Below, in pieces: positions 1 to 64,000 of a stretch of 64,000 nt of DNA. The notes beneath the pieces were generated by a model. It saw only the letters and a list, made by a program, of their open reading frames with translations. It made no database searches and was not told the origin of the DNA. The first letter of the stretch is position 1; each line of letters starts with the position of its first letter. The position numbers were made by a program, and so were the translations under genes. The DNA lies in assembly GCA_022561385.1 (NCBI GenBank), contig JADFRG010000007.1, positions 14,498 through 78,497 of the forward strand, written 5' to 3'. The stretch comes from Chloroflexota bacterium (GTDB taxonomy: Bacteria; Chloroflexota; Anaerolineae; Anaerolineales; E44-bin32).

Positions 1-1
1 G

Positions 2-610
2 ACGTGCACCTGGCAGCCAGAATACGTCGAACTCGTGGAGCGGCAATGGGATGAGGTGATCGCCCCTTTTTGGGAGGGGGTCGCGAGCAAGGCGCGCGAG
101 CTTGGGGTACGAATTGCAATTGAGATGCATCCGGGTCAGGCCGCGTATAACACTCGGTCGCTCCAGCGGCTTCGCGAAATAGGGGGGAAGGATGTGATCG
201 GCGCGAATCTGGATCCAAGCCACCTGTTCTACCAGGGCATGGAGCCGGATGTTGTCGTTCGCGCGCTCGGTCCTGGAGCGGTGTTTCACGTACACGCCAA
301 AGACACTCGCCTCAATCCGCATGAAATTGCGCTTAACGGCACGCTCGACATACGTCCGATGACCAAGGCCGGGGAAAGGACCTGGGAATACGTGACGCTC
401 GGATTCGGCCACGGCGAGTTGTTCTGGCGGAACTTCCTGAGCACCCTGCGTATTATGGATTATGATGGCGTTCTCAGCATCGAACATGAGGACCTGCTGA
501 TGAGCCCACATGAAGGAATTGAGAAAAGTATCTCATTCCTTCAAGGACTGACACCGCGCACGACCCCTGATCGCTCGCTTGAGGGGTCTATAGGCGCTCC
601 CAAGGTCTGA
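2..610 (+). CDS. Sugar phosphate isomerase/epimerase (xylose isomerase-like TIM barrel), 5' end cut by the window edge
   Basis: The frame is open from base 2. The IEMHPG...NLDPSH...HAKD...SIEHED motif pattern is typical of AP endonuclease 2/xylose isomerase-like TIM barrels. Confidence 0.7.
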   Translation, partial: TCTWQPEYVELVERQWDEVIAPFWEGVASKARELGVRIAIEMHPGQAAYNTRSLQRLREIGGKDVIGANLDPSHLFYQGMEPDVVVRALGPGAVFHVHAKDTRLNPHEIALNGTLDIRPMTKAGERTWEYVTLGFGHGELFWRNFLSTLRIMDYDGVLSIEHEDLLMSPHEGIEKSISFLQGLTPRTTPDRSLEGSIGAPKV

Positions 611-730
611 GATCAGACCGCTCAATCGCAAGCAATTTCTTGTGAGCAACGAAGGGAGGTGGACCGCACCCGATCGTTTATTTTGAAACTCAGCATACAG
701 CCCCTTTATTCTTCCAAGGAGGAGAACTCG

Positions 731-1846
731 ATGAAGTCAGTTTGGAAAATAGTTGGCCTATTACTTCTGGGTGGATTACTCACTGCTGCCTGTGCCACGC
801 CGACGCCAATCGTGCAAACGGTAATTGTTGAGAGCGAGGTAGAGGTCGAGGTCACGCGTGAAGTCGAAGTCGAAGTCGAGGTCGTGGTCGAGCCCACCCC
901 AATCGGTGGCCAGCTGACCCTTTACGCTTGCCTATTCGATCCCGACAAGCTGGCCGTAATATTCGAGACGTTCAAGGCTCAGTTTGGCGTCGACGTCACG
1001 TGCCTTGATATGAGCAGCGGCGAGGCACTGGAGCGAATCAGGGCCGAGAGCGAGAATCCGCAGGGAGACGTGCTGTTTGGCACGACCAACCTGTCACACG
1101 TAAATCTGGCGGTCGGCGATCTGACCCAACCCTATAAGGGGTCTGGTTGGAACCAGCTGCCCGATGGCCGGATCAAGGACCCGGATGGTTACTGGACCGG
1201 TTTCTACTACGGAGTCTTGGGATTCGCCTGCAGCCCGGAGCGGCTTGCGGATATCGGCGCGGAATGCCCGACCTCATGGGCCGACTTGCTGGATCCGATC
1301 TACGAAGGCGAAATCGTCATCGCTAGCCCGGCAGCCTCCGGCACCTCATACACGGTGCTGAGTGGGCTCGTACAGCTGATGGGCGAAGATGAAGCCTTTG
1401 AGTGGTACGCTGAGTTCGACAAGAACGTGGCCCAGTACACCTCGTCCGGGAGCGCCCCAGGCAAACTGGCCGCGGCAGGAGAATTTGCCGTGGGGATCTC
1501 GTTCGCACACGATATCCAGGTGCAGCAGCAGAAAGGCCTACCGGTAGAGTTGACCTTCCCGTTGGAGGGCACGCCGTTTGAGATCGGTGGAATCTCGATC
1601 ATAAAAGGCGCCAAGAATGAAGCCGCGGCTCAGGCCTGGGTGGATCATGTCTTCACGCCGGCGTTTCAGCGCTATCACAACGATGTCGCCAATCGCATCC
1701 CAGTGGTGGATGGCGTGAACTTGGCCGAGGGCACCATTGGCCTGACTGACGTCAAGCTGATTGACGGGTACGATCCGACCGAATGGGCTGCCGTACGGGA
1801 TACGCTCGTCGCCCGGTGGCAGGACGAAATCGGTTCGAAGCGCTAG
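731..1846 (+). CDS. ABC transporter substrate-binding lipoprotein (family-1 Fe3+/polyamine-type SBP)
   Basis: ATG 731 is preceded by AAGGAGGAG. There is a signal peptide with lipobox LLTAAC followed by a VEVEV linker, and the gene is followed by permease and ATPase genes. The ORF-track start at 659 is probably too long. Confidence 0.75.
   Translation: MKSVWKIVGLLLLGGLLTAACATPTPIVQTVIVESEVEVEVTREVEVEVEVVVEPTPIGGQLTLYACLFDPDKLAVIFETFKAQFGVDVTCLDMSSGEALERIRAESENPQGDVLFGTTNLSHVNLAVGDLTQPYKGSGWNQLPDGRIKDPDGYWTGFYYGVLGFACSPERLADIGAECPTSWADLLDPIYEGEIVIASPAASGTSYTVLSGLVQLMGEDEAFEWYAEFDKNVAQYTSSGSAPGKLAAAGEFAVGISFAHDIQVQQQKGLPVELTFPLEGTPFEIGGISIIKGAKNEAAAQAWVDHVFTPAFQRYHNDVANRIPVVDGVNLAEGTIGLTDVKLIDGYDPTEWAAVRDTLVARWQDEIGSKR
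836..893 (+). repeat. Hexanucleotide (GAR-GTN) tandem repeat encoding an alternating Glu/Val linker inside the SBP gene
   Basis: The sequence gaggtagaggtcgaggtc...gaagtcgaagtcgaagtcgaggtcgtggtcgag translates to EVEVEVTREVEVEVEVVVE. Confidence 0.7.
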
Positions 1847-1944
1847 ATCGACTGAGCTCCAAAAGGGGGCAGGCCTAGCCTGCCCCCTTTGGTTCGCGGG
1901 CAATTCTTATTTGTCCCCTACGCGGAACATTCAGATTACCGTCC

Positions 1945-3831
1945 GTGCCTGAGCCCCTTACCTTCTCCGATTGGATCCGGAATCGGCGACCACTGCTCAT
2001 CATCGCGGGGATCCAGATCGTGTTGTTGGCCTTTATCGCCACTCGCGTGATGGATATCGTGATCGTCGAAGATTCTCGTGAGGTCGTAGATGGGGTCGAG
2101 ACGATAACCCTTCGACGGGAGCTGATTGGCGATCCCTTGCTGTTCGCGCTCGCCGCGGTCGGCATGGCCCTTCCCCTATCGTCCAAAAATCTGCGGCGTG
2201 AGCCGGTGATGCTGCTCACGGTGCAGCTTATGATCGTGGCGCTGCTGATATTCGTCCTTTGGCCTGTGGGCCAGATCTTCGTAGAGGGCTTCGAGGGATC
2301 TGGCGGAGATAAACGCTTCTCACTTGAGAATTACCAACGCCTGTTCAGCAGACCTATGGTCGCCCGGGCGTCCCGTAACACCGTACTGCTTGGGATCACC
2401 TCCGCCACCTTATCTACGTTGATTGGCGCGGTCGTCGCATACACTCTCACGCTTACCGACATTCCCTGGAAGAGAATTCTCAGGGTATTGGTGGTCCTGA
2501 CGTTGGTGTCGCCTCCATTTGCAGTGAGCTTTTCGTTCATCCTACTTTTTGGTCGACGGGGCTTGATCACATACGACCTTCTGGGAATACGCGCGTGGAG
2601 CATCTACGGTCCGGATGGGATCATTATGGTCCAGCTGATCAGCAACATTCCGCTGGCAGTATTGATTCTTATGGGTGTGTTTTCTTCAATGGATCGGGAT
2701 CTCGAAGACGCGGCGGAGGATTTGGGCGCCAAGACCTTCCGGCTGCTCAGGACGATTACCTTCCCCCTGGTCACGCCGGCCCTCCTGACGGCCTGGCTGC
2801 TTAATTTCATCTCATCCATCTCTGACTTTGGCAATCCGATGCTCATCGGAGGTGATTTTCAGCTGCTGGCTCCCCAGGCGTATATCCAGCGTGTGGAGTT
2901 GTTTGACCCGCAGCTCAGCGCCGCGTTGGCAGTTTTGCTGGTGATCCCGGCGCTCTTCGCCTTCGCGCTGCAACATTGGATCAGCAATCGCAAATCATAT
3001 GTAACCGTGACGGGAGGGGCACGTACGGGTCAGATTCGGAAACTGTCCGGATGGTTCAAATGGCCATTGTTCAGCATCGTGTTGTTCCTTGGAATGTTCA
3101 ACTTATTACTTTACGGTTCCATCTTTGTCGGGGCAGCCGTCAAGGCCTGGGGGTTTGATTTTTCGCTCACGCTGAGGAACGTAAAAGGTTTATTGATCGC
3201 AATTGGCGAGCTCAGAAACTCATTGTTCGTCGCTGCGGTAGCCGGAGTGTTAGGGGGTTTCATCGGAATTATTTTGGCTTCTCTGGTCACCCGCCGTCGT
3301 TTCGCGGGCCGGGGGGCGTTAGATTTTGCGGGTACGCTTATGTACGCTATCCCGGGCACAGTGGTCGGAATTGGGTACATCATCGCTTTTAATGCCGCTC
3401 CCTACCTCTGGACCGGGACATTTTTCATCATCATCGTTGCATTTGCGTTCAGGCGCCTACCGGTCGGCCTCCGGTCGGGAGTGGCGGCCGAAAAGCAGAT
3501 CGACCCCCACCTTGAGGAGGCCTCGCTGGATCTGGGTGCCTCTCGGCCGCGAACATTCGCAAAGGTGACGTTTCCACTGCTGCGCACCGCGTTTCTCGCC
3601 GGCGTGATCTATATCTTTATTCGTTCGATGACCGACCTGAGCGCGGCCATCTTCTTGAGTTCGGCCCGAACCCAACTTTTCACAGTACGGATGTTTAACG
3701 TGATGGTACGTGGCTCTCCAAGTGAGGCGGCTGCCTTTGCTGCCTTGCTTATTGTTATTATCATGCTGGCACTGGGCCTGCTCGGCAGACTAACCGGGAA
3801 GAGTTTCGTGGATCTATTTAGGATTACATAG
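1945..3831 (+). CDS. ABC transporter permease, fused two-domain type (FbpB/iron(III)-type)
   Basis: 628 aa and polytopic, with two copies of the EAA-like loop (EDAAEDLGAKTFRLLRTITFPL and EEASLDLGASRPRTFAKVTFPL). GTG start. Confidence 0.8.
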   Translation: MPEPLTFSDWIRNRRPLLIIAGIQIVLLAFIATRVMDIVIVEDSREVVDGVETITLRRELIGDPLLFALAAVGMALPLSSKNLRREPVMLLTVQLMIVALLIFVLWPVGQIFVEGFEGSGGDKRFSLENYQRLFSRPMVARASRNTVLLGITSATLSTLIGAVVAYTLTLTDIPWKRILRVLVVLTLVSPPFAVSFSFILLFGRRGLITYDLLGIRAWSIYGPDGIIMVQLISNIPLAVLILMGVFSSMDRDLEDAAEDLGAKTFRLLRTITFPLVTPALLTAWLLNFISSISDFGNPMLIGGDFQLLAPQAYIQRVELFDPQLSAALAVLLVIPALFAFALQHWISNRKSYVTVTGGARTGQIRKLSGWFKWPLFSIVLFLGMFNLLLYGSIFVGAAVKAWGFDFSLTLRNVKGLLIAIGELRNSLFVAAVAGVLGGFIGIILASLVTRRRFAGRGALDFAGTLMYAIPGTVVGIGYIIAFNAAPYLWTGTFFIIIVAFAFRRLPVGLRSGVAAEKQIDPHLEEASLDLGASRPRTFAKVTFPLLRTAFLAGVIYIFIRSMTDLSAAIFLSSARTQLFTVRMFNVMVRGSPSEAAAFAALLIVIIMLALGLLGRLTGKSFVDLFRIT

Positions 3832-4913
3832 TGGCGAGTGAAGCGAATTTTGCGACAGCCTCAATCAGGCTGGAAAATCTTTCTAAGCAGTTCAAAGAAA
3901 TCCTGGCAGTGGACGACGTCACGCTGGAGGTCGAACCGGGGACCCTGGTGTGCCTGCTGGGGCCCAGCGGCTGCGGAAAAACGACCACGCTTCGGATGAT
4001 TGCCGGCTTCGAAGATCCGACCTCTGGAAAGGTATTTATCGGCGATGAAGATGTCACCGAGATGCCGCCGTATGCGCGCCCCAGCGCCATGGTGTTCCAA
4101 AGCTACGCGCTCTTTCCGCACATGAGCGTCTATGAAAATGTCGCCTATGGATTGAAGGCCAGGCGAACTCCCAGGAGCGAAATCCGGACGAAGGTGCGGG
4201 AGGCGTTGGATCTGATAGAGCTGGAAGGACAGGACGATAAGTCTCCCTCTCAGCTTTCGGGGGGGCAACAGCAAAGAGTTGCGCTGGCGCGGGCACTGGT
4301 GATCCGTCCGAAGGTGCTGCTCTTTGACGAGCCCCTATCGAATTTGGATGCTCAGCTCAGGGTACGCATGCGGGGGGAGCTGCGCGACGTGCAGCGTCGG
4401 CTGGGGATCACAAGCGTGTACGTGACACACGACCAGGAAGAGGCCTTCAGTATCGCGGATGTTGTAGCCATTATGAACCAGGGTAGATTGACCCAGCTCG
4501 GATCGCCCCTCGATCTATACCGGAGGCCGGCCGATCGGTTTGTTGCAGAGTTCGTCGGACTGTCAAACGTTTTGCCGGCGGAGTTGGTAGGGTCGAACGA
4601 TAAGGGAGCCGACATTCGAGTACTGGGCCAGATGATCCACAGCCGGCAGGCGCCCACCAATCCCAGCGCGAGTATCTCTGTAGTTCTGCGACCCGAGGCG
4701 ATCCGGATTGTGACCGGCGAGGATTCCGGAATCCCCGCTCGGGTGCGCACTCTGGCTTACATTGGGCCAATCGCGCGCTACACCGTCGCCATTGATGGGG
4801 ACGGAACGGAGCTGATCGTCGATCTCTCCAATCCGGCATCGGACGAGTTTTACGAAGAAGGCACCGCGGTTCGGATCAGCTTACCTAAGGAAGTTCCGGC
4901 TCTGCTCAGCTAA
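3831..4913 (+). CDS. ABC transporter ATP-binding protein (PotA/FbpC-like, with C-terminal TOBE-like domain)
   Basis: Walker A GPSGCGKTT, signature LSGGQQQRVALARAL, Walker B LLFDEPLS. The start overlaps the permease stop. Confidence 0.9.
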   Translation: MASEANFATASIRLENLSKQFKEILAVDDVTLEVEPGTLVCLLGPSGCGKTTTLRMIAGFEDPTSGKVFIGDEDVTEMPPYARPSAMVFQSYALFPHMSVYENVAYGLKARRTPRSEIRTKVREALDLIELEGQDDKSPSQLSGGQQQRVALARALVIRPKVLLFDEPLSNLDAQLRVRMRGELRDVQRRLGITSVYVTHDQEEAFSIADVVAIMNQGRLTQLGSPLDLYRRPADRFVAEFVGLSNVLPAELVGSNDKGADIRVLGQMIHSRQAPTNPSASISVVLRPEAIRIVTGEDSGIPARVRTLAYIGPIARYTVAIDGDGTELIVDLSNPASDEFYEEGTAVRISLPKEVPALLS

Positions 4914-4917
4914 TAGA

Positions 4918-5445
4918 GTGGCGAACCGCATCCTCGCAGTTTGCCTCGATTTCGGAGACACGTTGGCCGACGAGGCCAGCGAGGTCAAAGACGACACGCT
5001 CACCGCGCTCCGCGCCGAATTGATTCCCGGCGCCGGTGAGCTCCTCCATGAGCTGAAGAGGCGCGGCTACAAGCTGGCGCTGGTCGCCGACGGTCGCCCG
5101 GGGACCTATTCCAATGTTTTGCGTCAACATTCCGTGCATGAGCTGTTTGATGTCTTCGCCATATCCGAGGAAGTCGGGGTTGAGAAGCCGGACCCGAGAA
5201 TGTTCGTGGCTGCACTCGACGCGCTCGACATCGAGTTGGAGGACTATGAGCGGACCGTGATGGTTGGCAACCGGTTGGATCGCGATGTCAGGGGAGCAAA
5301 TGACCTGGGGATGGTGAGCGTGTGGATCGATTGGTCAAGCAGGTACTACGCTGAGCCGAAAAATGATGCCGAGGTCCCGGACTTTACGATTCACGCGCCA
5401 TTAGAATTGTTGGACGTGCTGGACGAACTTGAGCGGGTTGATTAG
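4918..5445 (+). CDS. HAD-superfamily hydrolase (subfamily IA-like)
   Basis: The N-terminal motif is CLDFGDTL rather than the canonical DxD. Later motifs are VADG, EKPDP and MVGNRLDRDV. Confidence 0.7.
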   Translation: MANRILAVCLDFGDTLADEASEVKDDTLTALRAELIPGAGELLHELKRRGYKLALVADGRPGTYSNVLRQHSVHELFDVFAISEEVGVEKPDPRMFVAALDALDIELEDYERTVMVGNRLDRDVRGANDLGMVSVWIDWSSRYYAEPKNDAEVPDFTIHAPLELLDVLDELERVD

Positions 5446-5543
5446 CCAAAGTTAATCAGCCGCGACCTCAGCTGAACGTGCGGGGTAAGTTTGCGAAAGG
5501 TCGTATACGAGCGCAATCGAAATTTCGGATGGCCAGTACGCGG

Positions 5544-6353
5544 TCAGCCAAACGTGCTCGACAAACAATCTGGAAGATCCGCCGAATACTGACCGGCGCG
5601 GGGTTGGTTTTGCCCGGGTTCGCCGCATTCCAGCGCCAGCCACCCTCCATAGTCAATTTCGATCAAGGCCTCCAAGACCGGTCCAAAGGCCGTGCTCCCT
5701 TGTCCAGGCAATTTACGGTTGCTGTCCGCCAGGTGAACGTGGCCAATGTGGGCCCGGTTATCCAGGATGGCAGCCGGGATATCAGGCTCCTCCTGCGCCA
5801 TGTGAAATAGGTCCGCGACAATTCCTAGCCGTTTGTGGGCCGGCGGATCGATCACTGCGATGGCTTGTCCCAGGCGGTTGAGCAAGTGGGTCTCCTCCCG
5901 ATTGACCGGCTCGACCCAGAGTTGAACCTGCGCTCGGTCTGCCGCCTCGGCCAGTCTCTCCAGCTGCGCGCGGAGCAGCGCGCGCTCGAGCTGAATGGCC
6001 GTCTTGTAGGGTGACAGGTCGGGCAGCAGTGGGTCGAAAAAATGGGGTACATACACAACGCCGTCTGCGCCAATCCGTCCCGCAAGTTCAACCGCCTCTA
6101 CGAGCTCGGCCATCGCGCGGGCGCGCTCCTCCGGGTCCGGGTCCAAGAATCGAGATCGTCGGCCGTTGTTGATTGAGCTCGCCGCAACCGCTCCTCGTCC
6201 GCTCAGCCGCTCGATCTCGGCCGCCTGCCCTGGCAGATGTTCGCTCCAAAACTCAATGCCCTGAAGTCCGAGATCGGCGGCTTGCAGGAAGCGATCCTCG
6301 AGTTTAGGACCGGGCAGCATATCCTCTTGGATGGCGACCTTCCAATCTGTCAT
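5544..6353 (-). CDS. Sugar phosphate isomerase/epimerase (xylose isomerase-like TIM barrel)
   Basis: 269 aa with the LQGIEFW...VEPVNREE...HVHLAD...LECG pattern. It overlaps the upstream HAD gene by 4 nt. Confidence 0.75.
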   Translation of the reverse strand: MTDWKVAIQEDMLPGPKLEDRFLQAADLGLQGIEFWSEHLPGQAAEIERLSGRGAVAASSINNGRRSRFLDPDPEERARAMAELVEAVELAGRIGADGVVYVPHFFDPLLPDLSPYKTAIQLERALLRAQLERLAEAADRAQVQLWVEPVNREETHLLNRLGQAIAVIDPPAHKRLGIVADLFHMAQEEPDIPAAILDNRAHIGHVHLADSNRKLPGQGSTAFGPVLEALIEIDYGGWLALECGEPGQNQPRAGQYSADLPDCLSSTFG

Positions 6354-7093
6354 GAGATCAATTCGTAGTGAGCAAGAATGTCGCGGACCCCTTCCGTGGT
6401 AGCTTCCATAGATACGTATTCGACCAGGTCCTTGACGTTGGAGTTAGCGTTTGCCGGCGCCGCGCTATGCTCAACGAGCCGCAAGAACGGCAGATCGACG
6501 TCGGAATCTCCGACCCCAAGCATATTCGGAAACGGGATATCGACCATGCCTGCGAGATGTGCCAGACCCCTGCCCTTGTCGACGCCGCGCGGCAGGATGT
6601 TAAGGCAAGAGGTCGAATAGACCAGATCTACTCGCTCAGAGAGCGGTCCCAGCGCCTGGGCGGTCAAATCCCCGAGTTCCGACGTGCGGGTCGGATCATT
6701 CGCAAACAAGGTCAGGCTGTAGTGTTTCCCCAGCTGAAAGTAGGCGATCTCGTCTTGAACGAGGGTCTCTTCAAGGCGGGAGGTGACATCCGCGAAGCCG
6801 TTCAGGTACTCTTCAAGCTCGGGCAATGTCATGAATCGATAATCTGCGGGGACATAGAACCCGGCCCCGTTTTCGTACACGCCGGGCAGATGCCCGTCAA
6901 TCGCCTGGAGCATCGCTTCAAGGTAGGGTGCCGGTCGGCCGGTGCAGAAGGTGATGGCGGGACGCTCCGGATCTCTTCTGGCAGCTCGATTCATTGCGCT
7001 CAACTGTTCGAATAGATCGAGGTCCAGCGGTTGCGCCTCGCCACCGGTGACAACGCCGTCAATATCGAGCACGATCAATCGAATCTCGCTCAT
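6350..7093 (-). CDS. HAD-IIB (Cof/sugar-phosphatase-like) hydrolase
   Basis: LDIDGV N-terminal motif, FCTGR, and GVGDSDVDLPFL C-terminal motif. Confidence 0.7.
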   Translation of the reverse strand: MSEIRLIVLDIDGVVTGGEAQPLDLDLFEQLSAMNRAARRDPERPAITFCTGRPAPYLEAMLQAIDGHLPGVYENGAGFYVPADYRFMTLPELEEYLNGFADVTSRLEETLVQDEIAYFQLGKHYSLTLFANDPTRTSELGDLTAQALGPLSERVDLVYSTSCLNILPRGVDKGRGLAHLAGMVDIPFPNMLGVGDSDVDLPFLRLVEHSAAPANANSNVKDLVEYVSMEATTEGVRDILAHYELIS

Positions 7094-7325
7094 GAAAGGT
7101 GTCTGGGCTCCTTCGAGGTAGTAATCGGGCGGTAAATTTTGGATCGGGTAATCTGGGTTTCAGCTCGGGAATCGCCCCGCTTGCTGGACACAACGCGCAC
7201 GCTGAATTCGGTAACGAATTGTAGCGAGCACGGCCACGCCTGACAATAGCCACCTGCCGGAGATTGAGCCAAAGATCTAATGTGCCAATCTATGCATTAG
7301 TCTGATCCGCTCAATAGGAGGAAAA

Positions 7326-7691
7326 ATGGCAACGTAACCGGAAAATAACCTCGAGACCTCGGCCAGGGATCCGGCAGCCGCCGTCGAGTTTGACGGCAAA
7401 GTCTTCGGCTGGGGGATTTAGGTTGAGGAGAGCGTAAATTACGTGCAGTTCACCGCCGAGGAGGCCGGCATCGGTGGGGCCTTCACCCAGGTGGACGAAA
7501 ACAAGCCCGCCGGCACGCTCGTCCCATACGTCACGACCGACGATATCGAGGGTTCGCTGGAGAAGATTGGGTCAAATGGCGGGTCGACCGTTGTGCCGAA
7601 GACGGAGATCCCGGGCTTCGGCCACTTCGCGGTGTTCTCCGGTCCGACCGGCAACAGGATTGGGTTGTACGCCGGTAATCCGGAAGGCTAG
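7326..7691 (+). pseudogene. Decayed VOC/glyoxalase-family gene with in-frame TAA (7335-7337) and TAG (7419-7421)
   Basis: One frame reads MAT*PENNLETSARDPAAAVEFDGKVFGWGI*VEESVNYVQFTAEE...GFGHFAVFSGPTGNRIGLY. This aligns by eye with the intact VOC paralog at 52752-53120 (DPEKLAGFYGTVFGWEI...GTHAYFADPQGIIFGV). Confidence 0.55.
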
Positions 7692-7720
7692 CAGAATCCG
7701 ATTGACCATCTAACCAGGAG

Positions 7721-7754
7721 CGGGCGACCCATTTGGGTCGCCCGGTTTGTTTGG
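7721..7754 (+). terminator. Rho-independent terminator
   Basis: CGGGCGACCC-ATTT-GGGTCGCCCG followed by GTTTGTTTGG. Confidence 0.6.
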
Positions 7755-7841
7755 TCTTAGGTGTTTGTTGTGCAAGCTAGAAGTCACTTATTCCGAGGGT
7801 CGGTGATTCCCAAGGGAATAGTGTGAATTAGCGGTCCCACG

Positions 7842-9212
7842 CTACGGAATTGTGCTTCCAATGCTCCGAGAGCAAGCATTGTCAAACTGTACGTCAAGAA
7901 TGTAATCACCTGGTTGCACGGGGTTTTGGAATTTAAACCATAGCACGCGTATTGATCCTGAACTGAAAGTTCGATCCCCTTTCCAGTCTGAATTGATTGT
8001 CTCCTCCGGCGAGCTGCCATCTTCATCCCAAATCTTGTTCGGAGGGTCCAATTCGACTCTGTCCAGGTTGGCAGCGAAGGGCCACGCGACATAGATCTCG
8101 GTGATCATGATCGTTCCTGGCCATCCATTATTGATGGTCCAATGCACATCGTTTCCAGTCCAACCAAAATTGGATAGAGAAATGCTAACGCAATCGGGTG
8201 TCGGTGAGGGAGTAATGGGTGGCGGGGTAGGAGTCGGAGGTATCGGTGTCGCGGTGGGCGCAGGGTCGATGTAGAACTCGACCGACACCCATCCGCTGGG
8301 CACGCCCTCGTCATCCTGAAGCACCTTGGCCTTTATCCGATGCAGTCCCGTGCTGATCGGGGTCGAGCCCGGCCATTGGCCGGTGCTCAGATCATGTGTA
8401 AGGCAGAAAGGATCGTTGTCGCCAAAGGGGCAATATGCATCATTGCTCTCAAGCTCGGTGTGAACTAACAGCCAGCTGCTGCCGTCGAACCATTCAATCT
8501 TCATATGAACTTCGGGGTCGCCGGAGATCCCTTCCCCATCATCATCGGGGAAGGTGGCCGGCGTGGTCGAACAAGTCAACGGATTGACGTTGTCTGGATC
8601 GAAGGCGAAAGCTTGCCCGGGTAATTCATCGGCCAAGGTGAAACGTTGATCGGGAAGCGGAGAAATGATCTCGATGTAAGGTGGAGCTGTGCATACCGGC
8701 GTATTGGAGGGAGTCGCCGAGGGACCGGCAGTTGGAACATCAGTCTTAGTCGCAGTCGGCGTGCGGGATGGGGAAGCGGAGGGGCTTGGCGACACAGTCG
8801 CTGTGGCCGTGCCCGTCGCAAACGGACTTGGAGTTGACGTAGCGGTAGGCAAGACGGTCGGCGTGCCGGTCGGGTCGCCCGGTTTCGGAGTGACAGTCGG
8901 GACGGGGCTCTTCAAGCTGTCGCTGACGTCGGCCGCACGGGCGTCCGCGTCCTCTCCTTCAGGCTCGCGATCTCGGATAACGGCCTTCACGATGCTGATA
9001 CTCAGGCTCCTCAACCGGCCCGGAAGCTTGTCCTTCCCGTAGTTAGCCAGCGCGTCTGAACCCAGGGGGGCGGGAATAAAAGACTCCGCCTCTCCCAGGG
9101 AGACGTTTGCAAACAGCAGCCAATAGCAGCCCGCAGCGGCCAATAAAAACAGCGGCAGGAACATTAAGATTGCCCGCCTACGACGGCCATCGTCGTGTTT
9201 ATCTTCCGTCAT
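7842..9212 (-). CDS. Membrane-anchored secreted protein with Pro/Thr-rich linkers and two Cys-containing globular modules; function unknown
   Basis: 456 aa with an N-terminal TM helix and long PT/ST-rich spacers. The start overlaps the stop of the upstream HD-GYP gene by 4 nt. Confidence 0.55.
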   Translation of the reverse strand: MTEDKHDDGRRRRAILMFLPLFLLAAAGCYWLLFANVSLGEAESFIPAPLGSDALANYGKDKLPGRLRSLSISIVKAVIRDREPEGEDADARAADVSDSLKSPVPTVTPKPGDPTGTPTVLPTATSTPSPFATGTATATVSPSPSASPSRTPTATKTDVPTAGPSATPSNTPVCTAPPYIEIISPLPDQRFTLADELPGQAFAFDPDNVNPLTCSTTPATFPDDDGEGISGDPEVHMKIEWFDGSSWLLVHTELESNDAYCPFGDNDPFCLTHDLSTGQWPGSTPISTGLHRIKAKVLQDDEGVPSGWVSVEFYIDPAPTATPIPPTPTPPPITPSPTPDCVSISLSNFGWTGNDVHWTINNGWPGTIMITEIYVAWPFAANLDRVELDPPNKIWDEDGSSPEETINSDWKGDRTFSSGSIRVLWFKFQNPVQPGDYILDVQFDNACSRSIGSTIP

Positions 9213-11347
9213 CCGAAGGGAACAGTTTTCCTCAAGAGCGTGGCATGCATGGCCGGGGTTCTCATGGCTATATTCCCCTCCACACCCTCGGTTTGAATCA
9301 TCCTGAGAAATTCGTCGACCACCGTCGGATCAAAATGTACGCCTTTGTGGGATTCCAGGTGCTCCACCACCCGTTCGTTCGGCCAGGCCTTTCGATACGG
9401 TCGATCGGACAGAAGCGCGTCCCATACGTCAACCACCGCGAAGATGCGCGCCGGCATCGGTATGTCCTGCGCGCGCCATGCCAGCGGATATCCACTGCCG
9501 TCCCAGCGTTCGTGATGGCAGCAGGGGATAGCCAGCGCCGGCTTGAGATACCCGATCGGAGAGAGCATTTGATAGGCGTAGATCGTGTGTTTACGCATCA
9601 CTTCCCACTCTTCTTCTGTGAGCGGGCCCGGCTTATTCAAGATTCCGTCTGGAATTCCCATCTTGCCGATATCGTGAAGCAATGCCCCGCGCTTGATCTG
9701 AACCAGATCATCCCCCTCGAGTCCCATACGTCGCGCGAGACGCACGGTCATGTCGGTCACTCTCTGAGTGTGGCCCTCAGTCTCCTCGTCACGCAATTCC
9801 AGCGCCTTAGACCAGCCTTCGAGTGTTGTATCGTAGGCCTCCATCAGTTCCCGGTTGGAGTTCTCGAGCGCGGTGACCATGTTGTTGAAGGCGCTGGCAA
9901 GTGTGCTGAGCTCGTCATTTCCCGTGGTATTCAGCTTTACCGTTAGATTTCCTCGTGCTACGGCTTCGGAGGCCTTGACCACCCCTTCCAGCGGCTTCGT
10001 GATTCGATTCGCAACAAAGACTCCGGCTCCAATCACAACGACGAAGGCGACAGATGCCAACCCGAATATCTGCGTGCGGGTCGTGGTACTGGGCTGGACC
10101 AGGAAGGTCTGCGGCAAGGAAGTCCCAATCACCGCCATGTCGTCGCCCCCTCGCGCCTCAAGTGTTCCAATAATTTCGCTGTAATCAATATTGGCCACGC
10201 TCAGGTCCCGCAGGTAGCTCTCCTCCGACTGTCGCTGCACCACGCCGGACACGAGCTCCTGGCTCAGACCGTCCACGTCTTCTAAAAAGGTTGTAGCTAG
10301 CGGCGTGCCCTGCAGGTCATAAATTGTCGCCTGGGCGAGCGTGGCCCTGCGGACCTCGGTTGCGATGCTCTGGAGCGATTTCCCGACCAGTACGACCCCT
10401 TCGAGCTCGCCCTCTGTGCTTTGAATCGGCCCGGAGACATAGAAGAGGTCGCCCCACGGGGCCGAAACGACTCCCGCGTACTTATCACCGAGCTCATCCA
10501 CATTCGAATCGAGGACCTGCTGGACAAAGTCCCAGCTCTGGAAGATGTCTTCGCCGCGCGACGCGAAGTAGTCTTCGAAATCGGCATCCGCCTGCTGGCG
10601 CAAAGACAAGAGGCTCACCCCTTCTGCATCCAGGATTTCCATGGCTTCAATGCCGCCATTGACCGCGATGGGAAGCGTGATCTGACGCAAGGTCTCAGCG
10701 TTTTTAGCGGACACAGCCTCCGCCACGCCCTCAGTATGTGCGATCGAGCGGAGCAATTGCAGCTGTTCGTCTTCTTCCTTGACCATCCACTCGGCGGCCA
10801 GCCTGCCGGTCTCGATGAGTTGGTTGGTGAAGCGTTCCTCAATGGTGTCCAGCACTACGTTGGTTACGACGTAAGCGGCTGCCAGGGCCAGAACCAATGC
10901 CAGGCCGATGTACGGCAAAGTGATCTTGTATCGAATGGGGAAGCGGAACCCCTTGACGGCTGGTGCCGTGCCACCCTCGATCGTGACTCCGTTTCTTTCA
11001 AATCGGAGCGCCTTTTCGATCTTCGGATCACTGAATGGCGGAGAGATGACCCCCCAATCCTTGTATTCTTTGCTTCGCCGAAACAGCCCCGCGCCGGCCC
11101 CGTTTCCTGTAAGAAGAAGCCGGGAATCGGGTGCGCCGCGCTCCATCGTGGGGATTGCAGTCGGCCAGTTCGCTCCCAGGAGTTGGATGTCGAGCATGAT
11201 CACATCCGGCTTGTAACGCTTTACGATGTTTCCCGCTTCCTTCAAGGAGGCAGCGGTAAGCACTACGTCGCCGCGGTCTTCAAAAAGCTCTGCCAACGCC
11301 AAAAGGTGCTTGCGCTCAGGCTGGACGACAAGAATACGTTTTGTCAT
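9209..11347 (-). CDS. Multidomain signalling protein: degenerate receiver, TM-flanked extracytoplasmic sensor, HAMP and HD-GYP phosphodiesterase
   Basis: The C terminus has HDIGKMGIPDGILNKPGPLTEEEW...HHERWDGSGYP (HD-GYP). HAMP-like segment ITKPLEGVVKASEAVARGNLTV. The N-terminal REC-like fold reads VVQPE instead of the DD pocket and ISPPF instead of KPF. Confidence 0.85.
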   Translation of the reverse strand: MTKRILVVQPERKHLLALAELFEDRGDVVLTAASLKEAGNIVKRYKPDVIMLDIQLLGANWPTAIPTMERGAPDSRLLLTGNGAGAGLFRRSKEYKDWGVISPPFSDPKIEKALRFERNGVTIEGGTAPAVKGFRFPIRYKITLPYIGLALVLALAAAYVVTNVVLDTIEERFTNQLIETGRLAAEWMVKEEDEQLQLLRSIAHTEGVAEAVSAKNAETLRQITLPIAVNGGIEAMEILDAEGVSLLSLRQQADADFEDYFASRGEDIFQSWDFVQQVLDSNVDELGDKYAGVVSAPWGDLFYVSGPIQSTEGELEGVVLVGKSLQSIATEVRRATLAQATIYDLQGTPLATTFLEDVDGLSQELVSGVVQRQSEESYLRDLSVANIDYSEIIGTLEARGGDDMAVIGTSLPQTFLVQPSTTTRTQIFGLASVAFVVVIGAGVFVANRITKPLEGVVKASEAVARGNLTVKLNTTGNDELSTLASAFNNMVTALENSNRELMEAYDTTLEGWSKALELRDEETEGHTQRVTDMTVRLARRMGLEGDDLVQIKRGALLHDIGKMGIPDGILNKPGPLTEEEWEVMRKHTIYAYQMLSPIGYLKPALAIPCCHHERWDGSGYPLAWRAQDIPMPARIFAVVDVWDALLSDRPYRKAWPNERVVEHLESHKGVHFDPTVVDEFLRMIQTEGVEGNIAMRTPAMHATLLRKTVPFG

Positions 11348-11578
11348 GAATAGAATTCAGACCCTCCAGCTCCGAGCCCCGGAGAGTCATTTCTGCCGAA
11401 TAGACTGTACAGGAGGAGCAGACGCCTACGACTTACAGATCTGTAAGGCGAGCTAGAACCAAGGACTAGAACCAAGGAGTAGTGGGCTTTTCGGTGGCTC
11501 ACAAAGGGAGTGATGGCCCTGTGCGTGGCGCAGTATGGGCCTCTTGCGCCACTTGGCTAGAAGTCAAAGGTATCTAAA

Positions 11579-12334
11579 ATGGATCTAGAGAAAACAACTG
11601 TGACTGATTGGGACGTTTTTCGAGAGGCCGCCAACGCACTGCTCACCGGACAGAATCCGTATCTCATTGGAGATGGCGAGACGCTGTTCTTCAATCCCCC
11701 GTGGACCCTGATACCTCTAATCCCCCTCGCCATACTGCCGCCGATGCTCGGATTACTAGCCAATGCCGGCGTAACGATCGCAGTCCTGCTTCTTGTTTCG
11801 CGTCACCTAAAGTTAAGCTTGTGGGAGTTCTTCTTTATGGCAATTAGCCCGATGCTGCTCCAATCCATGCTCTATGGAAACACCGAATGGATGCCTATGC
11901 TGGGTTTGCTCTTCCCTCCGCCTATAGCGATGCTCTTCTTTGCAACAAAACCCCAAGCAGCGTTGGGATGGATTCTCCTATTCCTGCACAGGGGTTGGAA
12001 GACCGACCGCTGGAAGGGTATTGGATTCATTGTCGCCCCAACAATAGTATTGACCATCGCGTCTCTGCTAATCTGGGGACTGCCACCCATTCCAGGACCA
12101 GAAAACCCAGGCCAGCGTTCGCTCTTTCCCTTTTCACTTCTGGTTGGGATTCCAGTACTGATCTGGGTAGTAAGGAAGGATGATGACCGGCTGGCAGGTT
12201 TCGTTGGGCCCTTCACAGCTCCCTACGTGACATTTCACGGTTATGTGCACGCGCTGTTCCCATTCAGGGGGAAATGGATGGCTTTGGCTGTAGCGGCCTC
12301 CTTTATCCCTGTCGTACTTGGAATTGTGGCATAG
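11579..12334 (+). CDS. Polytopic membrane protein, possibly a GT-C-type glycosyltransferase (DUF2029-like); shorter paralog of 13006-14097
   Basis: 251 aa and multi-TM. FFNPPWTLIPLIPLAILPP, GNTEWMPMLGLL and ATKPQAALGWILLFL align by eye with FYFMPWSVLLFAPTLLVPP, GNIDGVVLLGIC and TLKPINTLPLLLFVFL in the paralog. The functional assignment is weak. Confidence 0.5.
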   Translation: MDLEKTTVTDWDVFREAANALLTGQNPYLIGDGETLFFNPPWTLIPLIPLAILPPMLGLLANAGVTIAVLLLVSRHLKLSLWEFFFMAISPMLLQSMLYGNTEWMPMLGLLFPPPIAMLFFATKPQAALGWILLFLHRGWKTDRWKGIGFIVAPTIVLTIASLLIWGLPPIPGPENPGQRSLFPFSLLVGIPVLIWVVRKDDDRLAGFVGPFTAPYVTFHGYVHALFPFRGKWMALAVAASFIPVVLGIVA

Positions 12335-12485
12335 GCTACGAAGCTGCGAAGAACCAAGGAGAGGTCTGGGAAAAGGAACCCTCCTCGTGTATGGAAACCG
12401 CCACAGCAAGCTCTAGAAAAGACCGCTTAATCCGCTTGGCACGCAGAAGACTGGCCTATCTGAAGGATTCCATCCATCTGTTTGA

Positions 12486-12550
12486 TGCGCCGTAAAGGAA
12501 TCGAACCTGTTTAAAAAAAGCCCCTGCTCTGCCAATTGAGCGAACGGCGC
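12486..12550 (-). pseudogene. Degenerate tRNA-Lys copy lacking the 3' anticodon-stem strand and variable region
   Basis: The reverse complement is GCGCCGTTCGCTCAATTGGCAGAGCAGGGGCTTTTTTTAAACAGGTTCGATTCCTTTACGGCGCA (65 nt). The acceptor, D-arm and 5' anticodon stem match the intact tRNA at 14319-14391, but the anticodon loop is replaced by a T-run. Confidence 0.6.
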
Positions 12551-13005
12551 ACCGGTCGGCGCTTTAGCATGGAGAACATGGTGGAATCCCCAACGTACGG
12601 TGCGGCAGATCTAGGGAGTCGGCTCTAGGCCCGCGCCCCCTGTCGAGGTTCGGCTCTGAAGACTGGCAAATTAGTCGCACGGTGAGAGCCTGTATCCTCG
12701 CGCCGATTGCGCCGGAGATCCCGTGGGCAATAACTGTTGTCTGGGGTGGGAGCATTCGATGGCCCCAATCCGATCGCGAGTTGGATATCAGGATGGTTTC
12801 CTGATTTCGCCAAATTTCATTCCTATTTACCACAAAGCAACCTGGAATGGCACTTTCTCTGTGCAGCACCTGAAGCAACCTGCCCAACATCTTGCCTCAC
12901 ACTGAGAACGCTGCAGAATCTCGCACAATCACCTAAACTCTGAGAGATCGTCGGGTAGGCAAGCAGCCAATCCTCTTCTGGCGCGACTCGGGCCAATAGG
13001 TTCGC

Positions 13006-14097
13006 ATGAAAAAGTCCCATCCCACCGCAGGAAGAATAATTAGGCTCGCTATTGCTACGATGTCTGTGGTGATTTCTGTGAAGGTATTCTCGATGATTGT
13101 TGGGACGGGCCCAAATGACTATACCTACTTCATCCGGCCAAGCACCCTAAGCTGGCTAAAGGGAGAAACGAACCTATTTGATCAAGCTGCAGAAGGGTTT
13201 TACTTCATGCCCTGGTCAGTTCTGCTGTTTGCCCCCACGCTGCTGGTTCCACCGGAGATAGGCCAAGGCATGCTCAGCGTGCTCACTCTGGTTGGTGTAC
13301 TCATGGCAATTAAGATCTTTGGCGAGGGGCTTCCATTGTGGATAAAGGGCCTAGCGGCAACTCCATTTGCGCTTTTCATACTGCTCATAACCGGGAATAT
13401 CGATGGAGTGGTGTTGCTCGGCATTTGCATAAGCTGGTGGGCGATCAAGTCTCATCAGCCGTTCCTGTTATCTGCAGGATTATGGTTAACGACACTAAAG
13501 CCAATCAATACTCTCCCACTTCTACTTTTTGTATTCCTGTTCACCTGGCACTGGTCATGGAGAGATAAACTTTCCGCAATATCTCTTGTGCTTTTCTCCG
13601 TGATCATCTCTTTCCCAGTGTTTGGGTATGACTGGCCCATCCGCTACCTGCAATTCTTCAATGCGGCGCCTCCTCTCGAGTTTCCAATCGTAACCATTTG
13701 GAAGCTTGGAAATCAGCTGAACCTTCCCCCGCTTCTTACGCTCGTGCCAACACTTTTCATTATTGCTTCAAGCACAATAAGCATCTACAGATTCGGCTTA
13801 GGCGTAGAGACGTTTGCACTGACCTCTGCTGCGTGGATGATCGTTACCCCCTACGCGCTGGACATCCATTACGTTCTGCTCATTCCGGCCTTTCTCACTG
13901 TCGCTAGATATCTGAAAGGCGCGGCGGTGTTCAGTTATGTCAGCAGCTACCTGCCATTGTTAAGAATTCCTTTCGGATTTGAAATCAGCAATATTGACTT
14001 GATCTACCCAATATCGTTGTGGGTTGGGTCCAGCTATTTTCTCTACGCCAGTAAACCTACCCCACCGGCCACGACGATTCACATGGACACAAGTTAG
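13006..14097 (+). CDS. Polytopic membrane protein, possibly a GT-C-type glycosyltransferase (DUF2029-like)
   Basis: 363 aa with about 10 hydrophobic segments. It is a paralog of 11579-12334 and lies in a region AT-richer than its surroundings. Confidence 0.55.
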   Translation: MKKSHPTAGRIIRLAIATMSVVISVKVFSMIVGTGPNDYTYFIRPSTLSWLKGETNLFDQAAEGFYFMPWSVLLFAPTLLVPPEIGQGMLSVLTLVGVLMAIKIFGEGLPLWIKGLAATPFALFILLITGNIDGVVLLGICISWWAIKSHQPFLLSAGLWLTTLKPINTLPLLLFVFLFTWHWSWRDKLSAISLVLFSVIISFPVFGYDWPIRYLQFFNAAPPLEFPIVTIWKLGNQLNLPPLLTLVPTLFIIASSTISIYRFGLGVETFALTSAAWMIVTPYALDIHYVLLIPAFLTVARYLKGAAVFSYVSSYLPLLRIPFGFEISNIDLIYPISLWVGSSYFLYASKPTPPATTIHMDTS

Positions 14098-14271
14098 AAC
14101 CGGGAGCAACAAGGGAATGGCGCTCCCCGGTTGGCGGGTCCTACGCAGTTCTATGCGGTTTTTCAAATCGAAGAAGTGCGAGGTAAACACACGGCATCCA
14201 GTCCGGCGATCCACTTACCGGCATAGGTCTAGGAATTGAAATGGGAGACGTCGGCTCCAGGCCATCCGCGG

Positions 14272-14300
14272 GAAAGAAAAAACCCGCCTCTCAGCGGGCT
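14272..14300 (-). terminator. Rho-independent terminator downstream of tRNA-Lys
   Basis: The minus strand reads AGCCCGC-TGAGAG-GCGGGT followed by TTTTTCTTTCC. Confidence 0.6.
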
Positions 14301-14318
14301 CTGCGGCGTGACTTCAAA

Positions 14319-14391
14319 TGCGCCGTCAGGGACTCGAACCCTGAACCTTGGGCTTAAAAGGCCCCTGCTCTGCCAATTGAGCTAACGGCGC
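14319..14391 (-). tRNA. tRNA-Lys (anticodon UUU)
   Basis: The reverse complement is GCGCCGT-TA-GCTC-AATTGGC-AGAGC-A-GGGGC-CTTTTAA-GCCCA-AGGTT-CAGGG-TTCGAGT-CCCTG-ACGGCGC-A. It forms a full cloverleaf, and CCA is not encoded. Confidence 0.9.
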
Positions 14392-14449
14392 AAGGACCGG
14401 CATTCTAACACGGCGTATACGGCGGGTTCCCTGACAAGCAGAGTGGCAA

Positions 14450-14923
14450 CTAGCCGGAGGCCGCATTCAACGCGGCGTAAACTTCCTGGCTGTGGCCGAC
14501 GGGTTTGACACCCTCGTACACACGGCTGATACGGCCCGATTCATCGATCAGGAAGGTGGTACGAGTTCCGTACGCCGCATCAGACGGGTGCTCCTTGCTG
14601 GGTTTCCGCACCCCAAAAGCCTGCGCCACCTGGCGATCCTTGTCGGCCAGCAGCGGATAAGGAAAACCGTACTTACCGCTGAACTTAGCCTGCGACCGCA
14701 CGGTATCCGGGCTAATGCCCAGCACGACGATGTCCTGGTTTGTAAATAACGAATAATCGTCCCGAAAGCCACAAGCCTCCTTGATACATCCCGGCGTGTC
14801 CGCCCTCGGATAAAAGAAAAGGACCAGCTTCTTGCCCCGGTAGTCTGAAAGCCGAACCGTCTCTCCACTATCGGTTAGCAGCTCAAATTCCGGGGCTAGA
14901 TCCCCAGCTTGTGGCAATTTCAT
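14450..14923 (-). CDS. bcp: Thioredoxin-dependent peroxiredoxin Bcp
   Basis: LVLFFYPRADTPGCIKEACGF contains the PxxxTxxC Prx motif with a resolving Cys 5 residues later, as in Bcp/PrxQ. Confidence 0.9.
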   Translation of the reverse strand: MKLPQAGDLAPEFELLTDSGETVRLSDYRGKKLVLFFYPRADTPGCIKEACGFRDDYSLFTNQDIVVLGISPDTVRSQAKFSGKYGFPYPLLADKDRQVAQAFGVRKPSKEHPSDAAYGTRTTFLIDESGRISRVYEGVKPVGHSQEVYAALNAASG

Positions 14924-15157
14924 GGTTAATAGCCTCCAAGAAACCGAATCCTATCACCGATCACGCCGTAAATCTGCCGCCGGCGACCCAAAAATGGCCA
15001 TCCCGGCCTCTAAAATGGGCAATCTGGACAGCCTTAATAACTTATGCTATGATGCCCGGCGCTTATGGGCTGAGAGACCTCTCTCAGTTCATTTTTGTCA
15101 TATGAGGGAAGTACTCAGACTCGAATATAAGTCCTGGAGCGCATATTAGGGGTTTCG

Positions 15158-15625
15158 ATGGTGAATCAAGAAGTTTATCTAACGAAGAGGGGCCGCAAGA
15201 AGCTGCAGGATGAGCTGGCCCACTTGCTCGATACCAAGCGTCTGGAAGTGGCCCGTCGACTACACGAAGCCATGGAAGGCGGCGAACTGATTGAAAATGC
15301 GGAATACGAGGCGGCCAAGAACGAGCAGGCCTTTGTTGAGGGACGCATTCTAGAAATCGAGCACCTGCTTGCTTCGGCTCAAGAAATTAAGCCCAACCGG
15401 ACAAAAGACATGGTGTCTATAGGCAGCACTGTGGTGGTGAAACAGGATGGATCATCCACGGAAACTTACACTATCGTCGGCGCCGCGGAAGCCAACCCCA
15501 AGAAAGGCCTGATCTCGAACGAATCTCCGCTGGGGCAGGCGCTGTTAAAGGGCAAAGTCGGAGACGACATCCGGGTCAAGGCACCCGCCGGCGCGCTTAA
15601 ATTCCATATCATCAAGATCAAGTGA
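15158..15625 (+). CDS. greA: Transcription elongation factor GreA
   Basis: 155 aa with an N-terminal coiled coil (LTKRGRKKLQDEL...ENAEYEAAKNEQ) and a C-terminal ISNESPLGQALLGK-type motif. Confidence 0.9.
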   Translation: MVNQEVYLTKRGRKKLQDELAHLLDTKRLEVARRLHEAMEGGELIENAEYEAAKNEQAFVEGRILEIEHLLASAQEIKPNRTKDMVSIGSTVVVKQDGSSTETYTIVGAAEANPKKGLISNESPLGQALLKGKVGDDIRVKAPAGALKFHIIKIK

Positions 15626-15650
15626 GTGGGCCGAAATGAATATACGCCCT

Positions 15651-15684
15651 GCGCCCCGGTGCTGGCGCGGGGCGCTTTTTGTTT
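15651..15684 (+). terminator. Rho-independent terminator after greA
   Basis: GCGCCCCG-(9 nt)-CGGGGCGC followed by TTTTTGTTT. Confidence 0.7.
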
Positions 15685-15711
15685 CGGGAGACGGAAAGGA
15701 CGCGCCGTGTT

Positions 15712-17214
15712 ATGACAGATAGGCTCACACAAGCCCGGCTTCGAAAGCTGGACCGCCTAAGAAAAGAGGGACTCGATCCCTATCCGGCGCGATCAAGCCG
15801 GTCGCATACCTCAAGCGCGGCCATCGAGGCATTCGAGGCCGCGGCCAAGGATGAACAGGTTCGAGTAGTTGTGGCGGGGCGCCTGCGGTCGATCCGTGAG
15901 ATGGGCAAAACCGTCTTCGCGCATATCGAAGACACAGACGGAAGACTCCAACTGTATCTTCGCCAAGATCAGCTGGGCCCCGATCAGCTCGATTTGTTTC
16001 TGGAAGCGTTCGATCTCGGAGACTTCATTCAGGCGGAGGGGGAGCTTTTCCGCACGCGGACCGGCGAAGTCACCGTGCGGGTAGCATCCTTCCTCATGTT
16101 GTCGAAGGCCATCTATCCACTGCCCGCTGCGAAAGAAGAACTCGTCGACGACGAGATCGTGGTCCATTCGGCATTCGACAATCCGGAGGCCCGTTACCGT
16201 CAGCGTTATGCAGACCTGGCGGTTAATCCGGAAGTGCGGGAGGTATTTCGAACGCGAGCCCGAATTATCGACGCGTTGCGCCAATACCTCAATAATCTTG
16301 GCTTTCTGGAGGTCGAGACGCCCGTTTTGCAATTCATCTACGGCGGAGCGGCCGCGGAGCCGTTCGTCACGCATCACAAACAGCTCCATCGGGACCTCTA
16401 TCTGCGGATCTCGTTCGAGCTCTATCTAAAACGGTTGCTTGTGGGAGGACTCGAGCGAGTCTATGAGATTGGAAAGGACTTTCGGAACGAGGGCGTCGAC
16501 CGGACGCATCAGCCGGAGTTCACCCAGCTGGAGTTCTACATGGCCTATGCCGATTATCAAGTGGTCATGGACGTAACCGAAGACATGATTACCTATGTGG
16601 CCGAACAAGTGCTTGGCGGAACGCAATTCGAGTACCAGGGCCGCACCATCGACGTGACACCACCCTGGGGAAGGATCGAGCTGCGAGCTGCAATCGCGGA
16701 ACAGACCGGCATCGATTACGCCGAACACAATACCGAAAATGCGCTTCGCACGGCGATCTCCAAGGCCGGGATCGAAGCCCCGGAGGTGGCCTCGCGCGGG
16801 AAGCTGATCGAACATTTGCTGGATCACCATGTCGTTCCGGAACTTATTCAGCCGACCTTCCTATACAACTATCCGCGTGATATTTCACCACTCGCCAAGG
16901 CCGATGTGAACAATCCTGAGAGTGTTGAGCGATTTGAGGGCTTCGTAGCCGGGATGGAGATCTGCAACGCTTTTACGGAGTTGAACGATCCGGTAGAGCA
17001 GGAGCAGCGATTTCTCGAAATGGGGCGCACCCATGGAGAGGATGACGCCGACCGCCACCCGCTGGATGAGGACTATTTGAGGGCGATGCGTTACGGGATG
17101 CCGCCCAACGGGGGCTTTGGAATGGGGGTCGACCGGCTTACCATGCTGCTGACCGACCGATCCAGCATCCGCGAGGTCATCCTATTTCCCCATCTTCGCA
17201 CCAAGGAGAATTAA
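15712..17214 (+). CDS. lysS: Lysine--tRNA ligase, class II
   Basis: OB-fold N domain plus class II motifs (FRNEG, YADY, GGFGMGVDRLTMLL). ATG 15712 is chosen because the track start at 15679 lies inside the greA terminator. Confidence 0.9.
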   Translation: MTDRLTQARLRKLDRLRKEGLDPYPARSSRSHTSSAAIEAFEAAAKDEQVRVVVAGRLRSIREMGKTVFAHIEDTDGRLQLYLRQDQLGPDQLDLFLEAFDLGDFIQAEGELFRTRTGEVTVRVASFLMLSKAIYPLPAAKEELVDDEIVVHSAFDNPEARYRQRYADLAVNPEVREVFRTRARIIDALRQYLNNLGFLEVETPVLQFIYGGAAAEPFVTHHKQLHRDLYLRISFELYLKRLLVGGLERVYEIGKDFRNEGVDRTHQPEFTQLEFYMAYADYQVVMDVTEDMITYVAEQVLGGTQFEYQGRTIDVTPPWGRIELRAAIAEQTGIDYAEHNTENALRTAISKAGIEAPEVASRGKLIEHLLDHHVVPELIQPTFLYNYPRDISPLAKADVNNPESVERFEGFVAGMEICNAFTELNDPVEQEQRFLEMGRTHGEDDADRHPLDEDYLRAMRYGMPPNGGFGMGVDRLTMLLTDRSSIREVILFPHLRTKEN

Positions 17215-17879
17215 GACTTCGGTCGCCAGCCCAGCCGTTTCCGAAAGGTGGCATAGCGGGAGAAGAAGTGAACGAGGGGCGAAGAGAGCCTTCCGACCAC
17301 CTCCGATTGTTTGAGCGCGGCTCGCATCCCTTCCGAATCGTCAAAAGCGGGTAGCCGCAACCCCGCAGTTCCCAGCTCCAGATAGGCATGGGCATCCGAG
17401 CCGGCTGTCCCCGCGAGCCCGGCTTCATCTGCCAATTCCCGGGCCCGCTCATTTGCGCCTCCGCCGACCGTGCGAGCGTTAAAGATTTCCAGGGCATCCA
17501 CGTAAGGCAAGATTTCGCGCAGGGCGGTCTCCTGCCATGCGCCGCCGCGAAAGGGATCCAGGGGATGCGCCACGCTGATCACCGCGTTTTGCTCTTTCAG
17601 TCGATGGATGGCGTCCATGGGTTCGAGGCCGGGCGGAATCCACTCCTTAACGAAGTAGGCCAACAGCTCTCCCTGTGTCGTATATACCTCTTCGCCAATG
17701 ATCACCAGTTCGGGATCCAGGATCTGCGCCTCGCGCGCGCCTTCGATCTCGCTGTGATCGGTAATAGCGAGACGCCCGATGCCCTTCGCCCGAGCCACCT
17801 CCACGAGCTTCTCCGGCATCATCAGACAGTCTTTTGAGCGGTAAGTATGACAGTGTAGCTCAGCGAGCACGATTGCCAT
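17211..17879 (-). CDS. PHP-domain metal-dependent phosphoesterase
   Basis: ELHCHTYRSKDC...ITDHSE...AHP...GSDAH motif series of PHP domains. Confidence 0.75.
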   Translation of the reverse strand: MAIVLAELHCHTYRSKDCLMMPEKLVEVARAKGIGRLAITDHSEIEGAREAQILDPELVIIGEEVYTTQGELLAYFVKEWIPPGLEPMDAIHRLKEQNAVISVAHPLDPFRGGAWQETALREILPYVDALEIFNARTVGGGANERARELADEAGLAGTAGSDAHAYLELGTAGLRLPAFDDSEGMRAALKQSEVVGRLSSPLVHFFSRYATFRKRLGWRPKS

Positions 17880-17881
17880 GG

Positions 17882-18844
17882 TTAACCCGCCAGTCCGGGA
17901 ATCCCCTCCAGTGTGTTCGCGTAACGTACTGAATTACGAATGGATTCTGCAACTACTCGTTCAGTCAGGTAAGCCACCAAATCAAACCGCGCCTCGACCT
18001 GGCCGGTGGCGAGCGTGAAGGCGATATCCCCGTCGTGGGTGGTGTGTGAAGGACGGACGGCCGTTACCAGTCCGTTCTGGGCGTGTTGGGCCAACCGATT
18101 CACATCAACTTTGCTCATAACGGCGTTGGTAGCGGCAACAATGAGGGTCGTATTGGTGCCCGCTGGAATCTCTAGCTCTCGGACCAGATACTGCAGCGGA
18201 TCCTTCTCCGCGGACCAAGATCCATCGGGGCGGCGGGCGCCCGCAAGGACCGTCCCGTCCGGGTTCAGTACATCTCCCACACAATTGGTCACAGCCACGG
18301 CTCCGACGATCAACTTTTCGCCACCTTCAATCTCGATCTGCTCGGAGGCGGTGCCGAACCCACCCTTCATCATGCCTTCGAATCCAGCCCACTTGCCAAC
18401 TGTGACGCCGGCGCCCGCTCCGACATTCCCCTGAGCAACCTCATCGATCTTCGCCGCCTGGCAGGCTTGATAACCCATTTCGGGGTCCGGGCGGCGCTTT
18501 CCCTCACCAAAAAACAAGTCGTAGACCACAGCCGCAGGGACGATAGGTATAGTCGCCCGCGGAGTCCAGTGACCGAGATCGTTCTCTTCCAGGTAGCGCA
18601 CCACTCCGTCGGCAGCTGCCAGCCCAAAGGCACTTCCCCCGGATAGCAAAATGGCGGTGACATCCTGCACATGTTTGTCCGGTGCCAAGAGCGCCGTTTC
18701 CCGGCTTCCGGGAGAGGGGCCGCGCACGTCTACGCCCCCGACGGTGTCCTTTGGGCACAGGATTACGGAGCAGCCGGTGTGGTGTTGTGAGTCGGTAAAG
18801 TGGCCCAAGAGCAGGCCAGGGACCTGAGTGATCATGGAGACCAT
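17882..18844 (-). CDS. P1/S58 family peptidase (DmpA/L-aminopeptidase-like)
   Basis: 320 aa with GHFTD...TGCSVILCP...GGVDVRGPSPGSRET and TTHDGD motifs typical of DmpA-type Ntn hydrolases. Confidence 0.8.
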   Translation of the reverse strand: MVSMITQVPGLLLGHFTDSQHHTGCSVILCPKDTVGGVDVRGPSPGSRETALLAPDKHVQDVTAILLSGGSAFGLAAADGVVRYLEENDLGHWTPRATIPIVPAAVVYDLFFGEGKRRPDPEMGYQACQAAKIDEVAQGNVGAGAGVTVGKWAGFEGMMKGGFGTASEQIEIEGGEKLIVGAVAVTNCVGDVLNPDGTVLAGARRPDGSWSAEKDPLQYLVRELEIPAGTNTTLIVAATNAVMSKVDVNRLAQHAQNGLVTAVRPSHTTHDGDIAFTLATGQVEARFDLVAYLTERVVAESIRNSVRYANTLEGIPGLAG

Positions 18845-18882
18845 GCACGAATTCTAAGCCGGAATCAACGCCTACGCCCGAT

Positions 18883-18909
18883 AACAAAAACGCACCTCAT
18901 CGGTGCGCT
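18883..18909 (-). terminator. Rho-independent terminator after the sigma factor gene
   Basis: The minus strand reads GCGCACC-GATGA-GGTGCGT followed by TTTTTGTTAT. Confidence 0.6.
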
Positions 18910-18939
18910 TTTGTGATTGGATAATCCACTGAGGGGAAA

Positions 18940-19968
18940 TTAACTTTCCCAGTAATCCAGCAGCCGGCTGCGCTGGGAGGGGTGGCGGAGCCTTCGCAGC
19001 GCTTGAGCCTCCAGCTGGCGCGCACGTTCGCGGGTAACGCCCAGCTGATTTCCAATCGCTTCGAGGGTGTGGGTCATTCCGTCCTTCAATCCATAACGCA
19101 GTTCAAGGGCCACGCGCTCGCGTGGCGGCAGGTCTTCAAGCGCCAGGCGAAGATCGTCGCCCAACAAACTCTCAAGTGTCCAGACTTCTGGATTGTGCCC
19201 ATCCTCGTCGGGGATGAGATCGCCCAGTTCCCGATCGTTCTCCTCATCCATGGGCTTTTCGAGCGAAAGCGGCTGCTCCATTGCGTGAACGAGTTCCTCG
19301 ACGCGTTCCACGGAAACTTCCAACTTCTCCGCAAGATCTTCGAGAGTAGGATCCCGACCTAGGGTCTGGGTCAGTTGGGTCGCCGCGTGCCGTAACTTCG
19401 TGATCTGCTCACCCATGTAGACCGGAAGCCGGATGGTTCGACTTTGGTCGGATATGGCGCGCGTGACCGCCTGGCGAATCCACCATGTGGCATAGGTCGA
19501 AAATTTGAGACCGCGACGCCAGTCGAATTTCTTGGCGGCGCGCATCAGTCCGATATGACCTTCCTGGATCAGATCGGTAAATGGAACACCGCGCCCACGG
19601 TACCTGCGGGCGACACTAATTACTAAACGAGAATTTGCAAGAATCAGGTGCTCAAAAGCCGCCATTCCGTCCTGGACCTGTTGAAACAACTTCCGTCTGC
19701 GTTCGGCGACTATCCCGTCCTTGGCCAGCGCTCCACTGGACTCGTTCCCCAGCTCAATTTTCTTGGCTAGATCGACTTCGTCCTGCATCTTAAGCAGAGG
19801 CACGCGGCCAACATTCGAGAGGTACTGAGCGATTGAATCGCCCGAGTCGGCCGCACGCATCGCCGAGAGGTCAAATTCCAGATCTTCAACGGTAGGGCCG
19901 ACGCTTCCGCCCTTCAAGTTGGCGCCGCCTCGGATAATTTTGGTTACGTCCAGTATTTTGTCACTCAC
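18940..19968 (-). CDS. RNA polymerase sigma-70 family factor (RpoD-like, regions 1.2-4)
   Basis: LIQEGHIGLMRAAKKFDWRRGLKFSTYATWWIRQAVTRA (region 2) and TLEAIGNQLGVTRERARQLEAQALRRLR (region 4.2). Confidence 0.85.
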   Translation of the reverse strand: MSDKILDVTKIIRGGANLKGGSVGPTVEDLEFDLSAMRAADSGDSIAQYLSNVGRVPLLKMQDEVDLAKKIELGNESSGALAKDGIVAERRRKLFQQVQDGMAAFEHLILANSRLVISVARRYRGRGVPFTDLIQEGHIGLMRAAKKFDWRRGLKFSTYATWWIRQAVTRAISDQSRTIRLPVYMGEQITKLRHAATQLTQTLGRDPTLEDLAEKLEVSVERVEELVHAMEQPLSLEKPMDEENDRELGDLIPDEDGHNPEVWTLESLLGDDLRLALEDLPPRERVALELRYGLKDGMTHTLEAIGNQLGVTRERARQLEAQALRRLRHPSQRSRLLDYWES

Positions 19969-20102
19969 ATTTTTTCCCTTACTTCAGGACCTCGGTACCG
20001 TCCTTGCGCAGGCAAGACATACTTGCCCAAGTTATTTGTACAGGATATTCATAAGCGGCGCATTGGTAAATTGTCAGCGTTTCGTTAGAGGAAGTCCCTT
20101 GC

Positions 20103-21071
20103 TTAGGCACCCTTTGGATCGGGCTCTCCGGCAAACAGGTCGCTCGCGGTGAGCCAAACCAGCAACCCTAATCCTACTCCGAACCACAACGTGGCAAAAC
20201 GGATCAGAAGGGTGGCTGAGGCGGCCGTCGTCGCAGAAAGACCAAGCAGCAGGGCCAGCATGCCCGCGATGCTCCCGTCAGCCGCGACCAACCCGCCGGG
20301 AAGAGCCGAAATGGCGCCCACGATGGTCGAGAAGGAGAGGACGAATACCGCTATGCCAAAGGTGTACGTAGTGGGAGCCACCCCCAATCCCAGCAGCACC
20401 AGGTACATCGCCACCCCTTCACCCAGCCAGGCCACAGTTCCCAAGGCCACTGCGATAAGGGTGGCTTTCGGCCGGAAGAGAACGTAGGATCCTTCATAGA
20501 ATTCGGAAAGCGGGTCTGCCACGCGCCGCACGATCGGGATTCTGCGCGAGAAATCAATTAACCATCGCCCAAGCGGGCGGATTTGCGAAATCAATATAAC
20601 GCCGATCAGCGCCCCGGCCACGATCGAGAAGATAGGCCAATATTGTCGGTAGGCGAAGACCCCCACCGTAGACAGTAGAAGCACCCCCAGTCCATCGCTG
20701 ATTCGTTCCGCCAAAACAACCATCAAACCTTTCGGCGTCGGTGTACCCACGGCACGCTTCAGCCAGGTCGCCTTCAGCGCCTCCCCGGCCTTCCCGGGCG
20801 TAACTGCCAGCGGAAAGCCTGCGACGAAAATCCGCGCGCTTTCTCTTACGGAGATATTGTTGACTCCGATCCGACCGAGGTAGTAATGCCACTTGACGAA
20901 ACGCAGTACGTAGCCAAACACGGTGGAGGCAAGAATCAGCGGAACCAGGCTCCAGGTAAATCCCGCCAGCTCCTCTCCTACCTGCCTGATGTCACCCAAC
21001 ACTGCCAGGGCGATAAAAACCAGAAAGCCGAGAATCAGACCCGCAGCCAGTTTACGCGTCAAATTTTTCAT
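20103..21071 (-). CDS. UPF0104 / lysylphosphatidylglycerol-synthase-TM-region-like membrane protein (flippase-like)
   Basis: 322 aa, about 8 TM, with the typical N-terminal KxxxxxxLxxxVFIALA pattern. The family assignment is from memory. Confidence 0.6.
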   Translation of the reverse strand: MKNLTRKLAAGLILGFLVFIALAVLGDIRQVGEELAGFTWSLVPLILASTVFGYVLRFVKWHYYLGRIGVNNISVRESARIFVAGFPLAVTPGKAGEALKATWLKRAVGTPTPKGLMVVLAERISDGLGVLLLSTVGVFAYRQYWPIFSIVAGALIGVILISQIRPLGRWLIDFSRRIPIVRRVADPLSEFYEGSYVLFRPKATLIAVALGTVAWLGEGVAMYLVLLGLGVAPTTYTFGIAVFVLSFSTIVGAISALPGGLVAADGSIAGMLALLLGLSATTAASATLLIRFATLWFGVGLGLLVWLTASDLFAGEPDPKGA

Positions 21072-21179
21072 GTTGACCAGTGAATGAACCGCTCACGATG
21101 GATAAGGGCCCGCCAAAGGTGCGAGTCCGGGGTCGAGGCCCCCGCCACTTTCCGGGAACCGAGCTGAGACCTTGAGGGC

Positions 21180-22463
21180 CTAGCGCCCCGCAACTAAGCC
21201 GATTCCAATCGCGACCAGCGCGATCAGAGCCAGCAAAGCTACCCCCGCCTGAACCACGGTTTTGGGCTCCATCCCCGGCATGACAACATCGCCATCGCCG
21301 TAGGTCTTAAAAAGTTTCCCCCATTCTGTCTTGAGTGCTTCGAGCACGCGGCCGCGGCCGACGAACGGATACCAATAGACATTGTGGTAAAAGTTGCTGG
21401 CGAAGTAAGACCATGGGACCAGAGGCGACTGCAGCAGCACCTTTTCGAGCGGCTTCAATGGTCCGTGGTAGATTGCCCGCTGGCCTCGACTTGCCAGTGT
21501 GTCCTCCTGGCGAAAATTCCAGGGTTCTTCGGTCTCGATATCGTGGCCCACTATTTCAATCTGGGTGGGATCTCCGACTCCCAGCCCGAGCTCATGCGCG
21601 CGGCGGATAAACCGAATCTGCATCGGATCAAACCCCTGGAGCCGAGCAGATACTGAATCGATGGCAACCTGATCCGCCGAGGCCAGAAGAATGTCTTTCT
21701 GATGCCAGCGCATGGCGCGTGGCCCGGGACCGTCGCCCGCGAAAGTGCCATCCATGAGGGCAAACAAACCCGGATGGATTTCCTGCTGGATCATCAGCAG
21801 GTCCACCAGCGTGTCGTGGATGACGGCGTGTGTCCAATGCCGGTTGCGGTGAAGTAGCCCTCCGAAGGCGTTTTTCATGGCACCCGTGATAGTGGTGAAC
21901 ACGTGGGTCTTAACGGTTGGCAGCTGGATCATATTGAGGCCGACCAGCGCCTTAGGTATAAACACACCATCCGGATACACCTTATCAAGCACCAGCAGCG
22001 GTGTGCTGGGTTTGTACTCGAACCATTCAAAGTTTTCCTCATATAGGTAGATACAAGGGATGCCGTGTTTGTCGGTGACGAACCGGTGCCTGTTGTTGAT
22101 TTCACCTACGGCGGTATCCACAACAACCGTATCGTTGTGCACTCCCACCAGATCGGTATAACCGGCGTCTTGCAACGCTAGGATTGCGCCCTCGATCTGC
22201 CAGGGAGCCGAAGAACACGCCGGGTACCAAGTCTGCCAGGAGATGTTGATCTTTAATCCGGTGGTTGTGTCTCTGGGCAGTGCGCGCTCGAATTCGCCCA
22301 AGCGCATTACCTTGTGCACATCTTCAAGAATGGAGGCGGGAGAGGTTTTGACCACGGCCACCTTGCCGCGTCCGGGGAACTCGCTCATAACGAACCATTC
22401 TAAACCCGCGCCGCGTGCGGGGAAAGTAATAGGCCTATCGGTCGCCAAGATATCAAGAGACAA
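21180..22463 (-). CDS. DUF362 domain protein with a C-terminal TM anchor
   Basis: The KINISWQ...PTVKTHVFTTITGAMKNAFGGL...MDGTFAGDGPGP pattern matches DUF362. An alternative start is ATG 22388. Confidence 0.7.
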   Translation of the reverse strand: MSLDILATDRPITFPARGAGLEWFVMSEFPGRGKVAVVKTSPASILEDVHKVMRLGEFERALPRDTTTGLKINISWQTWYPACSSAPWQIEGAILALQDAGYTDLVGVHNDTVVVDTAVGEINNRHRFVTDKHGIPCIYLYEENFEWFEYKPSTPLLVLDKVYPDGVFIPKALVGLNMIQLPTVKTHVFTTITGAMKNAFGGLLHRNRHWTHAVIHDTLVDLLMIQQEIHPGLFALMDGTFAGDGPGPRAMRWHQKDILLASADQVAIDSVSARLQGFDPMQIRFIRRAHELGLGVGDPTQIEIVGHDIETEEPWNFRQEDTLASRGQRAIYHGPLKPLEKVLLQSPLVPWSYFASNFYHNVYWYPFVGRGRVLEALKTEWGKLFKTYGDGDVVMPGMEPKTVVQAGVALLALIALVAIGIGLVAGR

Positions 22464-22498
22464 GGCCGAATCGACCCCCGTGCTAAAATAGCCGCGGC

Positions 22499-22942
22499 AT
22501 GTATCCTTTCGAGCTCAAGCGGCGGCAAGGCGTCACAGTGAGAGGTGTCGACGCAGCCTGGAAACATCAGGTCCGGCTGCAAATTTACCTTCCGTTTGGA
22601 GCGGGGCTTCTGGTTGTTGGCCTGCTTATTGGGCTGCTGTGGCTGTCAGGTGTTGGTGATGCCAGTGCGTGGGCCGACGTTTCGATCGTCCTGCTATTTG
22701 CTCTGGCGATCCTGCTCGGAATCGTGGGATTGGTGATTATTGTGGCCGCCATGATCGGGGTGATTTATCTGATCCGGCTGATCCCCCCACCTTTCGATCG
22801 AACGCGGTCGGCCGCGTCCGAGGCGCAGGCGGCCGTCTCACAGGCGAGCGAAGCCGCGGCCAAGCCGGTCATCGTGCCGAGGGCGGCCTCCTATGCGTTG
22901 ATCGCAGGCGTTCGTTACCTGGCCGGCATATTTAAGGGTTAG
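22499..22942 (+). CDS. Hypothetical membrane protein
   Basis: ORF with three hydrophobic helices. No family was recognised. Confidence 0.4.
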   Translation: MYPFELKRRQGVTVRGVDAAWKHQVRLQIYLPFGAGLLVVGLLIGLLWLSGVGDASAWADVSIVLLFALAILLGIVGLVIIVAAMIGVIYLIRLIPPPFDRTRSAASEAQAAVSQASEAAAKPVIVPRAASYALIAGVRYLAGIFKG

Positions 22943-22947
22943 ATAAT

Positions 22948-23154
22948 ATGAAATCGAATTGGAAAACCAAGGCGCTCATTATCGGTGGCCTGATCGGCGC
23001 TCTGGCCGGTCTCGGAGCTACTTTCATCATGGTTCGACGCTCGGACGAGCCCCCAGAGATGGGCGCCACCGATGGTATCAAGCTGGGACTCTTGTTACTT
23101 GGCCTCGTGCGCCAGGTGGGTGAATTGGGAGGCCAAAAGGAGATCGAGCGATAG
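22948..23154 (+). CDS. Hypothetical small membrane protein
   Basis: 68 aa with one or two TM segments, immediately downstream of the previous ORF. Confidence 0.4.
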   Translation: MKSNWKTKALIIGGLIGALAGLGATFIMVRRSDEPPEMGATDGIKLGLLLLGLVRQVGELGGQKEIER

Positions 23155-23414
23155 GATCATCGCTCGTTAGCAGGATAGGGACCAACGAGAGCGGAGGCAA
23201 ACACCCTGTAATTAGCTTCCTGGTCCAACCTCGTAATTCGACCTGTGACACCAGTTCTGAGTCCGTCGGTTCAAACGGTTCGCCCTGGAGGTACTCACCA
23301 GGGCGGTTTCATTTCGGCGCTGGTTAAGCTGGTGAGGCTCGCAGCCGGACCAACCGCCACCGTGTGGATTCCGCCCCTGCCTGCAGCCTGCTCGACGCGG
23401 CGCGAAATGAGAAC

Positions 23415-25046
23415 ATGAGGCTCGCAACCCGGCCAACCGCCACCGTGTGGCTCCTGTTACCGCTGCTTGCAGCCTGCTCGGCCGCTCCTGAGACGCAGGT
23501 GCCGAGTCCGGTTCCACCGACGGCAACCCAATTGCCGACCCCTGCACCAACCCCGAAACCAGTGCCGTCCACGGTACGGCTCTGGGCTTCTCCGGCCCTA
23601 CCCGCCGCCCTGTTTGGTCCTGCCCAGAGGGTCGCTCAAGTGGGGGATCTGCAGGTCGAGTGGGTCGAGGACCCTGCGCAGGCGGAAGTACGAATCGAAC
23701 CCAGCCCGGACCGGCCGCTCACGCGCTGGATCTACGCGGTTGTGGCCCCTTTCCCCACAATTGAGGATCAAATTTCCCTGGAGGAACTACGCCGCGCCTG
23801 GACCTCCGCCGAGAGCGAAATCGCCTTCTACCTCACCGACCGAGTGGCAAATGAGCTGGCCACCCTGCTCGGGAGCGAAGCTAAATTACAGCTGGCTTCC
23901 GGGGAACGCATACTGGATCAGGTCTGGGAGGCGCGCAACGCCTATGCCATCATCCCGTTTGAGAAGCTCGAGCCGCGCTGGAAGGTGATAAGACTCGATA
24001 ACCGCTCGCCTCTCGACCGGGACTTTGATTCGCAGAGTTACCCGTTGGTTGTTAGCTTCGGCCTGAGCGGCGATCCCGAGCTTATGGATTTGCTGGACCC
24101 TCTTCTAGACTGGCCCCGATCCAATCGAGATCCCAACAAGATAACCACGGTTCTAATGACGGGGGTCTCGGCGCTGGTCCGGGCCACGGCCTGGAGGATG
24201 GATCGCTACGGGGTCGACTACCCCGGCCAACAGATCGGGGCGATCATGCGACAGGCGGACATCACTCATATCAGTCACGAATCGGCCTTTACCGAGGATT
24301 GCCCACCGCCGGATCCGGTTCAAACCAGCCTCCGGTTTTGTTCCGCACCCCGACATTTACCTTTGTTTGAGGCGGTTGGAGTGGATCTGATCGAACTCTC
24401 AGGTAACCACCTGGCGGATTGGGGAACCGAGGCCCTGCTATCCACGCTGGACTTATACGATCAGCAGGGATTTGAGACGTTCGCGGGCGGCCGCGACCTG
24501 GCGGAGGCTCGCCTGCCGGCACTCATCGAGCACAACGGTAACCGGATCGCATTTCTCGGCTGCAATGAGCCCGGACCGGCCTACGTCTGGGCCAAAGCGG
24601 ATCGCCCCGGGGCTCTACGCTGCGATGACGATGGGTTAATGAAACGCGTGACGCAATTGGCGGACGATGGCTACTCTGTAATTTTCACTTTTCAATGGCG
24701 GGAATCGGCGAGCACGAGCCCCCTGCCCGATCAGATAGACGCTTTTCGGCGCGCCATCGAGGCCGGCGCGGTTATTGTCAGCGGCAGCCAGGCCCATCGA
24801 CCTCAATCGATGGAGTTCTACGCCGGGGGCCTGATCCACTACGGTCTGGGGAACCTGTTCTTTGATCAGATGTACAAGCTGTCGCTGCGTCAGGAATTTC
24901 TGGATCGGCACACCTTCTACGATGGGCGCTATATCAACACCGAGCTGGTGACCGCTATGCTGGAGGATTTTGCGCAGCCGCGGCCGATGACCGAAGTGGA
25001 ACGTGCGGCCTTGCTGGGAGAGATCTTCGCGGCAAGCGGATGGTGA
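23415..25046 (+). CDS. CapA-family (PGA_cap metallophosphatase-like) lipoprotein
   Basis: The signal peptide MRLATRPTATVWLLLPLLAAC has a lipobox. SHESAF, ELSGNHLADWG, FLGCNE, SGSQAHRPQ and HYGLGNLFFDQ motifs fit CapA. Confidence 0.75.
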   Translation: MRLATRPTATVWLLLPLLAACSAAPETQVPSPVPPTATQLPTPAPTPKPVPSTVRLWASPALPAALFGPAQRVAQVGDLQVEWVEDPAQAEVRIEPSPDRPLTRWIYAVVAPFPTIEDQISLEELRRAWTSAESEIAFYLTDRVANELATLLGSEAKLQLASGERILDQVWEARNAYAIIPFEKLEPRWKVIRLDNRSPLDRDFDSQSYPLVVSFGLSGDPELMDLLDPLLDWPRSNRDPNKITTVLMTGVSALVRATAWRMDRYGVDYPGQQIGAIMRQADITHISHESAFTEDCPPPDPVQTSLRFCSAPRHLPLFEAVGVDLIELSGNHLADWGTEALLSTLDLYDQQGFETFAGGRDLAEARLPALIEHNGNRIAFLGCNEPGPAYVWAKADRPGALRCDDDGLMKRVTQLADDGYSVIFTFQWRESASTSPLPDQIDAFRRAIEAGAVIVSGSQAHRPQSMEFYAGGLIHYGLGNLFFDQMYKLSLRQEFLDRHTFYDGRYINTELVTAMLEDFAQPRPMTEVERAALLGEIFAASGW

Positions 25047-25058
25047 AGCGTCCGGAGG

Positions 25059-26567
25059 TCAGAGGATCTCGGCTCGGTCCTTCAGCAAGCCGCGGATTTC
25101 TATTCGTTTCTCCTCTGAGAGATCCTCAAGCTTCCGAAGCTCCTCAAGCCACCGGGCAGCCAATTTCCGGTCCGTAAGGCCGCTCGCATTTGCTTTCACA
25201 TTCAGACTCGCGGATAAAACAGCCGCCATTGCAAGCCTTCCGGCGACTCCCGCATCGCTCAGCGCATTCCTGTTGCCGATCGCCAAAATTTCCGCCGCCA
25301 AGCCCAGTACCTCTGCCGAGCTTCTGGCCACTTGCAGGGGCACATCGCTTGCGCGCACGGTCGCTAGCTCGAGGGCCTCGGCCCTGGCGGCCGTTTCTTC
25401 GGATGTGTCCCTGGGCATGCTCAGTGCCTTCATTACGTTATCAAACGCCTGCGCGTCCTCGACAACGGCAGCCTCGAGGCCTCCGCGCAGCGTCTCCGCC
25501 TTCTGTACGATGGCGAGCGCCCGATGCTCTACGTCCTTGTATTTCTTCTTTCCAACCGTGAGCCGACCCACCATGGCTACAAGAGCCGCGGCCATGGCTC
25601 CCGCCTGGGCGGCCGCCGATCCGCCGCCAGGAGTCGGGGTGCCCTCTGCCAGCCGATCCAGGAAGGACCTCTCCTCCAAGGCAACCAGGTGACTTTCGAT
25701 GATCTGCTCCGGTAACAATTTGTCAAGCTGCAAGTAGCCAGCCGCGGTGTCAATCAGAGCCGCCTGAGGGATCAAACCTACCAACTCCGAACTGTGTATT
25801 TCCACTCCGAAGCTATCCGCCTCAACCCGGACCATTTCGACCACGCGGTAAATTGAAGTGCGGGCAAAATCCGTCAGGTTCATTGAAACCTGAGCTCGGC
25901 CATCCACGAGCAATCCAAGCGCCTTGACATACGCGAGCCCGCCATCGGAGTGGCGCACGCGTTTGGCAATTTGTTTGGCCACCTCGACGTCGTCGGTAGT
26001 CAGGTTCACATTAAAGGCAATCAGTGGTTTGCGAGCACCGACCACGGTGGCACCCGCTGGGCCAAGCTTTTTAGGGCCGAAATCTGGGGCTCGATCCGGA
26101 TCGTTCGCGATCGAGGCCTTTAAGCCCTCATATTCACCGCGCCGGATGTCCGCCAGATTGACACGATCGGGGCGGGTGGCGGCGGCTTCATATAAATAGA
26201 CCGGGATGCCCAATTCGTGTGCCACGCGCTGGCCGAGCTCGCGTGCCAGGACCACGCATTCCTCCATTGTGACCTCCTGAATCGGAACAAAGGGCACCAC
26301 ATCCGTAGCTCCGAGGCGTGGATGTTGCCCCTCGTGTGCATCCAGGTCGATGAGTTCGGCGGCCTTTGACACACAGGCATAAGCCGCCTCCGCCGCAGCC
26401 TTGGGCGGCCCAATAAAAGTGATCACCGTGCGGTTGTGATCCACGTCGCTATGCCGGTCGAGAAGCCGGACCCCCGGCACGGATTCGATAGAGGCCGCGA
26501 TCGCATCCAACACCTCGGCCTTCCGGCCCTCTGAGAAGTTCGGTACACATTCAACTAGTTTCATCAA
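25059..26567 (-). CDS. Bifunctional glutamate formimidoyltransferase / formimidoyl-THF cyclodeaminase (FTCD-type fusion)
   Basis: N terminus MMKLVECVPNFSEGR (formiminotransferase signature). The C-terminal roughly 180 aa helical domain contains TPTPGGGSAAAQAGAMAAALVAMV (cyclodeaminase signature). Confidence 0.85.
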   Translation of the reverse strand: MMKLVECVPNFSEGRKAEVLDAIAASIESVPGVRLLDRHSDVDHNRTVITFIGPPKAAAEAAYACVSKAAELIDLDAHEGQHPRLGATDVVPFVPIQEVTMEECVVLARELGQRVAHELGIPVYLYEAAATRPDRVNLADIRRGEYEGLKASIANDPDRAPDFGPKKLGPAGATVVGARKPLIAFNVNLTTDDVEVAKQIAKRVRHSDGGLAYVKALGLLVDGRAQVSMNLTDFARTSIYRVVEMVRVEADSFGVEIHSSELVGLIPQAALIDTAAGYLQLDKLLPEQIIESHLVALEERSFLDRLAEGTPTPGGGSAAAQAGAMAAALVAMVGRLTVGKKKYKDVEHRALAIVQKAETLRGGLEAAVVEDAQAFDNVMKALSMPRDTSEETAARAEALELATVRASDVPLQVARSSAEVLGLAAEILAIGNRNALSDAGVAGRLAMAAVLSASLNVKANASGLTDRKLAARWLEELRKLEDLSEEKRIEIRGLLKDRAEIL

Positions 26568-26717
26568 TCACCCGCGACGTGAGATCACAGGATTATAGCC
26601 AGCGATTCGATCAGGGAGCGGGAACTTAGAGAAGCGAGGCGGCCAGGGGATGGCGAGGATACAGGCGAGCTGCGCTTGCGCCCCAGCGGGCGCCATGAAG
26701 AGGGGAGTGGGAGGGTT

Positions 26718-27416
26718 CTAAGGTTGAGCTTGAAGCTTCAGAGCGCTGGGATCCATGATCCGGATCCGCTTACGTCCGATCTCCACCCAGCCGTGCGACT
26801 TGAATTCGTTGAGGGTCTGTGTGGCAGTTTCACGGTAGGTGCCCAGCATTTCGGCCAGATCCTGGTGTGTGTAGCCCTCAATTGTGTCACCGGATTGGCT
26901 GTCACTGGCTAGATCCTGCAGCAGCGCGGCCAGGCGGACAGGAATGCTCTTGAAAGCCAGATCTTCGAGCTTGGCCTCGGTTCTCCTCAGTCGGGCAGCC
27001 ATATTTTCAAGAAAGCGCAGGGCCACCTGAGGCTTCTCCTTGATAATGCGCTCAACATCCATGCGGCTCATCACGCAAAGTGTGCAATCCTCGACCGCCT
27101 CGGCGAACGTGTTATGCATCCCTTGTCCAATGAGGGACATCTCGCCGAAAATGGCGCCTTTCTCCAACACCGCGACAACCAGCTTCTTACCCTCCGGAGA
27201 GAGACGATAGAGCTGTACACGGCCCTGCTTCAAGAGAAAAAGCACTTCACCTGCTTCATCTGGCCCATAAAATACGCGACCAAGCTCACAGGTACTCATG
27301 GTTGTAGAACGGTCCATCTCCTCCATTTCCTGATCGGTCAGGTCTTGGAAGATTTCGATTTCGGATAGGGCTTGAAGTTTGGTAATCTCCATGGGGCTTC
27401 GGGTCTGTCGCGTCAC
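26718..27416 (-). CDS. Crp/Fnr family transcriptional regulator
   Basis: cNMP-binding beta-roll (GAIFGEMSL) plus a C-terminal HTH ([22 protein letters not shown]). Confidence 0.85.
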
Positions 27417-27649
27417 GATCCTTGAGTGGCGAGCCTTTCGAACAACTCCGCTTCGTTCGGATTCCCCAGAAACAATGTAACGCCGTCCAGCAAATAAGTC
27501 GGCACTGCAAAAACGCTATCGGGCGTTTCGCCGTTAAGTTCGATTAAGTTTACTTCCACCTGCGGCATACGTTCCCGGACCTGGTCGGCTATCTTTCGAG
27601 CCTGTTCACAGGTCTCGCAGCAGTCGTCGATGTAGATGTCGAGTCGCAT
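27413..27649 (-). CDS. Small thioredoxin/glutaredoxin-fold protein
   Basis: 78 aa with a CCETC (CxxC) motif near the N terminus and a VPTY cis-Pro-like motif. It overlaps the crp start by 4 nt. Confidence 0.65.
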
Positions 27650-27852
27650 TCCGCATCCTCGCTGCCTGAGTTCGGTTCAGGCTCTTTGATTCGGATTGAG
27701 CCTAATAGCGAGCCTAGCATAGCGAGTCGATGCGACCGGTAAGGCCAGTTACAGGCCTTGACCGCCGAAATCCGAAGATTGTTCCCCGATTATAACGAGC
27801 GGTTTACAATCTAAGATAAGGGTTTCATAATATAGAGTGGGTAGCCTCTGTA

Positions 27853-28473
27853 ATGCTTACGAGGCGCAGGATCACAGTTGTAATGAGGAGATGGATGGGA
27901 AACTACCGCTTGATCGCAACTGGGATGGCTGTCGGCTTGCTGGCTGCGGCCTGCCAGCCCGATCCCCAACCTGATACGCAGATTATTCCCGCACCGACGG
28001 ACGCCCCAGAACGGAAGCCTCCAACGGAGGCGCCCCTGGCTACGACGCAGAGCCAGCCGCAAGTATCAGCATCAGAACCCGTGGTCGCGGAAGGGGCCCA
28101 GACGCAAGTTCCCACATCGGAACCGTCGGCAGCACCGGTCACAGTGCGCCGCGATCTTGCGGCGACAGATCCGGCCACGGTTGACCTGGCGAATGGCACC
28201 CCCTCGCTAGTTGAGTTCTTCGCCTTCTGGTGACCGACCTGCCGAGCAATGGCGCCCGTCGTGCACGGGCTTGAAGCTAAGTACGCAGGCCGGATCAACT
28301 TTGTTTACCTGGATGTCGACGATCCCGACACCACTCCTTTCAAATCACAGCTCGGCTATCAGTACCAGCCGCACTTCTTCCTGCTCGATGGGGCCGGGAA
28401 CGTGCTGCAACAGTGGGTCGGGTTTGCCAGTGAGGGGGCGCTGGACGCCGCACTAGAATCGGTATCGGCATAA
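27853..28473 (+). CDS. Thioredoxin-fold lipoprotein, predicted selenoprotein (W-U-P-T-C; TGA 28231-28233 read as Sec)
   Basis: ORFs 27853-28233 and 28249-28473 share one frame and are separated only by TGA. The joined sequence reads ...SLVEFFAFW-U-PTCRAMAPVVHGLEAKYAGRINFVYLDVDD..., a Trx WCxxC context. Lipobox LLAAAC. The exact start is uncertain (27853, 27883 or 27895). Confidence 0.7.
28254..28270 (+). promoter_or_regulatory. Candidate bacterial SECIS hairpin for UGA 28231
   Basis: GCCCGT-CGTGC-ACGGGC (6 bp stem, 5 nt loop containing G) starts 21 nt after the UGA. No folding computation was run. Confidence 0.45.
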
Positions 28474-28708
28474 CCATCATCCAATAAACGCCTCGAAGGC
28501 ACCGCGGCCCTTCATCGGAGCCGCGGTTTCGCGTGTCTGGGGGGCCATATAATGCGCAGCGACTAAGTTGCGCTCAGGCTCGATGCCGGGGCTTGCAGGC
28601 ATAAAGGCCCATTGCAAGCGGTAAGGGACGCTCTAGACTATCCAAGGTGCCCCGAGAATGGGGTACAGAATACAAGGCGACGGACCGATCGGTACAGGGA
28701 GGGACAGG

Positions 28709-28981
28709 ATGAGCGACGACAAGACTAAACGTTTGAACCTGATGCGGTTTTGGCTATTTGGCACCTTTGTGATCTTGTGGGCAATTTCGCTGACCTATTA
28801 CTACATCAATCTAGCCCCAATCTCTGATGTGGGGACCGTCCTAAGGGCGGTTTGGCCCGTGTGGGCCACTGCGGCCGGGGGGGCGATAGTCATCTACGTC
28901 GGCTACAAGCGGTGGCTGGGGCGAAGCGATGGTGAAATGGGCTCCCCCGCGCCCGATCAGTCTTCGGCACCGCCTGCCTGA
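28709..28981 (+). CDS. Hypothetical small membrane protein
   Basis: ATG 28709 is preceded by GGGAGGGA. Two predicted TM helices. Confidence 0.4.
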   Translation: MSDDKTKRLNLMRFWLFGTFVILWAISLTYYYINLAPISDVGTVLRAVWPVWATAAGGAIVIYVGYKRWLGRSDGEMGSPAPDQSSAPPA

Positions 28982-29060
28982 ATTCCGAGTTAGTTAGAGC
29001 CATGTGAGGGCGGCCGCATAGGATATCTATATCCAGCAGTCGCCTAGCGTTTAATAGAGA

Positions 29061-29090
29061 AGGCCGCCCATTCGGGCGGCCTTTATTTGC
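29061..29090. terminator. Terminator hairpin between convergent genes
   Basis: AGGCCGCCC-ATTC-GGGCGGCCT followed by TTATTTG, with an A-rich tract upstream. Confidence 0.65.
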
Positions 29091-29120
29091 GAAGAGATAA
29101 GGCTCACAAATTCAGGCGGG

Positions 29121-30272
29121 TCACTCGATTCCCAAGACGCGTCGGGCGATCACCAGTCGTTGAATTTCACTCGTGCCCTCACCAATCGTCATCAGCCGAG
29201 CGTCGCGGTAGATTCGTTCTACGGGGTATTCCGCGCTGTAGCCGTAGCCTCCTAATATCTGGATCGCGTTGCGACATACACGTTCTGCCATCTCCGTCGC
29301 AAACAGCTTCGCAATCGAAGCTTCCTTGGTGAAGGGGAGCTCTGCCTGCTTGAGCCAGGCCGCTCTGTAGACTAATAGACGTGCGGCCTCAATTTCGGTG
29401 GCCGCGTCTGCGATCATCCACTGAATGGCCTGTTTCTGGCTTAGCGGTTCACCAAACGCCCGGCGTTCTTTCGCGTATCGAATGGCTTCCTCCGCCGCGG
29501 ATCTTGCCAAACCCACCGCCAGCGCGCCGATGGACACTCGGCCGCCGTCCAGCACCTCCAACGTCTGATAGATCCCATCTCCCGGCGCCCCGAGTAGGTG
29601 ATCCTCAGGCACGCGCACTTTCTCAAACGTCAAGGCGTGGGTGGGTGAAGCGCGAACCCCCATCTTTTTTTCGGCAGGATGGATATGGAGCCCCGCAGAT
29701 CCGACGGGCACAACGATGAGACTCAAGGCCCTCGAACCGCCGCCAGGGTCCGTTCGGCATAAAGTAACAATTTGAGAGGCTACGCTGGCATTCGTAATCC
29801 AGGCCTTGCTGCCATTTATTATCCACTCGCCGTTCGTGAGCTCCGCACGCGTCTGAACCCCGCCCATGAGATCCGACCCGCCCCCCGGCTCGGTCAGGGC
29901 CAGGGAACCCAGGCCCTCCGACCCGAGCGCCAGTTTGGGCAGCCAGCGCACCTTCTGCTGCTCGGTGCCGAAAAGCGCGATCGGCGCGCAGGCCAGTCCA
30001 TTGTGGGCAGAGACGCTGAGCGCGGTACCCCCATCGGCCCATCCCAGCTCCTCAATGGCGATTGCGGCGCTTATGGCATCTATTTCTGCACCGCCATATT
30101 GCTCCGGGACATTAAGCCCCAGCAGGCCCAGCGGACCCATCTTCCGAACCGCGGCGGCGTTGTATTCTTGCCGTTCATCCATCTCGGCTGCCAGTGGCCT
30201 GACTTCCCGCGCGCAAAACTCGTGCACGGTCTCTTGCCACCTGTGCTGCTCATCACTTAATTCAAAATCCAT
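29121..30272 (-). CDS. Acyl-CoA dehydrogenase
   Basis: 383 aa with ACAD motifs (LTEPGGGSD, catalytic region IGEGTSEIQRLVIAR). Confidence 0.9.
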   Translation of the reverse strand: MDFELSDEQHRWQETVHEFCAREVRPLAAEMDERQEYNAAAVRKMGPLGLLGLNVPEQYGGAEIDAISAAIAIEELGWADGGTALSVSAHNGLACAPIALFGTEQQKVRWLPKLALGSEGLGSLALTEPGGGSDLMGGVQTRAELTNGEWIINGSKAWITNASVASQIVTLCRTDPGGGSRALSLIVVPVGSAGLHIHPAEKKMGVRASPTHALTFEKVRVPEDHLLGAPGDGIYQTLEVLDGGRVSIGALAVGLARSAAEEAIRYAKERRAFGEPLSQKQAIQWMIADAATEIEAARLLVYRAAWLKQAELPFTKEASIAKLFATEMAERVCRNAIQILGGYGYSAEYPVERIYRDARLMTIGEGTSEIQRLVIARRVLGIE

Positions 30273-30393
30273 ATCAATCTTCCGCGCGCATTACCCTGCG
30301 CATAACCAATGGGGAAAAAAATTCAACCGCCGCCTGGATGCAGGGCGCCGGCAAACAGCCTCATTCGTAGACCCTGACTAAATGGTCTTCGCG

Positions 30394-32385
30394 TCACGAA
30401 CCGCCTCTGGCGGATGCAAATTCATCCAGCGCCTCGGGATTCAGAAGTGCGGAGGTGTCGCCATAGTCCAGGCCCAGATACGCAGCGCGCATCATCCGCC
30501 GCATCACCTTCGCGTTTCGTGTCCTCGGCAAATCGCTAACGAATCGCACCTGGCTCGGCGCAAGCGGTTTCCCCAGTTCTTCAGCTGCTTTCTCCCGAAG
30601 TTCGACAGCCAGCTCGTTCGACGGTTCAATCCCGGGCGACAGAACACAGAAGGCGATGAGTTCGCTGCCTTTGATCTCATGTGGAATGCCAATCGCGGCG
30701 GCTTCTACCACCGCGGGGTGGGCCACAAGCACGGATTCGACCTCGGCTGGTCCGAGGCGTTTGCCCGCGATCTTGATCGTGTCATCCGATCGGCCCAGGA
30801 TATACCAGGAGCCGTCCGCATCCACTGCGGCAAAATCTCCGTGCACCCACACATCCGGCCATCGGGACCAATAGGTCTCGAGGTAGCGTTCCGGGTCTTT
30901 CCAAAACCCGCGGGTCATACCGATCCAGGGAGACTTGATGACCAGCTCGCCCACCTGGTTGGTAACCGAATTTCCCTGCTCATCGAAAACATCGGCCGCA
31001 ATTCCTGGGCAGGGACCGGAGAAGGCGGTTGGCTTCAGCGGGAGGATCGGATTACCCATGAGGATACCGCCCGATATTTCGGTTCCGCCAGAGTAGTTGA
31101 TGATCGGAAGGTTGCCGCCCCCGACATTCTGAAACAACCACATCCATGGATCGGGATTCCAGGGTTCACCCGTCGACCCGAAAAGCCGCAGAGAGGAAAG
31201 ATCATGGGCCCGGAAGGGTTCTTCCCCGTACGGTATCAGAGCCCGAACAAGTGTGGGCGAGAGACCCAGGCTGGTAATCTTGTGGCGCTCCACGAGATCC
31301 CATACACGATCCGGACCTGGAAAATCGGGGGCGCCGTCGTAGAGCACAAACGTGCCCCCAAGCAGGAGCGCGCCAAACACCAACCAGGGACCCATCATCC
31401 AGCCCATGTCGGTCATCCAATAAATTCGGTCGCCGGGATGGACGTCCATTCCAAAGGCCATGTCCTGTGCGGCCTTGACCGGAAAACCACAGTGGGTATG
31501 GACCGCGCCCTTGGGCTTTCCGGTTGTACCGGAGGTATGGATCACCATCAGAGGCGCCTCGGCCAGCGTGTCCTCCGTTTCCGCCTCGGTGGGCTGCCCG
31601 GACAACAATGAATCCCAGGAGAGAGCCCGGCCATCGAAGCCCTCGATCGGCAGTCCGGCATGCGAATAAACAACAACATGTTCCAGGGTAGGGCAAGCTC
31701 GGGCGGCCTGATCCGCGACCACCATCATCTCGATCGTGGACCCCCGGCGGGGATAACCATCGGCGGTGATTAATGCTCGGGCCTCTCCATCTACCAGGCG
31801 CGAGGCCACCGCTCCCACGCCGAACCCGGAGAACAGCGGCAGAATCACCCCGCCGATCTTGGCGATCGCCAGCAACGCGACCACGATTTCCGGCACCATC
31901 GGCATGTACAGTCCGATGGCGTCGCCCAGCCCCAGTCCGAGGGAACGCAGACCGCCGGCCGCCAGGTTTACCTGAATGCGAAGCTCCTCGTAGGTGAACG
32001 TGCGCACCTGGCCGCCTTCTCCCTCCCAGATTAGCGCCGGTCGGAGCGCGGTTTGGGTGTCCACATATTTATCGAGGCAGTTATGGACGATATTCATTCG
32101 CCCACCCACACACCAATGGGGCCAGGCGATACCCTCCGACAAATCTACAACCTGGGAGTACGGTTTGGCGAAGCGGATGTCCAGGTATTTCAACAGAGCC
32201 TCGGTGAACCAGCCCACATCCTGCGTCGAGCGAGCCATGAGGTCATCGAAGTCGGGAATCGCATGTTCCCGCATGAACTGGGTCAGATGGGCTCGCTCGG
32301 TGTATTCAGGCCCCGGCTCCCACACTATCCCATGGCTGAAGCTAAGCTTGGATTCGTTTCTCATTTCATGGACCCGAGCGCGCAA
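30394..32385 (-). CDS. AMP-forming acyl-CoA synthetase (acetyl-/acetoacetyl-CoA synthetase family)
   Basis: AMP-binding motif HTSGTTGKPKG, plus YSGGTEISG, GDFAAVDADGSWYILGRSDDTIKIAGKR and LPRTRNAKVMRR. The start is either TTG 32385 or ATG 32364. Confidence 0.8.
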   Translation of the reverse strand: MRARVHEMRNESKLSFSHGIVWEPGPEYTERAHLTQFMREHAIPDFDDLMARSTQDVGWFTEALLKYLDIRFAKPYSQVVDLSEGIAWPHWCVGGRMNIVHNCLDKYVDTQTALRPALIWEGEGGQVRTFTYEELRIQVNLAAGGLRSLGLGLGDAIGLYMPMVPEIVVALLAIAKIGGVILPLFSGFGVGAVASRLVDGEARALITADGYPRRGSTIEMMVVADQAARACPTLEHVVVYSHAGLPIEGFDGRALSWDSLLSGQPTEAETEDTLAEAPLMVIHTSGTTGKPKGAVHTHCGFPVKAAQDMAFGMDVHPGDRIYWMTDMGWMMGPWLVFGALLLGGTFVLYDGAPDFPGPDRVWDLVERHKITSLGLSPTLVRALIPYGEEPFRAHDLSSLRLFGSTGEPWNPDPWMWLFQNVGGGNLPIINYSGGTEISGGILMGNPILPLKPTAFSGPCPGIAADVFDEQGNSVTNQVGELVIKSPWIGMTRGFWKDPERYLETYWSRWPDVWVHGDFAAVDADGSWYILGRSDDTIKIAGKRLGPAEVESVLVAHPAVVEAAAIGIPHEIKGSELIAFCVLSPGIEPSNELAVELREKAAEELGKPLAPSQVRFVSDLPRTRNAKVMRRMMRAAYLGLDYGDTSALLNPEALDEFASARGGS

Positions 32386-32410
32386 AGGAGATATTTCTCA
32401 CCCGCCAGGT

Positions 32411-33190
32411 TCAGGAGGCCCGATCTCCCTTAGGGTTGATTTGTTTGGCATGGATTTGTATCAGCTGCAGGCAAATCTCGGCATTGGGAACGGCGTTGGC
32501 TCGTACCCGAATCGGAGCCCCTCGCTGGTTGGTCTTTAGAACAATTCTTCCATCTTTCAGTTCGGCAGAGGCCACTTCGCTCCAGCTAAGCCGCCGCTGA
32601 CCCTTAACGACTCCCTCCGGTCGGACCTGAAGGGGCCCGAAGGGTATCGGCTGCCCATTCCGTAGATGCTGGGAGTATTCTTTCAGGAGGCGTGGGTAGA
32701 CCTGGCGCTTGATGGTTGTGATCAGTTGGGCGAGCCCGGCCAACGTATCTGGAAAGCGCAGTTTTCGGCCTCCCGAGAGTTCGAGGCGCAGAGTTGATCG
32801 AGATCCCCAGATCAACCCAAGAACTCCGTATGTGACCCCTGACACCAGTACGGCCTGAATCTCGCCCCATGTCAGAGTCGAAATATGGTTCCTGCGCTGG
32901 ATTTGAAGTCCCTTCTCAAAGGAGGTGACAGATAACCAGTGCCAACGGATGACCCAGGCGGCCCCAATCAGTCCGACCACCAGAAATACCAGGCCAAATG
33001 CCAGCCAAGCCGCTCCCCACCGCCAGACGACGGCCGGGCCGTAGTTGCTCAATGCAAAGTTCCAACGGTAGGCTCCGATCAGGAGGAACCCGCCGCCGGC
33101 CGCCAGCCCTACGGTTGCCATGGCTAGATGCAAGCGCCGCTCCCGGCGGCGAGCCTTATGCAACATGACCGCGTTTCCCAGTGGATTCAT
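32411..33190 (-). CDS. Hypothetical membrane protein
   Basis: 259 aa with 3-4 TM helices and a soluble C-terminal part. No family was recognised. Confidence 0.45.
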   Translation of the reverse strand: MNPLGNAVMLHKARRRERRLHLAMATVGLAAGGGFLLIGAYRWNFALSNYGPAVVWRWGAAWLAFGLVFLVVGLIGAAWVIRWHWLSVTSFEKGLQIQRRNHISTLTWGEIQAVLVSGVTYGVLGLIWGSRSTLRLELSGGRKLRFPDTLAGLAQLITTIKRQVYPRLLKEYSQHLRNGQPIPFGPLQVRPEGVVKGQRRLSWSEVASAELKDGRIVLKTNQRGAPIRVRANAVPNAEICLQLIQIHAKQINPKGDRAS

Positions 33191-33936
33191 AGGCCCAGCA
33201 ATCGCGCGGAAATAAACGACAGCAAAAATATGAAGGCCCCCACAACCATGGACACTAGAGCCGCGGGACGGCGCTCGGTCGGAGAGAAGGCCACCCCGAC
33301 TCCGAGGCCGAGCGCCACTCCTCCCATGCCGAGCGAGCTCGACAACAATGGCAGCAGGAAATCGGGATCGGGAATTGCGTAGGCGGCGAGAATGAGGCCG
33401 CCGCCTGCAATTCCAGCCCAGCGGGCGTACGTCTCGAGCAACGCGGTCCGGTTGGGAACCATTTCTGGGATGTCGGGCAGGCCCTCTTCCAGGCCGACGC
33501 TGCCCCGGGTTCCATAAAGCATTCGATAAAACAATAACTGGTTCCAGGTCATCAGCACCAGAATCCCGCGCACGAAGCCTAGAGCCAGGCCCTCAATCAG
33601 CCCGGCTTCAAAAATCTGAACGATAGGGTCCAAGGCGAATACCTGATTGATGGCGGGCACAAGCCCGAGCAGCGAAAGCGCCCAGGTAATGGATACGAGC
33701 GCCAACAACGCGGGTTGTAAGCCCAGGAGGGGATTCTTATGGGCAGGGTCCGGCGAGGCGCTCAGGAACAGGAGCGCAGATCCGGCCATCCATTGGATGG
33801 GGATCGCTCCCGGAACCGCCAGAAACGTCAGCACCGCCATCCCTGCAAACAAGACCGCCCAGGCGAGGAGAACGCGCCGCAGCCGCCTGACCGCTTTGAG
33901 AAGGTTGGGGTGGTTAGGTGATAAGTTTTGGGGCAA
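33187..33936 (-). CDS. Hypothetical polytopic membrane protein
   Basis: 249 aa with about 7 TM. It overlaps the start of the downstream ORF (32411-33190) by 4 nt. Confidence 0.45.
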   Translation of the reverse strand: MPQNLSPNHPNLLKAVRRLRRVLLAWAVLFAGMAVLTFLAVPGAIPIQWMAGSALLFLSASPDPAHKNPLLGLQPALLALVSITWALSLLGLVPAINQVFALDPIVQIFEAGLIEGLALGFVRGILVLMTWNQLLFYRMLYGTRGSVGLEEGLPDIPEMVPNRTALLETYARWAGIAGGGLILAAYAIPDPDFLLPLLSSSLGMGGVALGLGVGVAFSPTERRPAALVSMVVGAFIFLLSFISARLLGL

Positions 33937-33960
33937 GGGGGGTTCCGCTTTGCCAGCCGA

Positions 33961-34518
33961 TCAAGCTTCAGCAGCTCGCGGGATGAAATATACGTCGGTT
34001 GGTTTGAGTTTGCTGTTGCGAAGGAAGCGAGGTTCTATTTCCATTCCGATCCAATCCAGCGAAGCCGCAAGAGGGTCTACTCCGACCAGGCGAGCCATAA
34101 ACAGCGTATCCACATCTTCGTATTCCACGAGGATCAAGACAAATGGTGTCTCCGGCAGGAACTCTTCCGAGCCGAAGTGGCAGACCGTAAACGCGTGAAC
34201 GCTGGCTTTGCGGGTACTAATATCGATCCACTCGGTTTCTTCACCGGAGTACATGTCGTGGCCACGCGGGGTGGCATAGGTGTAGCCAGTCTTGGAATCC
34301 CGATTCGCCAGCAGCCGCTTGTTGGAGGCGGCCGCAAACCACGGGCTGTCCTGGCCATAAGAATGCAGATAGGTGATCTTGTATTCCTGTTCGATTTGGA
34401 GCGGCGCCATGCGCTTTAAGAAAGCCAGCGAATCCGGATCGGTCTCCTTAGGAAACGGAATGCCGTGAACCACATATCCGCCCAGGGTTTCAGGCCGCTT
34501 TTTGGGAATTTCAGCCAT
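33961..34518 (-). CDS. DUF35-like OB-fold protein (thiolase-associated), lacking the usual zinc-ribbon cysteines
   Basis: The C-terminal OB pattern is VHAFTVCH...PFVLILVEYEDVDTLFMARLVGVD. It lies directly downstream of a thiolase-like gene. The CxxC...CxxC positions read RDSKTG...PRGHDMYSG. Confidence 0.6.
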   Translation of the reverse strand: MAEIPKKRPETLGGYVVHGIPFPKETDPDSLAFLKRMAPLQIEQEYKITYLHSYGQDSPWFAAASNKRLLANRDSKTGYTYATPRGHDMYSGEETEWIDISTRKASVHAFTVCHFGSEEFLPETPFVLILVEYEDVDTLFMARLVGVDPLAASLDWIGMEIEPRFLRNSKLKPTDVYFIPRAAEA

Positions 34519-34520
34519 AT

Positions 34521-35885
34521 CTATGCCTCCTGCTCCAGGATGCTCACTGTCACGTACGTTCCGGTTCCCGCATGGGAGTGGATGGCACCGCGCTTGGCAC
34601 CTTCCACTTGCAGGGTGTCATCCTTAAAGTGAATCCCGATGCTCCCCTGCAGCTGCCACATTGCAAAGACTCCCTGCATCAGGCCGGTCGCCCCGACTGG
34701 ATGTCCGCATGCAATCAGCCCGCCCGAAGGGTTGACCGGGCAGAGCGGAGCATGTTCCAGGTCCAGATCGTATTCGACGTTAGGCATGAAGGCCTTGCCG
34801 GAGGTCGCAAAGGCTCCGCCTTCTCCGTAGCGACACAGGCCGAGGTCCTCATAGGTCTGAATTTCGCTGGAAGTGTAGGCGTCGTGGAGCTCGATGAAAT
34901 CCAGCTCGTTCAGGGGGTCGTCGATGCCGGCATGTTTGTACGCCATGTTGCCCGCGGTTCGGCCTGCTCGAAAAGAGTGCACTCCGGGATAACGCGTGCC
35001 GCGATCCCACAGCACCTTGTAGTAGGCACGCGTCTCATCGGAATCTTTTTCTTGCTCCGTGGCGTAGTCCCGAATGAAAGTCTCGTAGTCTACGTGTGGC
35101 CGGTCGGCCATTCGCATGGCATCTGTTCCGCGACCTATACCGGTCACTCGAACCAACGGCCGGCGGACCTTGGCGCCGGCGGCCTCCAACCGTCGAAGCC
35201 CATCTTCGGAGGCGAAGAGTGTTACCGCCGCACCATCCGACATCACACAGATATCCAGACGGGTCAGGGGCCAGGCCACCATGGGAGAGTTGCGCACGTC
35301 TTCGATCGAGTAGCGATGGCGCTTCTGTGCGTAAGGGTTGTAGTAAGCGTTGGTATGGTTCTTGACCGAAACAGTCGCCATTTGTTCGACGGTTGTGCCA
35401 AACTCCTTCATGTGGCGCGTCACCATCATGGCGTAGTATCCGGAATAGAATCCGCCGACCGGATAGTCCCAGGAAACGTCCGAGGCTAGGGCGATGAATT
35501 CGTTGCCTTTCCAGGTCTCGACGCGGCTCATAGTCTCAAATCCATACGCCACGCATAACTCCATATGGCCTGAAGCAATCGCCTTCCAGGCTTCCTGGAA
35601 ACACAAACCTCCGGTGGCGCCACCGCCCTCCACCCGATGACTGGGCTTGGGACACAGCCCCAGATAGTCCTGGGCCATAATGCCCGACATCAGCTGGCGG
35701 CTGAAATGGTCTGAAAAATACGAAGCCACCGATCCATCCACCAGCGAATTGAAGGTCGGAAAGTCGAGTCCGATATCTTGAATGGAATAGTCGTAGGCTT
35801 CTTTTACAATGGCCTGGAAAGTTTTGTCTGGGCGAGCTTTGGCAAACTTCGAAACTCCGCCCGACACAACATAGACGGGACGCAT
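34521..35885 (-). CDS. Thiolase-like (SCP-x/archaeal-type acetyl-CoA acetyltransferase family) protein
   Basis: 454 aa with N terminus VYVVSGGVSKFAK and C terminus GGLIACGHPVGATG...HSHAGTG, typical of the thiolase fold. Confidence 0.8.
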   Translation of the reverse strand: MRPVYVVSGGVSKFAKARPDKTFQAIVKEAYDYSIQDIGLDFPTFNSLVDGSVASYFSDHFSRQLMSGIMAQDYLGLCPKPSHRVEGGGATGGLCFQEAWKAIASGHMELCVAYGFETMSRVETWKGNEFIALASDVSWDYPVGGFYSGYYAMMVTRHMKEFGTTVEQMATVSVKNHTNAYYNPYAQKRHRYSIEDVRNSPMVAWPLTRLDICVMSDGAAVTLFASEDGLRRLEAAGAKVRRPLVRVTGIGRGTDAMRMADRPHVDYETFIRDYATEQEKDSDETRAYYKVLWDRGTRYPGVHSFRAGRTAGNMAYKHAGIDDPLNELDFIELHDAYTSSEIQTYEDLGLCRYGEGGAFATSGKAFMPNVEYDLDLEHAPLCPVNPSGGLIACGHPVGATGLMQGVFAMWQLQGSIGIHFKDDTLQVEGAKRGAIHSHAGTGTYVTVSILEQEA

Positions 35886-35981
35886 CGAGATTGTTCCTCC
35901 AACGGTGGGACCATTCTACCTCCGCGGGCTGTGCCAACGAATCGCCACACGTATGCTAGGATCCGTACTCGGAGGATTTGA

Positions 35982-36605
35982 ATGAGGTACCTTGTGTTGA
36001 TCACCAGTGCAATACTGCTCGGGGCGTGCGCAACCGAAAGTGTTACGGCCTCCCCGATTGCCGAGCCCACTCAAGCGGTTCCCGCGGTGGAGCCGACCCA
36101 GCAGGAGCTCCAGCCAACGGCTGAGCAGCCCTCTCCAACGGATGGGCCGGACTTCAAACTCCTGAGCTCGGCGTTTGTGCAGGGCGATCCGATTCCTGCG
36201 GCCTTCTCGTGTGACGGGGAAAATATCTCACCCGGCCTGACCTGGACCCATCCGCCAGACGGTCTGCTGAGTTTTGCCCTCATCCTTGACGATCCCGATG
36301 CGCCGGTTGGCACCTGGGTGCATTGGGTGCTCTTCAATATTCCGGCCGAGGCACGTTCCCTGCCCGAGTCCATCGGGCCAGATCCCATGTTAGCCAACGG
36401 GGCGGTGCATGGTTCAAATAGCTGGAACTCCATTGGTTATGGTGGGCCCTGTCCACCCGGCGGTGAGCATCGCTACTTCTTCAAGTTGTATGCACTGGAC
36501 AGTGATCTTGAGTTAGAAGTAGGTGCCACGAAGGAGCAGGTGCTGGCGGCCATGGAGGGTCATATCCTGGGTCAAACCGACCTAATGGGCACCTATTCCC
36601 GTTAG
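35982..36605 (+). CDS. YbhB/YbcL (PEBP/Raf-kinase-inhibitor-like) family lipoprotein
   Basis: Lipobox LLGAC. DDPDAPVGTWVHWVLFNIP and GYGGPCPPGGEHRYFFKLYAL are PEBP signatures. Confidence 0.85.
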   Translation: MRYLVLITSAILLGACATESVTASPIAEPTQAVPAVEPTQQELQPTAEQPSPTDGPDFKLLSSAFVQGDPIPAAFSCDGENISPGLTWTHPPDGLLSFALILDDPDAPVGTWVHWVLFNIPAEARSLPESIGPDPMLANGAVHGSNSWNSIGYGGPCPPGGEHRYFFKLYALDSDLELEVGATKEQVLAAMEGHILGQTDLMGTYSR

Positions 36606-36652
36606 AGGATCCGGACCGAATTCTGGACGCGCGACTGTAAAAGGGGAGCTCG

Positions 36653-37546
36653 TCAGGGAGCGGAGTCAGCAGGCTGAGCGTCCTGAGCCGCTCGCCTGCG
36701 CCTGCCGGCCCCTGCCAAGGCGGCCAGGACGATACTTATCAGGTAAAGCACAATCATCGGCGCCATGACGAGCGCCATGTTCACAGGATCTACCGTCGGC
36801 GTTGCGGCAGCCGCCAGAACCGCGATCCCTACGATTGCGAAACGCCAGTTGCGCGCTAGCGAGCGAGCGTTCACAAATCCCAATCCGGCCAGCACATAAA
36901 TAACAAGAGGGAATTGGAAGGAGACCCCGATCCAGAACATCAGGCTGGTCACGAAACGTACGTAATTGGAGGGACGGGGAACCGTGGTGACGCCCATAAA
37001 AGTGAGCAGGAACGGCAACGCAGTGGGAAGTACAACAAAGTAGGTAAAGCCGATCCCGGCTGCGAAGAGCAAGAACGAAAACGGAATAGAAAACAACACC
37101 AACCGCCGTTCGGCTCGCTTCAATCCAGGATTAACAAAAGCAAAGAGCTCGAACAGAATGTAGGGAAAAGCCAGGACGAATCCGGTCAAAAGCGATACGC
37201 GCATAAAAGTGCCGATCGATTCGGTGACTTCGATCGATTGCAGCGCTTCGACTCCACCGACCGGTTTTGCCAGCAAGTCCAGAGTCCGCGAGGCAAAGGC
37301 AAAGCTCAATGCCGTCGTCCCGATTAGCACGATGAGCGCGCGGAAGAGATGTCGCCGCAGAGCCTCCAGGTGATCGACCAACAGCATGGGCTCCGCAAAC
37401 GCCCGCGCGATGACATCCGTGGTGGGGTTATCTTGCGGCTCCTGGTCCAGGAATTTACGGTAGGCCCGATAAGGCCACAAGAGGCCCCTGACCGGAGCCG
37501 TGACGAGTGTCCAGAGTTTTCCGGTTAACCTACGCATCACACACAC
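36653..37546 (-). CDS. tatC: Twin-arginine translocase subunit TatC
   Basis: Six TM helices with HLEALRRHL...FVNPGL...P motifs of TatC, adjacent to a tatA/B-type gene. Confidence 0.85.
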   Translation of the reverse strand: MCVMRRLTGKLWTLVTAPVRGLLWPYRAYRKFLDQEPQDNPTTDVIARAFAEPMLLVDHLEALRRHLFRALIVLIGTTALSFAFASRTLDLLAKPVGGVEALQSIEVTESIGTFMRVSLLTGFVLAFPYILFELFAFVNPGLKRAERRLVLFSIPFSFLLFAAGIGFTYFVVLPTALPFLLTFMGVTTVPRPSNYVRFVTSLMFWIGVSFQFPLVIYVLAGLGFVNARSLARNWRFAIVGIAVLAAAATPTVDPVNMALVMAPMIVLYLISIVLAALAGAGRRRRAAQDAQPADSAP

Positions 37547-37547
37547 A

Positions 37548-37904
37548 TTACTCTTTAGGGGAGGAGCCTTCGGCGTTCTTGGAGCTGTCGTTCGGCTTGG
37601 AGCGGGCCTCCGGCGAAAGATCGATATCCTTCAGCTGATCGAGGCCCGCGGAAACGCCCTGCTCCATTTCCCGCTTCACTTGCGCCAACTCTTCCAAGGC
37701 CGCTTCTCTCGCCAGCCGGTTGGGGAGCGCGCGGATATTCCTAGACGCTTCGCTCAGGTTTTGCCAGGCCTCGGAGCGATATAGTTCATTCAACAAACGG
37801 CCCGCAGAGCGAGCCGCCTTTCCGATGTCTTTAGGCCCAACGGCGATCAGCGCGATCAGGATTATGAATAATGCTTCAAGCGGGCCTATTCCCAGGATTT
37901 CCAT
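37548..37904 (-). CDS. Twin-arginine translocase TatA/TatB-family subunit
   Basis: N-terminal TM plus amphipathic helix (LEALFIILIALIAVGPKDIGKAARSAG). Confidence 0.75.
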   Translation of the reverse strand: MEILGIGPLEALFIILIALIAVGPKDIGKAARSAGRLLNELYRSEAWQNLSEASRNIRALPNRLAREAALEELAQVKREMEQGVSAGLDQLKDIDLSPEARSKPNDSSKNAEGSSPKE

Positions 37905-37919
37905 TTATGGGGTCCGATA

Positions 37920-38345
37920 TCACTTCACCGAGGATGGTTTCCTTGAGCTCCTCCTGCCTGCCAGGGTACCGAGGACACCGTTTACGAATCGGGGAGCACT
38001 GTCGGAACCGTAACGCTTGGCGAGTTCCACTGCTTCATTAATGGCGACCTTGACCGGAGTTTCGCCCCAAATCAGGAGCTCCCAAAGGGACAGGCGCAAG
38101 ATATTCCGATCAATTACTGCGAGCTCGCTAATCGGCCACTCCGGAGCGCTTTCGGCGACCATCACATCAATCTCATCCCTCGAATCCAGGGTGCCGCGTA
38201 CCAGCGTGTTCATGAACTCCCTGGCCTCCGAGGACAGCTCCTCCCCATAGCGCGCCAGGACTTCTTCCGCGGGGTGGTTCACGCTGTCGATCTCATACAG
38301 CACCTGGAGCGCCTGGGAACGGGCTCGTCGCCGCTCACGCTTCAT
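37920..38345 (-). CDS. nusB: Transcription antitermination factor NusB
   Basis: 141 aa with RRARSQALQVLYE...DRNILRLSLWEL...PVKVAINEAVELAKRYG. Confidence 0.85.
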   Translation of the reverse strand: MKRERRRARSQALQVLYEIDSVNHPAEEVLARYGEELSSEAREFMNTLVRGTLDSRDEIDVMVAESAPEWPISELAVIDRNILRLSLWELLIWGETPVKVAINEAVELAKRYGSDSAPRFVNGVLGTLAGRRSSRKPSSVK

Positions 38346-38748
38346 GTTCGAATACGATTTCTTCTATATGCACGTCTACCCGAGTGACCTGCATACCCAC
38401 CATGTCCTCCAACGCACGTGCGACATCACGCTGGACTTTTCGGCTGACCTTGCGCACTTCGACCCCATAATCTAGCGCTAAATATAGATCCGCCGCCACG
38501 GAATTGTCGGCGAGTTCGATATAAACACCGTCGCCCGCCTCACGCTTGAACAGCCGACTCACCCCGCCCGGAATGGGCGCCAGGCCCGCTACGCCCGGAA
38601 CAGAGAGACTCGTGAGCTGAGCAATCCGAACCAGTACGCCAGGCGCAATCGTCGTGATTCCGGGCGCACGAGCTTCGTCCGGTTTACCTGCTGATTCTGC
38701 CACCTTAGATTTTGCCTTCGCCATTATCTGAAGGGTTGCCTCGCTCAA
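38335..38748 (-). CDS. Asp23/Gls24-family envelope stress protein
   Basis: ITTIAPGVLVRIAQLTSLSVPGV...V.V.V pattern. The gene is commonly found next to nusB. Confidence 0.8.
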   Translation of the reverse strand: MSEATLQIMAKAKSKVAESAGKPDEARAPGITTIAPGVLVRIAQLTSLSVPGVAGLAPIPGGVSRLFKREAGDGVYIELADNSVAADLYLALDYGVEVRKVSRKVQRDVARALEDMVGMQVTRVDVHIEEIVFEHEA

Positions 38749-39491
38749 TGCATTACGATCCCACCGTCCACAGCCAGAACGTGACCGGTGATATAGGCTG
38801 CGTCGTCGGAGGCCAGGAACGCCACTGCCTTAGCTACTTCTTCGGGCTGGCCGGAGCGTCCGAGCGGGATCATGCCCAATAGCCGCTCCTTTGCCTCTTC
38901 CGGGGTGTCTTCCCAGATTTCGGTGTCAATGTAGCCGGCGGCCACCGCATTTACGGTGATGTTGCGGGACGCCACTTCGCGGGCCAAGGCTTTGGTCAAA
39001 CCGATCTGACCCGCCTTTGAGGCAGAATAATTTGTCTGACCCGGATTGCCCATCTGGCCCGATATGGAGGCGATGTTGATAATCCTCCCGTAACGCTTCT
39101 TCATCATCAGGCGCACGGCGGCTTTGGAGCAGTTAAATGTGGCCTTGAGATTGGTCCGGATTACGTCGTCCCAGTCGGCTTCCTTCATCAACATGATAAA
39201 GCCATCGCGGATGATCCCCGCATTGTTGACCAGGATGTGTAGCCCGTCAAACTTCTCTACGGCGAACTTCACGAGCCCCTGGGCTTGCTGCATGTCGCCC
39301 ACGTCCGCCTGGTAGGCCAAGGCCTTGCCGCCGGACTTTTCGATGGCAGCCACCACCTCCTCGGCGCTGTCTGCGCGGGTGTGGTAATTCACAACGACGC
39401 TCGCCCCCTGGCTTCCAAGCTCAACTGCCACCGCCTTCCCGATTCCCCTGGAGGCCCCTGTGACGACGGCTACCTTGTCATCAAATCTCAT
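38745..39491 (-). CDS. fabG: 3-oxoacyl-[ACP] reductase (SDR) FabG
   Basis: VAVVTGASRGIG, NNAG, YSASKAG and a PGYIDT-like AAGYIDTE segment. ATG 39491 is chosen over the longer track start. Confidence 0.85.
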   Translation of the reverse strand: MRFDDKVAVVTGASRGIGKAVAVELGSQGASVVVNYHTRADSAEEVVAAIEKSGGKALAYQADVGDMQQAQGLVKFAVEKFDGLHILVNNAGIIRDGFIMLMKEADWDDVIRTNLKATFNCSKAAVRLMMKKRYGRIINIASISGQMGNPGQTNYSASKAGQIGLTKALAREVASRNITVNAVAAGYIDTEIWEDTPEEAKERLLGMIPLGRSGQPEEVAKAVAFLASDDAAYITGHVLAVDGGIVMH

Positions 39492-39810
39492 GAATTTCGA
39501 TCTCGCTTGGCTGAAAAAGAGCCGCACGCGTGCGGCTCGCTCATGTTTCGCTGTGGGAGCGGATTATACCTCCCGCGGGTTTTCCGTTGCCTGGCGAGCT
39601 TCCCCGGCCAAGAGGCCCGATTTCAAAATATCGCGCCGCGACCGGCAAGGCAAGCGCCTTACCCGATGGTCGTCGATAACCAGGAGCGGTTCAAAGTCCG
39701 ATCTTAGGGCTCTGGAGCGAGTGAGCGCTCGCGGGCGCGCGCCGGCTGGCGGAATCAAAGGGCCGGTCTCCTGTGTCTCAATTATCGGTGGAAATGCGGG
39801 TGGCCGCGAC

Positions 39811-40662
39811 TTACTCTTCCCCGAGCAGCCGATCGGCGATTGCGTTGAGCTCTTCGTCAGAATAGTAGTGGATGATCACCCGGCCGCCTCGCTTCGTCCG
39901 GTGCAGGTCCACTCTGGTTCCCAGGGCTCCTTCGAGCCGCTTGGCGAGGTCCATCAGCTGGGGATCGCCGGCTCCAGGCCTGGCCTTTGCACTCGGCGCG
40001 GGCTCCCGGCCCATTCGGCGAACGAGTTCCTCTGCTTGCCGCACGTTTAGATCCTGCGCAAGGATCACTTTCAATGCGGTTCCCTGTTGTTTGGCTTGAG
40101 GCAAGGCCAGCAAGGTTCGCGCGTGGCCCTCGGAGATCTTTCCCGCTTCCAGGGCCGTGCGCACGGCAGCCGATAGCCGAAGCAGTCGCAGCGAGTTTGT
40201 TACGCCGCTGCGGCTCTTCCCCAACCGAACCGCGACCTGCTCGTGAGTCAGTTTGAAATCCTCAATCAGCTGTCGAAAACCTTCCGCGGCCTCCAGCGGT
40301 TTCAGGTCGGAGCGCTGCAGGTTCTCGACCAGCGCCATCTCCAGGCTTGCTTGCGCACCCGCCTCCCGCACGACAACCGGAACTGCAGAAAGGCCCGCCC
40401 GCTTCGCGGCCAGCAAACGACGCTCGCCGGCAATCAACTGATATCCAATATCGGAGGCGACTACGAGCAGCGGCTGAAGGATGCCATGTTGCCGGATGGA
40501 TTGGGTCAAATCCTCCAGCTCACTCTCCGAGAACACCGAACGGGGCTGTCTCGGGTTTGGCTCGATAAGGTCGAGAGAGAGCTCAAGGACACCGGGGCGG
40601 ATTTCGGGACCGGCTGGTATAAGAGCCTCGAGGCCTTTGCCCAGTGCCTGCCTACGCGCCAT
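39811..40662 (-). CDS. parB: Chromosome partitioning protein ParB/Spo0J
   Basis: LGKGLEALIP, NPRQPR, LQPLLV and IAGERRLLAAKRAGL motifs. The internal ATG 40662 is chosen because it gives a short overlap with the parA stop. Confidence 0.85.
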   Translation of the reverse strand: MARRQALGKGLEALIPAGPEIRPGVLELSLDLIEPNPRQPRSVFSESELEDLTQSIRQHGILQPLLVVASDIGYQLIAGERRLLAAKRAGLSAVPVVVREAGAQASLEMALVENLQRSDLKPLEAAEGFRQLIEDFKLTHEQVAVRLGKSRSGVTNSLRLLRLSAAVRTALEAGKISEGHARTLLALPQAKQQGTALKVILAQDLNVRQAEELVRRMGREPAPSAKARPGAGDPQLMDLAKRLEGALGTRVDLHRTKRGGRVIIHYYSDEELNAIADRLLGEE

Positions 40663-41518
40663 GCGAAACTCCGCCGTGGTCCCCAAGCGCGGCTGATCTA
40701 GCATTTTTTGGGATCCCATCTTTGCTAACGCGAACCGCAGCCTTGGCCATCGGGACCCCATCCCTTTCTAGAATCTCCTCCGCGAATTCGCGATAGGCGA
40801 TCCCGCCGGGCGAATTCGGGGCATAGGAGGCGATAGGAATACCGTATGATGGCGCCTCCGCCAGCCGAACATTACGGGGGATCACTGTCTCAAATACGCT
40901 GTCCCCAAAGTGATCCCGCAGTTCATCCGCGACCTCCTTCGACAATCGAGTGCGGGAATCGTACATTGTCAGCAGTAGTCCGCGCACCGCCAGGGCCGGG
41001 AAGAGGCCGGATCGCAGCCTCTGCAAGGTTTGCATGAGTTGTGACAGTCCCTCCAGCGCAAGGTATTCGCATTGGACAGGGATGATAACGCCATTGGTTG
41101 CGGCCACCAGGCCATTCACGGTGAGCAGGCCAAGCGAGGGCGGGCAATCGATCAAGACATAGTCAAAATGTCCACCAAGCGGACTGAGCGCGCGCTGCAG
41201 GGCCCGCTCCCTGTCCGCCATGCCTACGATCTCGACCTGTGCTCCGGCCAGCGCGGGTGAGGAGGGCAGCAGCGTCAGCTTGAGATTGGGGCTGTGGAGC
41301 ACGCAGTCGGTGGCCGGGAGGCGGCCGATCAGAGCGTCATACGTCCCCGCCGTAACGCTTCCTGGTTCGATGCCCAGGCAGGAGGTGGCGTTGGCTTGTG
41401 GATCACAGTCGACAATGAGCACCTTCATCCCGCGACGTCCTAACTCAGCGCCCAGACTGATGGCGGTGGTGGTTTTGCCTACCCCACCTTTCTGATTGAC
41501 CAGGGTATAGGTCCGCAT
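40652..41518 (-). CDS. parA: Chromosome partitioning ATPase ParA/Soj
   Basis: Deviant Walker A NQKGGVGKTTT, DCDPQANAT, and DYVLIDCPPSLG. Confidence 0.9.
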   Translation of the reverse strand: MRTYTLVNQKGGVGKTTTAISLGAELGRRGMKVLIVDCDPQANATSCLGIEPGSVTAGTYDALIGRLPATDCVLHSPNLKLTLLPSSPALAGAQVEIVGMADRERALQRALSPLGGHFDYVLIDCPPSLGLLTVNGLVAATNGVIIPVQCEYLALEGLSQLMQTLQRLRSGLFPALAVRGLLLTMYDSRTRLSKEVADELRDHFGDSVFETVIPRNVRLAEAPSYGIPIASYAPNSPGGIAYREFAEEILERDGVPMAKAAVRVSKDGIPKNARSAALGDHGGVSHGA

Positions 41519-42390
41519 CAGGAGCCCTCTCGACGCAGCGCATCCTGAACCTCGTCCGGGGTAGGGGTGCCCGAAAGCCCCGACCGGCCCACGGAGGCGG
41601 TGGCCAGGCGAATAGCCGTCTCGGCCGCGAGCCAGGGATCTCCCAAGGAGGTGTAACGGCTAAAGAATACCGGGGCGAAGACATCTCCGGCTCCCGTCGC
41701 ATCCAGCTCGTTGGCGGGAGGAGCAGGCATCGATCTCACCTGACCATCCGCCCAAACACGAGCTCCGCCCGGCCCCTTAGTGAGGACCATCACGGAACAT
41801 TGGGTCGCCATATCTTCGGCGGCCTCCTCATCCATATTGAAATCCTCGATGCTGACTACGACCGCATCCGCCACCCGGATGAACTCGGAGGCCGCCTCCC
41901 ATGTCAGGGCGGAAATGCGCCCTGACGAATCCCATTCTCTCATGAGTCCCTGTGGGGTAAGTCCGATGAAGGAACTCTGAAATGAATCTAATATATCGCT
42001 GGAAAACTCGCCGATCAGGGGGGCGACATGGACCAGTCGTGCATTCATCCACTCGGGCGGGATGTCCTCCTGGACCAGGCTTACTGCCTGGGAAAAGATG
42101 GTTTGAATGCGGCCCTCAGGGGTGTAGATATTCTCGAACGAAGTCGACTCTGGGGAAGGTTTGACAACAAGAGTCAGATCGTCGAGCGGCCCAAGATCGA
42201 CTCGTTCCGATGCGGCGGTGATCAGGCCGACCGAGTGACCCAATACATGCGCGGTGAGCCCCGAATAACAGACCGTGCCCCCCAAGGTTATGCCGTCCGG
42301 GGTTCTGTCCTCTGACAAATGTCCGATGAGTAGATAATCAACCGCAGGAAGTGTTGGGGCTGGAGATTCGGATTGAGACGGGTTGCTCAA
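41518..42390 (-). CDS. PfkB-family (ribokinase-like) carbohydrate kinase
   Basis: The C-terminal DATGAGDVF motif and overall length fit PfkB kinases. The substrate is unknown. Confidence 0.65.
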   Translation of the reverse strand: MSNPSQSESPAPTLPAVDYLLIGHLSEDRTPDGITLGGTVCYSGLTAHVLGHSVGLITAASERVDLGPLDDLTLVVKPSPESTSFENIYTPEGRIQTIFSQAVSLVQEDIPPEWMNARLVHVAPLIGEFSSDILDSFQSSFIGLTPQGLMREWDSSGRISALTWEAASEFIRVADAVVVSIEDFNMDEEAAEDMATQCSVMVLTKGPGGARVWADGQVRSMPAPPANELDATGAGDVFAPVFFSRYTSLGDPWLAAETAIRLATASVGRSGLSGTPTPDEVQDALRREGS

Positions 42391-42393
42391 TCC

Positions 42394-43131
42394 TTAACCC
42401 TTGGGGATGACAGTAACTTTACGGTTTGAGCCCTCGCCCACGCTTTCCGTAGTAACGCTAGGATTGTCGCGCAGCTCGACGTGGATGATGCGCCTCTCGT
42501 TCGGCGGCATCGGCTCAAGCTCCATGGTCCGATCCAGATCGGAGGCTTGAGTGGCGATTTTCCGCGCCAGCTGGCGAAGCTGTTGTTCTCGCCTTGCGCG
42601 GTAGCCTTCAATATCGATGACAACTGCAACGGGTCGCTTCAGTTCCTTAGCCACAATCAGGCGCGTGATGTATTGGAGCGCGGTCAATGCTTCGCCCCTT
42701 CGGCCGATCAAGATTCCAAGGTCATCTCCATTTACATCTACCAGCAATGGCTGGATCCGGGCATCCGGATCTTTGGGCCCCCACTTGGCACTTACCTGAG
42801 CTTCCAGTCCCAATCTCTCTACCAGCTCGGCCACCGTGTCGTGGGCGGCCTGAACGGCCTCCGGATCATCATCCGTCGCGGATTCCGTCGCAGGGATCGG
42901 AGCGCCATCCTTTAATGCGGCCTCTTTTTTTGGAGCGGGAACGTCGCCAGCAGGCGCAACCGTCAGCCGCACGCGGACCTGACGAGCTGAGATACCCAGG
43001 AAGCCTCTGCTCCCCTCGTCCAGTACCTCCACCTGCAGGTCGTCTTCGCGGAGGCCCAATTCGGCCGCGCCGCGCGTGACCGCCTCTTCAACCGTGGGTG
43101 CAATCACCTCCAGGCTCGGCTTTTTCTCCAC
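42394..43131 (-). CDS. Jag/KhpB RNA-binding protein (Jag_N, KH and R3H domains)
   Basis: KH region IGRRGEALTALQYI, R3H region LEPMPPNERRIIHVEL. It lies directly downstream of yidC. Confidence 0.8.
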   Translation of the reverse strand: MEKKPSLEVIAPTVEEAVTRGAAELGLREDDLQVEVLDEGSRGFLGISARQVRVRLTVAPAGDVPAPKKEAALKDGAPIPATESATDDDPEAVQAAHDTVAELVERLGLEAQVSAKWGPKDPDARIQPLLVDVNGDDLGILIGRRGEALTALQYITRLIVAKELKRPVAVVIDIEGYRARREQQLRQLARKIATQASDLDRTMELEPMPPNERRIIHVELRDNPSVTTESVGEGSNRKVTVIPKG

Positions 43132-44024
43132 TAGGATCCTTTCCCCCTGGCCTGCTTGCCCGGTGGATTTTTCTTTCCCTTCGCTTTTCCGTCAGACTTG
43201 CCTTTCAAGTGGGCCCGGCCGCTGCCTTCGGATTTCTTGGGCTTCGGACTGGGCTCCGATCGGAAGCGTTTCATGAGAAGGGCCTGACCGATCGCCAAAA
43301 CGTTGCTGACTACGAAATAGAGTGCGAGCCCGGCGGCCAGAGTATAGGCAAACCAACCCAGGAGAAGCGGCATGTAGATGCCCATCATCTGGGTCATTCC
43401 TGCCCCTTGAGCCCCAGGTTGTGGCGGAGTGGTTAGTTTGGTTTGTAGATAGGAAGTGATGATGACGATTACGGCCAGGACAGGAAGTCCATCCCCTACA
43501 ACCGGCAACCCTTCCAGAGCCGGAATTGCAAATCGTTCTGGCTGGCCCAGGTCCATCCATAGAAATTGACTGTTAAGTGGAATGATCGTGGACGAGACGC
43601 TGGTGTATATATGCTTGGAGAATTCCAGCAAAGGCGTAGGGGAGTCGGCCAGCGAGCGAATGATGGCTCCATAGAGTCCGAAGATAACTGGAAGCTGGAT
43701 GATGGTGGGTACACATCCGGCAAAGGGGTTGATCCCCAGCTTCTTATAGAGCTTCATCTGCTCTTCTTGAAGCTTTTGTCGATCTCCCTTGTACTTCTCC
43801 TGGATCTTGATGTACTCCTTGTCTTTCTGGAGTTCCTGCATCTTTTGCGTGCTCTGCTGTTGCTTGTAGGTGAGAGGCAGAGTGATCACGCGGATCAAGA
43901 TCGTGAACACGATAATCGCCAGCCCGAATGCTCCCGCCAGACCCAGCGTAGGACCCAGAAAGTCATAGATGTAAAGGAGGGCATTGATCATCGGATTCAG
44001 GATCAAAGAGTCCCAGATATTCAA
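43131..44024 (-). CDS. yidC: Membrane protein insertase YidC (short, Gram-positive-type) with a Lys-rich tail
   Basis: FGLAIIVFTILIRVITLPLT...GINPFAGCVPTIIQLPVIFGLY motifs. Basic C terminus. Confidence 0.9.
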   Translation of the reverse strand: MNIWDSLILNPMINALLYIYDFLGPTLGLAGAFGLAIIVFTILIRVITLPLTYKQQQSTQKMQELQKDKEYIKIQEKYKGDRQKLQEEQMKLYKKLGINPFAGCVPTIIQLPVIFGLYGAIIRSLADSPTPLLEFSKHIYTSVSSTIIPLNSQFLWMDLGQPERFAIPALEGLPVVGDGLPVLAVIVIITSYLQTKLTTPPQPGAQGAGMTQMMGIYMPLLLGWFAYTLAAGLALYFVVSNVLAIGQALLMKRFRSEPSPKPKKSEGSGRAHLKGKSDGKAKGKKNPPGKQARGKGS

Positions 44025-44048
44025 CTTAAGCTCCTCATGTCCACGATC

Positions 44049-45173
44049 TCAACTAGATCGGCAGCGCTTTTCGCTGCCGCCCGGAGTGAATGACCACAGC
44101 TCGGTGCCGTTCTCGATATCAAAGGCACATAGCAGCGGCTCGCCCCCGTTGGTCGCCACAATGACCGCATCTCCCACCAACAGCGGATCGGTCTGTAATT
44201 CTCCGTCGAGGGGCACGTTCCAGAGTTCTCGGTTGGTCGAAATTTCTCGCGCAATTAGCGTACCCGACTCGGCCGCCACAAAGATCCGATCCTCGCTGAG
44301 AGCAGGCGAGGCGGATATCCTGCCGGGCAAGGTCACATTCCAGATTTCAGCACCGTTGCTTACTTTCACAGCGTGCAGCTGACCCGCCAAGTCGCCGAAG
44401 TACGCCACCCCATCTCCGACAACCGGGCTGCCCCAGATCCAGTCTCCGGCGTTGAAGACCCATGCCACCCGGCCTCGAGCATTGTCGAGCGCGATAAGTT
44501 CCTGACCCAAAGTGCCCGCCAATAACAGGTTATCCGCCAGAACCGGTGAATCCGCAATGGCTCCGCCGCGGTCGCGGTCCGCTATCCATAGTTGACGCCC
44601 CTGAAATAGATCGATGGCGTAAACATTGTGATCCATGGAAGTTAAGAAGACCCGCTCGCCCTCCACCACCGGCGCGGACCAGATAGGATGTTCGAGCGGC
44701 TCATCAAACTCGGGCGGGAAGGCCCAGACCGCTGAACCATCCGAAGTGTCACGCGCGTACAGCCGTCCGTCTCCCGAGGGTACCAGCAACAGGTTGCCCG
44801 CGACGGTAGGTCCACCCACAATCCGTCCGCCACCCTTCCCCAGCTGAATGGGTCCCCACTCGACGGCCCCATTAGAAGTCTTCAGTGCAACAATTTCGTT
44901 TGCGAAATCGCCCACGTAAAGCGTGCCGTGCTCTGAAACGGCAGGCGGGGCGTAAAATGTTCGGCCACTCTCGGGCTCTTCGGGGTAAGACCAGCGCAGG
45001 TCCCCATTGTTTGCATTGACGGCATATACGGCCTGGTCGTACGCCAGGTAGACCGTCTCCCCATCCGAACTCAGTCCCGGCCAACTCGACGCGGTGCGAA
45101 ATCCAGCGCCCGCACATGCGCTGAGCAGGAAGGTGCCGACGATCGAGAGCGGAACGGCTAGCTTCGGATGCAT
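44049..45173 (-). CDS. PQQ-like beta-propeller repeat lipoprotein (BamB-like fold)
   Basis: ATG 45173 gives the signal peptide MHPKLAVPLSIVGTFLLSAC. Repeated ...G.l.A.d...G...W... blades are present. Confidence 0.75.
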   Translation of the reverse strand: MHPKLAVPLSIVGTFLLSACAGAGFRTASSWPGLSSDGETVYLAYDQAVYAVNANNGDLRWSYPEEPESGRTFYAPPAVSEHGTLYVGDFANEIVALKTSNGAVEWGPIQLGKGGGRIVGGPTVAGNLLLVPSGDGRLYARDTSDGSAVWAFPPEFDEPLEHPIWSAPVVEGERVFLTSMDHNVYAIDLFQGRQLWIADRDRGGAIADSPVLADNLLLAGTLGQELIALDNARGRVAWVFNAGDWIWGSPVVGDGVAYFGDLAGQLHAVKVSNGAEIWNVTLPGRISASPALSEDRIFVAAESGTLIAREISTNRELWNVPLDGELQTDPLLVGDAVIVATNGGEPLLCAFDIENGTELWSFTPGGSEKRCRSS

Positions 45174-45175
45174 GC

Positions 45176-45517
45176 CTAGGGTACGGGGTCGTAACCGCCT
45201 TCGCTGAAGGGTTGGCAGCGGGCGACCCGCCAAACGGCCAGGCCAGACCCTTTGACCAAGCCGTGCTTGGCGATCGCCTGGTAGCCGTAGTGCGAACAGG
45301 TGGGGTAGAACCGGCAGGTCCCTGCCGGCAGGATCTTAGAGAATGTCAATTGGTACAGGCGGATGAGGCCCAAACCTGCCAGTCGGGGCAAATTTGAAGC
45401 CGTTATCGGAATATCACGTAGCGCGGGTTCGTTCTCGTGATAATGTTCTTGCTCGATGGCGCGTTCCTCCATCGGGTGGTTGTGTTCTAAGATGGCATCG
45501 TTTCGCGCTGCAGTCAT
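45176..45517 (-). CDS. yidD: Membrane protein insertion efficiency factor YidD (with N-terminal extension)
   Basis: LIRLYQLTFSKILPAGTCRFYPTCSHYGYQAIAKHG...RCQPFSEGGYDPVP. Confidence 0.85.
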   Translation of the reverse strand: MTAARNDAILEHNHPMEERAIEQEHYHENEPALRDIPITASNLPRLAGLGLIRLYQLTFSKILPAGTCRFYPTCSHYGYQAIAKHGLVKGSGLAVWRVARCQPFSEGGYDPVP

Positions 45518-45522
45518 CTTGA

Positions 45523-45852
45523 TTATCCAATCGCCCCAGCCTTCTTTAGCAGATCGTTCATTGCCTCAACCAGCTCTGACCATGGGGCCTCATCGAGTCC
45601 GGGCCGGGCCACAAGGATCAAGTCCCATCCGGCGGCCAATTCAAATTCCTGAAATGCCGCCCGCATGCGACGCTTAGCTCGATTCCGCCTGACCGCGTTT
45701 CCAATGGCTCGGCTGGCTGTGACCCCAAGACGAGCGTACTCGTTGATCGACGGGCTGGCAATCAATAAAACAAGCGGGTGGGCATAGGATTTCCCAGTGC
45801 GCCGCACCCGCCTGAATTCCGTCGTGCTGGTGAGCCTATTCTTAAGTTTCAT
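45523..45852 (-). CDS. rnpA: Ribonuclease P protein component
   Basis: 109 aa and basic, with the RLGVTASRAIGNAVRRNRAKRRMR (RNR) motif. It lies downstream of rpmH. Confidence 0.85.
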   Translation of the reverse strand: MKLKNRLTSTTEFRRVRRTGKSYAHPLVLLIASPSINEYARLGVTASRAIGNAVRRNRAKRRMRAAFQEFELAAGWDLILVARPGLDEAPWSELVEAMNDLLKKAGAIG

Positions 45853-45892
45853 TCGAGGTCATGGAATGGATCGCTGACCTCGCATTGGCTCC

Positions 45893-46069
45893 TCAGGCGT
45901 TCCAGTTAACCTTCTTAACGTGCTGGTTCTTCCGCACCGCCAGCCGGTAGCGGCCTCTCAACCGGCGACGACGTAGAACTGCCCGGCCACCCCGGGTGGA
46001 CATCCGAGCCCGGAACCCGTGGACTCGCGCCCTTCGCCGGATCTTTGGCTGATAGGTTCGTTTTGGCAT
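45893..46069 (-). CDS. rpmH: 50S ribosomal protein L34
   Basis: Not in the ORF track (58 aa). The minus strand translates to [45 protein letters not shown]..., the L34 signature. Confidence 0.85.
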
Positions 46070-46130
46070 AGCTTAATCGGCCTTTCTACTGCCGAGGGCG
46101 GATTATACCGCAGGCGCCCCTCAGAGTCAG

Positions 46131-47417
46131 CTATTCGGGCATTCTCTCGATCTTCGCCCCCAATCGCCGCAGTTTTTCATCTATGCCCTCGTAGCCGCGT
46201 TCAATTTGACCGATGTTGTGAATAATGGAAGTTCCCTTGGCGGCTAATGCCGCCAGGACGAGCGCCATTCCGGCGCGAATATCGGGGCTCTCCAAAACTT
46301 CGCCGATGAGCTGAACCGGCCCCTCCACGATGCAGCGGTGCGGGTCGCATAGGATGATCCTGGCGCCCATGGAGACGAGCTTGTCGACGAAGAACATGCG
46401 GCTGGGATACATCCAATCGTGAATCAGGACCGAACCTTCCGCTTGAGAGGCCACAACTATAGCGAGGCTAACCAGATCGGTCGGGAAGGCCGGCCAGGGC
46501 TGAGCCGTAATCTGGGGGACAAAGCCGCCCAGGTCGGGGGTGATCTCGAGCCGATTGCGGCTCTCGATGACGATATCTTCTCCATCTTCGACCCAATCGA
46601 CTCCGAGGCGTTTGAACACGAGACGGATCATACCCAGGTACTTGGCGCCGGCGTTGACGATACGCATACTGCCACCCGTCAGCGCGCCGGCGGCAATGAA
46701 GCTCACGACTTCCAGATAATCTGGCCCGATGGTGTGTTCGCCACCGTGTAATTCTTTTACGCCCTCAATATGCAGCGTGTTGGAGCCAAGGCCTTCAATA
46801 TGGGCGCCGAGAGTTCTTAGGAAGAGGCACAACTCCTGGACATGGGGTTCGGAGGCTGCGTTTCGAATTACCGAGGCGCCATCGGCGCAGACGGCGGCCA
46901 TGATGGCGTTTTCCGTGGCCGTGACGCTGGCCTCGTCGAGCAAGACGTCGGCTCCCCGCAGGCCGGCCTTCGCCCGCATATGGTATTGCCGATCGTTGTG
47001 CTCCACCTCAACGCCGAAGGCCTGCAGCGCCAAGAAATGGGTATCGATTCGGCGGCGACCGATAATATCGCCTCCCGGTGGAGGCAGGTCGATGGCTCCA
47101 AATCGGCTCAACATTGGGCCGGCCAGCAGTATCGAAGCCCGGATGCGGCGACATAATTCCGGATCCAGCTGGCCTCGCTTGGCGCCCTGAGAACGCAGCC
47201 TCAGGGTCGATCCATCCGAAGATTCTGCTTCTACGCCCATGCTCGTGAGCAGCTGGAGCATCGTGGCCACATCGCCTATTTGGGGAACATTGTGCAATGT
47301 GACCTCGCCGGTTGCCATTAGACTGGCAGTCATCAGGGGAAGCGCGGCGTTTTTGTTGCCAGAAGGGAAGACCTCTCCGTTTAGCGGATGGCCTCCCTCA
47401 ATTCGGAAAGATGGCAT
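46131..47417 (-). CDS. murA: UDP-N-acetylglucosamine 1-carboxyvinyltransferase
   Basis: 428 aa, starting F.I.GG..L.G.V..SGNKNAALPLM. The fold repeats and length fit MurA. Confidence 0.9.
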   Translation of the reverse strand: MPSFRIEGGHPLNGEVFPSGNKNAALPLMTASLMATGEVTLHNVPQIGDVATMLQLLTSMGVEAESSDGSTLRLRSQGAKRGQLDPELCRRIRASILLAGPMLSRFGAIDLPPPGGDIIGRRRIDTHFLALQAFGVEVEHNDRQYHMRAKAGLRGADVLLDEASVTATENAIMAAVCADGASVIRNAASEPHVQELCLFLRTLGAHIEGLGSNTLHIEGVKELHGGEHTIGPDYLEVVSFIAAGALTGGSMRIVNAGAKYLGMIRLVFKRLGVDWVEDGEDIVIESRNRLEITPDLGGFVPQITAQPWPAFPTDLVSLAIVVASQAEGSVLIHDWMYPSRMFFVDKLVSMGARIILCDPHRCIVEGPVQLIGEVLESPDIRAGMALVLAALAAKGTSIIHNIGQIERGYEGIDEKLRRLGAKIERMPE

Positions 47418-47419
47418 AG

Positions 47420-48274
47420 TTATCCTTTAATGAGCAATTGAACCTGCTGACCCAGCTTCAGCTTGAGTGTCTGTGCCGCAGAGCCGCGGTTTACGCCGAT
47501 TTCAAGAAGGCCGCTGCTTCCAATATAAGCAAGCCCTTCCCCCTCGGCGACATCATCGAAAGTACGGACGAGAGGGAGCTCGTCGCCACCGGGTAGCCCG
47601 GCAGCCAGATCTTGAGCGGCAAGGAAGGACTCCGGCTCCTGACCCAGCCATGGGGCCAGGCGTATCTGGCTCCCCTCCGGGTGTAATATGCCGATGCTGG
47701 TAATTAAATTTCCGAACGGGTCCTGATGGACGACCTCCCCCTCCACCACCTCTGAACTTACGGATTCCAGACGCGGGACCGGCAGCAGAATTTCCAATTC
47801 TACCGGTGGGCCCAGGTCGTTCAGGGCCGTCCCCGATGCCAGCTGCGCTGCGGCCGGCGCGAAGATGTCTCTGCCGTGAAAGGTGCTGCTGACCTGAGGG
47901 TCCCAGAGTTCAATCACTTCTGGCGTTCCGTCGCGTGAGACCAGGTAGCTGAAAAATCCATTGTCGGGGCCGACGCAGATTTGCGTGTCCCACTTCGCGG
48001 CCACCCCCCGTCGCGCAGATCCGACACCGGGATCCACGACGCACAAGTAAATCGTGTTCGGCGGCAGGTAGGGAGAGGCTTGCCAGAGCATAAACGCGGC
48101 CGCCTGGATGTCACCGCGCGGGACATCATGTGAGATATCGATCAGATTGGCACGGGGGGCGAGGGTGCTGAGGACTCCCTTGAGAACGCCAACATAGATG
48201 CCTTGTGTGCCAAAGTCCGTGAGAAGTGCAATCGAAGATCTTGCCACGAGCAGAGCGAATTCTAACGGACCCAC
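47420..48274 (-). CDS. SAM hydrolase / SAM hydroxide adenosyltransferase family protein (DUF62)
   Basis: LLTDFG, VVDPGVGS, GPDNG, FHGRDIFAP and D.FGNL motifs of the fluorinase-like DUF62 family. Confidence 0.8.
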   Translation of the reverse strand: MGPLEFALLVARSSIALLTDFGTQGIYVGVLKGVLSTLAPRANLIDISHDVPRGDIQAAAFMLWQASPYLPPNTIYLCVVDPGVGSARRGVAAKWDTQICVGPDNGFFSYLVSRDGTPEVIELWDPQVSSTFHGRDIFAPAAAQLASGTALNDLGPPVELEILLPVPRLESVSSEVVEGEVVHQDPFGNLITSIGILHPEGSQIRLAPWLGQEPESFLAAQDLAAGLPGGDELPLVRTFDDVAEGEGLAYIGSSGLLEIGVNRGSAAQTLKLKLGQQVQLLIKG

Positions 48275-48385
48275 GGAGAGGGGTCAACTTGGGAGCCGTC
48301 CCTTATCAGGCTCGATATTGCTTGACATAATCGAGAGCCCAGGGGAGGAAGCCTGAGAAGAACTTAGAAGGCGCAAGGCATAGGC

Positions 48386-49414
48386 TTGCCATCATTCAGA
48401 CCCCTATATGTCAGGGAACTAGGGTTCAAAGGCACTCCAAATTTGGCCCCGGCACCCTCGCATGGTAGAATCAGTTTTGTGGCTGAATCGAAGCCCATTG
48501 GCGTATTTTCTTCTCTGACCGCTGGCTTCGATCAGGTTGCTTCTCGCCCGTTTTTGTTTATCCCTCCCCTGGTTCTGGACTTATTCCTATGGCTCGGACC
48601 GCACCTGGGGATAGCGCGTTTTGTCGAATCATTGGCACAGCCGGCGCTCCAAACCGAGGGATTGGTGGCGGAACAAGCCTCGCTGATCGGGCAGGTGGTC
48701 GAAGATGTCGGAGAGAGTTTCAATTTACTTTCTGCGCTGAGTACGATTCCTATTGGCATCCCAAGCCTTATGGCGGGCAGGATGCCGCTCGAGTCCCCGC
48801 TGGGGCTGGTCAATCGGGTCGAAGTAGTCGAACCGGCTCGAGTGTTATTGATATGGATCGCTCTTTCCGGCATCGGGCTAGCCCTGGGTGCGTATTATCA
48901 GTACTGGATTGCCGCAGCCGTGGCGCCGGATGCGGAATTAGGGCCCGGATGGATGGCGGCGCTGCGGATGGTGGGGTTTGGCTTTCTTGTGTTTGTGGGG
49001 GGGTTGGTCGCCGGATTCATGGTGCTGATCGCAATCGCCTTGGCGACACTGGTCCTTCCTCTGCTGGGCACCGGCGTATTCTTCCTTGGATTCGCGCTGC
49101 TGTTCTGGCTCGCGGTCTACTTAGTTTTCACGCCGCACGGGATTATCCGATACAACCAGGGTGTGGTCCGCGCCATGTTTGAAAGTTTTATCCTGGTACG
49201 CTGGAACCTGTTGTCCACTGTCGGCTACCTGGGGGTGGCCTTCGGCTCCTACTGGCTTTTGAATTACGTCTGGGATTTGCCAAGCACTACTTCCTGGTTT
49301 TCAATACTGGCGCTCGTGGGACATGCCTTCGTAGCCACGACGTTATTGGCTGGCAGCTACGCATATTATCAGGGCAGGCGAGAATGGTTAGCGGCTGCTA
49401 GACGAGCCGCTTGA
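48386..49414 (+). CDS. Hypothetical polytopic membrane protein
   Basis: Long ORF with about 6 TM helices. No family was recognised and the start is uncertain. Confidence 0.45.
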   Translation: MPSFRPLYVRELGFKGTPNLAPAPSHGRISFVAESKPIGVFSSLTAGFDQVASRPFLFIPPLVLDLFLWLGPHLGIARFVESLAQPALQTEGLVAEQASLIGQVVEDVGESFNLLSALSTIPIGIPSLMAGRMPLESPLGLVNRVEVVEPARVLLIWIALSGIGLALGAYYQYWIAAAVAPDAELGPGWMAALRMVGFGFLVFVGGLVAGFMVLIAIALATLVLPLLGTGVFFLGFALLFWLAVYLVFTPHGIIRYNQGVVRAMFESFILVRWNLLSTVGYLGVAFGSYWLLNYVWDLPSTTSWFSILALVGHAFVATTLLAGSYAYYQGRREWLAAARRAA

Positions 49415-49445
49415 AGTTTGGTTGGCCCACAAGGAGAATAGATAG

Positions 49446-51596
<2,151 letters not shown>

Positions 51597-51690
51597 GCTC
51601 GCGAACGCAAATCGAATATTGGCCGGATAGATAAGGGAATCGATCCTCGATCGGGTCCTAAATGACGGGCAGGCTGAGTAAGGGCCGTTT

Positions 51691-52509
51691 ATGGATGAGA
51701 AGATGGATCACGACGCGCGGATCGAAGAAGGATGGCGAAGCTTCCTCGAGAAGGGGGAGTTCAAGAGCCAAATCAGACAACGGCGAATTTTTCGGCACCT
51801 TCCGAGCGAGCCGCGCTGCAAGTTCTGCAACGCGCCCTTTCATGGGCCGGGTGGGCTGCTCGTCAGAGTGCTGTTCGACAAGGGACCTTCGAGGTTCAAC
51901 CCTCGATTGTGTAACGCATGTGAACATTATGCGGCCGAAAATCTAGGGGGCGCGGAAATCGAACTCTCGATGCTTTTTGCCGATGTTCGAGGTTCCACGA
52001 CCCTGGCAGAACAAATGGGAACGACGGAGTTCAGCCGGCTCATCAGCCGCTTTTATGAGGTCGCCACGGACGTCATGGTCAACTCAGATGCACTCGTGGA
52101 CAAGCTGATTGGGGATGAAGTCACCGGCTTATATACGCCCGGCTTTGCTGGACCGGATCATGCACGTGTGGCGATTGAAGCTGCCAAGTTACTTCTCACC
52201 GTCACCGGCCACTTGGAGCCGGAGGGCCCCTGGGTGCCGGTCGGTGCTGGGGTGCATACAGGGGAAGCCTTTGTGGGGGCCGTGGGTTCAAAGCAGGGGC
52301 TCATCGATATTACAGCCTTAGGCGACGGGCCCAATACCGCGGCTCGCCTGGCCGGAGCGGCCGCAATAGGCGAAATCGTAATAAGCGACGACGCCGCAGA
52401 GGCGGCCGAACTGGATGCCGACGGACTCGAGCAGCGAAGCCTTGATCTCAAAGGCAAGTCTGAACCCGTTAGCGTGCGCGTGATCAAGATTCAGCCGGCA
52501 TCGCAGTAA
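51691..52509 (+). CDS. Class III adenylate/guanylate cyclase with an N-terminal Cys4 zinc-ribbon-like segment
   Basis: CKFC...CNAC N-terminal motif. The cyclase core reads LFADVRGSTTLAE...IGDEV...VHTGEAFVG...GDGPNTAARL. Confidence 0.8.
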   Translation: MDEKMDHDARIEEGWRSFLEKGEFKSQIRQRRIFRHLPSEPRCKFCNAPFHGPGGLLVRVLFDKGPSRFNPRLCNACEHYAAENLGGAEIELSMLFADVRGSTTLAEQMGTTEFSRLISRFYEVATDVMVNSDALVDKLIGDEVTGLYTPGFAGPDHARVAIEAAKLLLTVTGHLEPEGPWVPVGAGVHTGEAFVGAVGSKQGLIDITALGDGPNTAARLAGAAAIGEIVISDDAAEAAELDADGLEQRSLDLKGKSEPVSVRVIKIQPASQ

Positions 52510-52751
52510 CTCCAACTCTCATAGGTATTCGTCAAGGGTTATCAACCCGGAGTTCCAGCCCAATTGCCATCCCTGGTTCTCCACTCCACCCTCGTACCAT
52601 GTCTATTCTTGACACCTCCAGCCCCATCTAGTTTAAGATCGGTTTTGTAGAAGATCGCCGAGGATTTCGACCACTACGTTAAAATTGTGGCAGGAGTTTG
52701 CGCGCATAGTACGCGCCCTGCGGCGCCAAACCACTAATTGGGAGGTGCACG

Positions 52752-53120
52752 ATGAAACGACCGGTCCACTTTGAGATTCTGTCCGACGACCCCGAAAAGC
52801 TGGCGGGCTTTTACGGGACCGTGTTCGGATGGGAGATCGCGACCATGGGTGGGGGTGAACAGTCTTATTGGCTGGCGACCACTGGCCCCGACGGAGAGCC
52901 CGGGATCAACGGGGGTTTCATGAACCGCGAGTTTGACCAGGCGGTGATCAACACTGTAGAGGTAGATTCACTTGAAGCCGCCACTGCCGAGATCGAAGCC
53001 GCGGGGGGCAAGCTGGTGCACGGGCCGAACGAGGTTCCTGGGGTTGGGACCCACGCCTACTTCGCCGATCCCCAAGGAATTATCTTTGGCGTAATGCAGC
53101 CCGTGACTCAAGATGATTAG
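52752..53120 (+). CDS. VOC (glyoxalase/bleomycin-resistance/dioxygenase) family protein
   Basis: 122 aa with VHFEI...FYGTVFGWEI...GTHAYFADPQGIIFGV. RBS GGGAGG. Confidence 0.8.
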   Translation: MKRPVHFEILSDDPEKLAGFYGTVFGWEIATMGGGEQSYWLATTGPDGEPGINGGFMNREFDQAVINTVEVDSLEAATAEIEAAGGKLVHGPNEVPGVGTHAYFADPQGIIFGVMQPVTQDD

Positions 53121-53412
53121 GTCTGGCTAGAGAGTCGGCTCCACGCAGTCACCGTTCACAATCTCAGCCCCCGGTTTCGATGACAGGCCGGTCCCCGCTG
53201 TTGATGCGTGGATGGTTCTAGATCGGGACCCGGGATGGATGCTACTCCGAAAACTCCTGCAAGGCTCAACTTATATTCGGGGCTCGGCCGAAGCACTAGA
53301 TTTGGCCTCGCGGTTGCGGATGCAGTCTCGTCGCGATAAGTTCATCAGACAAGCCGGGTTCTTCTGGCGAACCGCCGTATTTTCATCCGATTTGTAGGAG
53401 AGCAATCACATC

Positions 53413-53742
53413 ATGATCGCAATTCGCTCGATCAGCCTTTTTGTCGTGGCGGCGCTAGCCGAAATTTCTGGCGCTTACTTGATCTGGCAGTGGATCCGTG
53501 CCGGCAAGCCAGCCTTTTGGGGCCTGGTAGGTCTCATCGCCCTGTCGGTATACGCCGTGACACAGACTTTCCAGGAATTCAACTTCGGGCGGACTTTTGC
53601 CGCGTACGGCGGGATCTTTATTGCAACGGCACTGCTGTGGGGGTGGCTGGTAGAACGTCGAACGCCAGACCGCTGGGACTTCCTCGGGGTGAGCATTTGT
53701 CTATTAGGTGCTGCCATCATCCTCTGGGGCCCTCGCCGGTGA
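53413..53742 (+). CDS. ynfA: YnfA/UPF0060 family small membrane protein
   Basis: 109 aa, 4 TM, with the AEISGAYLIWQWIR and AYGGIFI motifs of the family. Confidence 0.8.
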   Translation: MIAIRSISLFVVAALAEISGAYLIWQWIRAGKPAFWGLVGLIALSVYAVTQTFQEFNFGRTFAAYGGIFIATALLWGWLVERRTPDRWDFLGVSICLLGAAIILWGPRR

Positions 53743-53867
53743 TATCGATGGTGGAATCCAGAGACAATCCCCAGCTGGCGAAACGAGTTACTGGATGGGC
53801 TCCAATATTTATCTTTGTGCGACTGGCTTGAGCGAACTCCACAGTTGGGGTAGTCATGTGTCGGCTA

Positions 53868-54305
53868 CTAAGCTCTGATAGCCGGGAGTAGTTCGTCTTC
53901 GATTCTTTGTTTTAGTTCGTCCCGAGCCGCGCGGAAGGCGCCTAATTTTTCGGCCTCGGACCCCACGACAGTTGAAGGATCCCTGATCGACCAGTGCCAA
54001 CGATGTTGGGCATATGGAAAGACGGGGCAGGACTCGTTGGCCTGATCGCAAACAGTAACTACATAATCAACGCGATCGTTTACAAATCCGTCCAAACTCT
54101 TCGAGACTTGATGATGGATGTCCACCCCAACCTCATCCATTGCGGCAATTGCTTCCGCGCGAACCTCACTCGCAACCGTCCCTGCGGACTGCACATAAAC
54201 GCCATCTCCGGCCAGATCTTTGAGTAGACCCTCGGCCATCTGAGACCTGGCGCTATTGTGTGTGCAAACGAAAAGCACCGTAGTTTTCGCGGACGATCTG
54301 CCCAA
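53868..54305 (-). CDS. arsC: Arsenate reductase, LMW-PTPase (thioredoxin-coupled) type
   Basis: VLFVCTHNSARSQMAEG (CX5R P-loop) plus downstream Cys residues (VTVCDQANESCP). Confidence 0.85.
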   Translation of the reverse strand: MGRSSAKTTVLFVCTHNSARSQMAEGLLKDLAGDGVYVQSAGTVASEVRAEAIAAMDEVGVDIHHQVSKSLDGFVNDRVDYVVTVCDQANESCPVFPYAQHRWHWSIRDPSTVVGSEAEKLGAFRAARDELKQRIEDELLPAIRA

Positions 54306-54551
54306 CTGGACCTCCCCTCTAGTTTAACCACGAACGGATTTTCCCATTCAAGAAAAACGGCAGCTAACCTTGATAATTTGGGGGTAAATATCGCGATTGG
54401 CGAGGAGATGTCGGCCCGGCTTCACAGAGGAAGCAGGCGCTCGGTGCCGGCTCAGGAGAAGTGAGGCGGAAAACCTACAAACTCGGCAACGCCCGTTCTC
54501 TTGCGCCCCCAGTCGTGACAGTAAATCTCCACTCAAACGCACGTGTGCTCG

Positions 54552-55649
54552 TCAATTCATACGGGTCGCGGCAATGTGTTGGGCTACGTACTGAGCATCG
54601 CGACCCACGCCGTAGAGGTCTTGAGAGGTAGCGGTGTATTGGTGCCTCATGCCAACGAAATACAGCCCAGGAGCAGCGGGCACCTGTCCGCGCTCGTGAA
54701 TCGGTTGCCCGGCCATATCGAATGTATCGTGTCTATTTAGTGGCTGGATGAAGTCGTATCGTGCTTGGAATCCGGTGCACCAAATTACGCTCAGAGACTC
54801 GAGCGGCACTGTTTCGCCGTCAGAGCAGAAAATACCGGCCGGGTTGAGCCCGCTCACCTTCCCGACAAGATTAACTCCATAGGTCTCTGCCAATTGACTG
54901 GGAGAGGGCGGCATCGTCCGGCCGCCTATGTCCGCCCGAAGTAGCTTTTTCCCCAGCCACGAATTCGGTTTGAGGTCCATGAGCCGAAACCACCTCATAA
55001 TTGTGTAAATTGGGATGCCTAGGACTTCAAAAGGAACGGTCAAGTTCCCGCTGACCGAGAGCGTGAGTTTGTCGAATCTCCCAGACCTGGCCAGGTCCTC
55101 ACATATCTGGACCCCACTGTTTCCACTGCCCACGATCAATACGTGCCCTTCCTCGATTTGGTCAGGATTTCGGTACTCGCGCGAATGAAGCTGGGGGATT
55201 GTTGATGGCAGCTCAGCGGCAACGAGAGGGAACTTGGGATTTCGAAAGGCGCCGGTGCAGATCACGACGTAGTCAGTTTCGTAGGTGAAATCTGGTGTCG
55301 CCACGCACCAGGTGTCGTGCTGAGTCTGTCTGACTGAAGTGGCCTCGGTGTGCTCACGTATCAAGGGATTGACCGCGGCAAGGTATGATTCGAAATATCG
55401 TAGGGCATCCGCTTTCATTCCCAACGCATCCCTGCTCGCTCCGGCCGCAAACTCCTCGGGGGAGCCGGGGAGCGAGTTCATCCAGTTGGCCGTGTTCATG
55501 TGGAACGAATCCCACCGACCGTACCATTCCGAGAATGCGCGGTCTTTCTCCAGGACCACGCTTTTAATTTGGCTTTGCTGTAGGAAGTAACTCGTAGCGA
55601 TGCCTGCCTGGCCACCTCCGACGATCACAGCCTCGACCGACCCTTCCAC
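54552..55649 (-). CDS. FAD/NAD(P)-dependent flavin monooxygenase-like oxidoreductase (ArsO-like by context)
   Basis: N-terminal VIVGGGQAGIA dinucleotide motif and a second GSGNSGVQI motif. It sits upstream of arsC on the same strand. Confidence 0.7.
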   Translation of the reverse strand: MEGSVEAVIVGGGQAGIATSYFLQQSQIKSVVLEKDRAFSEWYGRWDSFHMNTANWMNSLPGSPEEFAAGASRDALGMKADALRYFESYLAAVNPLIREHTEATSVRQTQHDTWCVATPDFTYETDYVVICTGAFRNPKFPLVAAELPSTIPQLHSREYRNPDQIEEGHVLIVGSGNSGVQICEDLARSGRFDKLTLSVSGNLTVPFEVLGIPIYTIMRWFRLMDLKPNSWLGKKLLRADIGGRTMPPSPSQLAETYGVNLVGKVSGLNPAGIFCSDGETVPLESLSVIWCTGFQARYDFIQPLNRHDTFDMAGQPIHERGQVPAAPGLYFVGMRHQYTATSQDLYGVGRDAQYVAQHIAATRMN

Positions 55650-56072
55650 AACCCTCGAACCCGCCGTCCTACGATTTTCCTAACCGCTGAATAAAGAGGA
55701 TAAACGCTCCGTATCGACTCGCCGCCACATATTATGCGGCAAAGTCTGCCCATTTAAGGTTACGAGCATTCCTTTCCACTCCACTGAGCTCTATCGACAA
55801 TCTACCAGGAACTTTAATTCGCAGGACTCGTGCGAGTGCCTGGGTCCGCGAATTTAGCTCATCACTAAAAATAGAAATCCAGGTGGTTCATATAGGTAGA
55901 CGAGATCAAATTTGCGATCATATCTTTCCGCGCTCGGATTCTGATCCATCCATCTCGGGGGTTGAGATTTGGTACCCGAACTTCCTCCCTCTCGGACCTG
56001 TATGGGACGCCGACTCCACCAGTGATTTCACGCAGCTGGGAACAGCTAACCGGGATGTACAGCCAGATTCCC

Positions 56073-56101
56073 TTGACAGACAGATGGGCCTACCCTATTA
56101 T
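56073..56101 (+). promoter_or_regulatory. Near-consensus sigma-70-type promoter for the mer cluster (TTGACA-17 nt-TATTAT)
   Basis: TTGACA at 56073-56078, a 17-nt spacer, and TATTAT at 56096-56101, about 70 nt upstream of merA ATG 56174. Confidence 0.55.
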
Positions 56102-56117
56102 ACCCATAGGGGGTATA
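56099..56117. promoter_or_regulatory. Inverted repeat TATACCC-N5-GGGTATA, a candidate CsoR-family operator overlapping the -10 element
   Basis: Perfect 7-bp arms. G/C-tract-centred TACCC...GGGTA repeats resemble CsoR operators as I recall them from Bacillus copZA. A CsoR-family gene lies in the same cluster. Confidence 0.5.
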
Positions 56118-56173
56118 GGGATGTAAGAAGATCGGAAGTCCCTGCATCCAAAAACATGGAAGTTGAGGAGAAT

Positions 56174-57838
56174 ATGGCAGGACAAGAGAAAATAAGTTTC
56201 GACATCCGAGGGATGACCTGTCCCTCGTGCGAGGTGCACGTTGCGAACGCAATAAAAAGCGTCGAGGGCGTGTTATCGGTCGAGATTCCCGGATGGGAAT
56301 CCTCAGAGGCGGAGGTGGTCGCCGAGCAAGGGATCGATGCCAAATCGTTTGCAGAGGCGGTTCTACAGGCAGGCTATGGAGCCAGCGTTAGGGCGCGGCA
56401 ACCAGTAGATGGAAAGACAAGCTCTAATGGAAAAGGCGATGGCCGGTTCGACCTGATGGTGATCGGAGGGGGCTCAGCCGGCTTCGCGGCCGCCATCAAA
56501 GGCGCCGAACTGGGTTTCAAAGTGGGCCTGGTGGAGGCGGGTGAGATCGGAGGCACCTGTGTGAACGTGGGGTGCATCCCGTCCAAGACCCTCATCCGGT
56601 CGGTGGAGCTGTATCACCAGGCCGGGCAAGAGAGATTCAAGGGGATCAGCACCTCCCAGGGACCGATCGACTGGCCCCAGGTTATAGATCACAAGGATGA
56701 GCTCGTACGCGATCTTCGGAAGGCGAAGTACTCGGACGTGCTGAAGGCTTATCCCGAGATCACCTATATCCAGGGTACAGCAACGCTGCGTGGGGGCAAT
56801 GAGCTGGAGATCGACGGCGAGGCGTATGCACCGGGAAAAATAATTATTGCCGCCGGCGCAAGCCCGTGGGCGCCTCCGATCCCCGGGCTCGCCGAATCTG
56901 GATACCTGGATAGCACGGCCGCCTTAGATCTCAGAGAGATCCCCGAATCGCTGATCGTGCTCGGTGCGAACGCGGTGGGCCTGGAGATCGCGCAGATCTA
57001 CGCTAGGGCAGGAACCAACGTCACGGTTTTAGAAGTGCTGCCTCGAATTGCGCCGTTTGAAGACGAGGAAATCAGTGCCGCCCTGACTGGATACTTGGAG
57101 AACGAAGGCTTACAAATTGTGACCGGATTTCAGACCGCCTCCGTGGAGAAAGCGGAAGGACGCTACACGTTGCGTGGGACCCAGGATGAGGCCGACTTGA
57201 CTTTCGAAGCTGAGCAGCTGCTGGTGGCCACGGGGCGACGCCCAAATACGACCGGTCTCGGTTTGGAAGAGGCGGGAGTCAAGCTCGGTAAGCGTGGGGA
57301 AATCGTTGTCGATGAGCACCTCGCGACCGACAATCCGGAGGTTTACGCGGTTGGCGATATCCTCGGGCGGGATATGTTTGTTTATGTTGCAGCTTACGAC
57401 GGAATCCTGGCGGCCGAGAATGCGCTAAGCCAGGCCGGCCGAGTCTACGACGCCGATTACATCGCCCGCATAACGTTCACGGACCCGCAGATCGCCTCCG
57501 CAGGGCTGACCGAGGCACAGGCCCGAGAGCGGGGCTATGAAGTTAAGGTCAGCACGCTCGAGATGAAACACGTCCCGCGTGCCCTGGCGGCGCGCGACAC
57601 CCGTGGACTTATCAAGCTGGTGGCGGACGCCTCCACAGATCGCCTGCTCGGGGCGCACATTCTCGCGCCGGAAGCAGGAGAGATGATTCAGACCGCAGTA
57701 ATGGCCATCAAGTTCGGCATAACGGTGAGTGAGATGAGGAGCATGATGTTTCCTTATCTCACCAACGCGGAAGGCCTGAAACTAGCGGTGTTGGCCTTCG
57801 ATAAAGACGTCGCCATGCTGAGCTGCTGCGCGGGGTGA
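56174..57838 (+). CDS. merA: Mercuric reductase MerA with an N-terminal HMA (NmerA) domain
   Basis: RBS GAGGAG 4 nt upstream of ATG 56174. GMTCPSC HMA motif, GGTCVNVGCIPSK redox disulfide, YVAAYDG, FPYLT (Tyr instead of His), and the C-terminal LSCCAG pair. Confidence 0.9.
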   Translation: MAGQEKISFDIRGMTCPSCEVHVANAIKSVEGVLSVEIPGWESSEAEVVAEQGIDAKSFAEAVLQAGYGASVRARQPVDGKTSSNGKGDGRFDLMVIGGGSAGFAAAIKGAELGFKVGLVEAGEIGGTCVNVGCIPSKTLIRSVELYHQAGQERFKGISTSQGPIDWPQVIDHKDELVRDLRKAKYSDVLKAYPEITYIQGTATLRGGNELEIDGEAYAPGKIIIAAGASPWAPPIPGLAESGYLDSTAALDLREIPESLIVLGANAVGLEIAQIYARAGTNVTVLEVLPRIAPFEDEEISAALTGYLENEGLQIVTGFQTASVEKAEGRYTLRGTQDEADLTFEAEQLLVATGRRPNTTGLGLEEAGVKLGKRGEIVVDEHLATDNPEVYAVGDILGRDMFVYVAAYDGILAAENALSQAGRVYDADYIARITFTDPQIASAGLTEAQARERGYEVKVSTLEMKHVPRALAARDTRGLIKLVADASTDRLLGAHILAPEAGEMIQTAVMAIKFGITVSEMRSMMFPYLTNAEGLKLAVLAFDKDVAMLSCCAG

Positions 57839-57943
57839 GACGGAAAAACCCAGGGTTCGTCGGCTGAAGCAGGAGTTGCTCGATTGGTGATAGTCCCCTT
57901 ATTGCCCCCATCCGCCGAAGTCTTTCGGATAGGAGAGAACAAA

Positions 57944-58210
57944 TTGTCGTCAACTAAATCGAACGCGGTACCGATTACATTCAAAGTAATGGGAATGAGC
58001 TGCATTGACTGCACGCCGTTGATTACAGACTATCTGAGCGCCCAGCCGGGGGTACTGGAAGCAGCGGCCGACTATGAAGGCGGGAAGGTTATGGTGACCT
58101 ATCAACCGGAGCGTACTTCGCCCGAGGACCTGGCGCGGGCCATAATCGCCTCAGGCACATCCACCGACTGGAAGCACGAATTTAACCCGATCCTGGAGCC
58201 CGCATCCTGA
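57944..58210 (+). CDS. Heavy-metal-associated (HMA) domain metallochaperone-like protein
   Basis: GMSCIDC motif in a ferredoxin-like roughly 70-aa domain. TTG 57944 is preceded by GGAGAG. The track start at 57884 is also possible. Confidence 0.7.
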   Translation: MSSTKSNAVPITFKVMGMSCIDCTPLITDYLSAQPGVLEAAADYEGGKVMVTYQPERTSPEDLARAIIASGTSTDWKHEFNPILEPAS

Positions 58211-58235
58211 TCCGCGGTTCCTCCACGAAGAGAAT

Positions 58236-59156
58236 TTGCCTGGCGGCCGTCCGGATCCTCAGCGTATTCGCCGCGTGACGTCTACTGCCGGTGATACTTC
58301 TACGCGAAAAGGAACTACGCATCGACCGATCCAAAATGGAGGGACAAGGACCTCGATAAGACCAATCCTGTCCGCCTTGGTACTCGTATTGGTGGCAACG
58401 GCGTGCAGCTCGCGCTTCCTGCCCGTCGGCGACGTCCCTGAACCAGCAGCTCAGCTCAGGGCGCAGCCTGAAGTGGAAGACCAGGCGTTGGAGGTTTCCC
58501 CGGCTGAAAGTGGTTTCTCCGGAAGCCCCAGCTCGACTCCGGACGAGATTGTTCTCAGTCCGACTCCGGTTCCGGTCGCGCCCCAGCCTGTTCCGGATTT
58601 TGTCGGACAGGAAGTGGAGGAACCCGCGGATCCCGCAGTCCTGGCCGAGATCGGGGTGTTTGCCGAGATGCGCGACAACCTGGCCAGCGGGGACCTGGCG
58701 CCGGACTTCGAAGTGCGTGCGATCGGAAACTGGACCTTCAGCCTCTCTGCCCAGCGCGGCTCCTATGTGCTCGTGGTACCGACCGCCATTGGATGCGGAG
58801 AGTGCGTCTTCACCATGAATCAGTTGGCCGCGGCCTACCCGGATTACCGTGACAAGAATTTGCAGCTGGTGCTTATAAACATGTATCCGGAGGATGAGCC
58901 TAAGTCCTGGGACGCCTATGTGGAGGCCTACCCTGATTTAGGTGCCGTATGGGGAGTGGTCTCATCGGTCAATTTTGTTGTGGACTATGACATCCGGTCG
59001 CTGGGGACGATCCTGCTGGTCGATCCGGAAGGTAAGCTGGTCTTCCGAAGCGACTTCCCACTGATCGAAGAGGAACTCCGTCAGCTCTTCGACCTGGCCA
59101 CGAGTGGAAAGTCTGAGGTCTCGGAGATCTCAAGTCCGATGCCGGTGATTATCTAA
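58236..59156 (+). CDS. TlpA/ResA-like thioredoxin-fold lipoprotein (Cys form, C-G-E-C)
   Basis: TM/lipobox LVLVATAC, a long acidic/Pro-rich linker, then SYVLVVPTAIGCGECVF and a cis-Pro-region-like GTILLVDPEGK. The start codon is uncertain. Confidence 0.7.
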   Translation: MPGGRPDPQRIRRVTSTAGDTSTRKGTTHRPIQNGGTRTSIRPILSALVLVLVATACSSRFLPVGDVPEPAAQLRAQPEVEDQALEVSPAESGFSGSPSSTPDEIVLSPTPVPVAPQPVPDFVGQEVEEPADPAVLAEIGVFAEMRDNLASGDLAPDFEVRAIGNWTFSLSAQRGSYVLVVPTAIGCGECVFTMNQLAAAYPDYRDKNLQLVLINMYPEDEPKSWDAYVEAYPDLGAVWGVVSSVNFVVDYDIRSLGTILLVDPEGKLVFRSDFPLIEEELRQLFDLATSGKSEVSEISSPMPVII

Positions 59157-59157
59157 T

Positions 59158-59988
59158 ATGACCTCTGAAGACACTCAAGCCGTCGAGCCGAGACCTACCC
59201 CTTCTGGCTGGCTATACCCCGTCGTGGGGCTGCTGGCGTTTGCGGCGATCGGCGTGGGCTCATGGATCTTCCGCTCAGGAAATCTGGCGGCGCTTCCTCT
59301 GGCCTGGGCCTTCTCGGCCGGCATGCTGGCTACGGTCAACCCCTGTGGGTGGGCCATGCTGCCTTCCTATGGAGCCTACTATCTCGGCTCGCGCGAGGCA
59401 GGTTACGAGCAGCGGCCGTTAATTCTCCGCGGCGCGGAAGGATTCCGTCTAGGGCTGCTGATGACGGCTGGCTTTCTGGCTGTATTCAGCGTGGTGGGGG
59501 CGATCATCTCGCTCGGCCTACGCGTGCTGATCCAGGCCATGCCCTTTCTTGCCATCCTGGTCGGCGCTGGATTGGTAGGTCTCGGACTGTGGCTGCTTTT
59601 CGGAGGCTCGCTGCGACTTTCCATCCCAACTCCAAAAATCCAGGCGCAGGCGCGCAATCCGAAATCAGTATTCTTGTATGGAATGGCCTACGGATTCGCC
59701 TCACTTAGCTGCACCCTGCCAATCTTTATGGTCGTGATTGGCAGCAGTCTGGCAACCGGCACGCCGGGCGAGGCGGCGGTTATGTTTGGCAGTTTCGGAG
59801 CTGGAATGGCGCTGGTCCTGATGGCGGTGGTCATCAGCATCGCGCTCGTGAAAGGAGCCATCGTCGAACAAGTACAGGCCGTGCTCCCGTACGTGCACCG
59901 GTTTGGCGCAGCACTGCTTGTGTTTGCGGGCGCCTACCTGATCTGGTATCAAGCCCGTTACTTGCCATTTTTCCTTTCCACGTTCTGA
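59158..59988 (+). CDS. ccdA: CcdA/DsbD-family transmembrane thiol-disulfide electron transporter
   Basis: Polytopic, with two membrane-embedded Cys motifs: VNPCGWAMLP and SLSCTLPIF. Confidence 0.8.
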   Translation: MTSEDTQAVEPRPTPSGWLYPVVGLLAFAAIGVGSWIFRSGNLAALPLAWAFSAGMLATVNPCGWAMLPSYGAYYLGSREAGYEQRPLILRGAEGFRLGLLMTAGFLAVFSVVGAIISLGLRVLIQAMPFLAILVGAGLVGLGLWLLFGGSLRLSIPTPKIQAQARNPKSVFLYGMAYGFASLSCTLPIFMVVIGSSLATGTPGEAAVMFGSFGAGMALVLMAVVISIALVKGAIVEQVQAVLPYVHRFGAALLVFAGAYLIWYQARYLPFFLSTF

Positions 59989-60007
59989 TAAGGCCCTATC
60001 TACGTCG

Positions 60008-60580
60008 ATGCCTGGCACTAAAAGCAAACCTAACTTACGGCCACAACGCTGGAGGCAAGCCGCACGTCGACGAGGCGTGTTGTGGGCTGTGGTGGGCGGG
60101 CTGGGTTTATTCGTGGCCTGGCAGGTGATTTCCAACCCATTGCCGACCACCAAAGCACAGTCCCTGGCCGGTCTGGCTCCGGACATTACGCTGACGACCC
60201 AACAGGGGGAATACCGCCTATCCGAGCAGAAGGGGGAGACGGTCGCGCTCTTCTTCGCGTTTGTAGGTTGACCGAGCTGCGCGCGGGAGGTTCCCGCGCT
60301 CAATCGAATTCGAGCGGAATTCGGCGTTCAGGTGGTAGCGATCAATCTCTTGCCGCAATACAACAGTCTCGAGGAGTGGCAAGCTTTTCTTGGGGAATTT
60401 GGCGCGACCGATTTCGTATGGGCCGCGGACACCTATGACCAGCTTGCTTCGCGGACTTATAACGTTCGGTCATTGGGCACCACGATCATCATAGACCGCG
60501 AGGGGCAGATGGTTTATCGGGACGAGGTGGCCAGCACGTATGAGATGTTAAAGCCGGCCGTGTTGACCGCTCTGGACTAG
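60008..60580 (+). CDS. TlpA/ResA-like membrane-anchored thioredoxin-fold protein, predicted selenoprotein (G-U-P-S-C; TGA 60269-60271 read as Sec)
   Basis: ORFs 60008-60271 and 60332-60580 share one frame with TGA as the only stop between them. The joined sequence reads ...GETVALFFAFVG-U-PSCAREVPALNRIRAEFG...GTTIIIDREGQ, which matches the FWAxWCxPCxxExP redoxin context. Confidence 0.7.
60281..60299 (+). promoter_or_regulatory. Candidate bacterial SECIS hairpin for UGA 60269
   Basis: GCGCGGG(A)-GGT-(T)CCCGCGC, a 7-8 bp GC stem with a GGU-containing loop about 17 nt after the UGA. Confidence 0.5.
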
Positions 60581-60600
60581 GGGATTGGAAGGAAGTTAAG

Positions 60601-60879
60601 ATGGAGAATTCCTGGATATCGATCAAAGGTTATGTGATGGGTGCCTTGGCCTTCATCTCCTGCCCCTGTCACCTGCCGATTACCCTGCCACTGCTTGTGG
60701 TTGTTACAGCCGGCACCGCCTTCAGCGCCTGGCTGCAAAACAACTTGTTCGCCGTCGGCGGCGCGTCGACGGTGTTTTTCGTCGGCTCCTTGGTGCTGGC
60801 AATCAGATGGAGCGGCAGGCGGGCTCGCGTCCGCCATCGTGTAGAATCGACGATGCGACCACAGAAGCTCATCAAGTAA
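60601..60879 (+). CDS. merE: MerE-like small mercury transporter
   Basis: Two TM helices. GALAFISCPCHLPITLPLL closely resembles the MerE LTCPCHLPIL motif, recalled from Tn21 MerE. Confidence 0.65.
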   Translation: MENSWISIKGYVMGALAFISCPCHLPITLPLLVVVTAGTAFSAWLQNNLFAVGGASTVFFVGSLVLAIRWSGRRARVRHRVESTMRPQKLIK

Positions 60880-60892
60880 GGGAGGTAGAAAA

Positions 60893-61198
60893 ATGTCTGT
60901 CGCCACAGCGCCACCGCTTACAACCTATCTCGATCCAGAACTGATTGGAAACCTGCAAAATCGACTCAATCGCATCGAGGGATCTGTTCGCGGCGTCAAC
61001 CGCATGCTGGAAGACCATGAAAACTGCGACGATATCGTCGTGCAGCTATCGGCGATCAAAGCTGCCGTGAATCAGGTCACGATTAAGCTGTTGGAAGGAC
61101 ACATGAACACCTGCCTGCTTGAGTGCGCGGCCACGGGCGACCTGGAAGCGCTTGAACATTTCAGGCGCTCCATGGCGCTTGTGATGAAGAACTCGTGA
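60893..61198 (+). CDS. CsoR/RcnR/FrmR-family metal-sensing transcriptional repressor (C-H-C fingerprint)
   Basis: 101 aa with L.NRLNRIEGSVRGV.RM (DUF156 signature). The ligand positions are ENC...H-x3-C (GHMNTC). Confidence 0.85.
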   Translation: MSVATAPPLTTYLDPELIGNLQNRLNRIEGSVRGVNRMLEDHENCDDIVVQLSAIKAAVNQVTIKLLEGHMNTCLLECAATGDLEALEHFRRSMALVMKNS

Positions 61199-61310
61199 GG
61201 TAGGTCTGGTCGAGATTACCAGCTAACCGGGCCCCGGGAAAACGGGATAGAGTCGGCATTGTCGGGACGGTTAGCAGTATCTATTTCGAGCGGCGGGCGC
61301 AATAAAAAAA

Positions 61311-61511
61311 GTGACGAAGACGGATGAATGTCCCTATTGCACGGAAATGCTCGCGCCGGATCTGCTGCACATCTGCCCCGTAGGATGCTGCTACGTTGAG
61401 GGGTATGAGGGCAAAGAAAAGGTCAAATGCTCATACTGTGAACTGCCGTTCGAAATCTTGGCAGGACACGCCTGTTTCGAGCTCATCGCGCTGACCGAAC
61501 CTGCGCAGTAG
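61311..61511 (+). CDS. Small Cys-rich protein (9 Cys in 66 aa; CxxC...CxxxCC...CxxC...C), function unknown
   Basis: GTG start. The ORF is followed by a strong terminator. The zinc-ribbon-like Cys spacing reads CPYC...CPVGCC...CSYC...C. Confidence 0.45.
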   Translation: MTKTDECPYCTEMLAPDLLHICPVGCCYVEGYEGKEKVKCSYCELPFEILAGHACFELIALTEPAQ

Positions 61512-61565
61512 CACGCGCATGGAGCAAGCGCTCGCGCACCGACTTCTGCAAACACCGAGCATTCA

Positions 61566-61592
61566 CTCCACCCTTCGAGGTGGAGTTTTATT
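61566..61592 (+). terminator. Rho-independent terminator ending the merA...Cys-rich operon
   Basis: CTCCACC-CTTCGA-GGTGGAG followed by TTTTATT. Confidence 0.7.
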
Positions 61593-61665
61593 ACGACTGC
61601 GCGGGGGCGAGTTTGAATCCTGCCCCTAGACGCCACCGGCACTCCGACCTATTTGGAGGATCCAG

Positions 61666-63042
61666 ATGAGCGATGCATACGATGTCGCGGTAATCGGCGC
61701 GGGACAAGGCGGTCTGCCGGCCGCACACATGGCGGCCAATTTGGGCGCCAAAGTCCTTCTCGTAGAGGATCGGGAGGTGGGCGGAACTTGAGTGAATGAG
61801 GGGTGCATCCCCACTAAGACCTTGTTAAGGTCTGCCGAAGTTATGCACTTGGTACGAGATCGATCGGCCGAGTTTGGCGTGCGCGGAATCGATCCCAAGA
61901 GTGTCTCGTTCGATCTGGCAGCCGCGGTGGCCCGAAAGGATAACATCGTGGCCGGGATCCAGGCCGGGATCTACAAAAACCTGGATCGAAACAAGAACAT
62001 CACCTTTATGAAGGGCCATGCGGAATTCACCTCACCGGTCGACATTCGGATCGACGGCACGCTGGTGACGGCCGAAAATAGCGTCCTGGCGGTTGGCTCC
62101 CAGCCTGCGCCGTACGCCATTCCCGGCCTAAAAGAGGCTGGATTCATCACAAATTACGAAGCGCTCAAGCTGGAAGAGCTCCCCAACTCCATGATTGTTA
62201 TCGGGGGCGGATACGAGGGAGTGGAGTTTGCCCAGATGTACGCTCGCTACGGTACGGCGGTCACAATGCTCGGACGTGCGCCACGCGTGATGCCTAAGGA
62301 GGAGCCCGAACTCTCTGAGAAGCTGGGCGACATACTCCGGGAGGAAGGCGTGGATCTCCACACTTCGACCGAAGTGGTTCGAGCGGGCGCGGAGAACGGC
62401 GCGCGTTTCGTTTTGGTGCGAGAGGCGGGGTCTGAGCGACGTTACGAAGCGGAGGTCTTGCTGCTGGCGGTTGGCCGCAACGCCCGAGTCGAGAATCTGG
62501 GTTTGTCAGAGGCGGGGGTGGAGATGGATGGGCCCTATGTGGGTGCAGACCGGCGCTTGCGAACGTCGGCAAGCAACATCTGGTCGCTCGGCGACGCCAA
62601 TGGCGGGCTTATGTTTACCCACCGAGCCACCTACGACGGCCCCATTGCAGCGCTCAACATCGTGAAAGCCCTGGGCCGGGAGGTGGATTACCGAGTGGTG
62701 CCGAGGGCAGTCTTTACGGAGCCTACCCTGGCGAGCGTCGGCCTGACCGAGGCCGAGGCGAGGGCTCAAGGCCATGAAGTGAGGGTAGGAACCGCGGATT
62801 TTGCCGGATCAGGTCGGGCGAAGGCCATCGGCCTGCCGGTCGGGATGGTTAAGCTGATTGCAGACGACGGCACGGGGGAGCTGCTAGGTGGCCACATCCT
62901 TGGACCCCGGGCCGACGATCTAATCCACGAAGTGGTTACCGCCATGTACAAGAAAGGTTCAGCAGAAGCGATCGCCAAATCCATACACGTGCATCCGACC
63001 CTGAGCGAGGTCGTGAAGCGGGCCGCGAAAGCACTGCGATGA
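61666..63042 (+). CDS. Class I pyridine-nucleotide disulfide oxidoreductase (Lpd/GR-like), predicted selenoprotein with Sec in the redox-active pair (GGT-U-VNEG-C-IPTK; TGA 61789-61791)
   Basis: ATG 61666 lies 5 nt after GGAGGA. Its N terminus is MSDAYDVAVIGAGQGG...LVEDREVGGT, then TGA, then in the same frame VNEGCIPTKTLL... (ORF 61792-63042). The C terminus has the HVHPTLSE His-Glu dyad and no MerA-type CC tail. Confidence 0.7.
61817..61833 (+). promoter_or_regulatory. Candidate bacterial SECIS hairpin for UGA 61789 (alternative: 61791-61815)
   Basis: AGACCTT-GTT-AAGGTCT (7 bp stem, GUU loop) lies about 33 nt after the UGA. A second possible structure, AGUG/CACU plus GGG-UGCAU-CCC, starts directly after the UGA. 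Confidence 0.4.
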
Positions 63043-63238
63043 ATCCGGGACGGTCGGCGACCACGGGCCGATCATGTGGCAACCCACCATCAAATTGGGG
63101 ACCGCCCCGGGCGCGCTGCGCCTCGGGTATGTGGTTTCCCTTCGTAGCTTAGCGGCAACGATGGAACTCTTAGAATGGTCTCATTTAGGACGCACGTAAT
63201 CGCAGTTCGCGATATGCTAGGATTTTGCGGGAGGCGAG

Positions 63239-63850
63239 ATGACCAAATCCACGCGCGAGAGAATTGAAGCAAAGAGACGCAAAGGGCGTGCACGAGGCAT
63301 AATTATCGGTGTACTTATCGCGGTTCCCGCGATCGCGGGGGTCGCGTGGCTGGCTAACCAGGCCAGCGGGCGTCGAAGCGGTGAGTTTGTTGAGATCCCG
63401 CAGGTCCAGGTAGTGGAGGTGATGAGCAGTGCGGCGCACGTCGCCGACGACACCGATCCCGGGCCCTACAATTCGGATCCTCCGACCTCAGGCAGGATGT
63501 ACGTTTCGCCAGCGGTGGCGGGGTTCAATGACGTTGGAGACGTGGAATCGTTCGGCGAATATCCAGCCGGCTCACTTGTACACAGCCTGGAGCACGGACA
63601 CGTTATCTTCTGGTACAACTGCGACGTACTCAGTCAGTCTGAGTGCGAGGCCATGAAGGACGGGATCAAGCAAGTCATACGCGCGGCCGGCACCTTTAAG
63701 GTGATCGCCTTCCCGTGGCCTTCGATCGAGGAACCGCTTGTGATGACCTCCTGGGGCCGAATGCTCCGCTTTGATGAATTTGACGCCGAGATCGCCGAGC
63801 AATTCGTAAGAAACTTCCGCCTGCAGGCCCCTGAACCGAACGCGCCTTAG
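63239..63850 (+). CDS. DUF3105 domain membrane-anchored protein
   Basis: N-terminal TM, then YNSDPPTSGRMY and LVHSLEHGHVIFWYN motifs characteristic of DUF3105. Confidence 0.75.
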   Translation: MTKSTRERIEAKRRKGRARGIIIGVLIAVPAIAGVAWLANQASGRRSGEFVEIPQVQVVEVMSSAAHVADDTDPGPYNSDPPTSGRMYVSPAVAGFNDVGDVESFGEYPAGSLVHSLEHGHVIFWYNCDVLSQSECEAMKDGIKQVIRAAGTFKVIAFPWPSIEEPLVMTSWGRMLRFDEFDAEIAEQFVRNFRLQAPEPNAP

Positions 63851-63884
63851 AGAATAACCATCAATTAACCGGATATAGCATCGC

Positions 63885-63916
63885 GAAAAAAAAACCAGCC
63901 CCATAAAGGGCTGGTT
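63885..63916 (-). terminator. Rho-independent terminator for a minus-strand gene entering from the right edge of the window
   Basis: The minus strand reads AACCAGCCC-TTTATG-GGGCTGGTT followed by TTTTTTTTT. Confidence 0.55.
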
Positions 63917-64000
63917 GCATTATTGGCCCTGAGAAGTTTTGGTTCAGGCCTGCTCCAGCTTTGGCGGATAACGGCTCTCCATCCACAAGCGCAATCCCAG

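What the first reader, a model, noticed from the sequence alone, without database searches (positions are those of the whole stretch)
27853..28473. Exported thioredoxin lipoprotein with a W-U-P-T-C active site, far from the metal island
ORFs 27853-28233 and 28249-28473 share a frame and are separated only by TGA 28231-28233. The joined sequence is LVEFFAFW-U-PTCRAMAPVVHGLEAKYAGRINFVYLDVDD, a textbook thioredoxin WCxxC neighbourhood with Sec at the attacking position. A hairpin (GCCCGT-CGTGC-ACGGGC) begins 21 nt downstream.

This is a third independent TGA-on-catalytic-Cys event in 64 kb, which argues that the organism genuinely decodes UGA as Sec and that these are not three pseudogenes. The gene is divergent from a small Grx/Trx-fold gene and a Crp/Fnr regulator, which suggests redox-linked regulation.
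Basis: partly seen in the sequence, partly recalled or inferred. Interest (0 to 1): 0.65.

Follow-up and report, generated by a model that had tools for sequence, protein, structure and literature searches.

The report
Selenocysteine thioredoxin lipoprotein of Anaerolineales
The two ORFs are one real gene for a membrane-anchored, exported thioredoxin whose catalytic cysteine is replaced by selenocysteine, read through a UGA codon with the help of a conserved RNA hairpin; it is a solid but unsurprising new example of a known class of bacterial selenoproteins, mis-annotated as a truncated hypothetical protein in public databases.

Summary
Confirmed. ORFs 27853-28233 and 28249-28473 are one gene (true start 27883 or 27895) split only by TGA 28231-28233. 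Read through, it encodes a lipoprotein signal peptide, a long linker and a minimal thioredoxin domain with active site W-U-P-T-C. The same TGA occurs in 52 of 80 species-representative Anaerolineales/Chloroflexota genomes; 24 carry TGT/TGC there. Downstream codons evolve under purifying selection, as upstream ones do. The hairpin 28254-28270 is intact in 49/53 Sec forms but 1/24 Cys forms, has a compensatory G-C/A-U pair with no mismatch, and freezes synonymous sites only in Sec forms, so it behaves as a bacterial SECIS. TGA is otherwise the commonest stop codon here, so the code is not reassigned. A second in-window candidate (flavoprotein, TGA 61789) is also conserved in orthologues. selA/B/C/D were not found in the window and could not be checked genome-wide; literature shows them in Anaerolinea. 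Across the family the gene usually lies beside csoR-copZ-copA and a TlpA-like redoxin, hinting at envelope thiol/copper defence, but co-regulation is not shown. Sec-thioredoxins are long known, so this is a new member of a known kind.

The parts
27883..28473 (+). Complete selenoprotein gene: prolipoprotein with a thioredoxin domain. Alternative start ATG 27895. In-frame Sec-TGA at 28231-28233. True stop TAA 28471-28473.
   Evidence: Translation through the TGA. Pfam Thioredoxin match spans the TGA. Start codon inferred from orthologue footprinting: L001/L002 have only the 27883-equivalent ATG and L005/L006 only the 27895-equivalent. NCBI and other sources call only the 112-aa N-terminal fragment ending ...FFAFW.
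27883..27954 (+). Signal peptide with lipobox (MRRWMGNYRLIATGMAVGLLAAA-C). The lipidated Cys codon is TGC 27952-27954.
   Evidence: Positively charged n-region, hydrophobic core and L-A-A-A-C, read directly. The Cys is nearly invariant in family alignment A1. A lipobox-like motif is present in 71/80 relatives.
27955..28155 (+). Pro/Thr/Glu/Ala-rich linker between the lipid anchor and the folded domain; low complexity and variable in length.
   Evidence: Poorly aligned and length-variable in A1. The lipobox-Cys to Sec/Cys distance has a median of 88 residues, range 57-213. The equivalent region of Cys homologue P0004 has no secondary structure and lower pLDDT, 64-84.
28156..28470 (+). Minimal thioredoxin fold (beta-alpha-beta-alpha-beta-beta-alpha) carrying W-U-P-T-C, the buried Glu of LVEFF and the cis-Pro motif Q-P-H (28366-28374).
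   Evidence: Pfam PF00085. Best PDB sequence hits are classical thioredoxins, e.g. 6zom at E = 3.4e-13. AF2 model of homologue P0004 has pLDDT 95-98 in the domain and is closest to classical thioredoxins, target TM-score about 0.7-0.86. The His of QPH is conserved in 80/81 sequences.
28231..28233 (+). UGA codon read as selenocysteine, at the position of the N-terminal (nucleophilic) Cys of CxxC.
   Evidence: TGA in 52 of 80 GTDB species loci and TGT/TGC in 24 at the same column. Also TGA in L001-L004 and L120. Full-length database homologues read FFAFWCPTC.
28240..28242 (+). TGC codon of the resolving Cys of the U-P-T-C motif.
   Evidence: Read directly. C116 is invariant in A1.
28254..28270 (+). 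SECIS-type hairpin: stem 28254-28259 / 28265-28270 and apical loop CGUGC 28260-28264. The loop starts 26 nt after the UGA.
   Evidence: The 5-bp core stem is intact in 49/53 Sec forms and 1/24 Cys forms. Pair +27/+35 is 41 G-C plus 12 A-U with no mismatch. 98.5% of cells are paired against 2-59% in slid registers, and 0/500 shuffles reach the covariation score. RNAalifold recovers the same hairpin. Synonymous-site entropy is 0-0.6 bits in Sec forms and 1.2-2.0 in Cys forms. MFE is -9.8 against -4.2 kcal/mol.
27650..27882 (.). Divergent intergenic/promoter region shared with the 78-aa gene. Predicted -35 at 27803-27808 and -10 at 27826-27831 on the + strand. Several blocks are conserved across orthologues.
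   Evidence: Promoter-like sites. Conserved blocks among window/L004/L001/L002/L005/L006. Function not shown.
27413..27649 (-). Divergent neighbour: 78-aa cytoplasmic MJ0307-like thioredoxin-fold protein with C-CETC. A lineage-restricted companion, not an obligate part.
   Evidence: Pfam Thioredoxin_3 at 23.2 bits and NCBIfam TIGR00411 at 28.8 bits, both below cutoff. Present next to the gene in 14/56 Sec and 2/24 Cys loci. CxxC invariant in 15 orthologues.
26718..27416 (-). Crp-family regulator (cNMP-binding domain plus HTH_Crp_2) co-oriented with the 78-aa gene. A possible lineage-specific regulator.
   Evidence: Pfam E = 7e-18 and 9e-18. Near the gene in 16/56 Sec and 3/24 Cys loci. C43 and C111-x-x-C114 conserved in 15/16 orthologues. 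Regulation of the Sec gene not shown.

Best explanation
The locus is a single, functional gene for an extracytoplasmic thioredoxin-fold selenolipoprotein.

1. Translation starts at ATG 27883 or 27895.
2. At UGA 28231, the hairpin 20 nt downstream (28254-28270) acts as a bacterial SECIS. It recruits SelB carrying Sec-tRNA(Sec), so selenocysteine is inserted instead of terminating, and translation continues for 79 more codons.
3. The product has a Sec-translocon/lipoprotein signal peptide (lipobox Cys at 27952-27954), a linker of about 70 residues with no predicted structure, and a minimal classical-type thioredoxin domain.
4. After export, lipidation and signal-peptide cleavage, the domain is tethered on the outer face of the cytoplasmic membrane.
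5. There the selenolate of U in W-U-P-T-C attacks a substrate disulfide (or binds a thiophilic metal), and the Cys three residues on resolves the selenenylsulfide.

What is shown:
- One gene and one domain spanning the TGA.
- TGA/Cys alternation at the catalytic position.
- Purifying selection downstream of the TGA.
- A TGA-specific conserved hairpin with covariation.
- Lipobox, thioredoxin fold, buried Glu and cis-Pro.

What is inferred:
- SelB/tRNA-Sec dependence and actual selenium content.
- Membrane topology.
- The direction of electron flow. A reductase/isomerase is judged more likely than an oxidase.
- The physiological substrate. Family-wide adjacency to csoR-copZ-copA, a TlpA-like redoxin and lgt makes envelope thiol protection or copper handling the leading guess.
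For: - **One gene.** The Pfam thioredoxin match spans the TGA. Five database fragments from different organisms all end at ...EFFAFW.
- **Recoding rather than decay.** TGA with an open 79-codon continuation occurs in L001, L002 and L004. Synonymous:nonsynonymous codon changes are 18:7 downstream and 18:4 upstream for window vs L001, mostly at third positions.
- **Breadth.** TGA in 52/80 species-representative genomes, Cys codons in 24.
- **SECIS.**, with figures given under 'parts'. The nearest Cys relative, L006, keeps a fossil hairpin, as Zhang et al. 2006 (PMC1794560) describe for Sec-to-Cys conversions.
- **No code change.** TGA terminates 16 of 39 confident genes in the window, 9 of them followed by C as here.
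- **No internal restart.** The window's ATG 28249 is ATG in only 23/53 Sec forms.
- **Sec capacity.** A second Sec gene in the window is conserved with TGA in orthologues of 71-74% identity. Anaerolinea thermophila is SelD+/SelA+/SelB+ with 4 selenoproteins in Peng et al. 2016 Table S1 (PMC5029168).
- **Lipoprotein and fold.**
- **Context.** csoR-copZ-copA lie downstream in 35/80 loci (19/24 Cys, 15/56 Sec). A TlpA-like redoxin lies upstream in 17 loci and Lgt in 14.
Against: - No tRNA-Sec, selA, selB or selD was found in the window or in 868 kb of related loci. The rest of this genome could not be searched.
- There is no direct evidence of selenium incorporation.
- The hairpin is small (5-6 bp) and unremarkable on a single sequence.
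- Covariation rests on essentially one variable pair. The tests are not phylogenetically corrected and the tree is a crude NJ tree.
- The copper link is weak. The CsoR-operator palindromes lie between the thioredoxin gene and csoR, not upstream of it. The synteny block also holds unrelated genes (folE, folB, HPF). The window's own copy has no cop neighbours.
- No CcdA/DsbD-type reductant is encoded nearby.
Confidence: 0.88

Rival explanations
1. Pseudogene: a nonsense mutation has inactivated an ordinary Cys-thioredoxin lipoprotein gene, and the downstream ORF is decaying.
For: Public annotation treats the N-terminal piece as a 112-aa hypothetical protein. A single TGC-to-TGA change would be enough.
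Against: The same TGA recurs in 56 loci, including 52 species representatives. The downstream frame stays open and shows coding-type substitution patterns. No frameshifts or extra stops appear in any of them. A TGA-specific hairpin is conserved.
Confidence: 0.01
2. Two separate products: translation ends at TGA, and the C-terminal 74 residues are made independently from ATG 28249 (termination-reinitiation or a split thioredoxin).
For: In the window an ATG lies 5 codons after the TGA, and gene callers predict a 70-74 aa ORF there.
Against: That codon is ATG in only 23/53 Sec forms; the rest have CTG, TTG, ATH or TTA. Only 4/53 have any SD-preceded in-frame start nearby. The split would cut between the two active-site residues of one compact fold. 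Cys forms are single polypeptides.
Confidence: 0.02
3. Read-through without selenium: UGA is decoded by a near-cognate or suppressor tRNA (Trp, Cys or Arg), or Cys is inserted by the Sec machinery, so the protein is not a true selenoprotein.
For: No sel genes or tRNA-Sec could be located for this genome. One pipeline even translated the TGA as Trp.
Against: TGA is the commonest normal stop in the window, so generic suppression would be harmful. TGA alternates specifically with Cys codons at a catalytic Cys and is coupled to a local hairpin at SECIS distance, which is the standard signature of Sec. Sec machinery and selenoproteins are documented in Anaerolinea and Caldilinea. Another TGA/Cys gene lies in the same window. 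The 'Trp' is an annotation artefact, because the DNA has TGA.
Confidence: 0.05
4. Functional rival: the protein is mainly a copper (or other thiophilic-metal) binding or handling protein that uses a (Se)Cys-Cys-His site, rather than a disulfide oxidoreductase. It would act on the outer membrane face alongside CopA/CopZ.
For: csoR-copZ-copA lie immediately downstream on the same strand in 35/80 loci, including 19/24 Cys forms. The His next to the cis-Pro is conserved in 80/81 U/CxxC forms and absent from the SxxS subgroup. Thioredoxin-fold copper proteins exist: Sco with CxxxC plus His, and CopG with CxCC (PMC7558416). Selenolate binds soft metals strongly (general chemistry).
Against: The CsoR operators lie downstream of the thioredoxin gene, so copper-dependent expression is not indicated. 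The motif is CxxC, not the CxxxC of Sco or the CxCC of CopG. The fold search returns classical thioredoxins and no Sco-type structure in the top 50. The buried Glu and cis-Pro typical of redox-active thioredoxins are retained. The window's copy is not next to any cop gene.
Confidence: 0.25

Closest known systems
Sec-containing thioredoxins and thiol:disulfide oxidoreductases of bacteria (Zhang et al. 2006, PMC1794560: Trx, thiol:disulfide interchange protein, DsbA-like, Prx-like families)
   Same: Thioredoxin fold. UGA at the N-terminal Cys of CxxC. Cys-containing homologues. SECIS hairpin just downstream. Remnant SECIS in Cys forms derived from Sec forms.
   Different: This is a separate sequence family confined, as far as seen, to Anaerolineales/Chloroflexota. 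It is a lipoprotein with a long linker, and Sec forms outnumber Cys forms among the relatives retrieved (52 vs 24). That sample is biased towards the query.
NCBIfam NF041057, Rcas_1661 family thioredoxin-like (seleno)lipoprotein
   Same: Same design as named by its curators: a lipoprotein carrying a thioredoxin-like domain that can contain Sec.
   Different: Not a member: 20.2 bits against a cutoff of 190, matching only profile positions 4-107 of 247. 33 Cys-form relatives hit only generic models.
Classical cytoplasmic thioredoxin (TrxA; TIGR01068, PF00085)
   Same: Best sequence and structure matches. W-C-x-x-C at the helix N-terminus, buried acidic residue (E in LVEFF aligned with D in LIDFW), and cis-Pro.
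   Different: Below the TrxA equivalog cutoff (45.7 vs 96.8 bits). Exported and lipid-anchored. The dipeptide is P-T rather than G-P. Sec replaces Cys. His follows the cis-Pro.
Membrane-tethered extracytoplasmic reductants CcmG/DsbE, ResA and TlpA, and the pneumococcal thioredoxin lipoproteins Etrx1/2 (the last, and E. coli DsbE's W-C-P-T-C motif, from my own knowledge)
   Same: A thioredoxin-fold domain held on the outer face of the cytoplasmic membrane. The C-P-T-C dipeptide equals that of E. coli DsbE. TlpA acts in copper-centre assembly (PMC7558416).
   Different: Scores far below the DsbE, ResA and TlpA cutoffs (29 vs 123, 17 vs 170, 19 vs 230 bits). It lacks their extra insert, and no such structure appears among the top 50 fold matches, which are classical thioredoxins. 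No CcdA/DsbD or cytochrome c maturation genes lie nearby.
Thioredoxin-fold copper proteins Sco and CopG (PMC7558416)
   Same: Extracytoplasmic, thioredoxin-like, with Cys (plus His) near the active site, and genetic linkage to copper export genes.
   Different: CxxC rather than the CxxxC of Sco or the CxCC of CopG. No Sco-type structure appears among the top 50 fold matches. Copper binding is untested.

Membership tests
Bacterial selenoprotein gene (SelB/SECIS-dependent UGA recoding) | In-frame UGA at a position occupied by Cys in homologues | tested here: met
   TGA in 52 and TGT/TGC in 24 of 80 species loci at the same column. Database homologues read FFAFWCPTC.
Bacterial selenoprotein gene (SelB/SECIS-dependent UGA recoding) | Coding sequence under purifying selection continues past the UGA | tested here: met
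   79 open codons in all complete orthologues. Synonymous:nonsynonymous is 18:7 downstream and 18:4 upstream. The domain is conserved in 56 loci.
Bacterial selenoprotein gene (SelB/SECIS-dependent UGA recoding) | Stem-loop immediately downstream of the UGA with G in the apical loop. [quoted passage not shown] | tested here: met
   Hairpin 28254-28270, loop CGUGC starting 26 nt after the UGA. Covariation, Sec-specific conservation and stability are shown. SelB binding itself was not tested.
Bacterial selenoprotein gene (SelB/SECIS-dependent UGA recoding) | selA, selB, selC (tRNA-Sec) and selD present in the same genome | not testable with these tools
   None were found in the 64-kb window or in 868 kb of related loci, and whole genomes could not be fetched. 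At class level, Anaerolinea thermophila and Caldilinea aerophila are SelD+/SelA+/SelB+ (PMC5029168 Table S1).
Bacterial selenoprotein gene (SelB/SECIS-dependent UGA recoding) | Selenium actually incorporated into the protein | not testable with these tools
   This needs 75Se labelling or mass spectrometry.
Thioredoxin fold / Pfam PF00085 | Profile match above the gathering score, CxxC at the N-terminus of helix 1, and a cis-Pro loop | tested here: met
   46 bits against 23.5, with Cys substituted for Sec. In the AF2 model of homologue P0004, CxxC occupies residues 101-104 at the start of helix 102-118. Pro of QPH is invariant. Top fold matches are thioredoxins.
Canonical thioredoxin TrxA (NCBIfam TIGR01068 equivalog) | Score at or above the curated cutoff of 96.8 bits | tested here: not met
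   45.7 bits. The best E-value among 33 relatives is 1.7e-14, and the one member shown in full, P0004, scores 45.8 bits.
NF041057 Rcas_1661 family thioredoxin-like (seleno)lipoprotein | Score at or above the curated cutoff of 190 bits | tested here: not met
   20.2 bits, partial match to profile positions 4-107 of 247. It is absent from the family-wide hit list.
DsbE/CcmG (TIGR00385), ResA (NF002854) and TlpA (NF047696) | Score at or above the curated cutoffs of 123, 170 and 230 bits | tested here: not met
   29.1, 17.3 and 18.8 bits. No such structure appears among the top 50 fold-search matches, which are classical thioredoxins.
Bacterial lipoprotein | Signal peptide ending in a lipobox [LVI][ASTVI][GAS]-C | tested here: met
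   ...GMAVGLLAAA-C in the window. The Cys is nearly invariant in A1 and A3. The motif is present in 71/80 relatives. Processing by Lgt/Lsp is not testable here. lgt lies nearby in 14 related loci.
Sco-type copper chaperone | CxxxC motif plus a distal His on a beta-hairpin loop | tested here: not met
   The motif is U/CxxC. No Sco structure appears among the top 50 fold matches. A conserved His exists, but at the cis-Pro loop.

The most novel reading that the evidence does not exclude
This may be a lipid-anchored, Sec-translocon-exported selenoprotein that works in the cell envelope of Chloroflexota as part of copper defence. It would use a selenocysteine-cysteine-histidine site either to undo copper-catalysed disulfide damage or to capture and hand over Cu(I) exported by CopA. 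The Anaerolineales family would then be ancestrally tied to csoR-copZ-copA, a TlpA-like redoxin and lgt. That would link selenium use to extracytoplasmic copper homeostasis, which the copper review I consulted (PMC7558416) does not describe.
Probability: 0.2. Interest if true: 0.6.

Novelty: new member of a known kind. Interest (0 to 1): 0.4.

Why it matters
It corrects a systematic annotation error. In dozens of Anaerolineales genomes and metagenomes this gene is recorded as a truncated 'hypothetical protein' plus an orphan ORF, or even translated with the wrong genetic code.

It adds a well-supported selenoprotein family, with its SECIS, to a phylum whose selenoproteome is little described.

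It shows that Sec rather than Cys is the commoner state among the relatives sampled, with at least two apparent reversions to Cys. That makes the family a useful natural experiment on why Sec is kept.

The recurrent placement next to copper-efflux genes gives a testable lead on what extracytoplasmic selenothiol chemistry is used for.

Tried and rejected
- **Single-sequence folding** of the hairpin region gave z = 0.39, which is uninformative.
- **Rfam gathering scan and ARAGORN** found only tRNA-Lys in the window. ARAGORN found no tRNA at all in 868 kb of related loci.
- **tblastn with E. coli SelD and SelA** sequences recalled from memory, used as probes only, gave no hits in the window or loci.
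- **Pfam scan of about 40 window ORFs** found no sel genes.
A genuine Cys homologue of 59% identity (P0004) was modelled instead.
- **The 'FWWPTC' Trp variant (P0003)** turned out to be an artefact. The DNA has TGA and the source pipeline translated it as Trp.
- **CsoR control of the thioredoxin gene** was tested and not supported. The operator-like palindromes lie between its stop codon and csoR.
- **A nearby CcdA/DsbD reductant** was found only in 2 loci and not in the window.
- **Membership** in TrxA, DsbE, ResA, TlpA and the Rcas_1661 selenolipoprotein family was tested and failed on curated cutoffs.
- **The redoxin candidate at 60269** was recovered only from 98%-identical strains, so there is no comparative test for it.
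Full report
**Observation.** An ORF ending in TGA at 28231-28233 is followed in the same frame by an open stretch to TAA 28471-28473. The joined translation is ...GTPSLVEFFAFW-[TGA]-PTCRAMAPVVHGLEAKYAGRINFVYLDVDDP.... With Cys placed at the TGA, Pfam Thioredoxin matches residues 101-187 across the stop (E = 5.9e-12, above the gathering score), so the two ORFs are pieces of one domain. The hairpin GCCCGU-CGUGC-ACGGGC lies at 28254-28270. Folded on its own, this region is no more stable than shuffled sequence (z = 0.39), so the case had to be made comparatively.

**Recoding, not decay.** A protein search returned five fragments of 106-116 aa from different organisms, and all of them end exactly at ...EFFAFW. 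One is the NCBI entry 'hypothetical protein IIA51_03770 [Chloroflexi bacterium]', which is identical to the window. Full-length homologues read FFAFWCPTC.

The DNA of four fragment-bearing contigs has TGA at the same codon. In the three that extend far enough, 79 further open codons encode the rest of the fold. Between the window and L001 there are 18 synonymous and 7 nonsynonymous codon differences downstream of the TGA, against 18 and 4 in the 40 codons upstream, and most fall at third positions.

A scan of one genome per GTDB species returned 80 loci. All come from Anaerolineales/Chloroflexota MAGs except one contig binned as Methanosarcinales. Of these, 52 have TGA at this codon, 24 have TGT/TGC, one has GAT, and three were not matched by my motif.

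TGA is also the commonest ordinary stop codon in the window. It ends 16 of 39 confident genes, and 9 of those are followed by C, as here. The genetic code is therefore not reassigned, and a local signal is required.

The ATG five codons after the TGA is not a conserved restart. It is ATG in only 23 of 53 Sec forms.

**The hairpin behaves as a SECIS.** In 53 non-identical TGA forms, the 5-bp core stem (+23..+27 with +35..+39, counting from the T of TGA) is fully paired in 49. In the 24 Cys forms it is fully paired in one, L006, which is the Cys form closest to the Sec clade and so looks like a fossil SECIS. Zhang et al. 2006 describe such remnants.

- **Compensatory pair.** Pair +27/+35 is G-C in 41 sequences and A-U in 12, with no mismatch. 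The A-U state couples a Val-to-Ile change to a synonymous His change.
- **Synonymous sites.** Between +23 and +38 their entropy is 0-0.6 bits in Sec forms and 1.2-2.0 bits in Cys forms.
- **Pair-count controls.** 98.5% of cells are paired, against 2-59% in slid registers, and 0 of 500 shuffles reach the observed covariation score.
- **Independent prediction.** RNAalifold finds the same hairpin.
- **Stability.** Mean folding energy of +20..+43 is -9.8 kcal/mol in Sec forms and -4.2 in Cys forms. A control segment does not differ.

Caveats: only one pair really covaries. The statistics are not corrected for phylogeny. The 12 A-U sequences fall at three places on a crude NJ tree, which suggests but does not prove repeated events.

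**Selenium machinery.** No tRNA-Sec, selA, selB or selD was found in the window or in 868 kb of related loci, and the tools could not fetch whole genomes. Indirect support is as follows.

- The flavoprotein candidate at 61789 (GGT-U-VNEGC-IPTK) keeps TGA in orthologues of 71-74% identity, with both flanks conserved. Distant homologues have Cys there, and L097 shows a compensatory change in its first downstream hairpin.
- The redoxin candidate at 60269 has a strong hairpin, but it was recovered only from near-identical strains.
- Peng et al. 2016 list Anaerolinea thermophila and Caldilinea aerophila as SelD+/SelA+/SelB+, with 4 and 3 selenoproteins.

**The protein.** Orthologue footprinting places the start at ATG 27883 (the only start in L001/L002) or ATG 27895 (the only one in L005/L006).

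The N-terminus is a lipoprotein signal peptide...GMAVGLLAAA-C. The Cys is nearly invariant in the family, and a lipobox is found in 71 of 80 relatives. A Pro/Thr/Glu-rich linker of variable length follows.

An AlphaFold model of the 59%-identical Cys homologue P0004 shows a signal helix, a linker with no predicted secondary structure, and a beta-alpha-beta-alpha-beta-beta-alpha domain at pLDDT 95-98, with CxxC at the start of helix 1. Its nearest solved structures are classical thioredoxins, and no CcmG/ResA/TlpA, Sco or DsbA structure appears in the top 50.

The Glu of LVEFF aligns with the buried Asp of thioredoxin. The cis-Pro is invariant, and the His after it (QPH) is conserved in 80 of 81 U/CxxC forms. 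It is replaced in a database subgroup that has SxxS instead of CxxC.

**Context.** In the window, and in its closest relatives, the gene is divergent from a 78-aa MJ0307-like thioredoxin-fold gene and a Crp-family regulator. That pair accompanies only about 16 of 56 Sec loci and 2-3 of 24 Cys loci. The regulator lacks an N-terminal Fnr-type cluster but has a conserved CxxC.

Across the family, the commoner arrangement and probably the older one is the gene followed on the same strand by a CsoR-family repressor, an HMA chaperone and an HMA-bearing P-type ATPase. This is seen in 35 of 80 loci: 19 of 24 Cys forms and 15 of 56 Sec forms. A TlpA-like membrane redoxin lies divergently upstream in 17 loci, and Lgt beyond it in 14.

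CsoR-operator-like palindromes occur in 22 of these 35 loci and in none of the 46 others. In 21 of the 22 they lie between the thioredoxin stop codon and csoR. The link to copper is therefore conserved adjacency, not shown co-regulation. No CcdA/DsbD gene is nearby.

**What it is like, and whether it is new.** Sec-containing thioredoxins, thiol:disulfide interchange proteins and DsbA-like proteins have been catalogued since 2005-2006 (PMC1794560). NCBIfam curates a 'thioredoxin-like (seleno)lipoprotein' family (NF041057). UxxC thioredoxin-like proteins truncated in databases are a recognised pattern (Haft preprint).

The present protein fails the curated cutoffs of NF041057, TrxA, DsbE, ResA and TlpA. 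33 Cys-form relatives hit only generic models. It is best described as a new, uncurated member family of a known kind.

Points of mild interest are the predominance of Sec over Cys among the sampled species, the apparent Sec-to-Cys reversions (L006, L049), the extracytoplasmic lipid-anchored location, and the copper-operon neighbourhood.

**Verdict.** The gene is a genuine selenocysteine-containing thioredoxin lipoprotein with its SECIS (confidence about 0.9). Its exact substrate and any copper role remain hypotheses.

Noticed in passing
window 61630-63042 (+), TGA at 61789-61791: Pyridine-nucleotide disulfide oxidoreductase (Pyr_redox_2 plus dimerisation domain, E = 4e-59) with TGA at the first Cys of the redox-active GGT-C-VNxG-C motif. 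TGA is conserved in orthologues of 71-74% identity (L091-L094, L097). Homologues of 35-37% identity have Cys. L097 has a compensatory change in the downstream hairpin (GGGG/CCCC to GGGC/GCCC). The gene lies next to a MerA-like HMA-flavoprotein (55883-57838).
   Followed up: partly
window 59942-60580 (+), TGA at 60269-60271: Membrane-anchored Redoxin/AhpC-TSA (TlpA-like) protein with FFAFVG-U-PSC. A strong 8-bp hairpin starts about 11 nt after the TGA. It was recovered only from 98%-identical strains, so no comparative test was possible.
   Followed up: partly
window 27650-27882: The 233-nt divergent intergenic region holds blocks that are invariant across six orthologues: GCGAGCCTAGCAyAGCGA, GTAAGGCCAsTTACAGGCC, CGATTATAACsAGC and TAAGATAAGGGTTwCATAATATAGAGT. 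These look more conserved than synonymous sites of the flanking genes. They are candidate operator sites or a leader RNA. There was no Rfam match.
   Followed up: partly
window 27413-27649 (-): The 78-aa MJ0307-like thioredoxin-fold protein has an extra Cys directly before its CxxC (DD-C-CETC). The CxxC is invariant in 15 orthologues, and the extra Cys is present only in the five closest. Cys-overloaded CxxC motifs are rare in thioredoxin-like proteins according to the Haft 2022 preprint.
   Followed up: partly
L120:279-881 (protein P0003): A JGI gene call gives FW-W-PTC at the Sec position, but the DNA has TGA. The pipeline evidently translated this short contig with a TGA=Trp code. The artefact hides selenoproteins and could mislead genetic-code inference.
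   Followed up: yes
L013 (JAIWHF010000090.1): A contig assigned to a 'Methanosarcinales archaeon' MAG carries the same gene. Over the segment compared around the active site it matches the sequences from Anaerolineales MAGs (L009, L014, L017, L020), which suggests a binning error.
   Followed up: no
L057:6124 and proteins P0107, P0115, P0116, P0118: Redox-dead relatives exist. L057 has FW-D-GT-S but still sits in front of csoR-copZ-copA. A database subgroup has FW-S-PE-S and LPPVFF in place of QPH, which implies a role that does not need the dithiol.
   Followed up: no
loci L033-L084 (35 of 80), about +280 to +530 nt from the Sec/Cys codon: GC-rich palindromes of the CsoR-operator type (TACCCC...GGGGTA) lie between the thioredoxin gene and csoR in 21 of the 35 cop-linked loci. 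A further match, in L057, lies at -788 upstream. There are none in the 46 unlinked loci. They look like Chloroflexota CsoR operators.
   Followed up: partly
window 38745-51596: The window includes parB, parA, jag, yidC and gyrB. This is a typical origin-proximal gene set, so the locus probably lies near the replication origin.
   Followed up: no
window 28658-28981 (+): The small ORF downstream of the gene (90-107 aa, with hydrophobic stretches by eye) has no Pfam or NCBIfam match. It is conserved next to the gene in 12 Sec loci and 2 Cys loci.
   Followed up: no

What the first reader, a model, noticed from the sequence alone, without database searches (positions are those of the whole stretch)
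55650..63042. Non-canonical mercury-resistance cluster built around a CcdA/TlpA thiol-selenol relay, with two predicted selenoproteins and no MerR, MerT or MerP
Gene order read from the sequence:
- Promoter and inverted repeat.
- merA, which has NmerA, the CVNVGC redox pair and the CCAG tail.
- An HMA protein.
- A TlpA-like lipoprotein (CGEC).
- A CcdA/DsbD-type membrane electron conduit.
- A second TlpA-like protein whose active-site Cys codon is TGA (UPSC).
- A MerE-like CPCH transporter.
- A CsoR-family repressor.
- A 9-Cys peptide.
- A terminator.
- An Lpd-like flavoprotein whose first redox-pair Cys codon is TGA.

Classical mer operons use MerR, MerT and MerP, and none of these is present here. 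CcdA paired with extracytoplasmic thioredoxin-like partners resembles the Scs copper-tolerance logic (ScsB/C/D) and cytochrome c maturation, not known mer biology.

My inference is an envelope Hg(II) capture or hand-off pathway. CcdA would keep two anchored Trx-fold proteins reduced, one thiol form and one selenol form, MerE would import the metal, and MerA would reduce it. A cytoplasmic Sec-flavoprotein may act as an additional reductant source or as a reductase for Hg-Se or Se-S adducts. Selenols bind Hg(II) very tightly, so placing Sec in a mercury locus is chemically notable. I cannot tell from here whether this architecture has been described.
Basis: partly seen in the sequence, partly recalled or inferred. 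Interest (0 to 1): 0.85.

Follow-up and report, generated by a model that had tools for sequence, protein, structure and literature searches.

The report
Mercury-resistance operon with two selenoproteins
A marine Chloroflexota bacterium carries a real mercury-detoxification gene cluster in which two proteins use selenocysteine, and one of them belongs to a widespread mercury-linked flavoenzyme family absent from every selenoprotein list I could search.

Summary
Window 56073-63042 reads: sigma-70 promoter with a CsoR-type operator, merA, an HMA protein, TlpA-like (CGEC), CcdA, TlpA-like with in-frame TGA (UPSC), MerE-like, CsoR, a Cys-rich small protein, a terminator, then an Lpd-like flavoprotein with TGA at the first redox Cys ("LpdU"). 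The window has no MerR, MerT, MerP or MerB.

Both TGAs are very probably selenocysteine.
- LpdU: 72 loci carry TGA, and no orthologue at 50% identity or more has Cys.
- TlpA2: Sec and Cys forms alternate among species.
- Both have downstream hairpins supported by compensatory changes or frozen synonymous sites.

The architecture is conserved in many Chloroflexota MAGs, where MerR, MerB and MerC also appear.

Staphylococcus and actinobacterial plasmid mer operons already carry TlpA+CcdA.

The new element is LpdU. It sits next to MerR, MerB, MerE or a conserved Cys-rich protein across several phyla, sometimes with no MerA in view. I did not find it in the selenoprotein catalogues I searched, and NCBIfam has no specific model for it.

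Mechanism is inferred, not shown. Selenocysteine machinery could not be checked in this genome.

The parts
56073..56101 (+). sigma-70-type promoter, TTGACA-17 nt-TATTAT
   Evidence: Consensus scan gives 11 of 12 matches. It is the only promoter-like site in 55600-63300.
56099..56117 (+). CsoR-type operator: inverted repeat TATACCC-ATAGG-GGGTATA overlapping the -10 hexamer and the start-site region
   Evidence: It is the only TACCC-N(2-9)-GGGTA site in the 64-kb window. It is conserved in population variants L002 and L013. The resemblance to known CsoR operators is from my own knowledge.
56174..57838 (+). merA, mercuric reductase with an N-terminal NmerA domain (alternative start 56156)
   Evidence: TIGR02053 scores 551.9 bits against a cutoff of 454.45. 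HMA domain, CVNVGC and C-terminal CCAG are present. A GAGGAG Shine-Dalgarno lies 5 nt before ATG 56174. Population pN/pS is 0.18.
57884..58210 (+). small HMA (CopZ/MerP-fold) metal-binding protein with a GMSCIDC motif; no evident signal peptide; start uncertain
   Evidence: PF00403 at E 3.9e-10. The best NCBIfam partial match is to the HMA part of MerTP. Gene callers give 88-108 aa in variants.
58236..59156 (+). TlpA1: extracytoplasmic TlpA/ResA-like thioredoxin-fold protein, CGEC active site, probable lipoprotein (LVATAC), long Pro/Ala-rich linker; start uncertain
   Evidence: AhpC-TSA 33.1 bits against a cutoff of 26, plus a ResA subfamily hit. Homologues with CGEC appear in the exhaustive search.
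59158..59988 (+). CcdA-family membrane protein with two invariant membrane Cys (NPC at Cys63, SLSC at Cys185)
   Evidence: No direct Pfam hit. Profile A1 hits PDB 5VKV CcdA at E 9.8e-6 with both Cys motifs aligned. Homologues are annotated CcdA and some carry PF02683. Both Cys are invariant in 24 sequences. pN/pS is 0.02.
60008..60580 (+). TlpA2: membrane-anchored TlpA/ResA-like thioredoxin-fold selenoprotein, active site U-P-S-C
   Evidence: The frame is open on both sides of the TGA. Redoxin 47.3 bits and AhpC-TSA 45.9 bits with U replaced by C. Orthologues with TGA occur in L022-L025, L042, L046-L048, L054 and L087. About 25 other loci have Cys. Full-length Cys forms such as P0245 read 'FVGCPSC'.
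60269..60271 (+). UGA read as selenocysteine in TlpA2
   Evidence: It aligns with the first Cys of CxxC in homologues. merA and csoR in the same operon end in TGA, so the codon is otherwise a stop here.
60281..60299 (+). SECIS-like hairpin GCGCGGGA-GGU-UCCCGCGC, starting 10 nt after the UGA
   Evidence: Across 8 species, 96.9% of cells are paired and 3 of 8 pairs show compensatory changes. No shuffle out of 500 reaches the covariation score. Slid controls pair only 31-63%. Cys-form genes lack the hairpin.
60601..60879 (+). MerE-like two-helix membrane protein with an invariant CPCHLP motif
   Evidence: PF05052 39.1 bits against a cutoff of 22.8. NCBIfam MerE equivalog scores 43.6, below its cutoff of 80. 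CPCH is conserved in all relatives.
60893..61198 (+). CsoR-family repressor with the Cu(I)-type Cys45/His70/Cys74 triad (plus Cys78)
   Evidence: PF02583 80 bits. Orthologues lie inside mer clusters in L022-L025 and L027. Population variants show 16 synonymous and 0 non-synonymous changes.
61311..61511 (+). conserved small Cys-rich protein (CPYC...HICPxGCC...CxYC...GHxC...LTEPAQ)
   Evidence: No family hit. Orthologues lie directly upstream of LpdU in L022-L025, L029 and L108. It is the immediate upstream neighbour in 22 of 69 LpdU loci.
61565..61586 (+). terminator-like hairpin with a T tract, between the Cys-rich gene and LpdU
   Evidence: 8-bp stem followed by TTTATT. The scan as a whole is not above chance, so this is weak evidence.
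61666..63042 (+). LpdU: group-1 flavoprotein disulfide reductase (Lpd/GR/MerA superfamily) with redox centre U-VNEG-C; keeps the HPTLSE His-Glu dyad; no C-terminal Cys pair; no Cys outside the active site
   Evidence: Translation. Pyr_redox_2 200.8 bits and Pyr_redox_dim 118.2 bits. TIGR01350 scores 422.4 and TIGR02053 scores 369.6, below cutoff. Of the 120 best homologues, 119 are cut exactly at the TGA or at the next Met. pN/pS is 0.07 upstream and 0.24 downstream of the TGA.
61789..61791 (+). UGA read as selenocysteine in LpdU (position of the interchange Cys of CxxxxC)
   Evidence: 72 loci have TGA in the GGxU[VI]NEGCIP context. No orthologue at 50% identity or more has Cys. Cys forms exist among more distant homologues (P0038; loci below 40% identity).
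61817..61833 (+). SECIS-like hairpin AGACCUU-GUU-AAGGUCU, 26 nt after the UGA
   Evidence: Two compensatory pairs in L021. In 44 distinct sequences the codons AAG-ACC-TTG-TTA-AGG show no synonymous variation, while flanking codons vary freely.
63239..63850 (+). DUF3105 protein, possibly associated with the cluster
   Evidence: PF11303 in the variants. It also follows MerR-LpdU in L160. It lies beside CcdA/TlpA on plasmid pACHL02. Association only.

Best explanation
This is a chromosomal mercury-detoxification operon of an uncultured marine Chloroflexota (Anaerolineae-like) bacterium.

Regulation. Transcription starts at a strong sigma-70 promoter. A CsoR-family repressor encoded in the operon probably blocks it by binding an operator over the -10 hexamer and start site, and releases on binding a thiophilic metal ion. 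Which metal (Hg(II), Cu(I) or both) is unknown.

Cytoplasmic steps. MerA, with its NmerA domain and C-terminal Cys pair, reduces Hg(II) to Hg(0). The small HMA protein is a cytoplasmic metal chaperone.

Envelope steps. Two anchored thioredoxin-fold proteins face outward: TlpA1 (CGEC) and TlpA2 (UPSC, selenocysteine). They probably bind Hg(II) and stand in for MerP. CcdA either keeps their thiol/selenol pairs reduced with cytoplasmic electrons or passes the metal itself. The MerE-like CPCH protein brings Hg(II) across the membrane. This TlpA+CcdA module is the same one found in Gram-positive mer operons that lack MerT and MerP.

LpdU. The last gene encodes an NADPH-type flavoprotein disulfide reductase in which selenocysteine replaces the substrate-facing interchange cysteine. 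It belongs to a large family that is almost always a selenoprotein and almost always lies beside mercury genes. It most likely works directly on mercury-bound or mercury-oxidised thiol/selenol species, possibly with the conserved Cys-rich small protein encoded just upstream as its partner.

Shown here: gene identities, conservation of the architecture, the selenocysteine status of both codons, and the mer linkage of LpdU.
Inferred: metal specificity of CsoR, direction and cargo of the CcdA/TlpA relay, and the substrate of LpdU.
For: Gene identities.

Promoter and operator.

Conservation of the architecture. The same cluster occurs in at least 23 near-identical contigs from deep-sea metagenomes. 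It also occurs in distinct species: L021-L041, all Chloroflexota, Anaerolineae, Ardenticatenaceae or Caldilineaceae MAGs. There CcdA sits among MerR, MerA, MerE, TlpA, MerB and MerC.

Selenocysteine.
- TGA is conserved in TlpA2 orthologues of six lineages, with Cys in others.
- 72 LpdU loci have TGA, and no orthologue at 50% identity or more has Cys.
- The hairpins show compensatory changes and a block of frozen synonymous sites.
- Purifying selection acts on both sides of each TGA.
- A third candidate Sec gene (WUPTC thioredoxin-like lipoprotein) lies in the same window.

mer linkage of LpdU, tested independently of CcdA. Of 69 loci, 55 hold at least one mer gene. The immediate upstream neighbours are the Cys-rich protein (22), MerR (18), MerE (7) and MerB (6).

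TlpA+CcdA in Gram-positive mer operons.

Transporter usage. CcdA-type mer clusters mostly use MerE and rarely MerTP: 19 against 3 of 26. The sample is biased because many loci were selected by CcdA.
Against: - No expression, binding or activity data exist for any gene.
- The regulator is of the copper-sensing CsoR type (C-H-C triad, canonical operator). Hg responsiveness is therefore assumed. The operator was not found upstream of merA in relatives L022-L027.
- The window's CcdA has no direct Pfam hit.
- Nothing separates an electron-relay role for CcdA from a metal-transport role.
- Selenoenzymes are normally prime targets of Hg(II) poisoning, so a Sec enzyme induced under Hg stress is chemically awkward unless Hg species are its substrate.
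- selA, selB, selC and selD were not seen. The window has only tRNA-Lys, and the rest of the genome was out of reach.
- LpdU keeps the His-Glu dyad of ordinary disulfide reductases and lacks the MerA Tyr and C-terminal Cys features, so direct Hg(II) reduction is not indicated by sequence.
Confidence: 0.6

Rival explanations
1. CcdA and the TlpA proteins carry mercury, not electrons. TlpA1 and TlpA2 would be MerP analogues that hand Hg(II) to the two membrane cysteines of CcdA. CcdA would act as the MerT analogue and pass the ion inward by ligand exchange. MerE would be a second importer, for example for organomercurials.
For: - TlpA+CcdA occupy the slot of MerT/MerP in mer operons that lack them: the window and Staphylococcus and Rhodococcus plasmids.
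- Source annotations and a review table call actinomycete CcdA and TrxA proteins 'mercury transporters' (PMC12195606).
- Both CcdA cysteines are invariant.
- CcdA-type clusters rarely contain MerTP.
Against: - CcdA family members with known function move reducing equivalents, not metals (established knowledge; solved structure 5VKV).
- The clusters nearly always also carry a dedicated Hg importer, MerE.
- No experiment in the literature I could search shows Hg transport by a CcdA.
Confidence: 0.3
2. The module is mainly a copper or general thiophilic-metal and envelope-oxidative-stress system. It would consist of the CsoR repressor, a CopZ-like HMA protein and an Scs-like CcdA/TlpA pair. merA would merely be co-located with it.
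For: - The CsoR has the Cu(I)-type C-H-C triad and a canonical CsoR-type operator.
- The HMA protein scores on CopZ models.
- CcdA/TlpA/DUF3105/DUF305 islands without merA exist on plasmid pACHL02.
- Many CcdA homologues at or below 46% identity have no mer neighbours.
Against: - The operator sits on the promoter that drives merA itself.
- At CcdA identity of 47% or more, nearly every locus is a mer cluster with MerA, MerB, MerC or MerE.
- LpdU lies next to MerB and MerR in many lineages.
- The cluster has no copper exporter or multicopper oxidase.
Confidence: 0.08
3. The two TGA codons are real stops. The genes would be pseudogenes or split genes, so there are no selenoproteins.
For: - Gene callers split both genes in every public record.
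- No Sec machinery is visible in the window.
- Folding energies of the single sequences are only about 1.8-1.9 sd below shuffles.
Against: - Both TGAs fall exactly on the catalytic Cys position.
- The frames stay open and under purifying selection on both sides.
- TGA is kept in 72 LpdU loci down to 50% identity, and in TlpA2 orthologues of six lineages.
- The hairpins show compensatory changes and frozen synonymous sites.
Confidence: 0.02

Closest known systems
Gram-positive mer operons carrying TlpA + CcdA (S. aureus plasmid pHKS3860: merR-hyp-TlpA-CcdA-merA-FDR; Rhodococcus qingshengii pCP2: hyp-CcdA-TlpA-hyp-merA-merB-FDR)
   Same: - A TlpA-like and a CcdA-like gene lie adjacent to merA.
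- There is no MerT or MerP.
- A second flavoprotein disulfide reductase follows merA or merB.
- CcdA is 34-41% identical to the window's.
   Different: - They have a MerR-type regulator, not CsoR.
- They have a single TlpA with Cys and no selenoprotein.
- Their accessory flavoproteins are Cys forms only 28-31% identical to LpdU.
- They carry small CC-motif membrane proteins instead of MerE.
- They are plasmid-borne.
- My recollection that this is the pI258 ORF3-5 arrangement was not checked.
Classical Tn21/Tn501 mer operon (merR-T-P-(C)-A-(B)-D-E)
   Same: - MerA has NmerA, CxxxxC and a C-terminal Cys pair.
- A MerE-like CPC membrane protein is present.
- The logic is import followed by reduction.
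   Different: - No MerR, MerT, MerP or MerD in the window.
- The regulator is a CsoR-family repressor.
- TlpA/CcdA and two selenoproteins are added.
CcdA-ResA/TlpA (cytochrome c maturation) and ScsBCD (copper tolerance) thiol-reducing relays
   Same: - A CcdA/DsbD-family membrane protein is encoded beside anchored extracytoplasmic thioredoxin-fold proteins with CxxC.
- The CcdA profile matches solved CcdA 5VKV.
   Different: - There are no cytochrome c maturation genes.
- The context is mercury genes.
- One partner uses selenocysteine.
- Function is inferred by analogy only.
Known Sec-containing thiol:disulfide oxidoreductases of the Prx-like, TlpA or Redoxin type (UxxC), as listed in selenoproteome reviews (PMC13188914, PMC9312934)
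   Same: - TlpA2 is a Redoxin/AhpC-TSA-fold protein with UxxC and Cys-form orthologues.
- Heavy-metal-linked selenoproteins are already on record: MerT-like, UxxU HMA and P-type ATPase.
   Different: - TlpA2 matches no selenoprotein-specific NCBIfam model above noise.
- Its fixed position next to CcdA in mer clusters is not described in the papers I searched.
Flavoprotein disulfide reductases that use selenium: animal thioredoxin reductase (C-terminal GCUG) and bacterial Sec-containing CoA-disulfide reductase/NADH oxidase type (UGxP; PMC13188914 Table 1)
   Same: LpdU is an FAD/NAD(P)H disulfide-reductase-fold enzyme with a catalytic selenocysteine.
   Different: - In LpdU, Sec replaces the first Cys of the flavin-adjacent CxxxxC pair of a group-1 (Lpd/GR/MerA-like) enzyme.
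- It has no C-terminal redox tail.
- No such family appears in the selenoprotein tables I searched.
- NCBIfam has no model for it, and public annotation truncates it.
CsoR-controlled copZA-type operons
   Same: - PF02583 repressor with the C-H-C triad.
- A G/C-tract inverted-repeat operator overlaps the promoter.
   Different: - It controls merA and mercury-type genes instead of a copper exporter.
- In some relatives it coexists with a MerR-type regulator (L022, L027).
- I found no paper describing a CsoR-regulated mer operon.

Membership tests
MerA, mercury(II) reductase (TIGR02053) | Score above the curated equivalog cutoff | tested here: met
   551.9 bits against a cutoff of 454.45.
MerA, mercury(II) reductase (TIGR02053) | Redox-active CxxxxC, C-terminal vicinal Cys pair, NmerA GMTCxxC domain | tested here: met
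   CVNVGC, a sequence ending in LSCCAG, and GMTCPSC with a PF00403 hit.
MerA, mercury(II) reductase (TIGR02053) | NADPH-dependent Hg(II) reduction | not testable with these tools
   Needs an enzyme assay.
MerA, applied to LpdU | Equivalog score; C-terminal Cys pair; Tyr in place of the His of the His-Glu dyad | tested here: not met
   369.6 bits, below 454.45. The C-terminus reads ...IHVHPTLSEVVKRAAKALR: His-Glu is retained, there is no C-terminal Cys and no NmerA domain.
Dihydrolipoyl dehydrogenase (TIGR01350), applied to LpdU | Equivalog score above cutoff | tested here: met
   422.4 bits against 408.8 with U replaced by C, so it passes barely. The nearest solved structures are Lpd enzymes.
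Dihydrolipoyl dehydrogenase (TIGR01350), applied to LpdU | Cys-x4-Cys disulfide and genomic or functional link to 2-oxoacid dehydrogenase or glycine cleavage complexes | tested here: not met
   The first Cys is replaced by UGA in 72 loci. The neighbours are MerR, MerB, MerE, MerA or the Cys-rich protein, never E1/E2 genes, in the loci surveyed.
Bacterial selenoprotein (both TlpA2 and LpdU) | In-frame UGA aligned with a catalytic Cys of homologues, with coding sequence conserved on both sides | tested here: met
   and pN/pS.
Bacterial selenoprotein (both TlpA2 and LpdU) | UGA conserved in orthologues, and Cys-containing homologues exist | tested here: met
   LpdU: 72 loci with TGA, and Cys only in distant homologues. 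TlpA2: TGA in 10 species loci and Cys in about 25.
Bacterial selenoprotein (both TlpA2 and LpdU) | SECIS stem-loop shortly downstream of UGA with G in the apical loop | tested here: met
   TlpA2: 8-bp stem, GGU loop, 3 compensatory pairs. LpdU: 7-bp stem, GUU loop, 2 compensatory pairs and frozen synonymous sites. Single-sequence fold z-scores are only about -1.9.
Bacterial selenoprotein (both TlpA2 and LpdU) | selA, selB, selD and tRNA-Sec in the same genome; selenium in the protein | not testable with these tools
   None lies in the 64-kb window. The rest of the genome could not be reached.
CcdA/DsbD family (PF02683) | Direct family-model hit | tested here: not met
   No Pfam or NCBIfam hit, even at E = 10.
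CcdA/DsbD family (PF02683) | Homology to bona fide CcdA, with the two essential membrane Cys | tested here: met
   Profile against 5VKV gives E 9.8e-6 with both Cys aligned. Homologues carry PF02683 and CcdA names. Cys63 and Cys185 are invariant.
CcdA/DsbD family (PF02683) | Transfer of reducing equivalents to extracytoplasmic thioredoxin-fold partners | not testable with these tools
   Inferred only from adjacency to two anchored TlpA-like genes.
TlpA/ResA-like thiol-disulfide oxidoreductase | Thioredoxin-fold family score above cutoff, and a CxxC-type motif | tested here: met
   TlpA1: AhpC-TSA 33.1 against 26, CGEC. TlpA2: Redoxin 47.3 against 26.6, UPSC. The NCBIfam ResA and TlpA equivalog cutoffs are not reached.
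MerE | Pfam PF05052 above the gathering score, and a CPC motif in the first helix | tested here: met
   39.1 bits against 22.8. CPCHLP is invariant in relatives.
MerE | NCBIfam equivalog cutoff (NF010310) | tested here: not met
   43.6 bits against 80. Hence 'MerE-like'.
CsoR/RcnR family, Cu(I)-sensing type | PF02583 above cutoff and the x-C-H-C ligand pattern | tested here: met
   80 bits against 22.8. Cys45, His70 and Cys74 have the 25/4 spacing, conserved in 5 of 6 orthologues.
CsoR/RcnR family, Cu(I)-sensing type | Metal specificity and operator binding | not testable with these tools
   The operator-like site is a sequence match only.
Classical MerR/MerT/MerP mer operon | Presence of merR, merT and merP | tested here: not met
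   tblastn with MerR (three types), MerTP, MerB and MerC finds nothing in the window.

The most novel reading that the evidence does not exclude
LpdU would be a selenocysteine-dependent mercury-processing flavoenzyme: a second, Sec-based kind of mercuric reductase or Hg-thiolate/Hg-selenolate reductase. It would be served by the small Cys-rich protein as a detachable metal-delivery arm. In some uncultured bacteria it would take the place of MerA, in operons such as MerR-MerTP-MerB-LpdU, MerR-MerB-LpdU and MerR-LpdU-MerE that show no merA in view. Together with the Sec form of TlpA, this would mean that these bacteria use selenium on purpose as a high-affinity ligand to catch and turn over mercury.
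Probability: 0.25. Interest if true: 0.9.

Novelty: new variant of a known kind. Interest (0 to 1): 0.78.

Why it matters
Mercury kills largely by binding thiols and, even more tightly, selenols, so selenoenzymes are usually its victims. Here selenium sits inside the detoxification machinery itself.
- One selenocysteine is in an outward-facing capture protein.
- The other is in the flavin-adjacent redox centre of a reductase.

The reductase family is large: more than 70 loci here, from Chloroflexota and a Marinimicrobia MAG plus taxonomically unassigned metagenome contigs. It is cut in two in every public annotation I saw, and it is absent from the selenoprotein lists and NCBIfam models I could search.

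If it acts on mercury species, several things follow.
- It would be a new enzymatic route in the marine mercury cycle.
- It would be a biochemical link between selenium and mercury cycling.
- merA-based surveys of mercury resistance in oceans and sediments would be incomplete.

The locus also points to two further questions.
- A CsoR-family protein appears as the regulator of a mer operon.
- The TlpA+CcdA pair is a neglected, widespread alternative to MerT/MerP that has been sitting unstudied in clinical Staphylococcus plasmids.

Tried and rejected
1. A word-indexed homologue search with full-length TlpA2 (U replaced by C) found nothing. The cause is probably that Sec forms are stored as short fragments. 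An exhaustive HMMER search with the C-terminal part solved it.

3. Several related contigs seemed to lack merA or CcdA, which suggested decay of the cluster. blastn showed these are 100-nt scaffold gaps, not deletions. I dropped the pseudogene idea.

4. I looked for the CsoR-type operator upstream of merA in other species and found none with the TACCC...GGGTA pattern. The L023 upstream region does not align. Operator conservation beyond the population therefore remains unshown.

5. Single-sequence RNA folding of the regions after the UGAs is only marginally better than shuffles. The comparative evidence carries the SECIS argument.

6. I considered that LpdU is the Cys/Sec counterpart of the accessory flavoproteins in Staphylococcus and Rhodococcus mer operons. 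They are only 28-31% identical, no closer than MerA itself, so I do not equate them.

7. I considered that LpdU simply replaces MerA. Of 18 loci with at least 4 kb on both sides, 13 also have MerA. Replacement is therefore at most a minority case.

8. The MerR-type regulators next to LpdU could not be assigned to Hg specificity by NCBIfam. Only L109's passes the MerR cutoff.

9. Literature searches for CcdA+merA, CsoR+merA and Sec-containing Lpd/MerA-like enzymes returned nothing specific.

10. No search for selenocysteine machinery outside the window was possible.

Full report
**What is in the window**

- merA: best start ATG 56174, preceded by GAGGAG. It passes the MerA equivalog model (551.9 bits, cutoff 454.45) and has NmerA, CVNVGC and a C-terminal CCAG.
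- A small HMA protein follows.
- TlpA1 is a TlpA/ResA-like protein with CGEC and a lipoprotein-like N-terminus.
- The 276-aa membrane protein gives no Pfam or NCBIfam hit on its own. It is nevertheless a CcdA. Its homologues are named CcdA and some carry PF02683. Its two membrane cysteines are invariant. A profile of the family hits the solved Thermus CcdA 5VKV at E 1e-5 with both Cys motifs in register.
- TlpA2 is a second, membrane-anchored TlpA-like protein whose first active-site codon is TGA (FVG-U-PSC).
- A MerE-like CPCH protein passes the Pfam cutoff but not the NCBIfam equivalog cutoff.
- A CsoR-family repressor has the Cu(I)-type Cys/His/Cys triad.
- A 66-aa Cys-rich protein and a terminator-like hairpin follow.
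- The last gene is a 458-codon Lpd-like flavoprotein whose first redox-pair codon is TGA (GGT-U-VNEGC). I call it LpdU.

A near-consensus promoter (TTGACA-17-TATTAT, 56073-56101) is overlapped by TATACCC-ATAGG-GGGTATA (56099-56117). This is the only such inverted repeat in the 64 kb. From my own knowledge it has the form of CsoR operators.

tblastn with MerR, MerTP, MerB and MerC finds nothing anywhere in the window.

The window is chromosomal. It lies near rnpA, yidC, jag, parAB and gyrB. The closest public proteins come from Chloroflexi/Anaerolineae MAGs.

**The cluster is conserved, and it is about mercury**

The exact CcdA and CsoR proteins occur on many contigs from deep-sea metagenomes and three NCBI MAGs, 96.8-100% identical over the cluster. 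Apparent losses of merA or CcdA in some of them are scaffold gaps. These variants show purifying selection:

| Gene or segment | pN/pS |
|---|---|
| merA | 0.18 |
| CcdA | 0.02 |
| CsoR | 0.00 |
| LpdU upstream of the TGA | 0.07 |
| LpdU downstream of the TGA | 0.24 |

A scan of species-representative genomes with a CcdA alignment gave 80 loci. Wherever the CcdA is at least 47% identical (L021-L041; Chloroflexota, Anaerolineae, Ardenticatenaceae, Caldilineaceae), it sits in a mer cluster with combinations of MerR, MerA, MerE, TlpA, MerB, MerC and LpdU. In relatives, MerE is sometimes fused to a thioredoxin-like domain. CsoR is inside the cluster in the window, L022-L025 and L027. L022 and L027 have a MerR-type regulator as well.

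**Both TGAs are selenocysteine codons**

Other genes of the operon end in TGA (merA, csoR), so the codon is normally a stop here.

LpdU:
- Of the 120 best database homologues (98% to 60% identity), 119 begin exactly at the codon after the TGA or at the next Met. One full-length form, P0038, has Cys.
- In loci fetched from genomes and metagenomes, 72 have TGA in the GGxU[VI]NEGCIP context. No orthologue at 50% identity or more has Cys. Cys appears only in homologues below 40% identity.
- Twenty-six nucleotides after the UGA lies the hairpin AGACCUU-GUU-AAGGUCU. L021 keeps it through two double changes.
- In 44 distinct sequences the five codons forming the hairpin show no synonymous variation, while neighbouring codons vary freely.

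TlpA2:
- The TGA is kept in L022-L025 and in loci from a deltaproteobacterium, Rubrobacteraceae, Dehalococcoidia, Methylomirabilia and a Pseudomonadota MAG. About 25 other CcdA-adjacent TlpA genes have Cys.
- The exhaustive search found C-terminal fragments (cut Sec forms) and full-length Cys forms with the same surroundings, for example 'FVGCPSC'.
- Ten nucleotides after the UGA an 8-bp stem with a GGU/GGC loop is 96.9% paired in eight species. Three pairs are compensated. The hairpin is absent from Cys forms.

A third candidate lies elsewhere in the window: a thioredoxin-like lipoprotein with FFAFW-U-PTC and TGA at 28231.

What is missing is the machinery. There is no tRNA-Sec or sel gene in the window, and I could not search the rest of the genome.

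**What is already known, and what is not**

It is not.
- The window's CcdA finds plasmid homologues in 39 Staphylococcus and many actinobacterial records.
- In S. aureus pHKS3860 the order is merR-hyp-TlpA-CcdA-merA-flavoprotein.
- In Rhodococcus pCP2 it is hyp-CcdA-TlpA-hyp-merA-merB-flavoprotein.
- A 2025 review table lists actinomycete CcdA and TrxA proteins as mercury transporters (PMC12195606).

So the TlpA+CcdA module is an existing, little-studied alternative to MerT/MerP.

Sec-containing Prx-like, TlpA or Redoxin proteins (UxxC) and several metal-linked selenoproteins are also on record (PMC13188914). TlpA2 is therefore a new member of a known kind.

LpdU is different. Term searches of two selenoproteome reviews, the GOS selenoproteome paper and the deep-Sep paper show no group-1 (Lpd/GR/MerA-type) flavoprotein with U-x4-C. 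NCBIfam release 20 has no specific model. NCBI annotates it as a truncated 'NAD(P)/FAD-dependent oxidoreductase'. I found no paper on a CsoR-controlled mer operon either. These are limits of what I could search, not proof of absence.

**LpdU is a mer gene in its own right**

I retrieved loci through LpdU itself, so there is no CcdA bias. Of 69 non-window loci, 55 hold at least one mer gene:

| Gene in the same locus | Loci |
|---|---|
| MerR-type | 35 |
| MerE | 27 |
| MerB | 21 |
| MerA | 19 |
| MerTP | 6 |

Most of the remaining loci are very short contigs. The gene directly upstream is:

| Immediate upstream neighbour | Loci |
|---|---|
| Cys-rich small protein | 22 |
| MerR | 18 |
| MerE | 7 |
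| MerB | 6 |

Examples:
- A Marinimicrobia MAG has MerR-MerB-x-LpdU with no MerA in 16.5 kb.
- L130 has MerR-MerTP-MerB-LpdU.
- L148 and L149 have MerR-LpdU-MerE.
- L160 has MerR-LpdU beside an integrase.

Of 18 loci with at least 4 kb on each side, 13 also have MerA and 5 do not.

By sequence LpdU is a disulfide reductase, not a MerA.
- It keeps HPTLSE (the His-Glu dyad).
- It lacks the C-terminal Cys pair and NmerA.
- It scores below the MerA cutoff and just above the Lpd cutoff.
- It has no cysteine outside the active site.
- From established knowledge of glutathione reductase and Lpd, selenocysteine replaces the interchange residue, the one that meets the substrate.

**How it most likely works**

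Inferred steps:
1. CsoR holds the promoter shut until a thiophilic metal binds.
2. TlpA1 and Sec-TlpA2 catch Hg(II) outside the membrane.
3. CcdA keeps them reduced or relays the metal.
4. MerE imports Hg(II).
5. The HMA protein and NmerA feed MerA, which makes Hg(0).
6. LpdU, perhaps with the Cys-rich protein, uses NADPH to process Hg-bound or Hg-oxidised thiol/selenol species.

The main rival is that CcdA and TlpA move mercury itself, as MerT/MerP analogues. The data cannot separate the two. A copper-centred reading is unlikely given the neighbours. A pseudogene reading is excluded for practical purposes.

**Verdict**

The cluster is a new variant of a known kind of system. Its most interesting part is a widespread, apparently uncatalogued, mer-linked selenoflavoprotein.

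Noticed in passing
window 27853-28473 (+), TGA at 28231-28233: A third candidate selenoprotein. It is a thioredoxin-like lipoprotein with an in-frame TGA in the motif FFAFW-U-PTC. It hits the thioredoxin model TIGR01068 (45.6 bits) and weakly hits the Rcas_1661 (seleno)lipoprotein family. A hairpin GCCCGU-CGUGC-ACGGGC lies 20 nt downstream, but the fold is not better than shuffles (z = -0.3). Orthologues were not examined.
   Followed up: partly
window 27413-27649 (-) and 26718-27416 (-): A small MJ0307-type thioredoxin-like protein with an overloaded CCETC motif lies next to a probable Crp/Fnr-type regulator, directly beside the candidate Sec thioredoxin gene. My assignment of 26718-27416 as Crp/Fnr-type is by eye from the translated sequence; no family search was run on it.
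   Followed up: no
window 52752-55649: A metal(loid) island lies upstream of the mer cluster. It holds a glyoxalase/VOC protein, UPF0060 (YnfA-like), a thioredoxin-type arsenate reductase ArsC (53868-54305, -) and a flavin monooxygenase related to the ArsO and MSMEG_0569 families (54552-55649, -). The monooxygenase is divergent from the mer promoter.
   Followed up: partly
window 55650-56072: About 420 bp of apparently non-coding sequence lies between the divergent monooxygenase gene and the mer promoter. Its only ORF is an in-frame 5' extension of merA without homology. Its function is unexplained.
   Followed up: no
window 63239-63850; L160 12309-12893; L104 3638-4231: A DUF3105 protein recurs next to this gene set. 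It follows LpdU in the window, follows MerR-LpdU-(P-type ATPase fragment) in L160, and sits beside CcdA/TlpA/DUF305 on Pseudarthrobacter plasmid pACHL02.
   Followed up: partly
L021 10732-11241; L022 11295-11798: In relatives the MerE-like protein is fused to a C-terminal thioredoxin/glutaredoxin-like domain (Thioredoxin_3, CSSC motif). This suggests a built-in acceptor for imported Hg(II).
   Followed up: partly
L107 4823-7559; L130 125-3217; L148, L149, L160: These operons have LpdU in the place where merA is expected: MerR-MerB-x-LpdU in a Marinimicrobia MAG, MerR-MerTP-MerB-LpdU, MerR-LpdU-MerE, and MerR-LpdU next to an integrase. No merA is present in the sequence available.
   Followed up: partly
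L105 10277-11626; L106 7461-8807: Staphylococcus and Rhodococcus plasmid mer operons with TlpA+CcdA also end with an uncharacterised 448-449-aa flavoprotein disulfide reductase. These are Cys forms (GGTCALRGC and GGECAYWAC), only 28-31% identical to LpdU.
   Followed up: partly
L106 4232-4570; L105 5561-5983: Small membrane proteins with a CC pair in a helix and a C-terminal DCC or CCH motif precede TlpA/CcdA in the Gram-positive mer operons. They may be the counterpart of MerE there.
   Followed up: no
window 58236-59156: TlpA1 shows 4 non-synonymous and 1 synonymous change among population variants (pN/pS 1.35). The counts are too few to interpret. Gene callers disagree on its start (222-326 aa).
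   Followed up: no
L022 1743-3901: The relative's contig carries a glutaredoxin-fused thioredoxin-reductase-like flavoprotein, a peroxiredoxin and a weak GrdB-like hit just upstream of its mer cluster.
   Followed up: no

What the first reader, a model, noticed from the sequence alone, without database searches (positions are those of the whole stretch)
56073..56117. merA promoter overlapped by a CsoR-type inverted repeat, suggesting a CsoR-family repressor takes the place of MerR
TTGACA, a 17-nt spacer and TATTAT form a near-consensus promoter about 70 nt upstream of the merA start. A perfect inverted repeat, TATACCC-ATAGG-GGGTATA, begins inside the -10 element. A nested CCCTAT...ATAGGG repeat overlaps it.

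As I recall them, CsoR operators are pseudo-palindromes of the TACCC-N-GGGTA type. The only regulator gene in the cluster (60893-61198) is CsoR-family with the thiophilic C-H-C ligand set. Repression and derepression by a CsoR-like Hg(II) sensor would be a different regulatory logic from MerR-type activation by DNA distortion.
Basis: partly seen in the sequence, partly recalled or inferred. Interest (0 to 1): 0.6.

Follow-up and report, generated by a model that had tools for sequence, protein, structure and literature searches.

The report
CsoR-type repressor site on mercury-resistance promoter
The promoter of a mercury-detoxification operon carries a textbook binding site for a copper-type (CsoR-family) repressor, whose gene ends the same operon; related uncultured bacteria from four phyla share this wiring, pointing to an undescribed family of mercury-responsive switches.

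Summary
TTGACA(56073-78)-17 nt-TATTAT(56096-101) is the only 11/12 sigma-70 match in the 64 kb. The perfect repeat TATACCC-ATAGG-GGGTATA (56099-56117) is unique in the window.

The repeat is a canonical type-2 CsoR operator (TAC-N9-GTA around C/G tracts). It sits on the -10/start region of a seven-gene operon: merA, HMA protein, TlpA-like protein, membrane protein, Sec-thioredoxin-like protein, merE-like gene and csoR.

A relative from another metagenome (L086) keeps only the -35 hexamer and a 36-nt island (-10 plus box) in an otherwise unalignable upstream region. No MerR or ArsR homologue is in the window.

The regulator belongs to a CsoR clade in Chloroflexota, Acidobacteriota, Gemmatimonadota and Latescibacterota. 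This clade lacks the Tyr/Glu second-shell pair of copper CsoRs. Mer genes lie within 7 kb in 40 of 53 members, against 0 of 34 Tyr-type relatives. Gemmatimonadota have csoR-merT-merP-merA operons.

Repression by CsoR at this promoter is well supported. Hg(II) as the inducer is inferred, not shown. The same 19-mer serves copper CsoRs widely, so the DNA carries no mercury specificity. The papers searched do not describe this wiring. It is a new variant of a known kind.

The parts
56073..56078 (+). -35 hexamer TTGACA of the mer operon promoter
   Evidence: With the -10 it forms the only 11/12 sigma-70 match in the whole window. TTGACA is also present at the merA promoters of L086, L083, L002, L003, L005 and L006.
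56096..56101 (+). -10 hexamer TATTAT, 17 nt after the -35; its last three bases belong to the operator
   Evidence: Identical in L086.
56099..56117 (.). CsoR-type operator TATACCC-ATAGG-GGGTATA (TAC-N9-GTA dyad at 56101-56115). It covers roughly -11 to +9 of the inferred transcription start.
   Evidence: Unique in the window. Fits the published type-2 CsoR consensus (PMC3902906). The exact 19-mer lies next to csoR/cop genes in 54 of 80 metagenome loci. Identical in L086 before merA.
56096..56131 (+). Conserved 36-nt island (-10, operator and a few following bases)
   Evidence: 34/36 identical to L086. The rest of the upstream region does not align, and merA coding DNA is 78% identical.
56174..57838 (+). 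merA, mercuric reductase with N-terminal HMA domain, CVNVGC active site and C-terminal CC pair
   Evidence: TIGR02053 MerA equivalog, 552 bits against a cutoff of 454. Pfam HMA plus Pyr_redox_2 plus Pyr_redox_dim. Tail ...MLSCCAG.
57884..58210 (+). Small HMA-domain protein (MerP/CopZ-like, GMSCIDC motif); start codon uncertain
   Evidence: PF00403, 40 bits. Best NCBIfam hit is the MerTP HMA part.
58236..59156 (+). TlpA/ResA-like thioredoxin-fold protein with a long N-terminal region
   Evidence: AhpC-TSA, Thioredoxin_8 and ResA hits.
59158..59988 (+). Polytopic membrane protein with conserved Cys. It has no family hit and is syntenic in relatives.
   Evidence: No Pfam or NCBIfam hit. 81% identical orthologue in L002 and 53% in L006. 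Present in L081, L083 and L086.
60008..60580 (+). Thioredoxin-fold (ResA/TlpA-like) protein with an in-frame TGA at 60269 (motif G-U-P-S-C); probable selenoprotein
   Evidence: The same in-frame stop is in L002, L081 and L083-85, and L006 has Cys at that position. A strong hairpin starts 11 nt after the TGA. ResA hit with U read as C.
60601..60879 (+). merE-like small membrane protein (CPCH motif)
   Evidence: PF05052 MerE, 39 bits against a cutoff of 22.8. NF010310 is the best NCBIfam hit.
60893..61198 (+). csoR-family repressor gene, last gene of the operon. Carries Cys45/His70/Cys74, an extra Cys78, RLNR (24-27) and Gln51. Asn44 and His89 replace the Tyr and Glu of copper CsoRs.
   Evidence: PF02583, 80 bits. 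Alignment A1. Closest solved structures are Geobacillus CsoR 4M1P and InrS 5FMN. Residue table. AF2 model with three helices and mean pLDDT 85.
61311..61511 (+). Conserved 66-aa Cys-rich ORF (CPYC...CPVGCC...CSYC...HAC) after csoR; whether it belongs to the operon is uncertain
   Evidence: Orthologues 52-80% identical at the same position in L001, L002, L006, L081 and L082. L083-85 match over the C-terminal half only, at 58%.
61565..61586 (+). Terminator-like hairpin plus T-run; candidate 3' end of the mer transcript
   Evidence: Consensus scan only.
61666..63042 (+). Syntenic FAD pyridine-nucleotide-disulfide oxidoreductase with an in-frame TGA at 61789 (GGT-U-VNEG-C); probable selenoprotein and probably a separate transcription unit
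   Evidence: The TGA is conserved in 8 orthologues, where the MerA paralogues have Cys. With U read as C it passes TIGR01350 lipoamide_DH, 422 bits against 408.8.

Best explanation
The inverted repeat is the operator of a CsoR-family repressor, and it controls a sigma-70-type promoter for a seven-gene mercury-resistance operon. The operon runs merA, HMA protein, TlpA-like protein, membrane protein, Sec-thioredoxin-like protein, merE-like gene and csoR, so its last gene encodes that repressor.

Shown from sequence and comparison:
- the promoter and operator anatomy;
- the family membership of the regulator and its DNA-binding and ligand residues;
- conservation of the promoter/operator island in a diverged relative;
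- a clade-wide association of this CsoR type with mer genes and with C/G-tract palindromes on their promoters.

Inferred mechanism:
- Without inducer, CsoR tetramers (two per operator in the Streptomyces model) bind across about -11 to +9. This blocks RNA polymerase, and because csoR is in the operon it also represses its own synthesis.
- Hg(II) entering the cytoplasm binds the Cys45'/His70/Cys74 site, possibly with Cys78 one helical turn away.
- This lowers DNA affinity and the operon is derepressed.

Overall, this is MerR's job done by a different protein family, through simple repression and derepression rather than promoter distortion.
For: Promoter and box:
- Searches show a unique 11/12 promoter and a unique exact box.

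Operator identity:
- The box has the TAC-X9-GTA dyad and matches all conserved consensus positions (PMC3902906).
- The exact 19-mer sits next to csoR/copA/copZ in 54 of 80 metagenome loci.

Regulator:
- PF02583.
- Invariant Arg24, Arg27, Gln51, Cys45, His70 and Cys74. By my own renumbering of the 4ADZ alignment, Arg27 and Gln51 correspond to the S. lividans residues Arg57 and Gln81, whose alanine mutants gave no measurable DNA binding.

Footprint:
- L086 has a CsoR 81% identical and merA DNA 78% identical. It shares only TTGACA and a 34/36 island covering the -10 and the box.
- L083, L002, L003, L005 and L006 keep TTGACA, a 17/18-nt spacer and a -10, followed by a C-tract/G-tract pseudo-palindrome before merA.

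Clade evidence:
- Forty of 53 CsoRs lacking Tyr44 have MerA, MerB, MerE, MerT or MerC within 7 kb, against 0 of 34 Tyr44/Glu89 CsoRs. Of those 34, 24 have a P1B-ATPase instead (Fisher p = 1.3e-13).
- Gemmatimonadota have csoR-merT-merP-(merC)-merA(-merB) operons with the box inside the promoter.
- Acidobacteriota and Latescibacterota have csoR-merTP.
- Boxes are enriched upstream of csoR or merA: 41 of 122 lie in 2.1% of the sequence, p about 1e-37.

Absence of alternatives:
- No MerR or ArsR homologue, no second CsoR and no CopA is in the window.
- P1B-ATPases near mer-type csoR genes are ZntA-type or have no CsoR box upstream. L004 and L035 have an ArsR-type ORF just upstream.
Against: - No experiment exists: binding, the transcription start and the inducer are all inferred.
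- The operator is sequence-identical to operators used by ordinary Tyr-type copper CsoRs, so it says nothing about mercury. A copper CsoR encoded outside the 64 kb could bind it.
- The Cys-His-Cys site is the Cu(I) site of CsoR, so Cu(I) or Ag(I) will almost certainly bind in vitro.
- Cys78 is not conserved in the Gemmatimonadota members, which have Ser or Ala. It therefore cannot be a general Hg ligand.
- Loci in the association test are phylogenetically related, so the p-values overstate independence.
- Thirteen of 53 clade members showed no mer gene within 7 kb. Six of these are on loci under 7 kb, and two lie beside P1B-ATPases.
- L003 has two MerR-family genes beside csoR.
Confidence: 0.62

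Rival explanations
1. The site is a functional CsoR operator, but the physiological inducer is Cu(I) (or Ag(I)), not Hg(II). The mer-like operon would then be part of a copper or soft-metal stress regulon, or be cross-regulated by a canonical copper CsoR encoded elsewhere in the genome.
For: - The exact 19-mer is a common copper-CsoR operator. All 42 readable neighbouring CsoRs are Tyr-Cys type, and 20 of the 80 loci carry copA.
- The ligand set Cys-His-Cys is the Cu(I) set (PMC8643695).
- Related islands also carry Cu-ATPase and multicopper oxidase genes (L086).
Against: - The clade lacks both second-shell residues that all 34 cop-linked relatives keep.
- Its members sit in mer operons, not cop operons. 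No Tyr-type CsoR has a mer gene nearby, and only 6 of 53 mer-type CsoRs have any P1B-ATPase within 7 kb.
- Those ATPases are ZntA-type or lack CsoR boxes.
- No copA is in the window.
Confidence: 0.17
2. The operon-encoded CsoR responds to another signal tied to the operon's thiol and selenol chemistry. Candidates are organomercurials, Cd/Zn/Au, persulfide or other thiol-reactive species, or the redox state of the cell.
For: - CsoR-family members sense persulfide and formaldehyde as well as metals (PMC11672702).
- The operon is rich in thiol/selenol redox proteins: two TlpA-like proteins, one with Sec, and a Sec flavoprotein next door.
- The closest solved relatives include the Ni sensor InrS.
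Against: - His70 is invariant, whereas persulfide sensors have an x-C-x-C fingerprint (PMC8643695).
- The constant partners across phyla are merA, merT, merP and merB, not sulfur or nickel genes.
Confidence: 0.1
3. The inverted repeat is not a protein operator. It is a chance palindrome, an RNA or DNA hairpin, or a MerR-type site.
For: Perfect 7-bp inverted repeats with some spacer are not rare in 64 kb. The nested CCCTAT/ATAGGG repeat could suggest a hairpin.
Against: - Single-strand folding is unremarkable: z = -0.84, with 38 of 200 shuffles folding as well.
- No Rfam family matches.
- The inferred transcription start falls inside the repeat.
- The spacer is 17 nt with no dyad inside it, unlike the 19-20-nt MerR promoters, and no MerR gene is present.
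- The exact sequence is expected about 1e-4 times by chance. It is conserved in L086 and recurs next to csoR genes in metagenomes.
Confidence: 0.02

Closest known systems
Cu(I)-sensing CsoR with type-2 operators (B. subtilis, S. lividans, Geobacillus, S. aureus; SSN cluster 1 of PF02583)
   Same: - Same fold family: PF02583, three-helix protomer.
- Same x-C-H-C ligand fingerprint, at the same numbering as B. subtilis CsoR (Cys45/His70/Cys74, from my recollection of that protein).
- Same RLxR and Gln DNA-contact residues.
- Operator indistinguishable from theirs (TAC-N9-GTA around C/G tracts), overlapping the promoter.
- Autoregulated operon.
   Different: - The regulated genes are merA, merE, an HMA gene and thiol-redox genes rather than copZ/copA.
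- The second-shell Tyr and Glu, present in all 34 cop-linked relatives sampled, are replaced here by Asn44 and His89.
- An extra Cys78 is conserved in the Anaerolineae and most Acidobacteriota members.
- A conserved N-terminal Y-L-x-P-E motif is present.
- The effector is predicted to be Hg(II) and is untested.
MerR (Tn501/Tn21, Bacillus RC607): the canonical Hg(II) regulator of mer operons
   Same: - Same biological role: Hg-dependent control of merA and transport genes from one operator at the promoter.
- Thiolate-based metal site.
- In Gemmatimonadota relatives csoR occupies the first-gene position that merR often holds.
   Different: - Unrelated fold: no winged-helix MerR HTH.
- The promoter has an optimal 17-nt spacer, not 19-20 nt.
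- The predicted action is repression and derepression only, with no activation by DNA untwisting.
- In the window the operator overlaps the -10/+1 region rather than lying in the spacer.
ArsR/SmtB-type mer repressors (Streptomyces lividans MerR, Sulfolobus solfataricus aMerR)
   Same: Repression-only control of mer genes, relieved by Hg(II). This shows that mer operons have recruited non-MerR regulators before (PMC3466566).
   Different: Different protein family and operator type. No ArsR homologue is in the window.
InrS / RcnR / NreA (Ni/Co sensors of the CsoR family)
   Same: - These are precedents for the CsoR scaffold being retuned to another metal while keeping C/G-tract operators.
- InrS is the second-closest solved structure, and it also lacks the Tyr before the first Cys.
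   Different: Those sensors add an N-terminal His ligand (H-C-H-C or H-C-H-H) and control Ni/Co efflux. Here no N-terminal His is conserved and the neighbours are mer genes.

Membership tests
CsoR/RcnR family (PF02583) repressor | Trns_repr_metal domain, about 100 aa, three-helix protomer | tested here: met
   PF02583, 80 bits against a cutoff of 22.8. AF2 model has helices 15-40, 45-80 and 84-100 with mean pLDDT 85. PDB hits are CsoR 4M1P (8e-17), InrS and 4ADZ.
CsoR/RcnR family (PF02583) repressor | x-C-H-C (W-X-Y-Z) ligand fingerprint of the CsoR subgroup | tested here: met
   Cys45, His70 and Cys74 are invariant in A1 and in all but one of the 87 loci sampled (L047 has Tyr at position 70).
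CsoR/RcnR family (PF02583) repressor | DNA-contact residues: the RLxR motif in helix 1 and the conserved Gln in helix 2 | tested here: met
   R24-L-N-R27 and Gln51 are invariant. By my own renumbering of the 4ADZ alignment, Arg27 and Gln51 align to S. lividans Arg57 and Gln81, whose alanine mutants gave no measurable DNA binding.
Type-2 CsoR operator | Pseudo-palindrome with a 5'-TAC-X9-GTA-3' dyad flanking C/G tracts and AT-rich ends, at a promoter | tested here: met
   56101-56115 reads TAC-CCATAGGGG-GTA. All consensus positions 3-8 and 14-19 of ATATACCCCTNAGGGGTATAT match. The site overlaps the -10. The same 19-mer lies next to csoR/cop genes in metagenomes.
Cu(I)-sensing CsoR proper | Second-shell Tyr (before the first Cys) and Glu in helix 3, reported as allosterically important for Cu(I) in M. 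tuberculosis CsoR | tested here: not met
   The window protein has Asn44 and His89. All 34 cop-linked relatives have Tyr and Glu, and none of the 53 mer-type members do. The importance of these residues is taken from PMC8643695.
Cu(I)-sensing CsoR proper | Regulates copZ/copA or other copper-export genes | tested here: not met
   No P1B-ATPase or second csoR is in the 64 kb. The operon holds merA and a merE-like gene. Only the window could be tested, not the whole genome.
Cu(I)-sensing CsoR proper | DNA binding relieved by Cu(I) | not testable with these tools
   Needs EMSA or anisotropy with metal titrations.
MerR-type Hg(II) regulation | MerR-family HTH regulator gene at the locus | tested here: not met
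   phmmer with three MerR-family queries against all six-frame ORFs of the window gave no hit at E <= 0.01. The relative L003 does carry two MerR-family genes.
MerR-type Hg(II) regulation | Dyad operator inside an over-long (19-20 nt) -35/-10 spacer | tested here: not met
   The spacer is 17 nt and contains no dyad. The dyad starts inside the -10 and runs downstream.
ArsR-type mer repressor | ArsR/SmtB HTH_5 regulator at the locus | tested here: not met
   No hit in the window with three ArsR-family queries.
mer operon | Bona fide MerA (redox CxxxxC, C-terminal Cys pair, NmerA) with Hg transport or binding genes | tested here: met
   TIGR02053, 552 bits against a cutoff of 454; CVNVGC...SCCAG tail; HMA domain. 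MerE family hit above the Pfam cutoff. Relatives add MerB and MerT (L005, L030, L086).

The most novel reading that the evidence does not exclude
A distinct clade of CsoR-family proteins is the dedicated Hg(II) sensor of mer operons in Chloroflexota, Acidobacteriota, Gemmatimonadota and Latescibacterota. Its marks are the Cys-His-Cys site, loss of the Tyr/Glu copper-coupling pair, a conserved N-terminal YLxPE motif and often a fourth Cys. It would be a third, independently recruited family of mercury regulators after MerR and ArsR-type, and the first CsoR-family member whose cognate effector is mercury. It would use the same operator grammar as copper CsoRs, so effector specificity would have been re-engineered entirely within the protein.
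Probability: 0.55. Interest if true: 0.75.

Novelty: new variant of a known kind. Interest (0 to 1): 0.66.

Why it matters
Surveys and reviews of mer operons list only MerR, ArsR-type regulators and MerD, and treat some lineages as unregulated (PMC3466566; PMC8261052 has no mention of CsoR). Reviews of the CsoR family list Cu, Ni/Co, formaldehyde and persulfide as effectors (PMC11672702, PMC8643695).

If this clade senses Hg(II), several things follow.
- It adds a new effector to the CsoR family.
- It adds a third regulator family to mercury resistance.
- It explains how mer genes are controlled in abundant uncultured soil, groundwater and sediment phyla.
- It offers a compact test case of about 100 residues for how a Cys-His-Cys site is made to respond to Hg(II) while ignoring, or not ignoring, Cu(I).
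- It would improve annotation. These genes are currently named 'metal-sensitive transcriptional regulator' or 'FrmR family'.
- It would provide a non-MerR part for mercury biosensors.

Tried and rejected
- **Chance palindrome or hairpin.** Rejected on uniqueness, conservation and an unremarkable fold.
- **Known RNA element in the leader.** Nothing was found in Rfam.
- **MerR- or ArsR-type control.** No such gene is in the window and the promoter geometry is wrong.
- **Mercury-specific operator sequence.** Rejected. The exact 19-mer is widespread next to Tyr-type csoR/copA genes, and none of 80 sampled metagenome loci had merA.
- **Cys78 as a universal third Hg ligand.** Rejected as a general feature, because Gemmatimonadota members have Ser or Ala there. 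It remains possible for the Anaerolineae and Acidobacteriota subgroup, since Cys74 and Cys78 lie one turn apart in helix 2.
- **A MerB-like hit at 18880-19137.** It proved to be a sigma-70 gene.
- **Cultured or plasmid-borne relatives that might have literature.** None was above 60% identity in PLSDB.
- **Literature searches for a CsoR-mercury link.** Six searches plus targeted reading found none. The supplement of the CsoR network paper is not held, and Dwarakanath 2012 is not held.
This was impossible because only 64 kb is available.
Full report
**1. What is in the sequence**

- TTGACA lies at 56073-56078, followed by a 17-nt spacer and TATTAT at 56096-56101.
- The perfect inverted repeat is TATACCC (56099-56105), ATAGG, GGGTATA (56111-56117).
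- merA starts at the ATG at 56174, behind a GAGGAG ribosome-binding site. An in-frame GTG at 55883 merely reflects an open frame running through the promoter.

The promoter match is not a chance hit.
- It is the only sigma-70-like hit in 54-64 kb.
- It is the only match of at least 11/12 on either strand of the whole 64 kb. Markov simulations expect about 0.1.
- The window itself encodes an RpoD-like sigma factor at 18940-19968 on the minus strand, so a sigma-70 reading is reasonable.

The box is also not a chance hit.
- It occurs once in the window, against about 1e-4 expected from base composition.
- Folding the strand gives nothing beyond shuffled controls (z = -0.84).
- Rfam finds nothing in the region.
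- The repeat therefore behaves as a double-stranded protein site, not as a hairpin.

**2. The operon**

Downstream genes are all on the plus strand with short gaps.

| Coordinates | Gene product | Key evidence |
|---|---|---|
| 56174-57838 | MerA | TIGR02053, 552 bits against cutoff 454; HMA domain; CVNVGC; C-terminal CC |
| 57884-58210 | small HMA protein | PF00403 |
| 58236-59156 | TlpA/ResA-like protein | AhpC-TSA, ResA hits |
| 59158-59988 | polytopic membrane protein | no family hit |
| 60008-60580 | second thioredoxin-fold protein | in-frame TGA |
| 60601-60879 | MerE-like protein | PF05052 above cutoff |
| 60893-61198 | CsoR-family protein | PF02583, 80 bits |

- No other promoter-like site was found inside the cluster.
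- A terminator-like hairpin lies at 61565-61586.
- The simplest reading is one transcript from the 56073 promoter, with csoR as its last, autoregulated gene. This is inferred, not shown.
- The window holds no MerR-family or ArsR-family homologue (phmmer), no second CsoR and no CopA.

**3. Is the repeat a CsoR operator?**

Published work on Streptomyces lividans CsoR defines type-2 operators (PMC3902906).
- They are about 21-nt pseudo-palindromes with the consensus ATATACCCCTNAGGGGTATAT.
- A 5'-TAC-X9-GTA-3' dyad around C/G tracts is indispensable.
- Two tetramers bind per site.
- Binding depends on the RLxR motif and a conserved Gln.

The window site reads TTATACCCATAGGGGGTATAG.
- It has TAC-N9-GTA.
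- It matches every one of the strongly conserved positions 3-8 and 14-19.

The window protein has R24-L-N-R27 and Gln51, which are invariant in 28 relatives. By my own renumbering of the 4ADZ alignment, Arg27 and Gln51 correspond to the S. lividans residues Arg57 and Gln81, whose alanine mutants gave no measurable DNA binding.

As an independent test I searched public metagenomes for the exact 19-mer.
- Of the 80 loci fetched, 54 have csoR, copA or a small HMA gene within 4 kb, and none has merA.

The sequence is therefore a bona fide and very common CsoR operator. The other side of this result is important. Every readable CsoR next to those matches is of the Tyr-Cys copper type (42 Tyr, 1 Trp). 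The DNA site therefore carries no information about mercury.

**4. Phylogenetic footprint**

The CsoR has about 90 close relatives, all from metagenomes or MAGs labelled Anaerolineales or Chloroflexi.
- In L086 (JGI sample 3300003885) the CsoR is 81% identical and merA DNA is 78% identical. The upstream region is unalignable except for TTGACA and a 36-nt island, 34/36 identical, that covers TATTAT and the box. This corresponds to window 56096-56131.
- More distant Anaerolineae relatives (L083, L002, L003, L005, L006) each show TTGACA, a 17/18-nt spacer and a -10. A C-tract/G-tract pseudo-palindrome follows immediately or within about 10 nt, upstream of merA. Examples are ATGCCCC-TG-GGGGCAT and AAATACCCTATG-GGGG-CATAGGGTATTT.

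**5. A mer-linked CsoR clade**

A scan of one genome per GTDB species returned 80 loci.

The roughly 34 Bacillota loci, at 38-51% identity, are classical csoR-copZ-copA operons.

The non-Bacillota loci are different.
- *Anaerolineae:* csoR ends or follows merA/merE clusters. L005 adds merB and merT, and L086 has merB divergent from merA.
- *Gemmatimonadota:* csoR is the first gene of csoR-merT-merP-(merC)-merA(-merB) operons. An ATACCC-N4-GGGTAT box lies inside or overlaps the -35/-10 region, for example TTGACT-17-TATAAT in L029.
- *Acidobacteriota and Latescibacterota:* csoR-merTP pairs are preceded by ATCCCC-N-GGGGAT or TATACCC-N5-GGGTATA boxes.

Two quantitative tests support the pattern.
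- With a neutrally defined box (two complementary flanking bases, CCC, 1-7 nt, GGG), 41 of 122 occurrences in 775 kb fall in the 2.1% of sequence lying just upstream of csoR or merA (p about 1e-37). Several 'outside' boxes sit before other mer genes.
- At the protein level the split is clean. All 34 cop-linked proteins have Tyr44 and Glu89, the positions of the second-shell pair reported as allosterically important for Cu(I) in M. tuberculosis CsoR (PMC8643695). None of the 53 others do.
- Forty of those 53 have MerA, MerB, MerE, MerT or MerC within 7 kb, against 0 of 34 (Fisher p = 1.3e-13). Six of 53 have a P1B-ATPase nearby, against 24 of 34.
- The ATPases near mer-type csoR genes are ZntA-type or lack CsoR boxes. 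L004 and L035 have an ArsR-type ORF just upstream.

The loci are related to one another, so the p-values overstate independence. The pattern nevertheless recurs in four phyla with three different operon architectures.

**6. Mechanism proposed**

- With the -10 at 56096-56101, the transcription start should lie near 56108, inside the operator's central ATAGG. Bound CsoR would cover about -11 to +9 and exclude RNA polymerase.
- Metal binding at Cys45' (start of helix 2 of one protomer) and His70/Cys74 (end of helix 2 of the partner) would lower DNA affinity, as in other family members.
- The AF2 model (pLDDT 85) places Cys74 and Cys78 one turn apart on helix 2. Cys78 could therefore supply a third thiolate in the Anaerolineae and Acidobacteriota subgroup. 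It is Ser or Ala in Gemmatimonadota, so it cannot be essential to the clade.
- Hg(II) as the effector rests on gene context and on the loss of the copper-coupling residues. It is an inference, which I put at about 0.6.
- The main rival, at about 0.17, is that Cu(I) or Ag(I) is the real signal, or that a copper CsoR elsewhere in the genome shares this operator.

**7. Comparison with what is known**

- The system works like a CsoR switch and passes every structural membership test for the CsoR family and for type-2 operators.
- It fails the two tests specific to copper CsoRs: the second-shell pair and the cop regulon.
- It is not a MerR-type system. The fold, the spacer length and the operator position all differ.
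- It is not an ArsR-type mer repressor either, although the latter shows that repression-only control of mer genes has precedent (PMC3466566).
- Surveys of mer operons (PMC3466566; PMC8261052) and reviews or network analyses of the CsoR family (PMC11672702; PMC8643695) do not mention a CsoR-mercury link. Six full-text searches found none.
- No relative above 60% identity exists on sequenced plasmids. Apart from one record not labelled as a MAG (L018, 'Acidobacteriia bacterium'), all clade members come from MAGs or metagenomes, which may explain the silence.
- The library is incomplete, so 'unreported' is provisional.

**8. Verdict**

- The finding is a new variant of a known kind: a CsoR-family repressor and operator wired to a mercury-resistance operon, representative of a multi-phylum clade.
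- Interest is 0.66. The effector is unproven, and the logic (a thiophilic sensor, simple repression) is not conceptually shocking. Even so, it would add a regulator family to mercury resistance and an effector to the CsoR family, and it is directly testable with a 101-residue protein and a 46-bp duplex.

Noticed in passing
window 60008-60580 (+), TGA at 60269: A thioredoxin-fold (ResA/TlpA-like) gene in the mer operon has an in-frame TGA in the redox motif (FVG-U-PSC). A strong hairpin starts 11 nt downstream. The same in-frame stop occurs in L002, L081 and L083-85, while L006 has Cys there. It is a probable selenoprotein that gene callers split in two.
   Followed up: partly
window 61666-63042 (+), TGA at 61789: The flavoprotein disulfide reductase just after csoR has TGA in place of the first Cys of the redox-active CxxxxC (GGT-U-VNEG-C). 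The TGA is conserved in 8 orthologues (L001, L002, L006, L081-85), where gene callers give 41-aa and 399-aa pieces. With U read as C it passes the lipoamide dehydrogenase model. It has no C-terminal Cys pair. It looks like a selenocysteine-containing MerA paralogue or dihydrolipoyl-dehydrogenase-like enzyme, syntenic with mer genes. No tRNA-Sec is in the window.
   Followed up: partly
window 61311-61511 (+): A 66-aa Cys-rich ORF (CPYC...HICPVGCC...CSYC...HAC) lies between csoR and the Sec flavoprotein. It is 52-80% identical at the same position in L001, L002, L006, L081 and L082; L083-85 match over the C-terminal half only, at 58%. No family has been assigned.
   Followed up: partly
L003 7388-7882 (+) and 7893-8321 (-): In one Chloroflexi relative, two MerR-family metal regulators sit immediately after merA-csoR. 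Their best hits are CadR/PbrR and MerR, both below the curated cutoffs. CsoR and MerR-type regulators can therefore coexist at a mer locus.
   Followed up: partly
L081 about 6690-6725, upstream of the P1B-ATPase at 6796: In a close relative (CsoR 89% identical) a copper-type ATPase is preceded by TTGACA, a 19-nt spacer and TAAACT. The spacer holds the perfect dyad TTCCAG-CCA-CTGGAA, which is a CueR/MerR-style promoter. This hints that copper and mercury have swapped regulator families in these organisms.
   Followed up: no
window 53868-54305 (-) and 54552-55649 (-): Divergent from the mer promoter lie an ArsC-type low-molecular-weight phosphatase and an ArsO-like flavin monooxygenase (140 bits, below cutoff). 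No ArsR is in the window. The region looks like a metal and metalloid resistance island.
   Followed up: no
window 49446-51596 (+): The GyrB ORF, as listed from its first start codon, carries an N-terminal extension of about 85 residues that is rich in Lys, Ser and Thr. I did not check whether this is a real tail or an artefact of start-codon choice.
   Followed up: no
metagenome loci L087-L166: The exact 19-mer TATACCCATAGGGGGTATA recurs in more than 120 unrelated metagenome contigs from gut, marine, soil and bioreactor samples, mostly beside Tyr-type csoR/copZ/copA genes. The conservation of a full operator sequence across such distant bacteria is striking.
   Followed up: partly
L014 11395-11889 and L021 11180-11665: Acidobacterial csoR-mer clusters include a 'CopZ_Nterm_CC' putative Fe-S-binding metallochaperone (NF047645, 134 bits, above cutoff) next to a MerP-like gene.
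   Followed up: no
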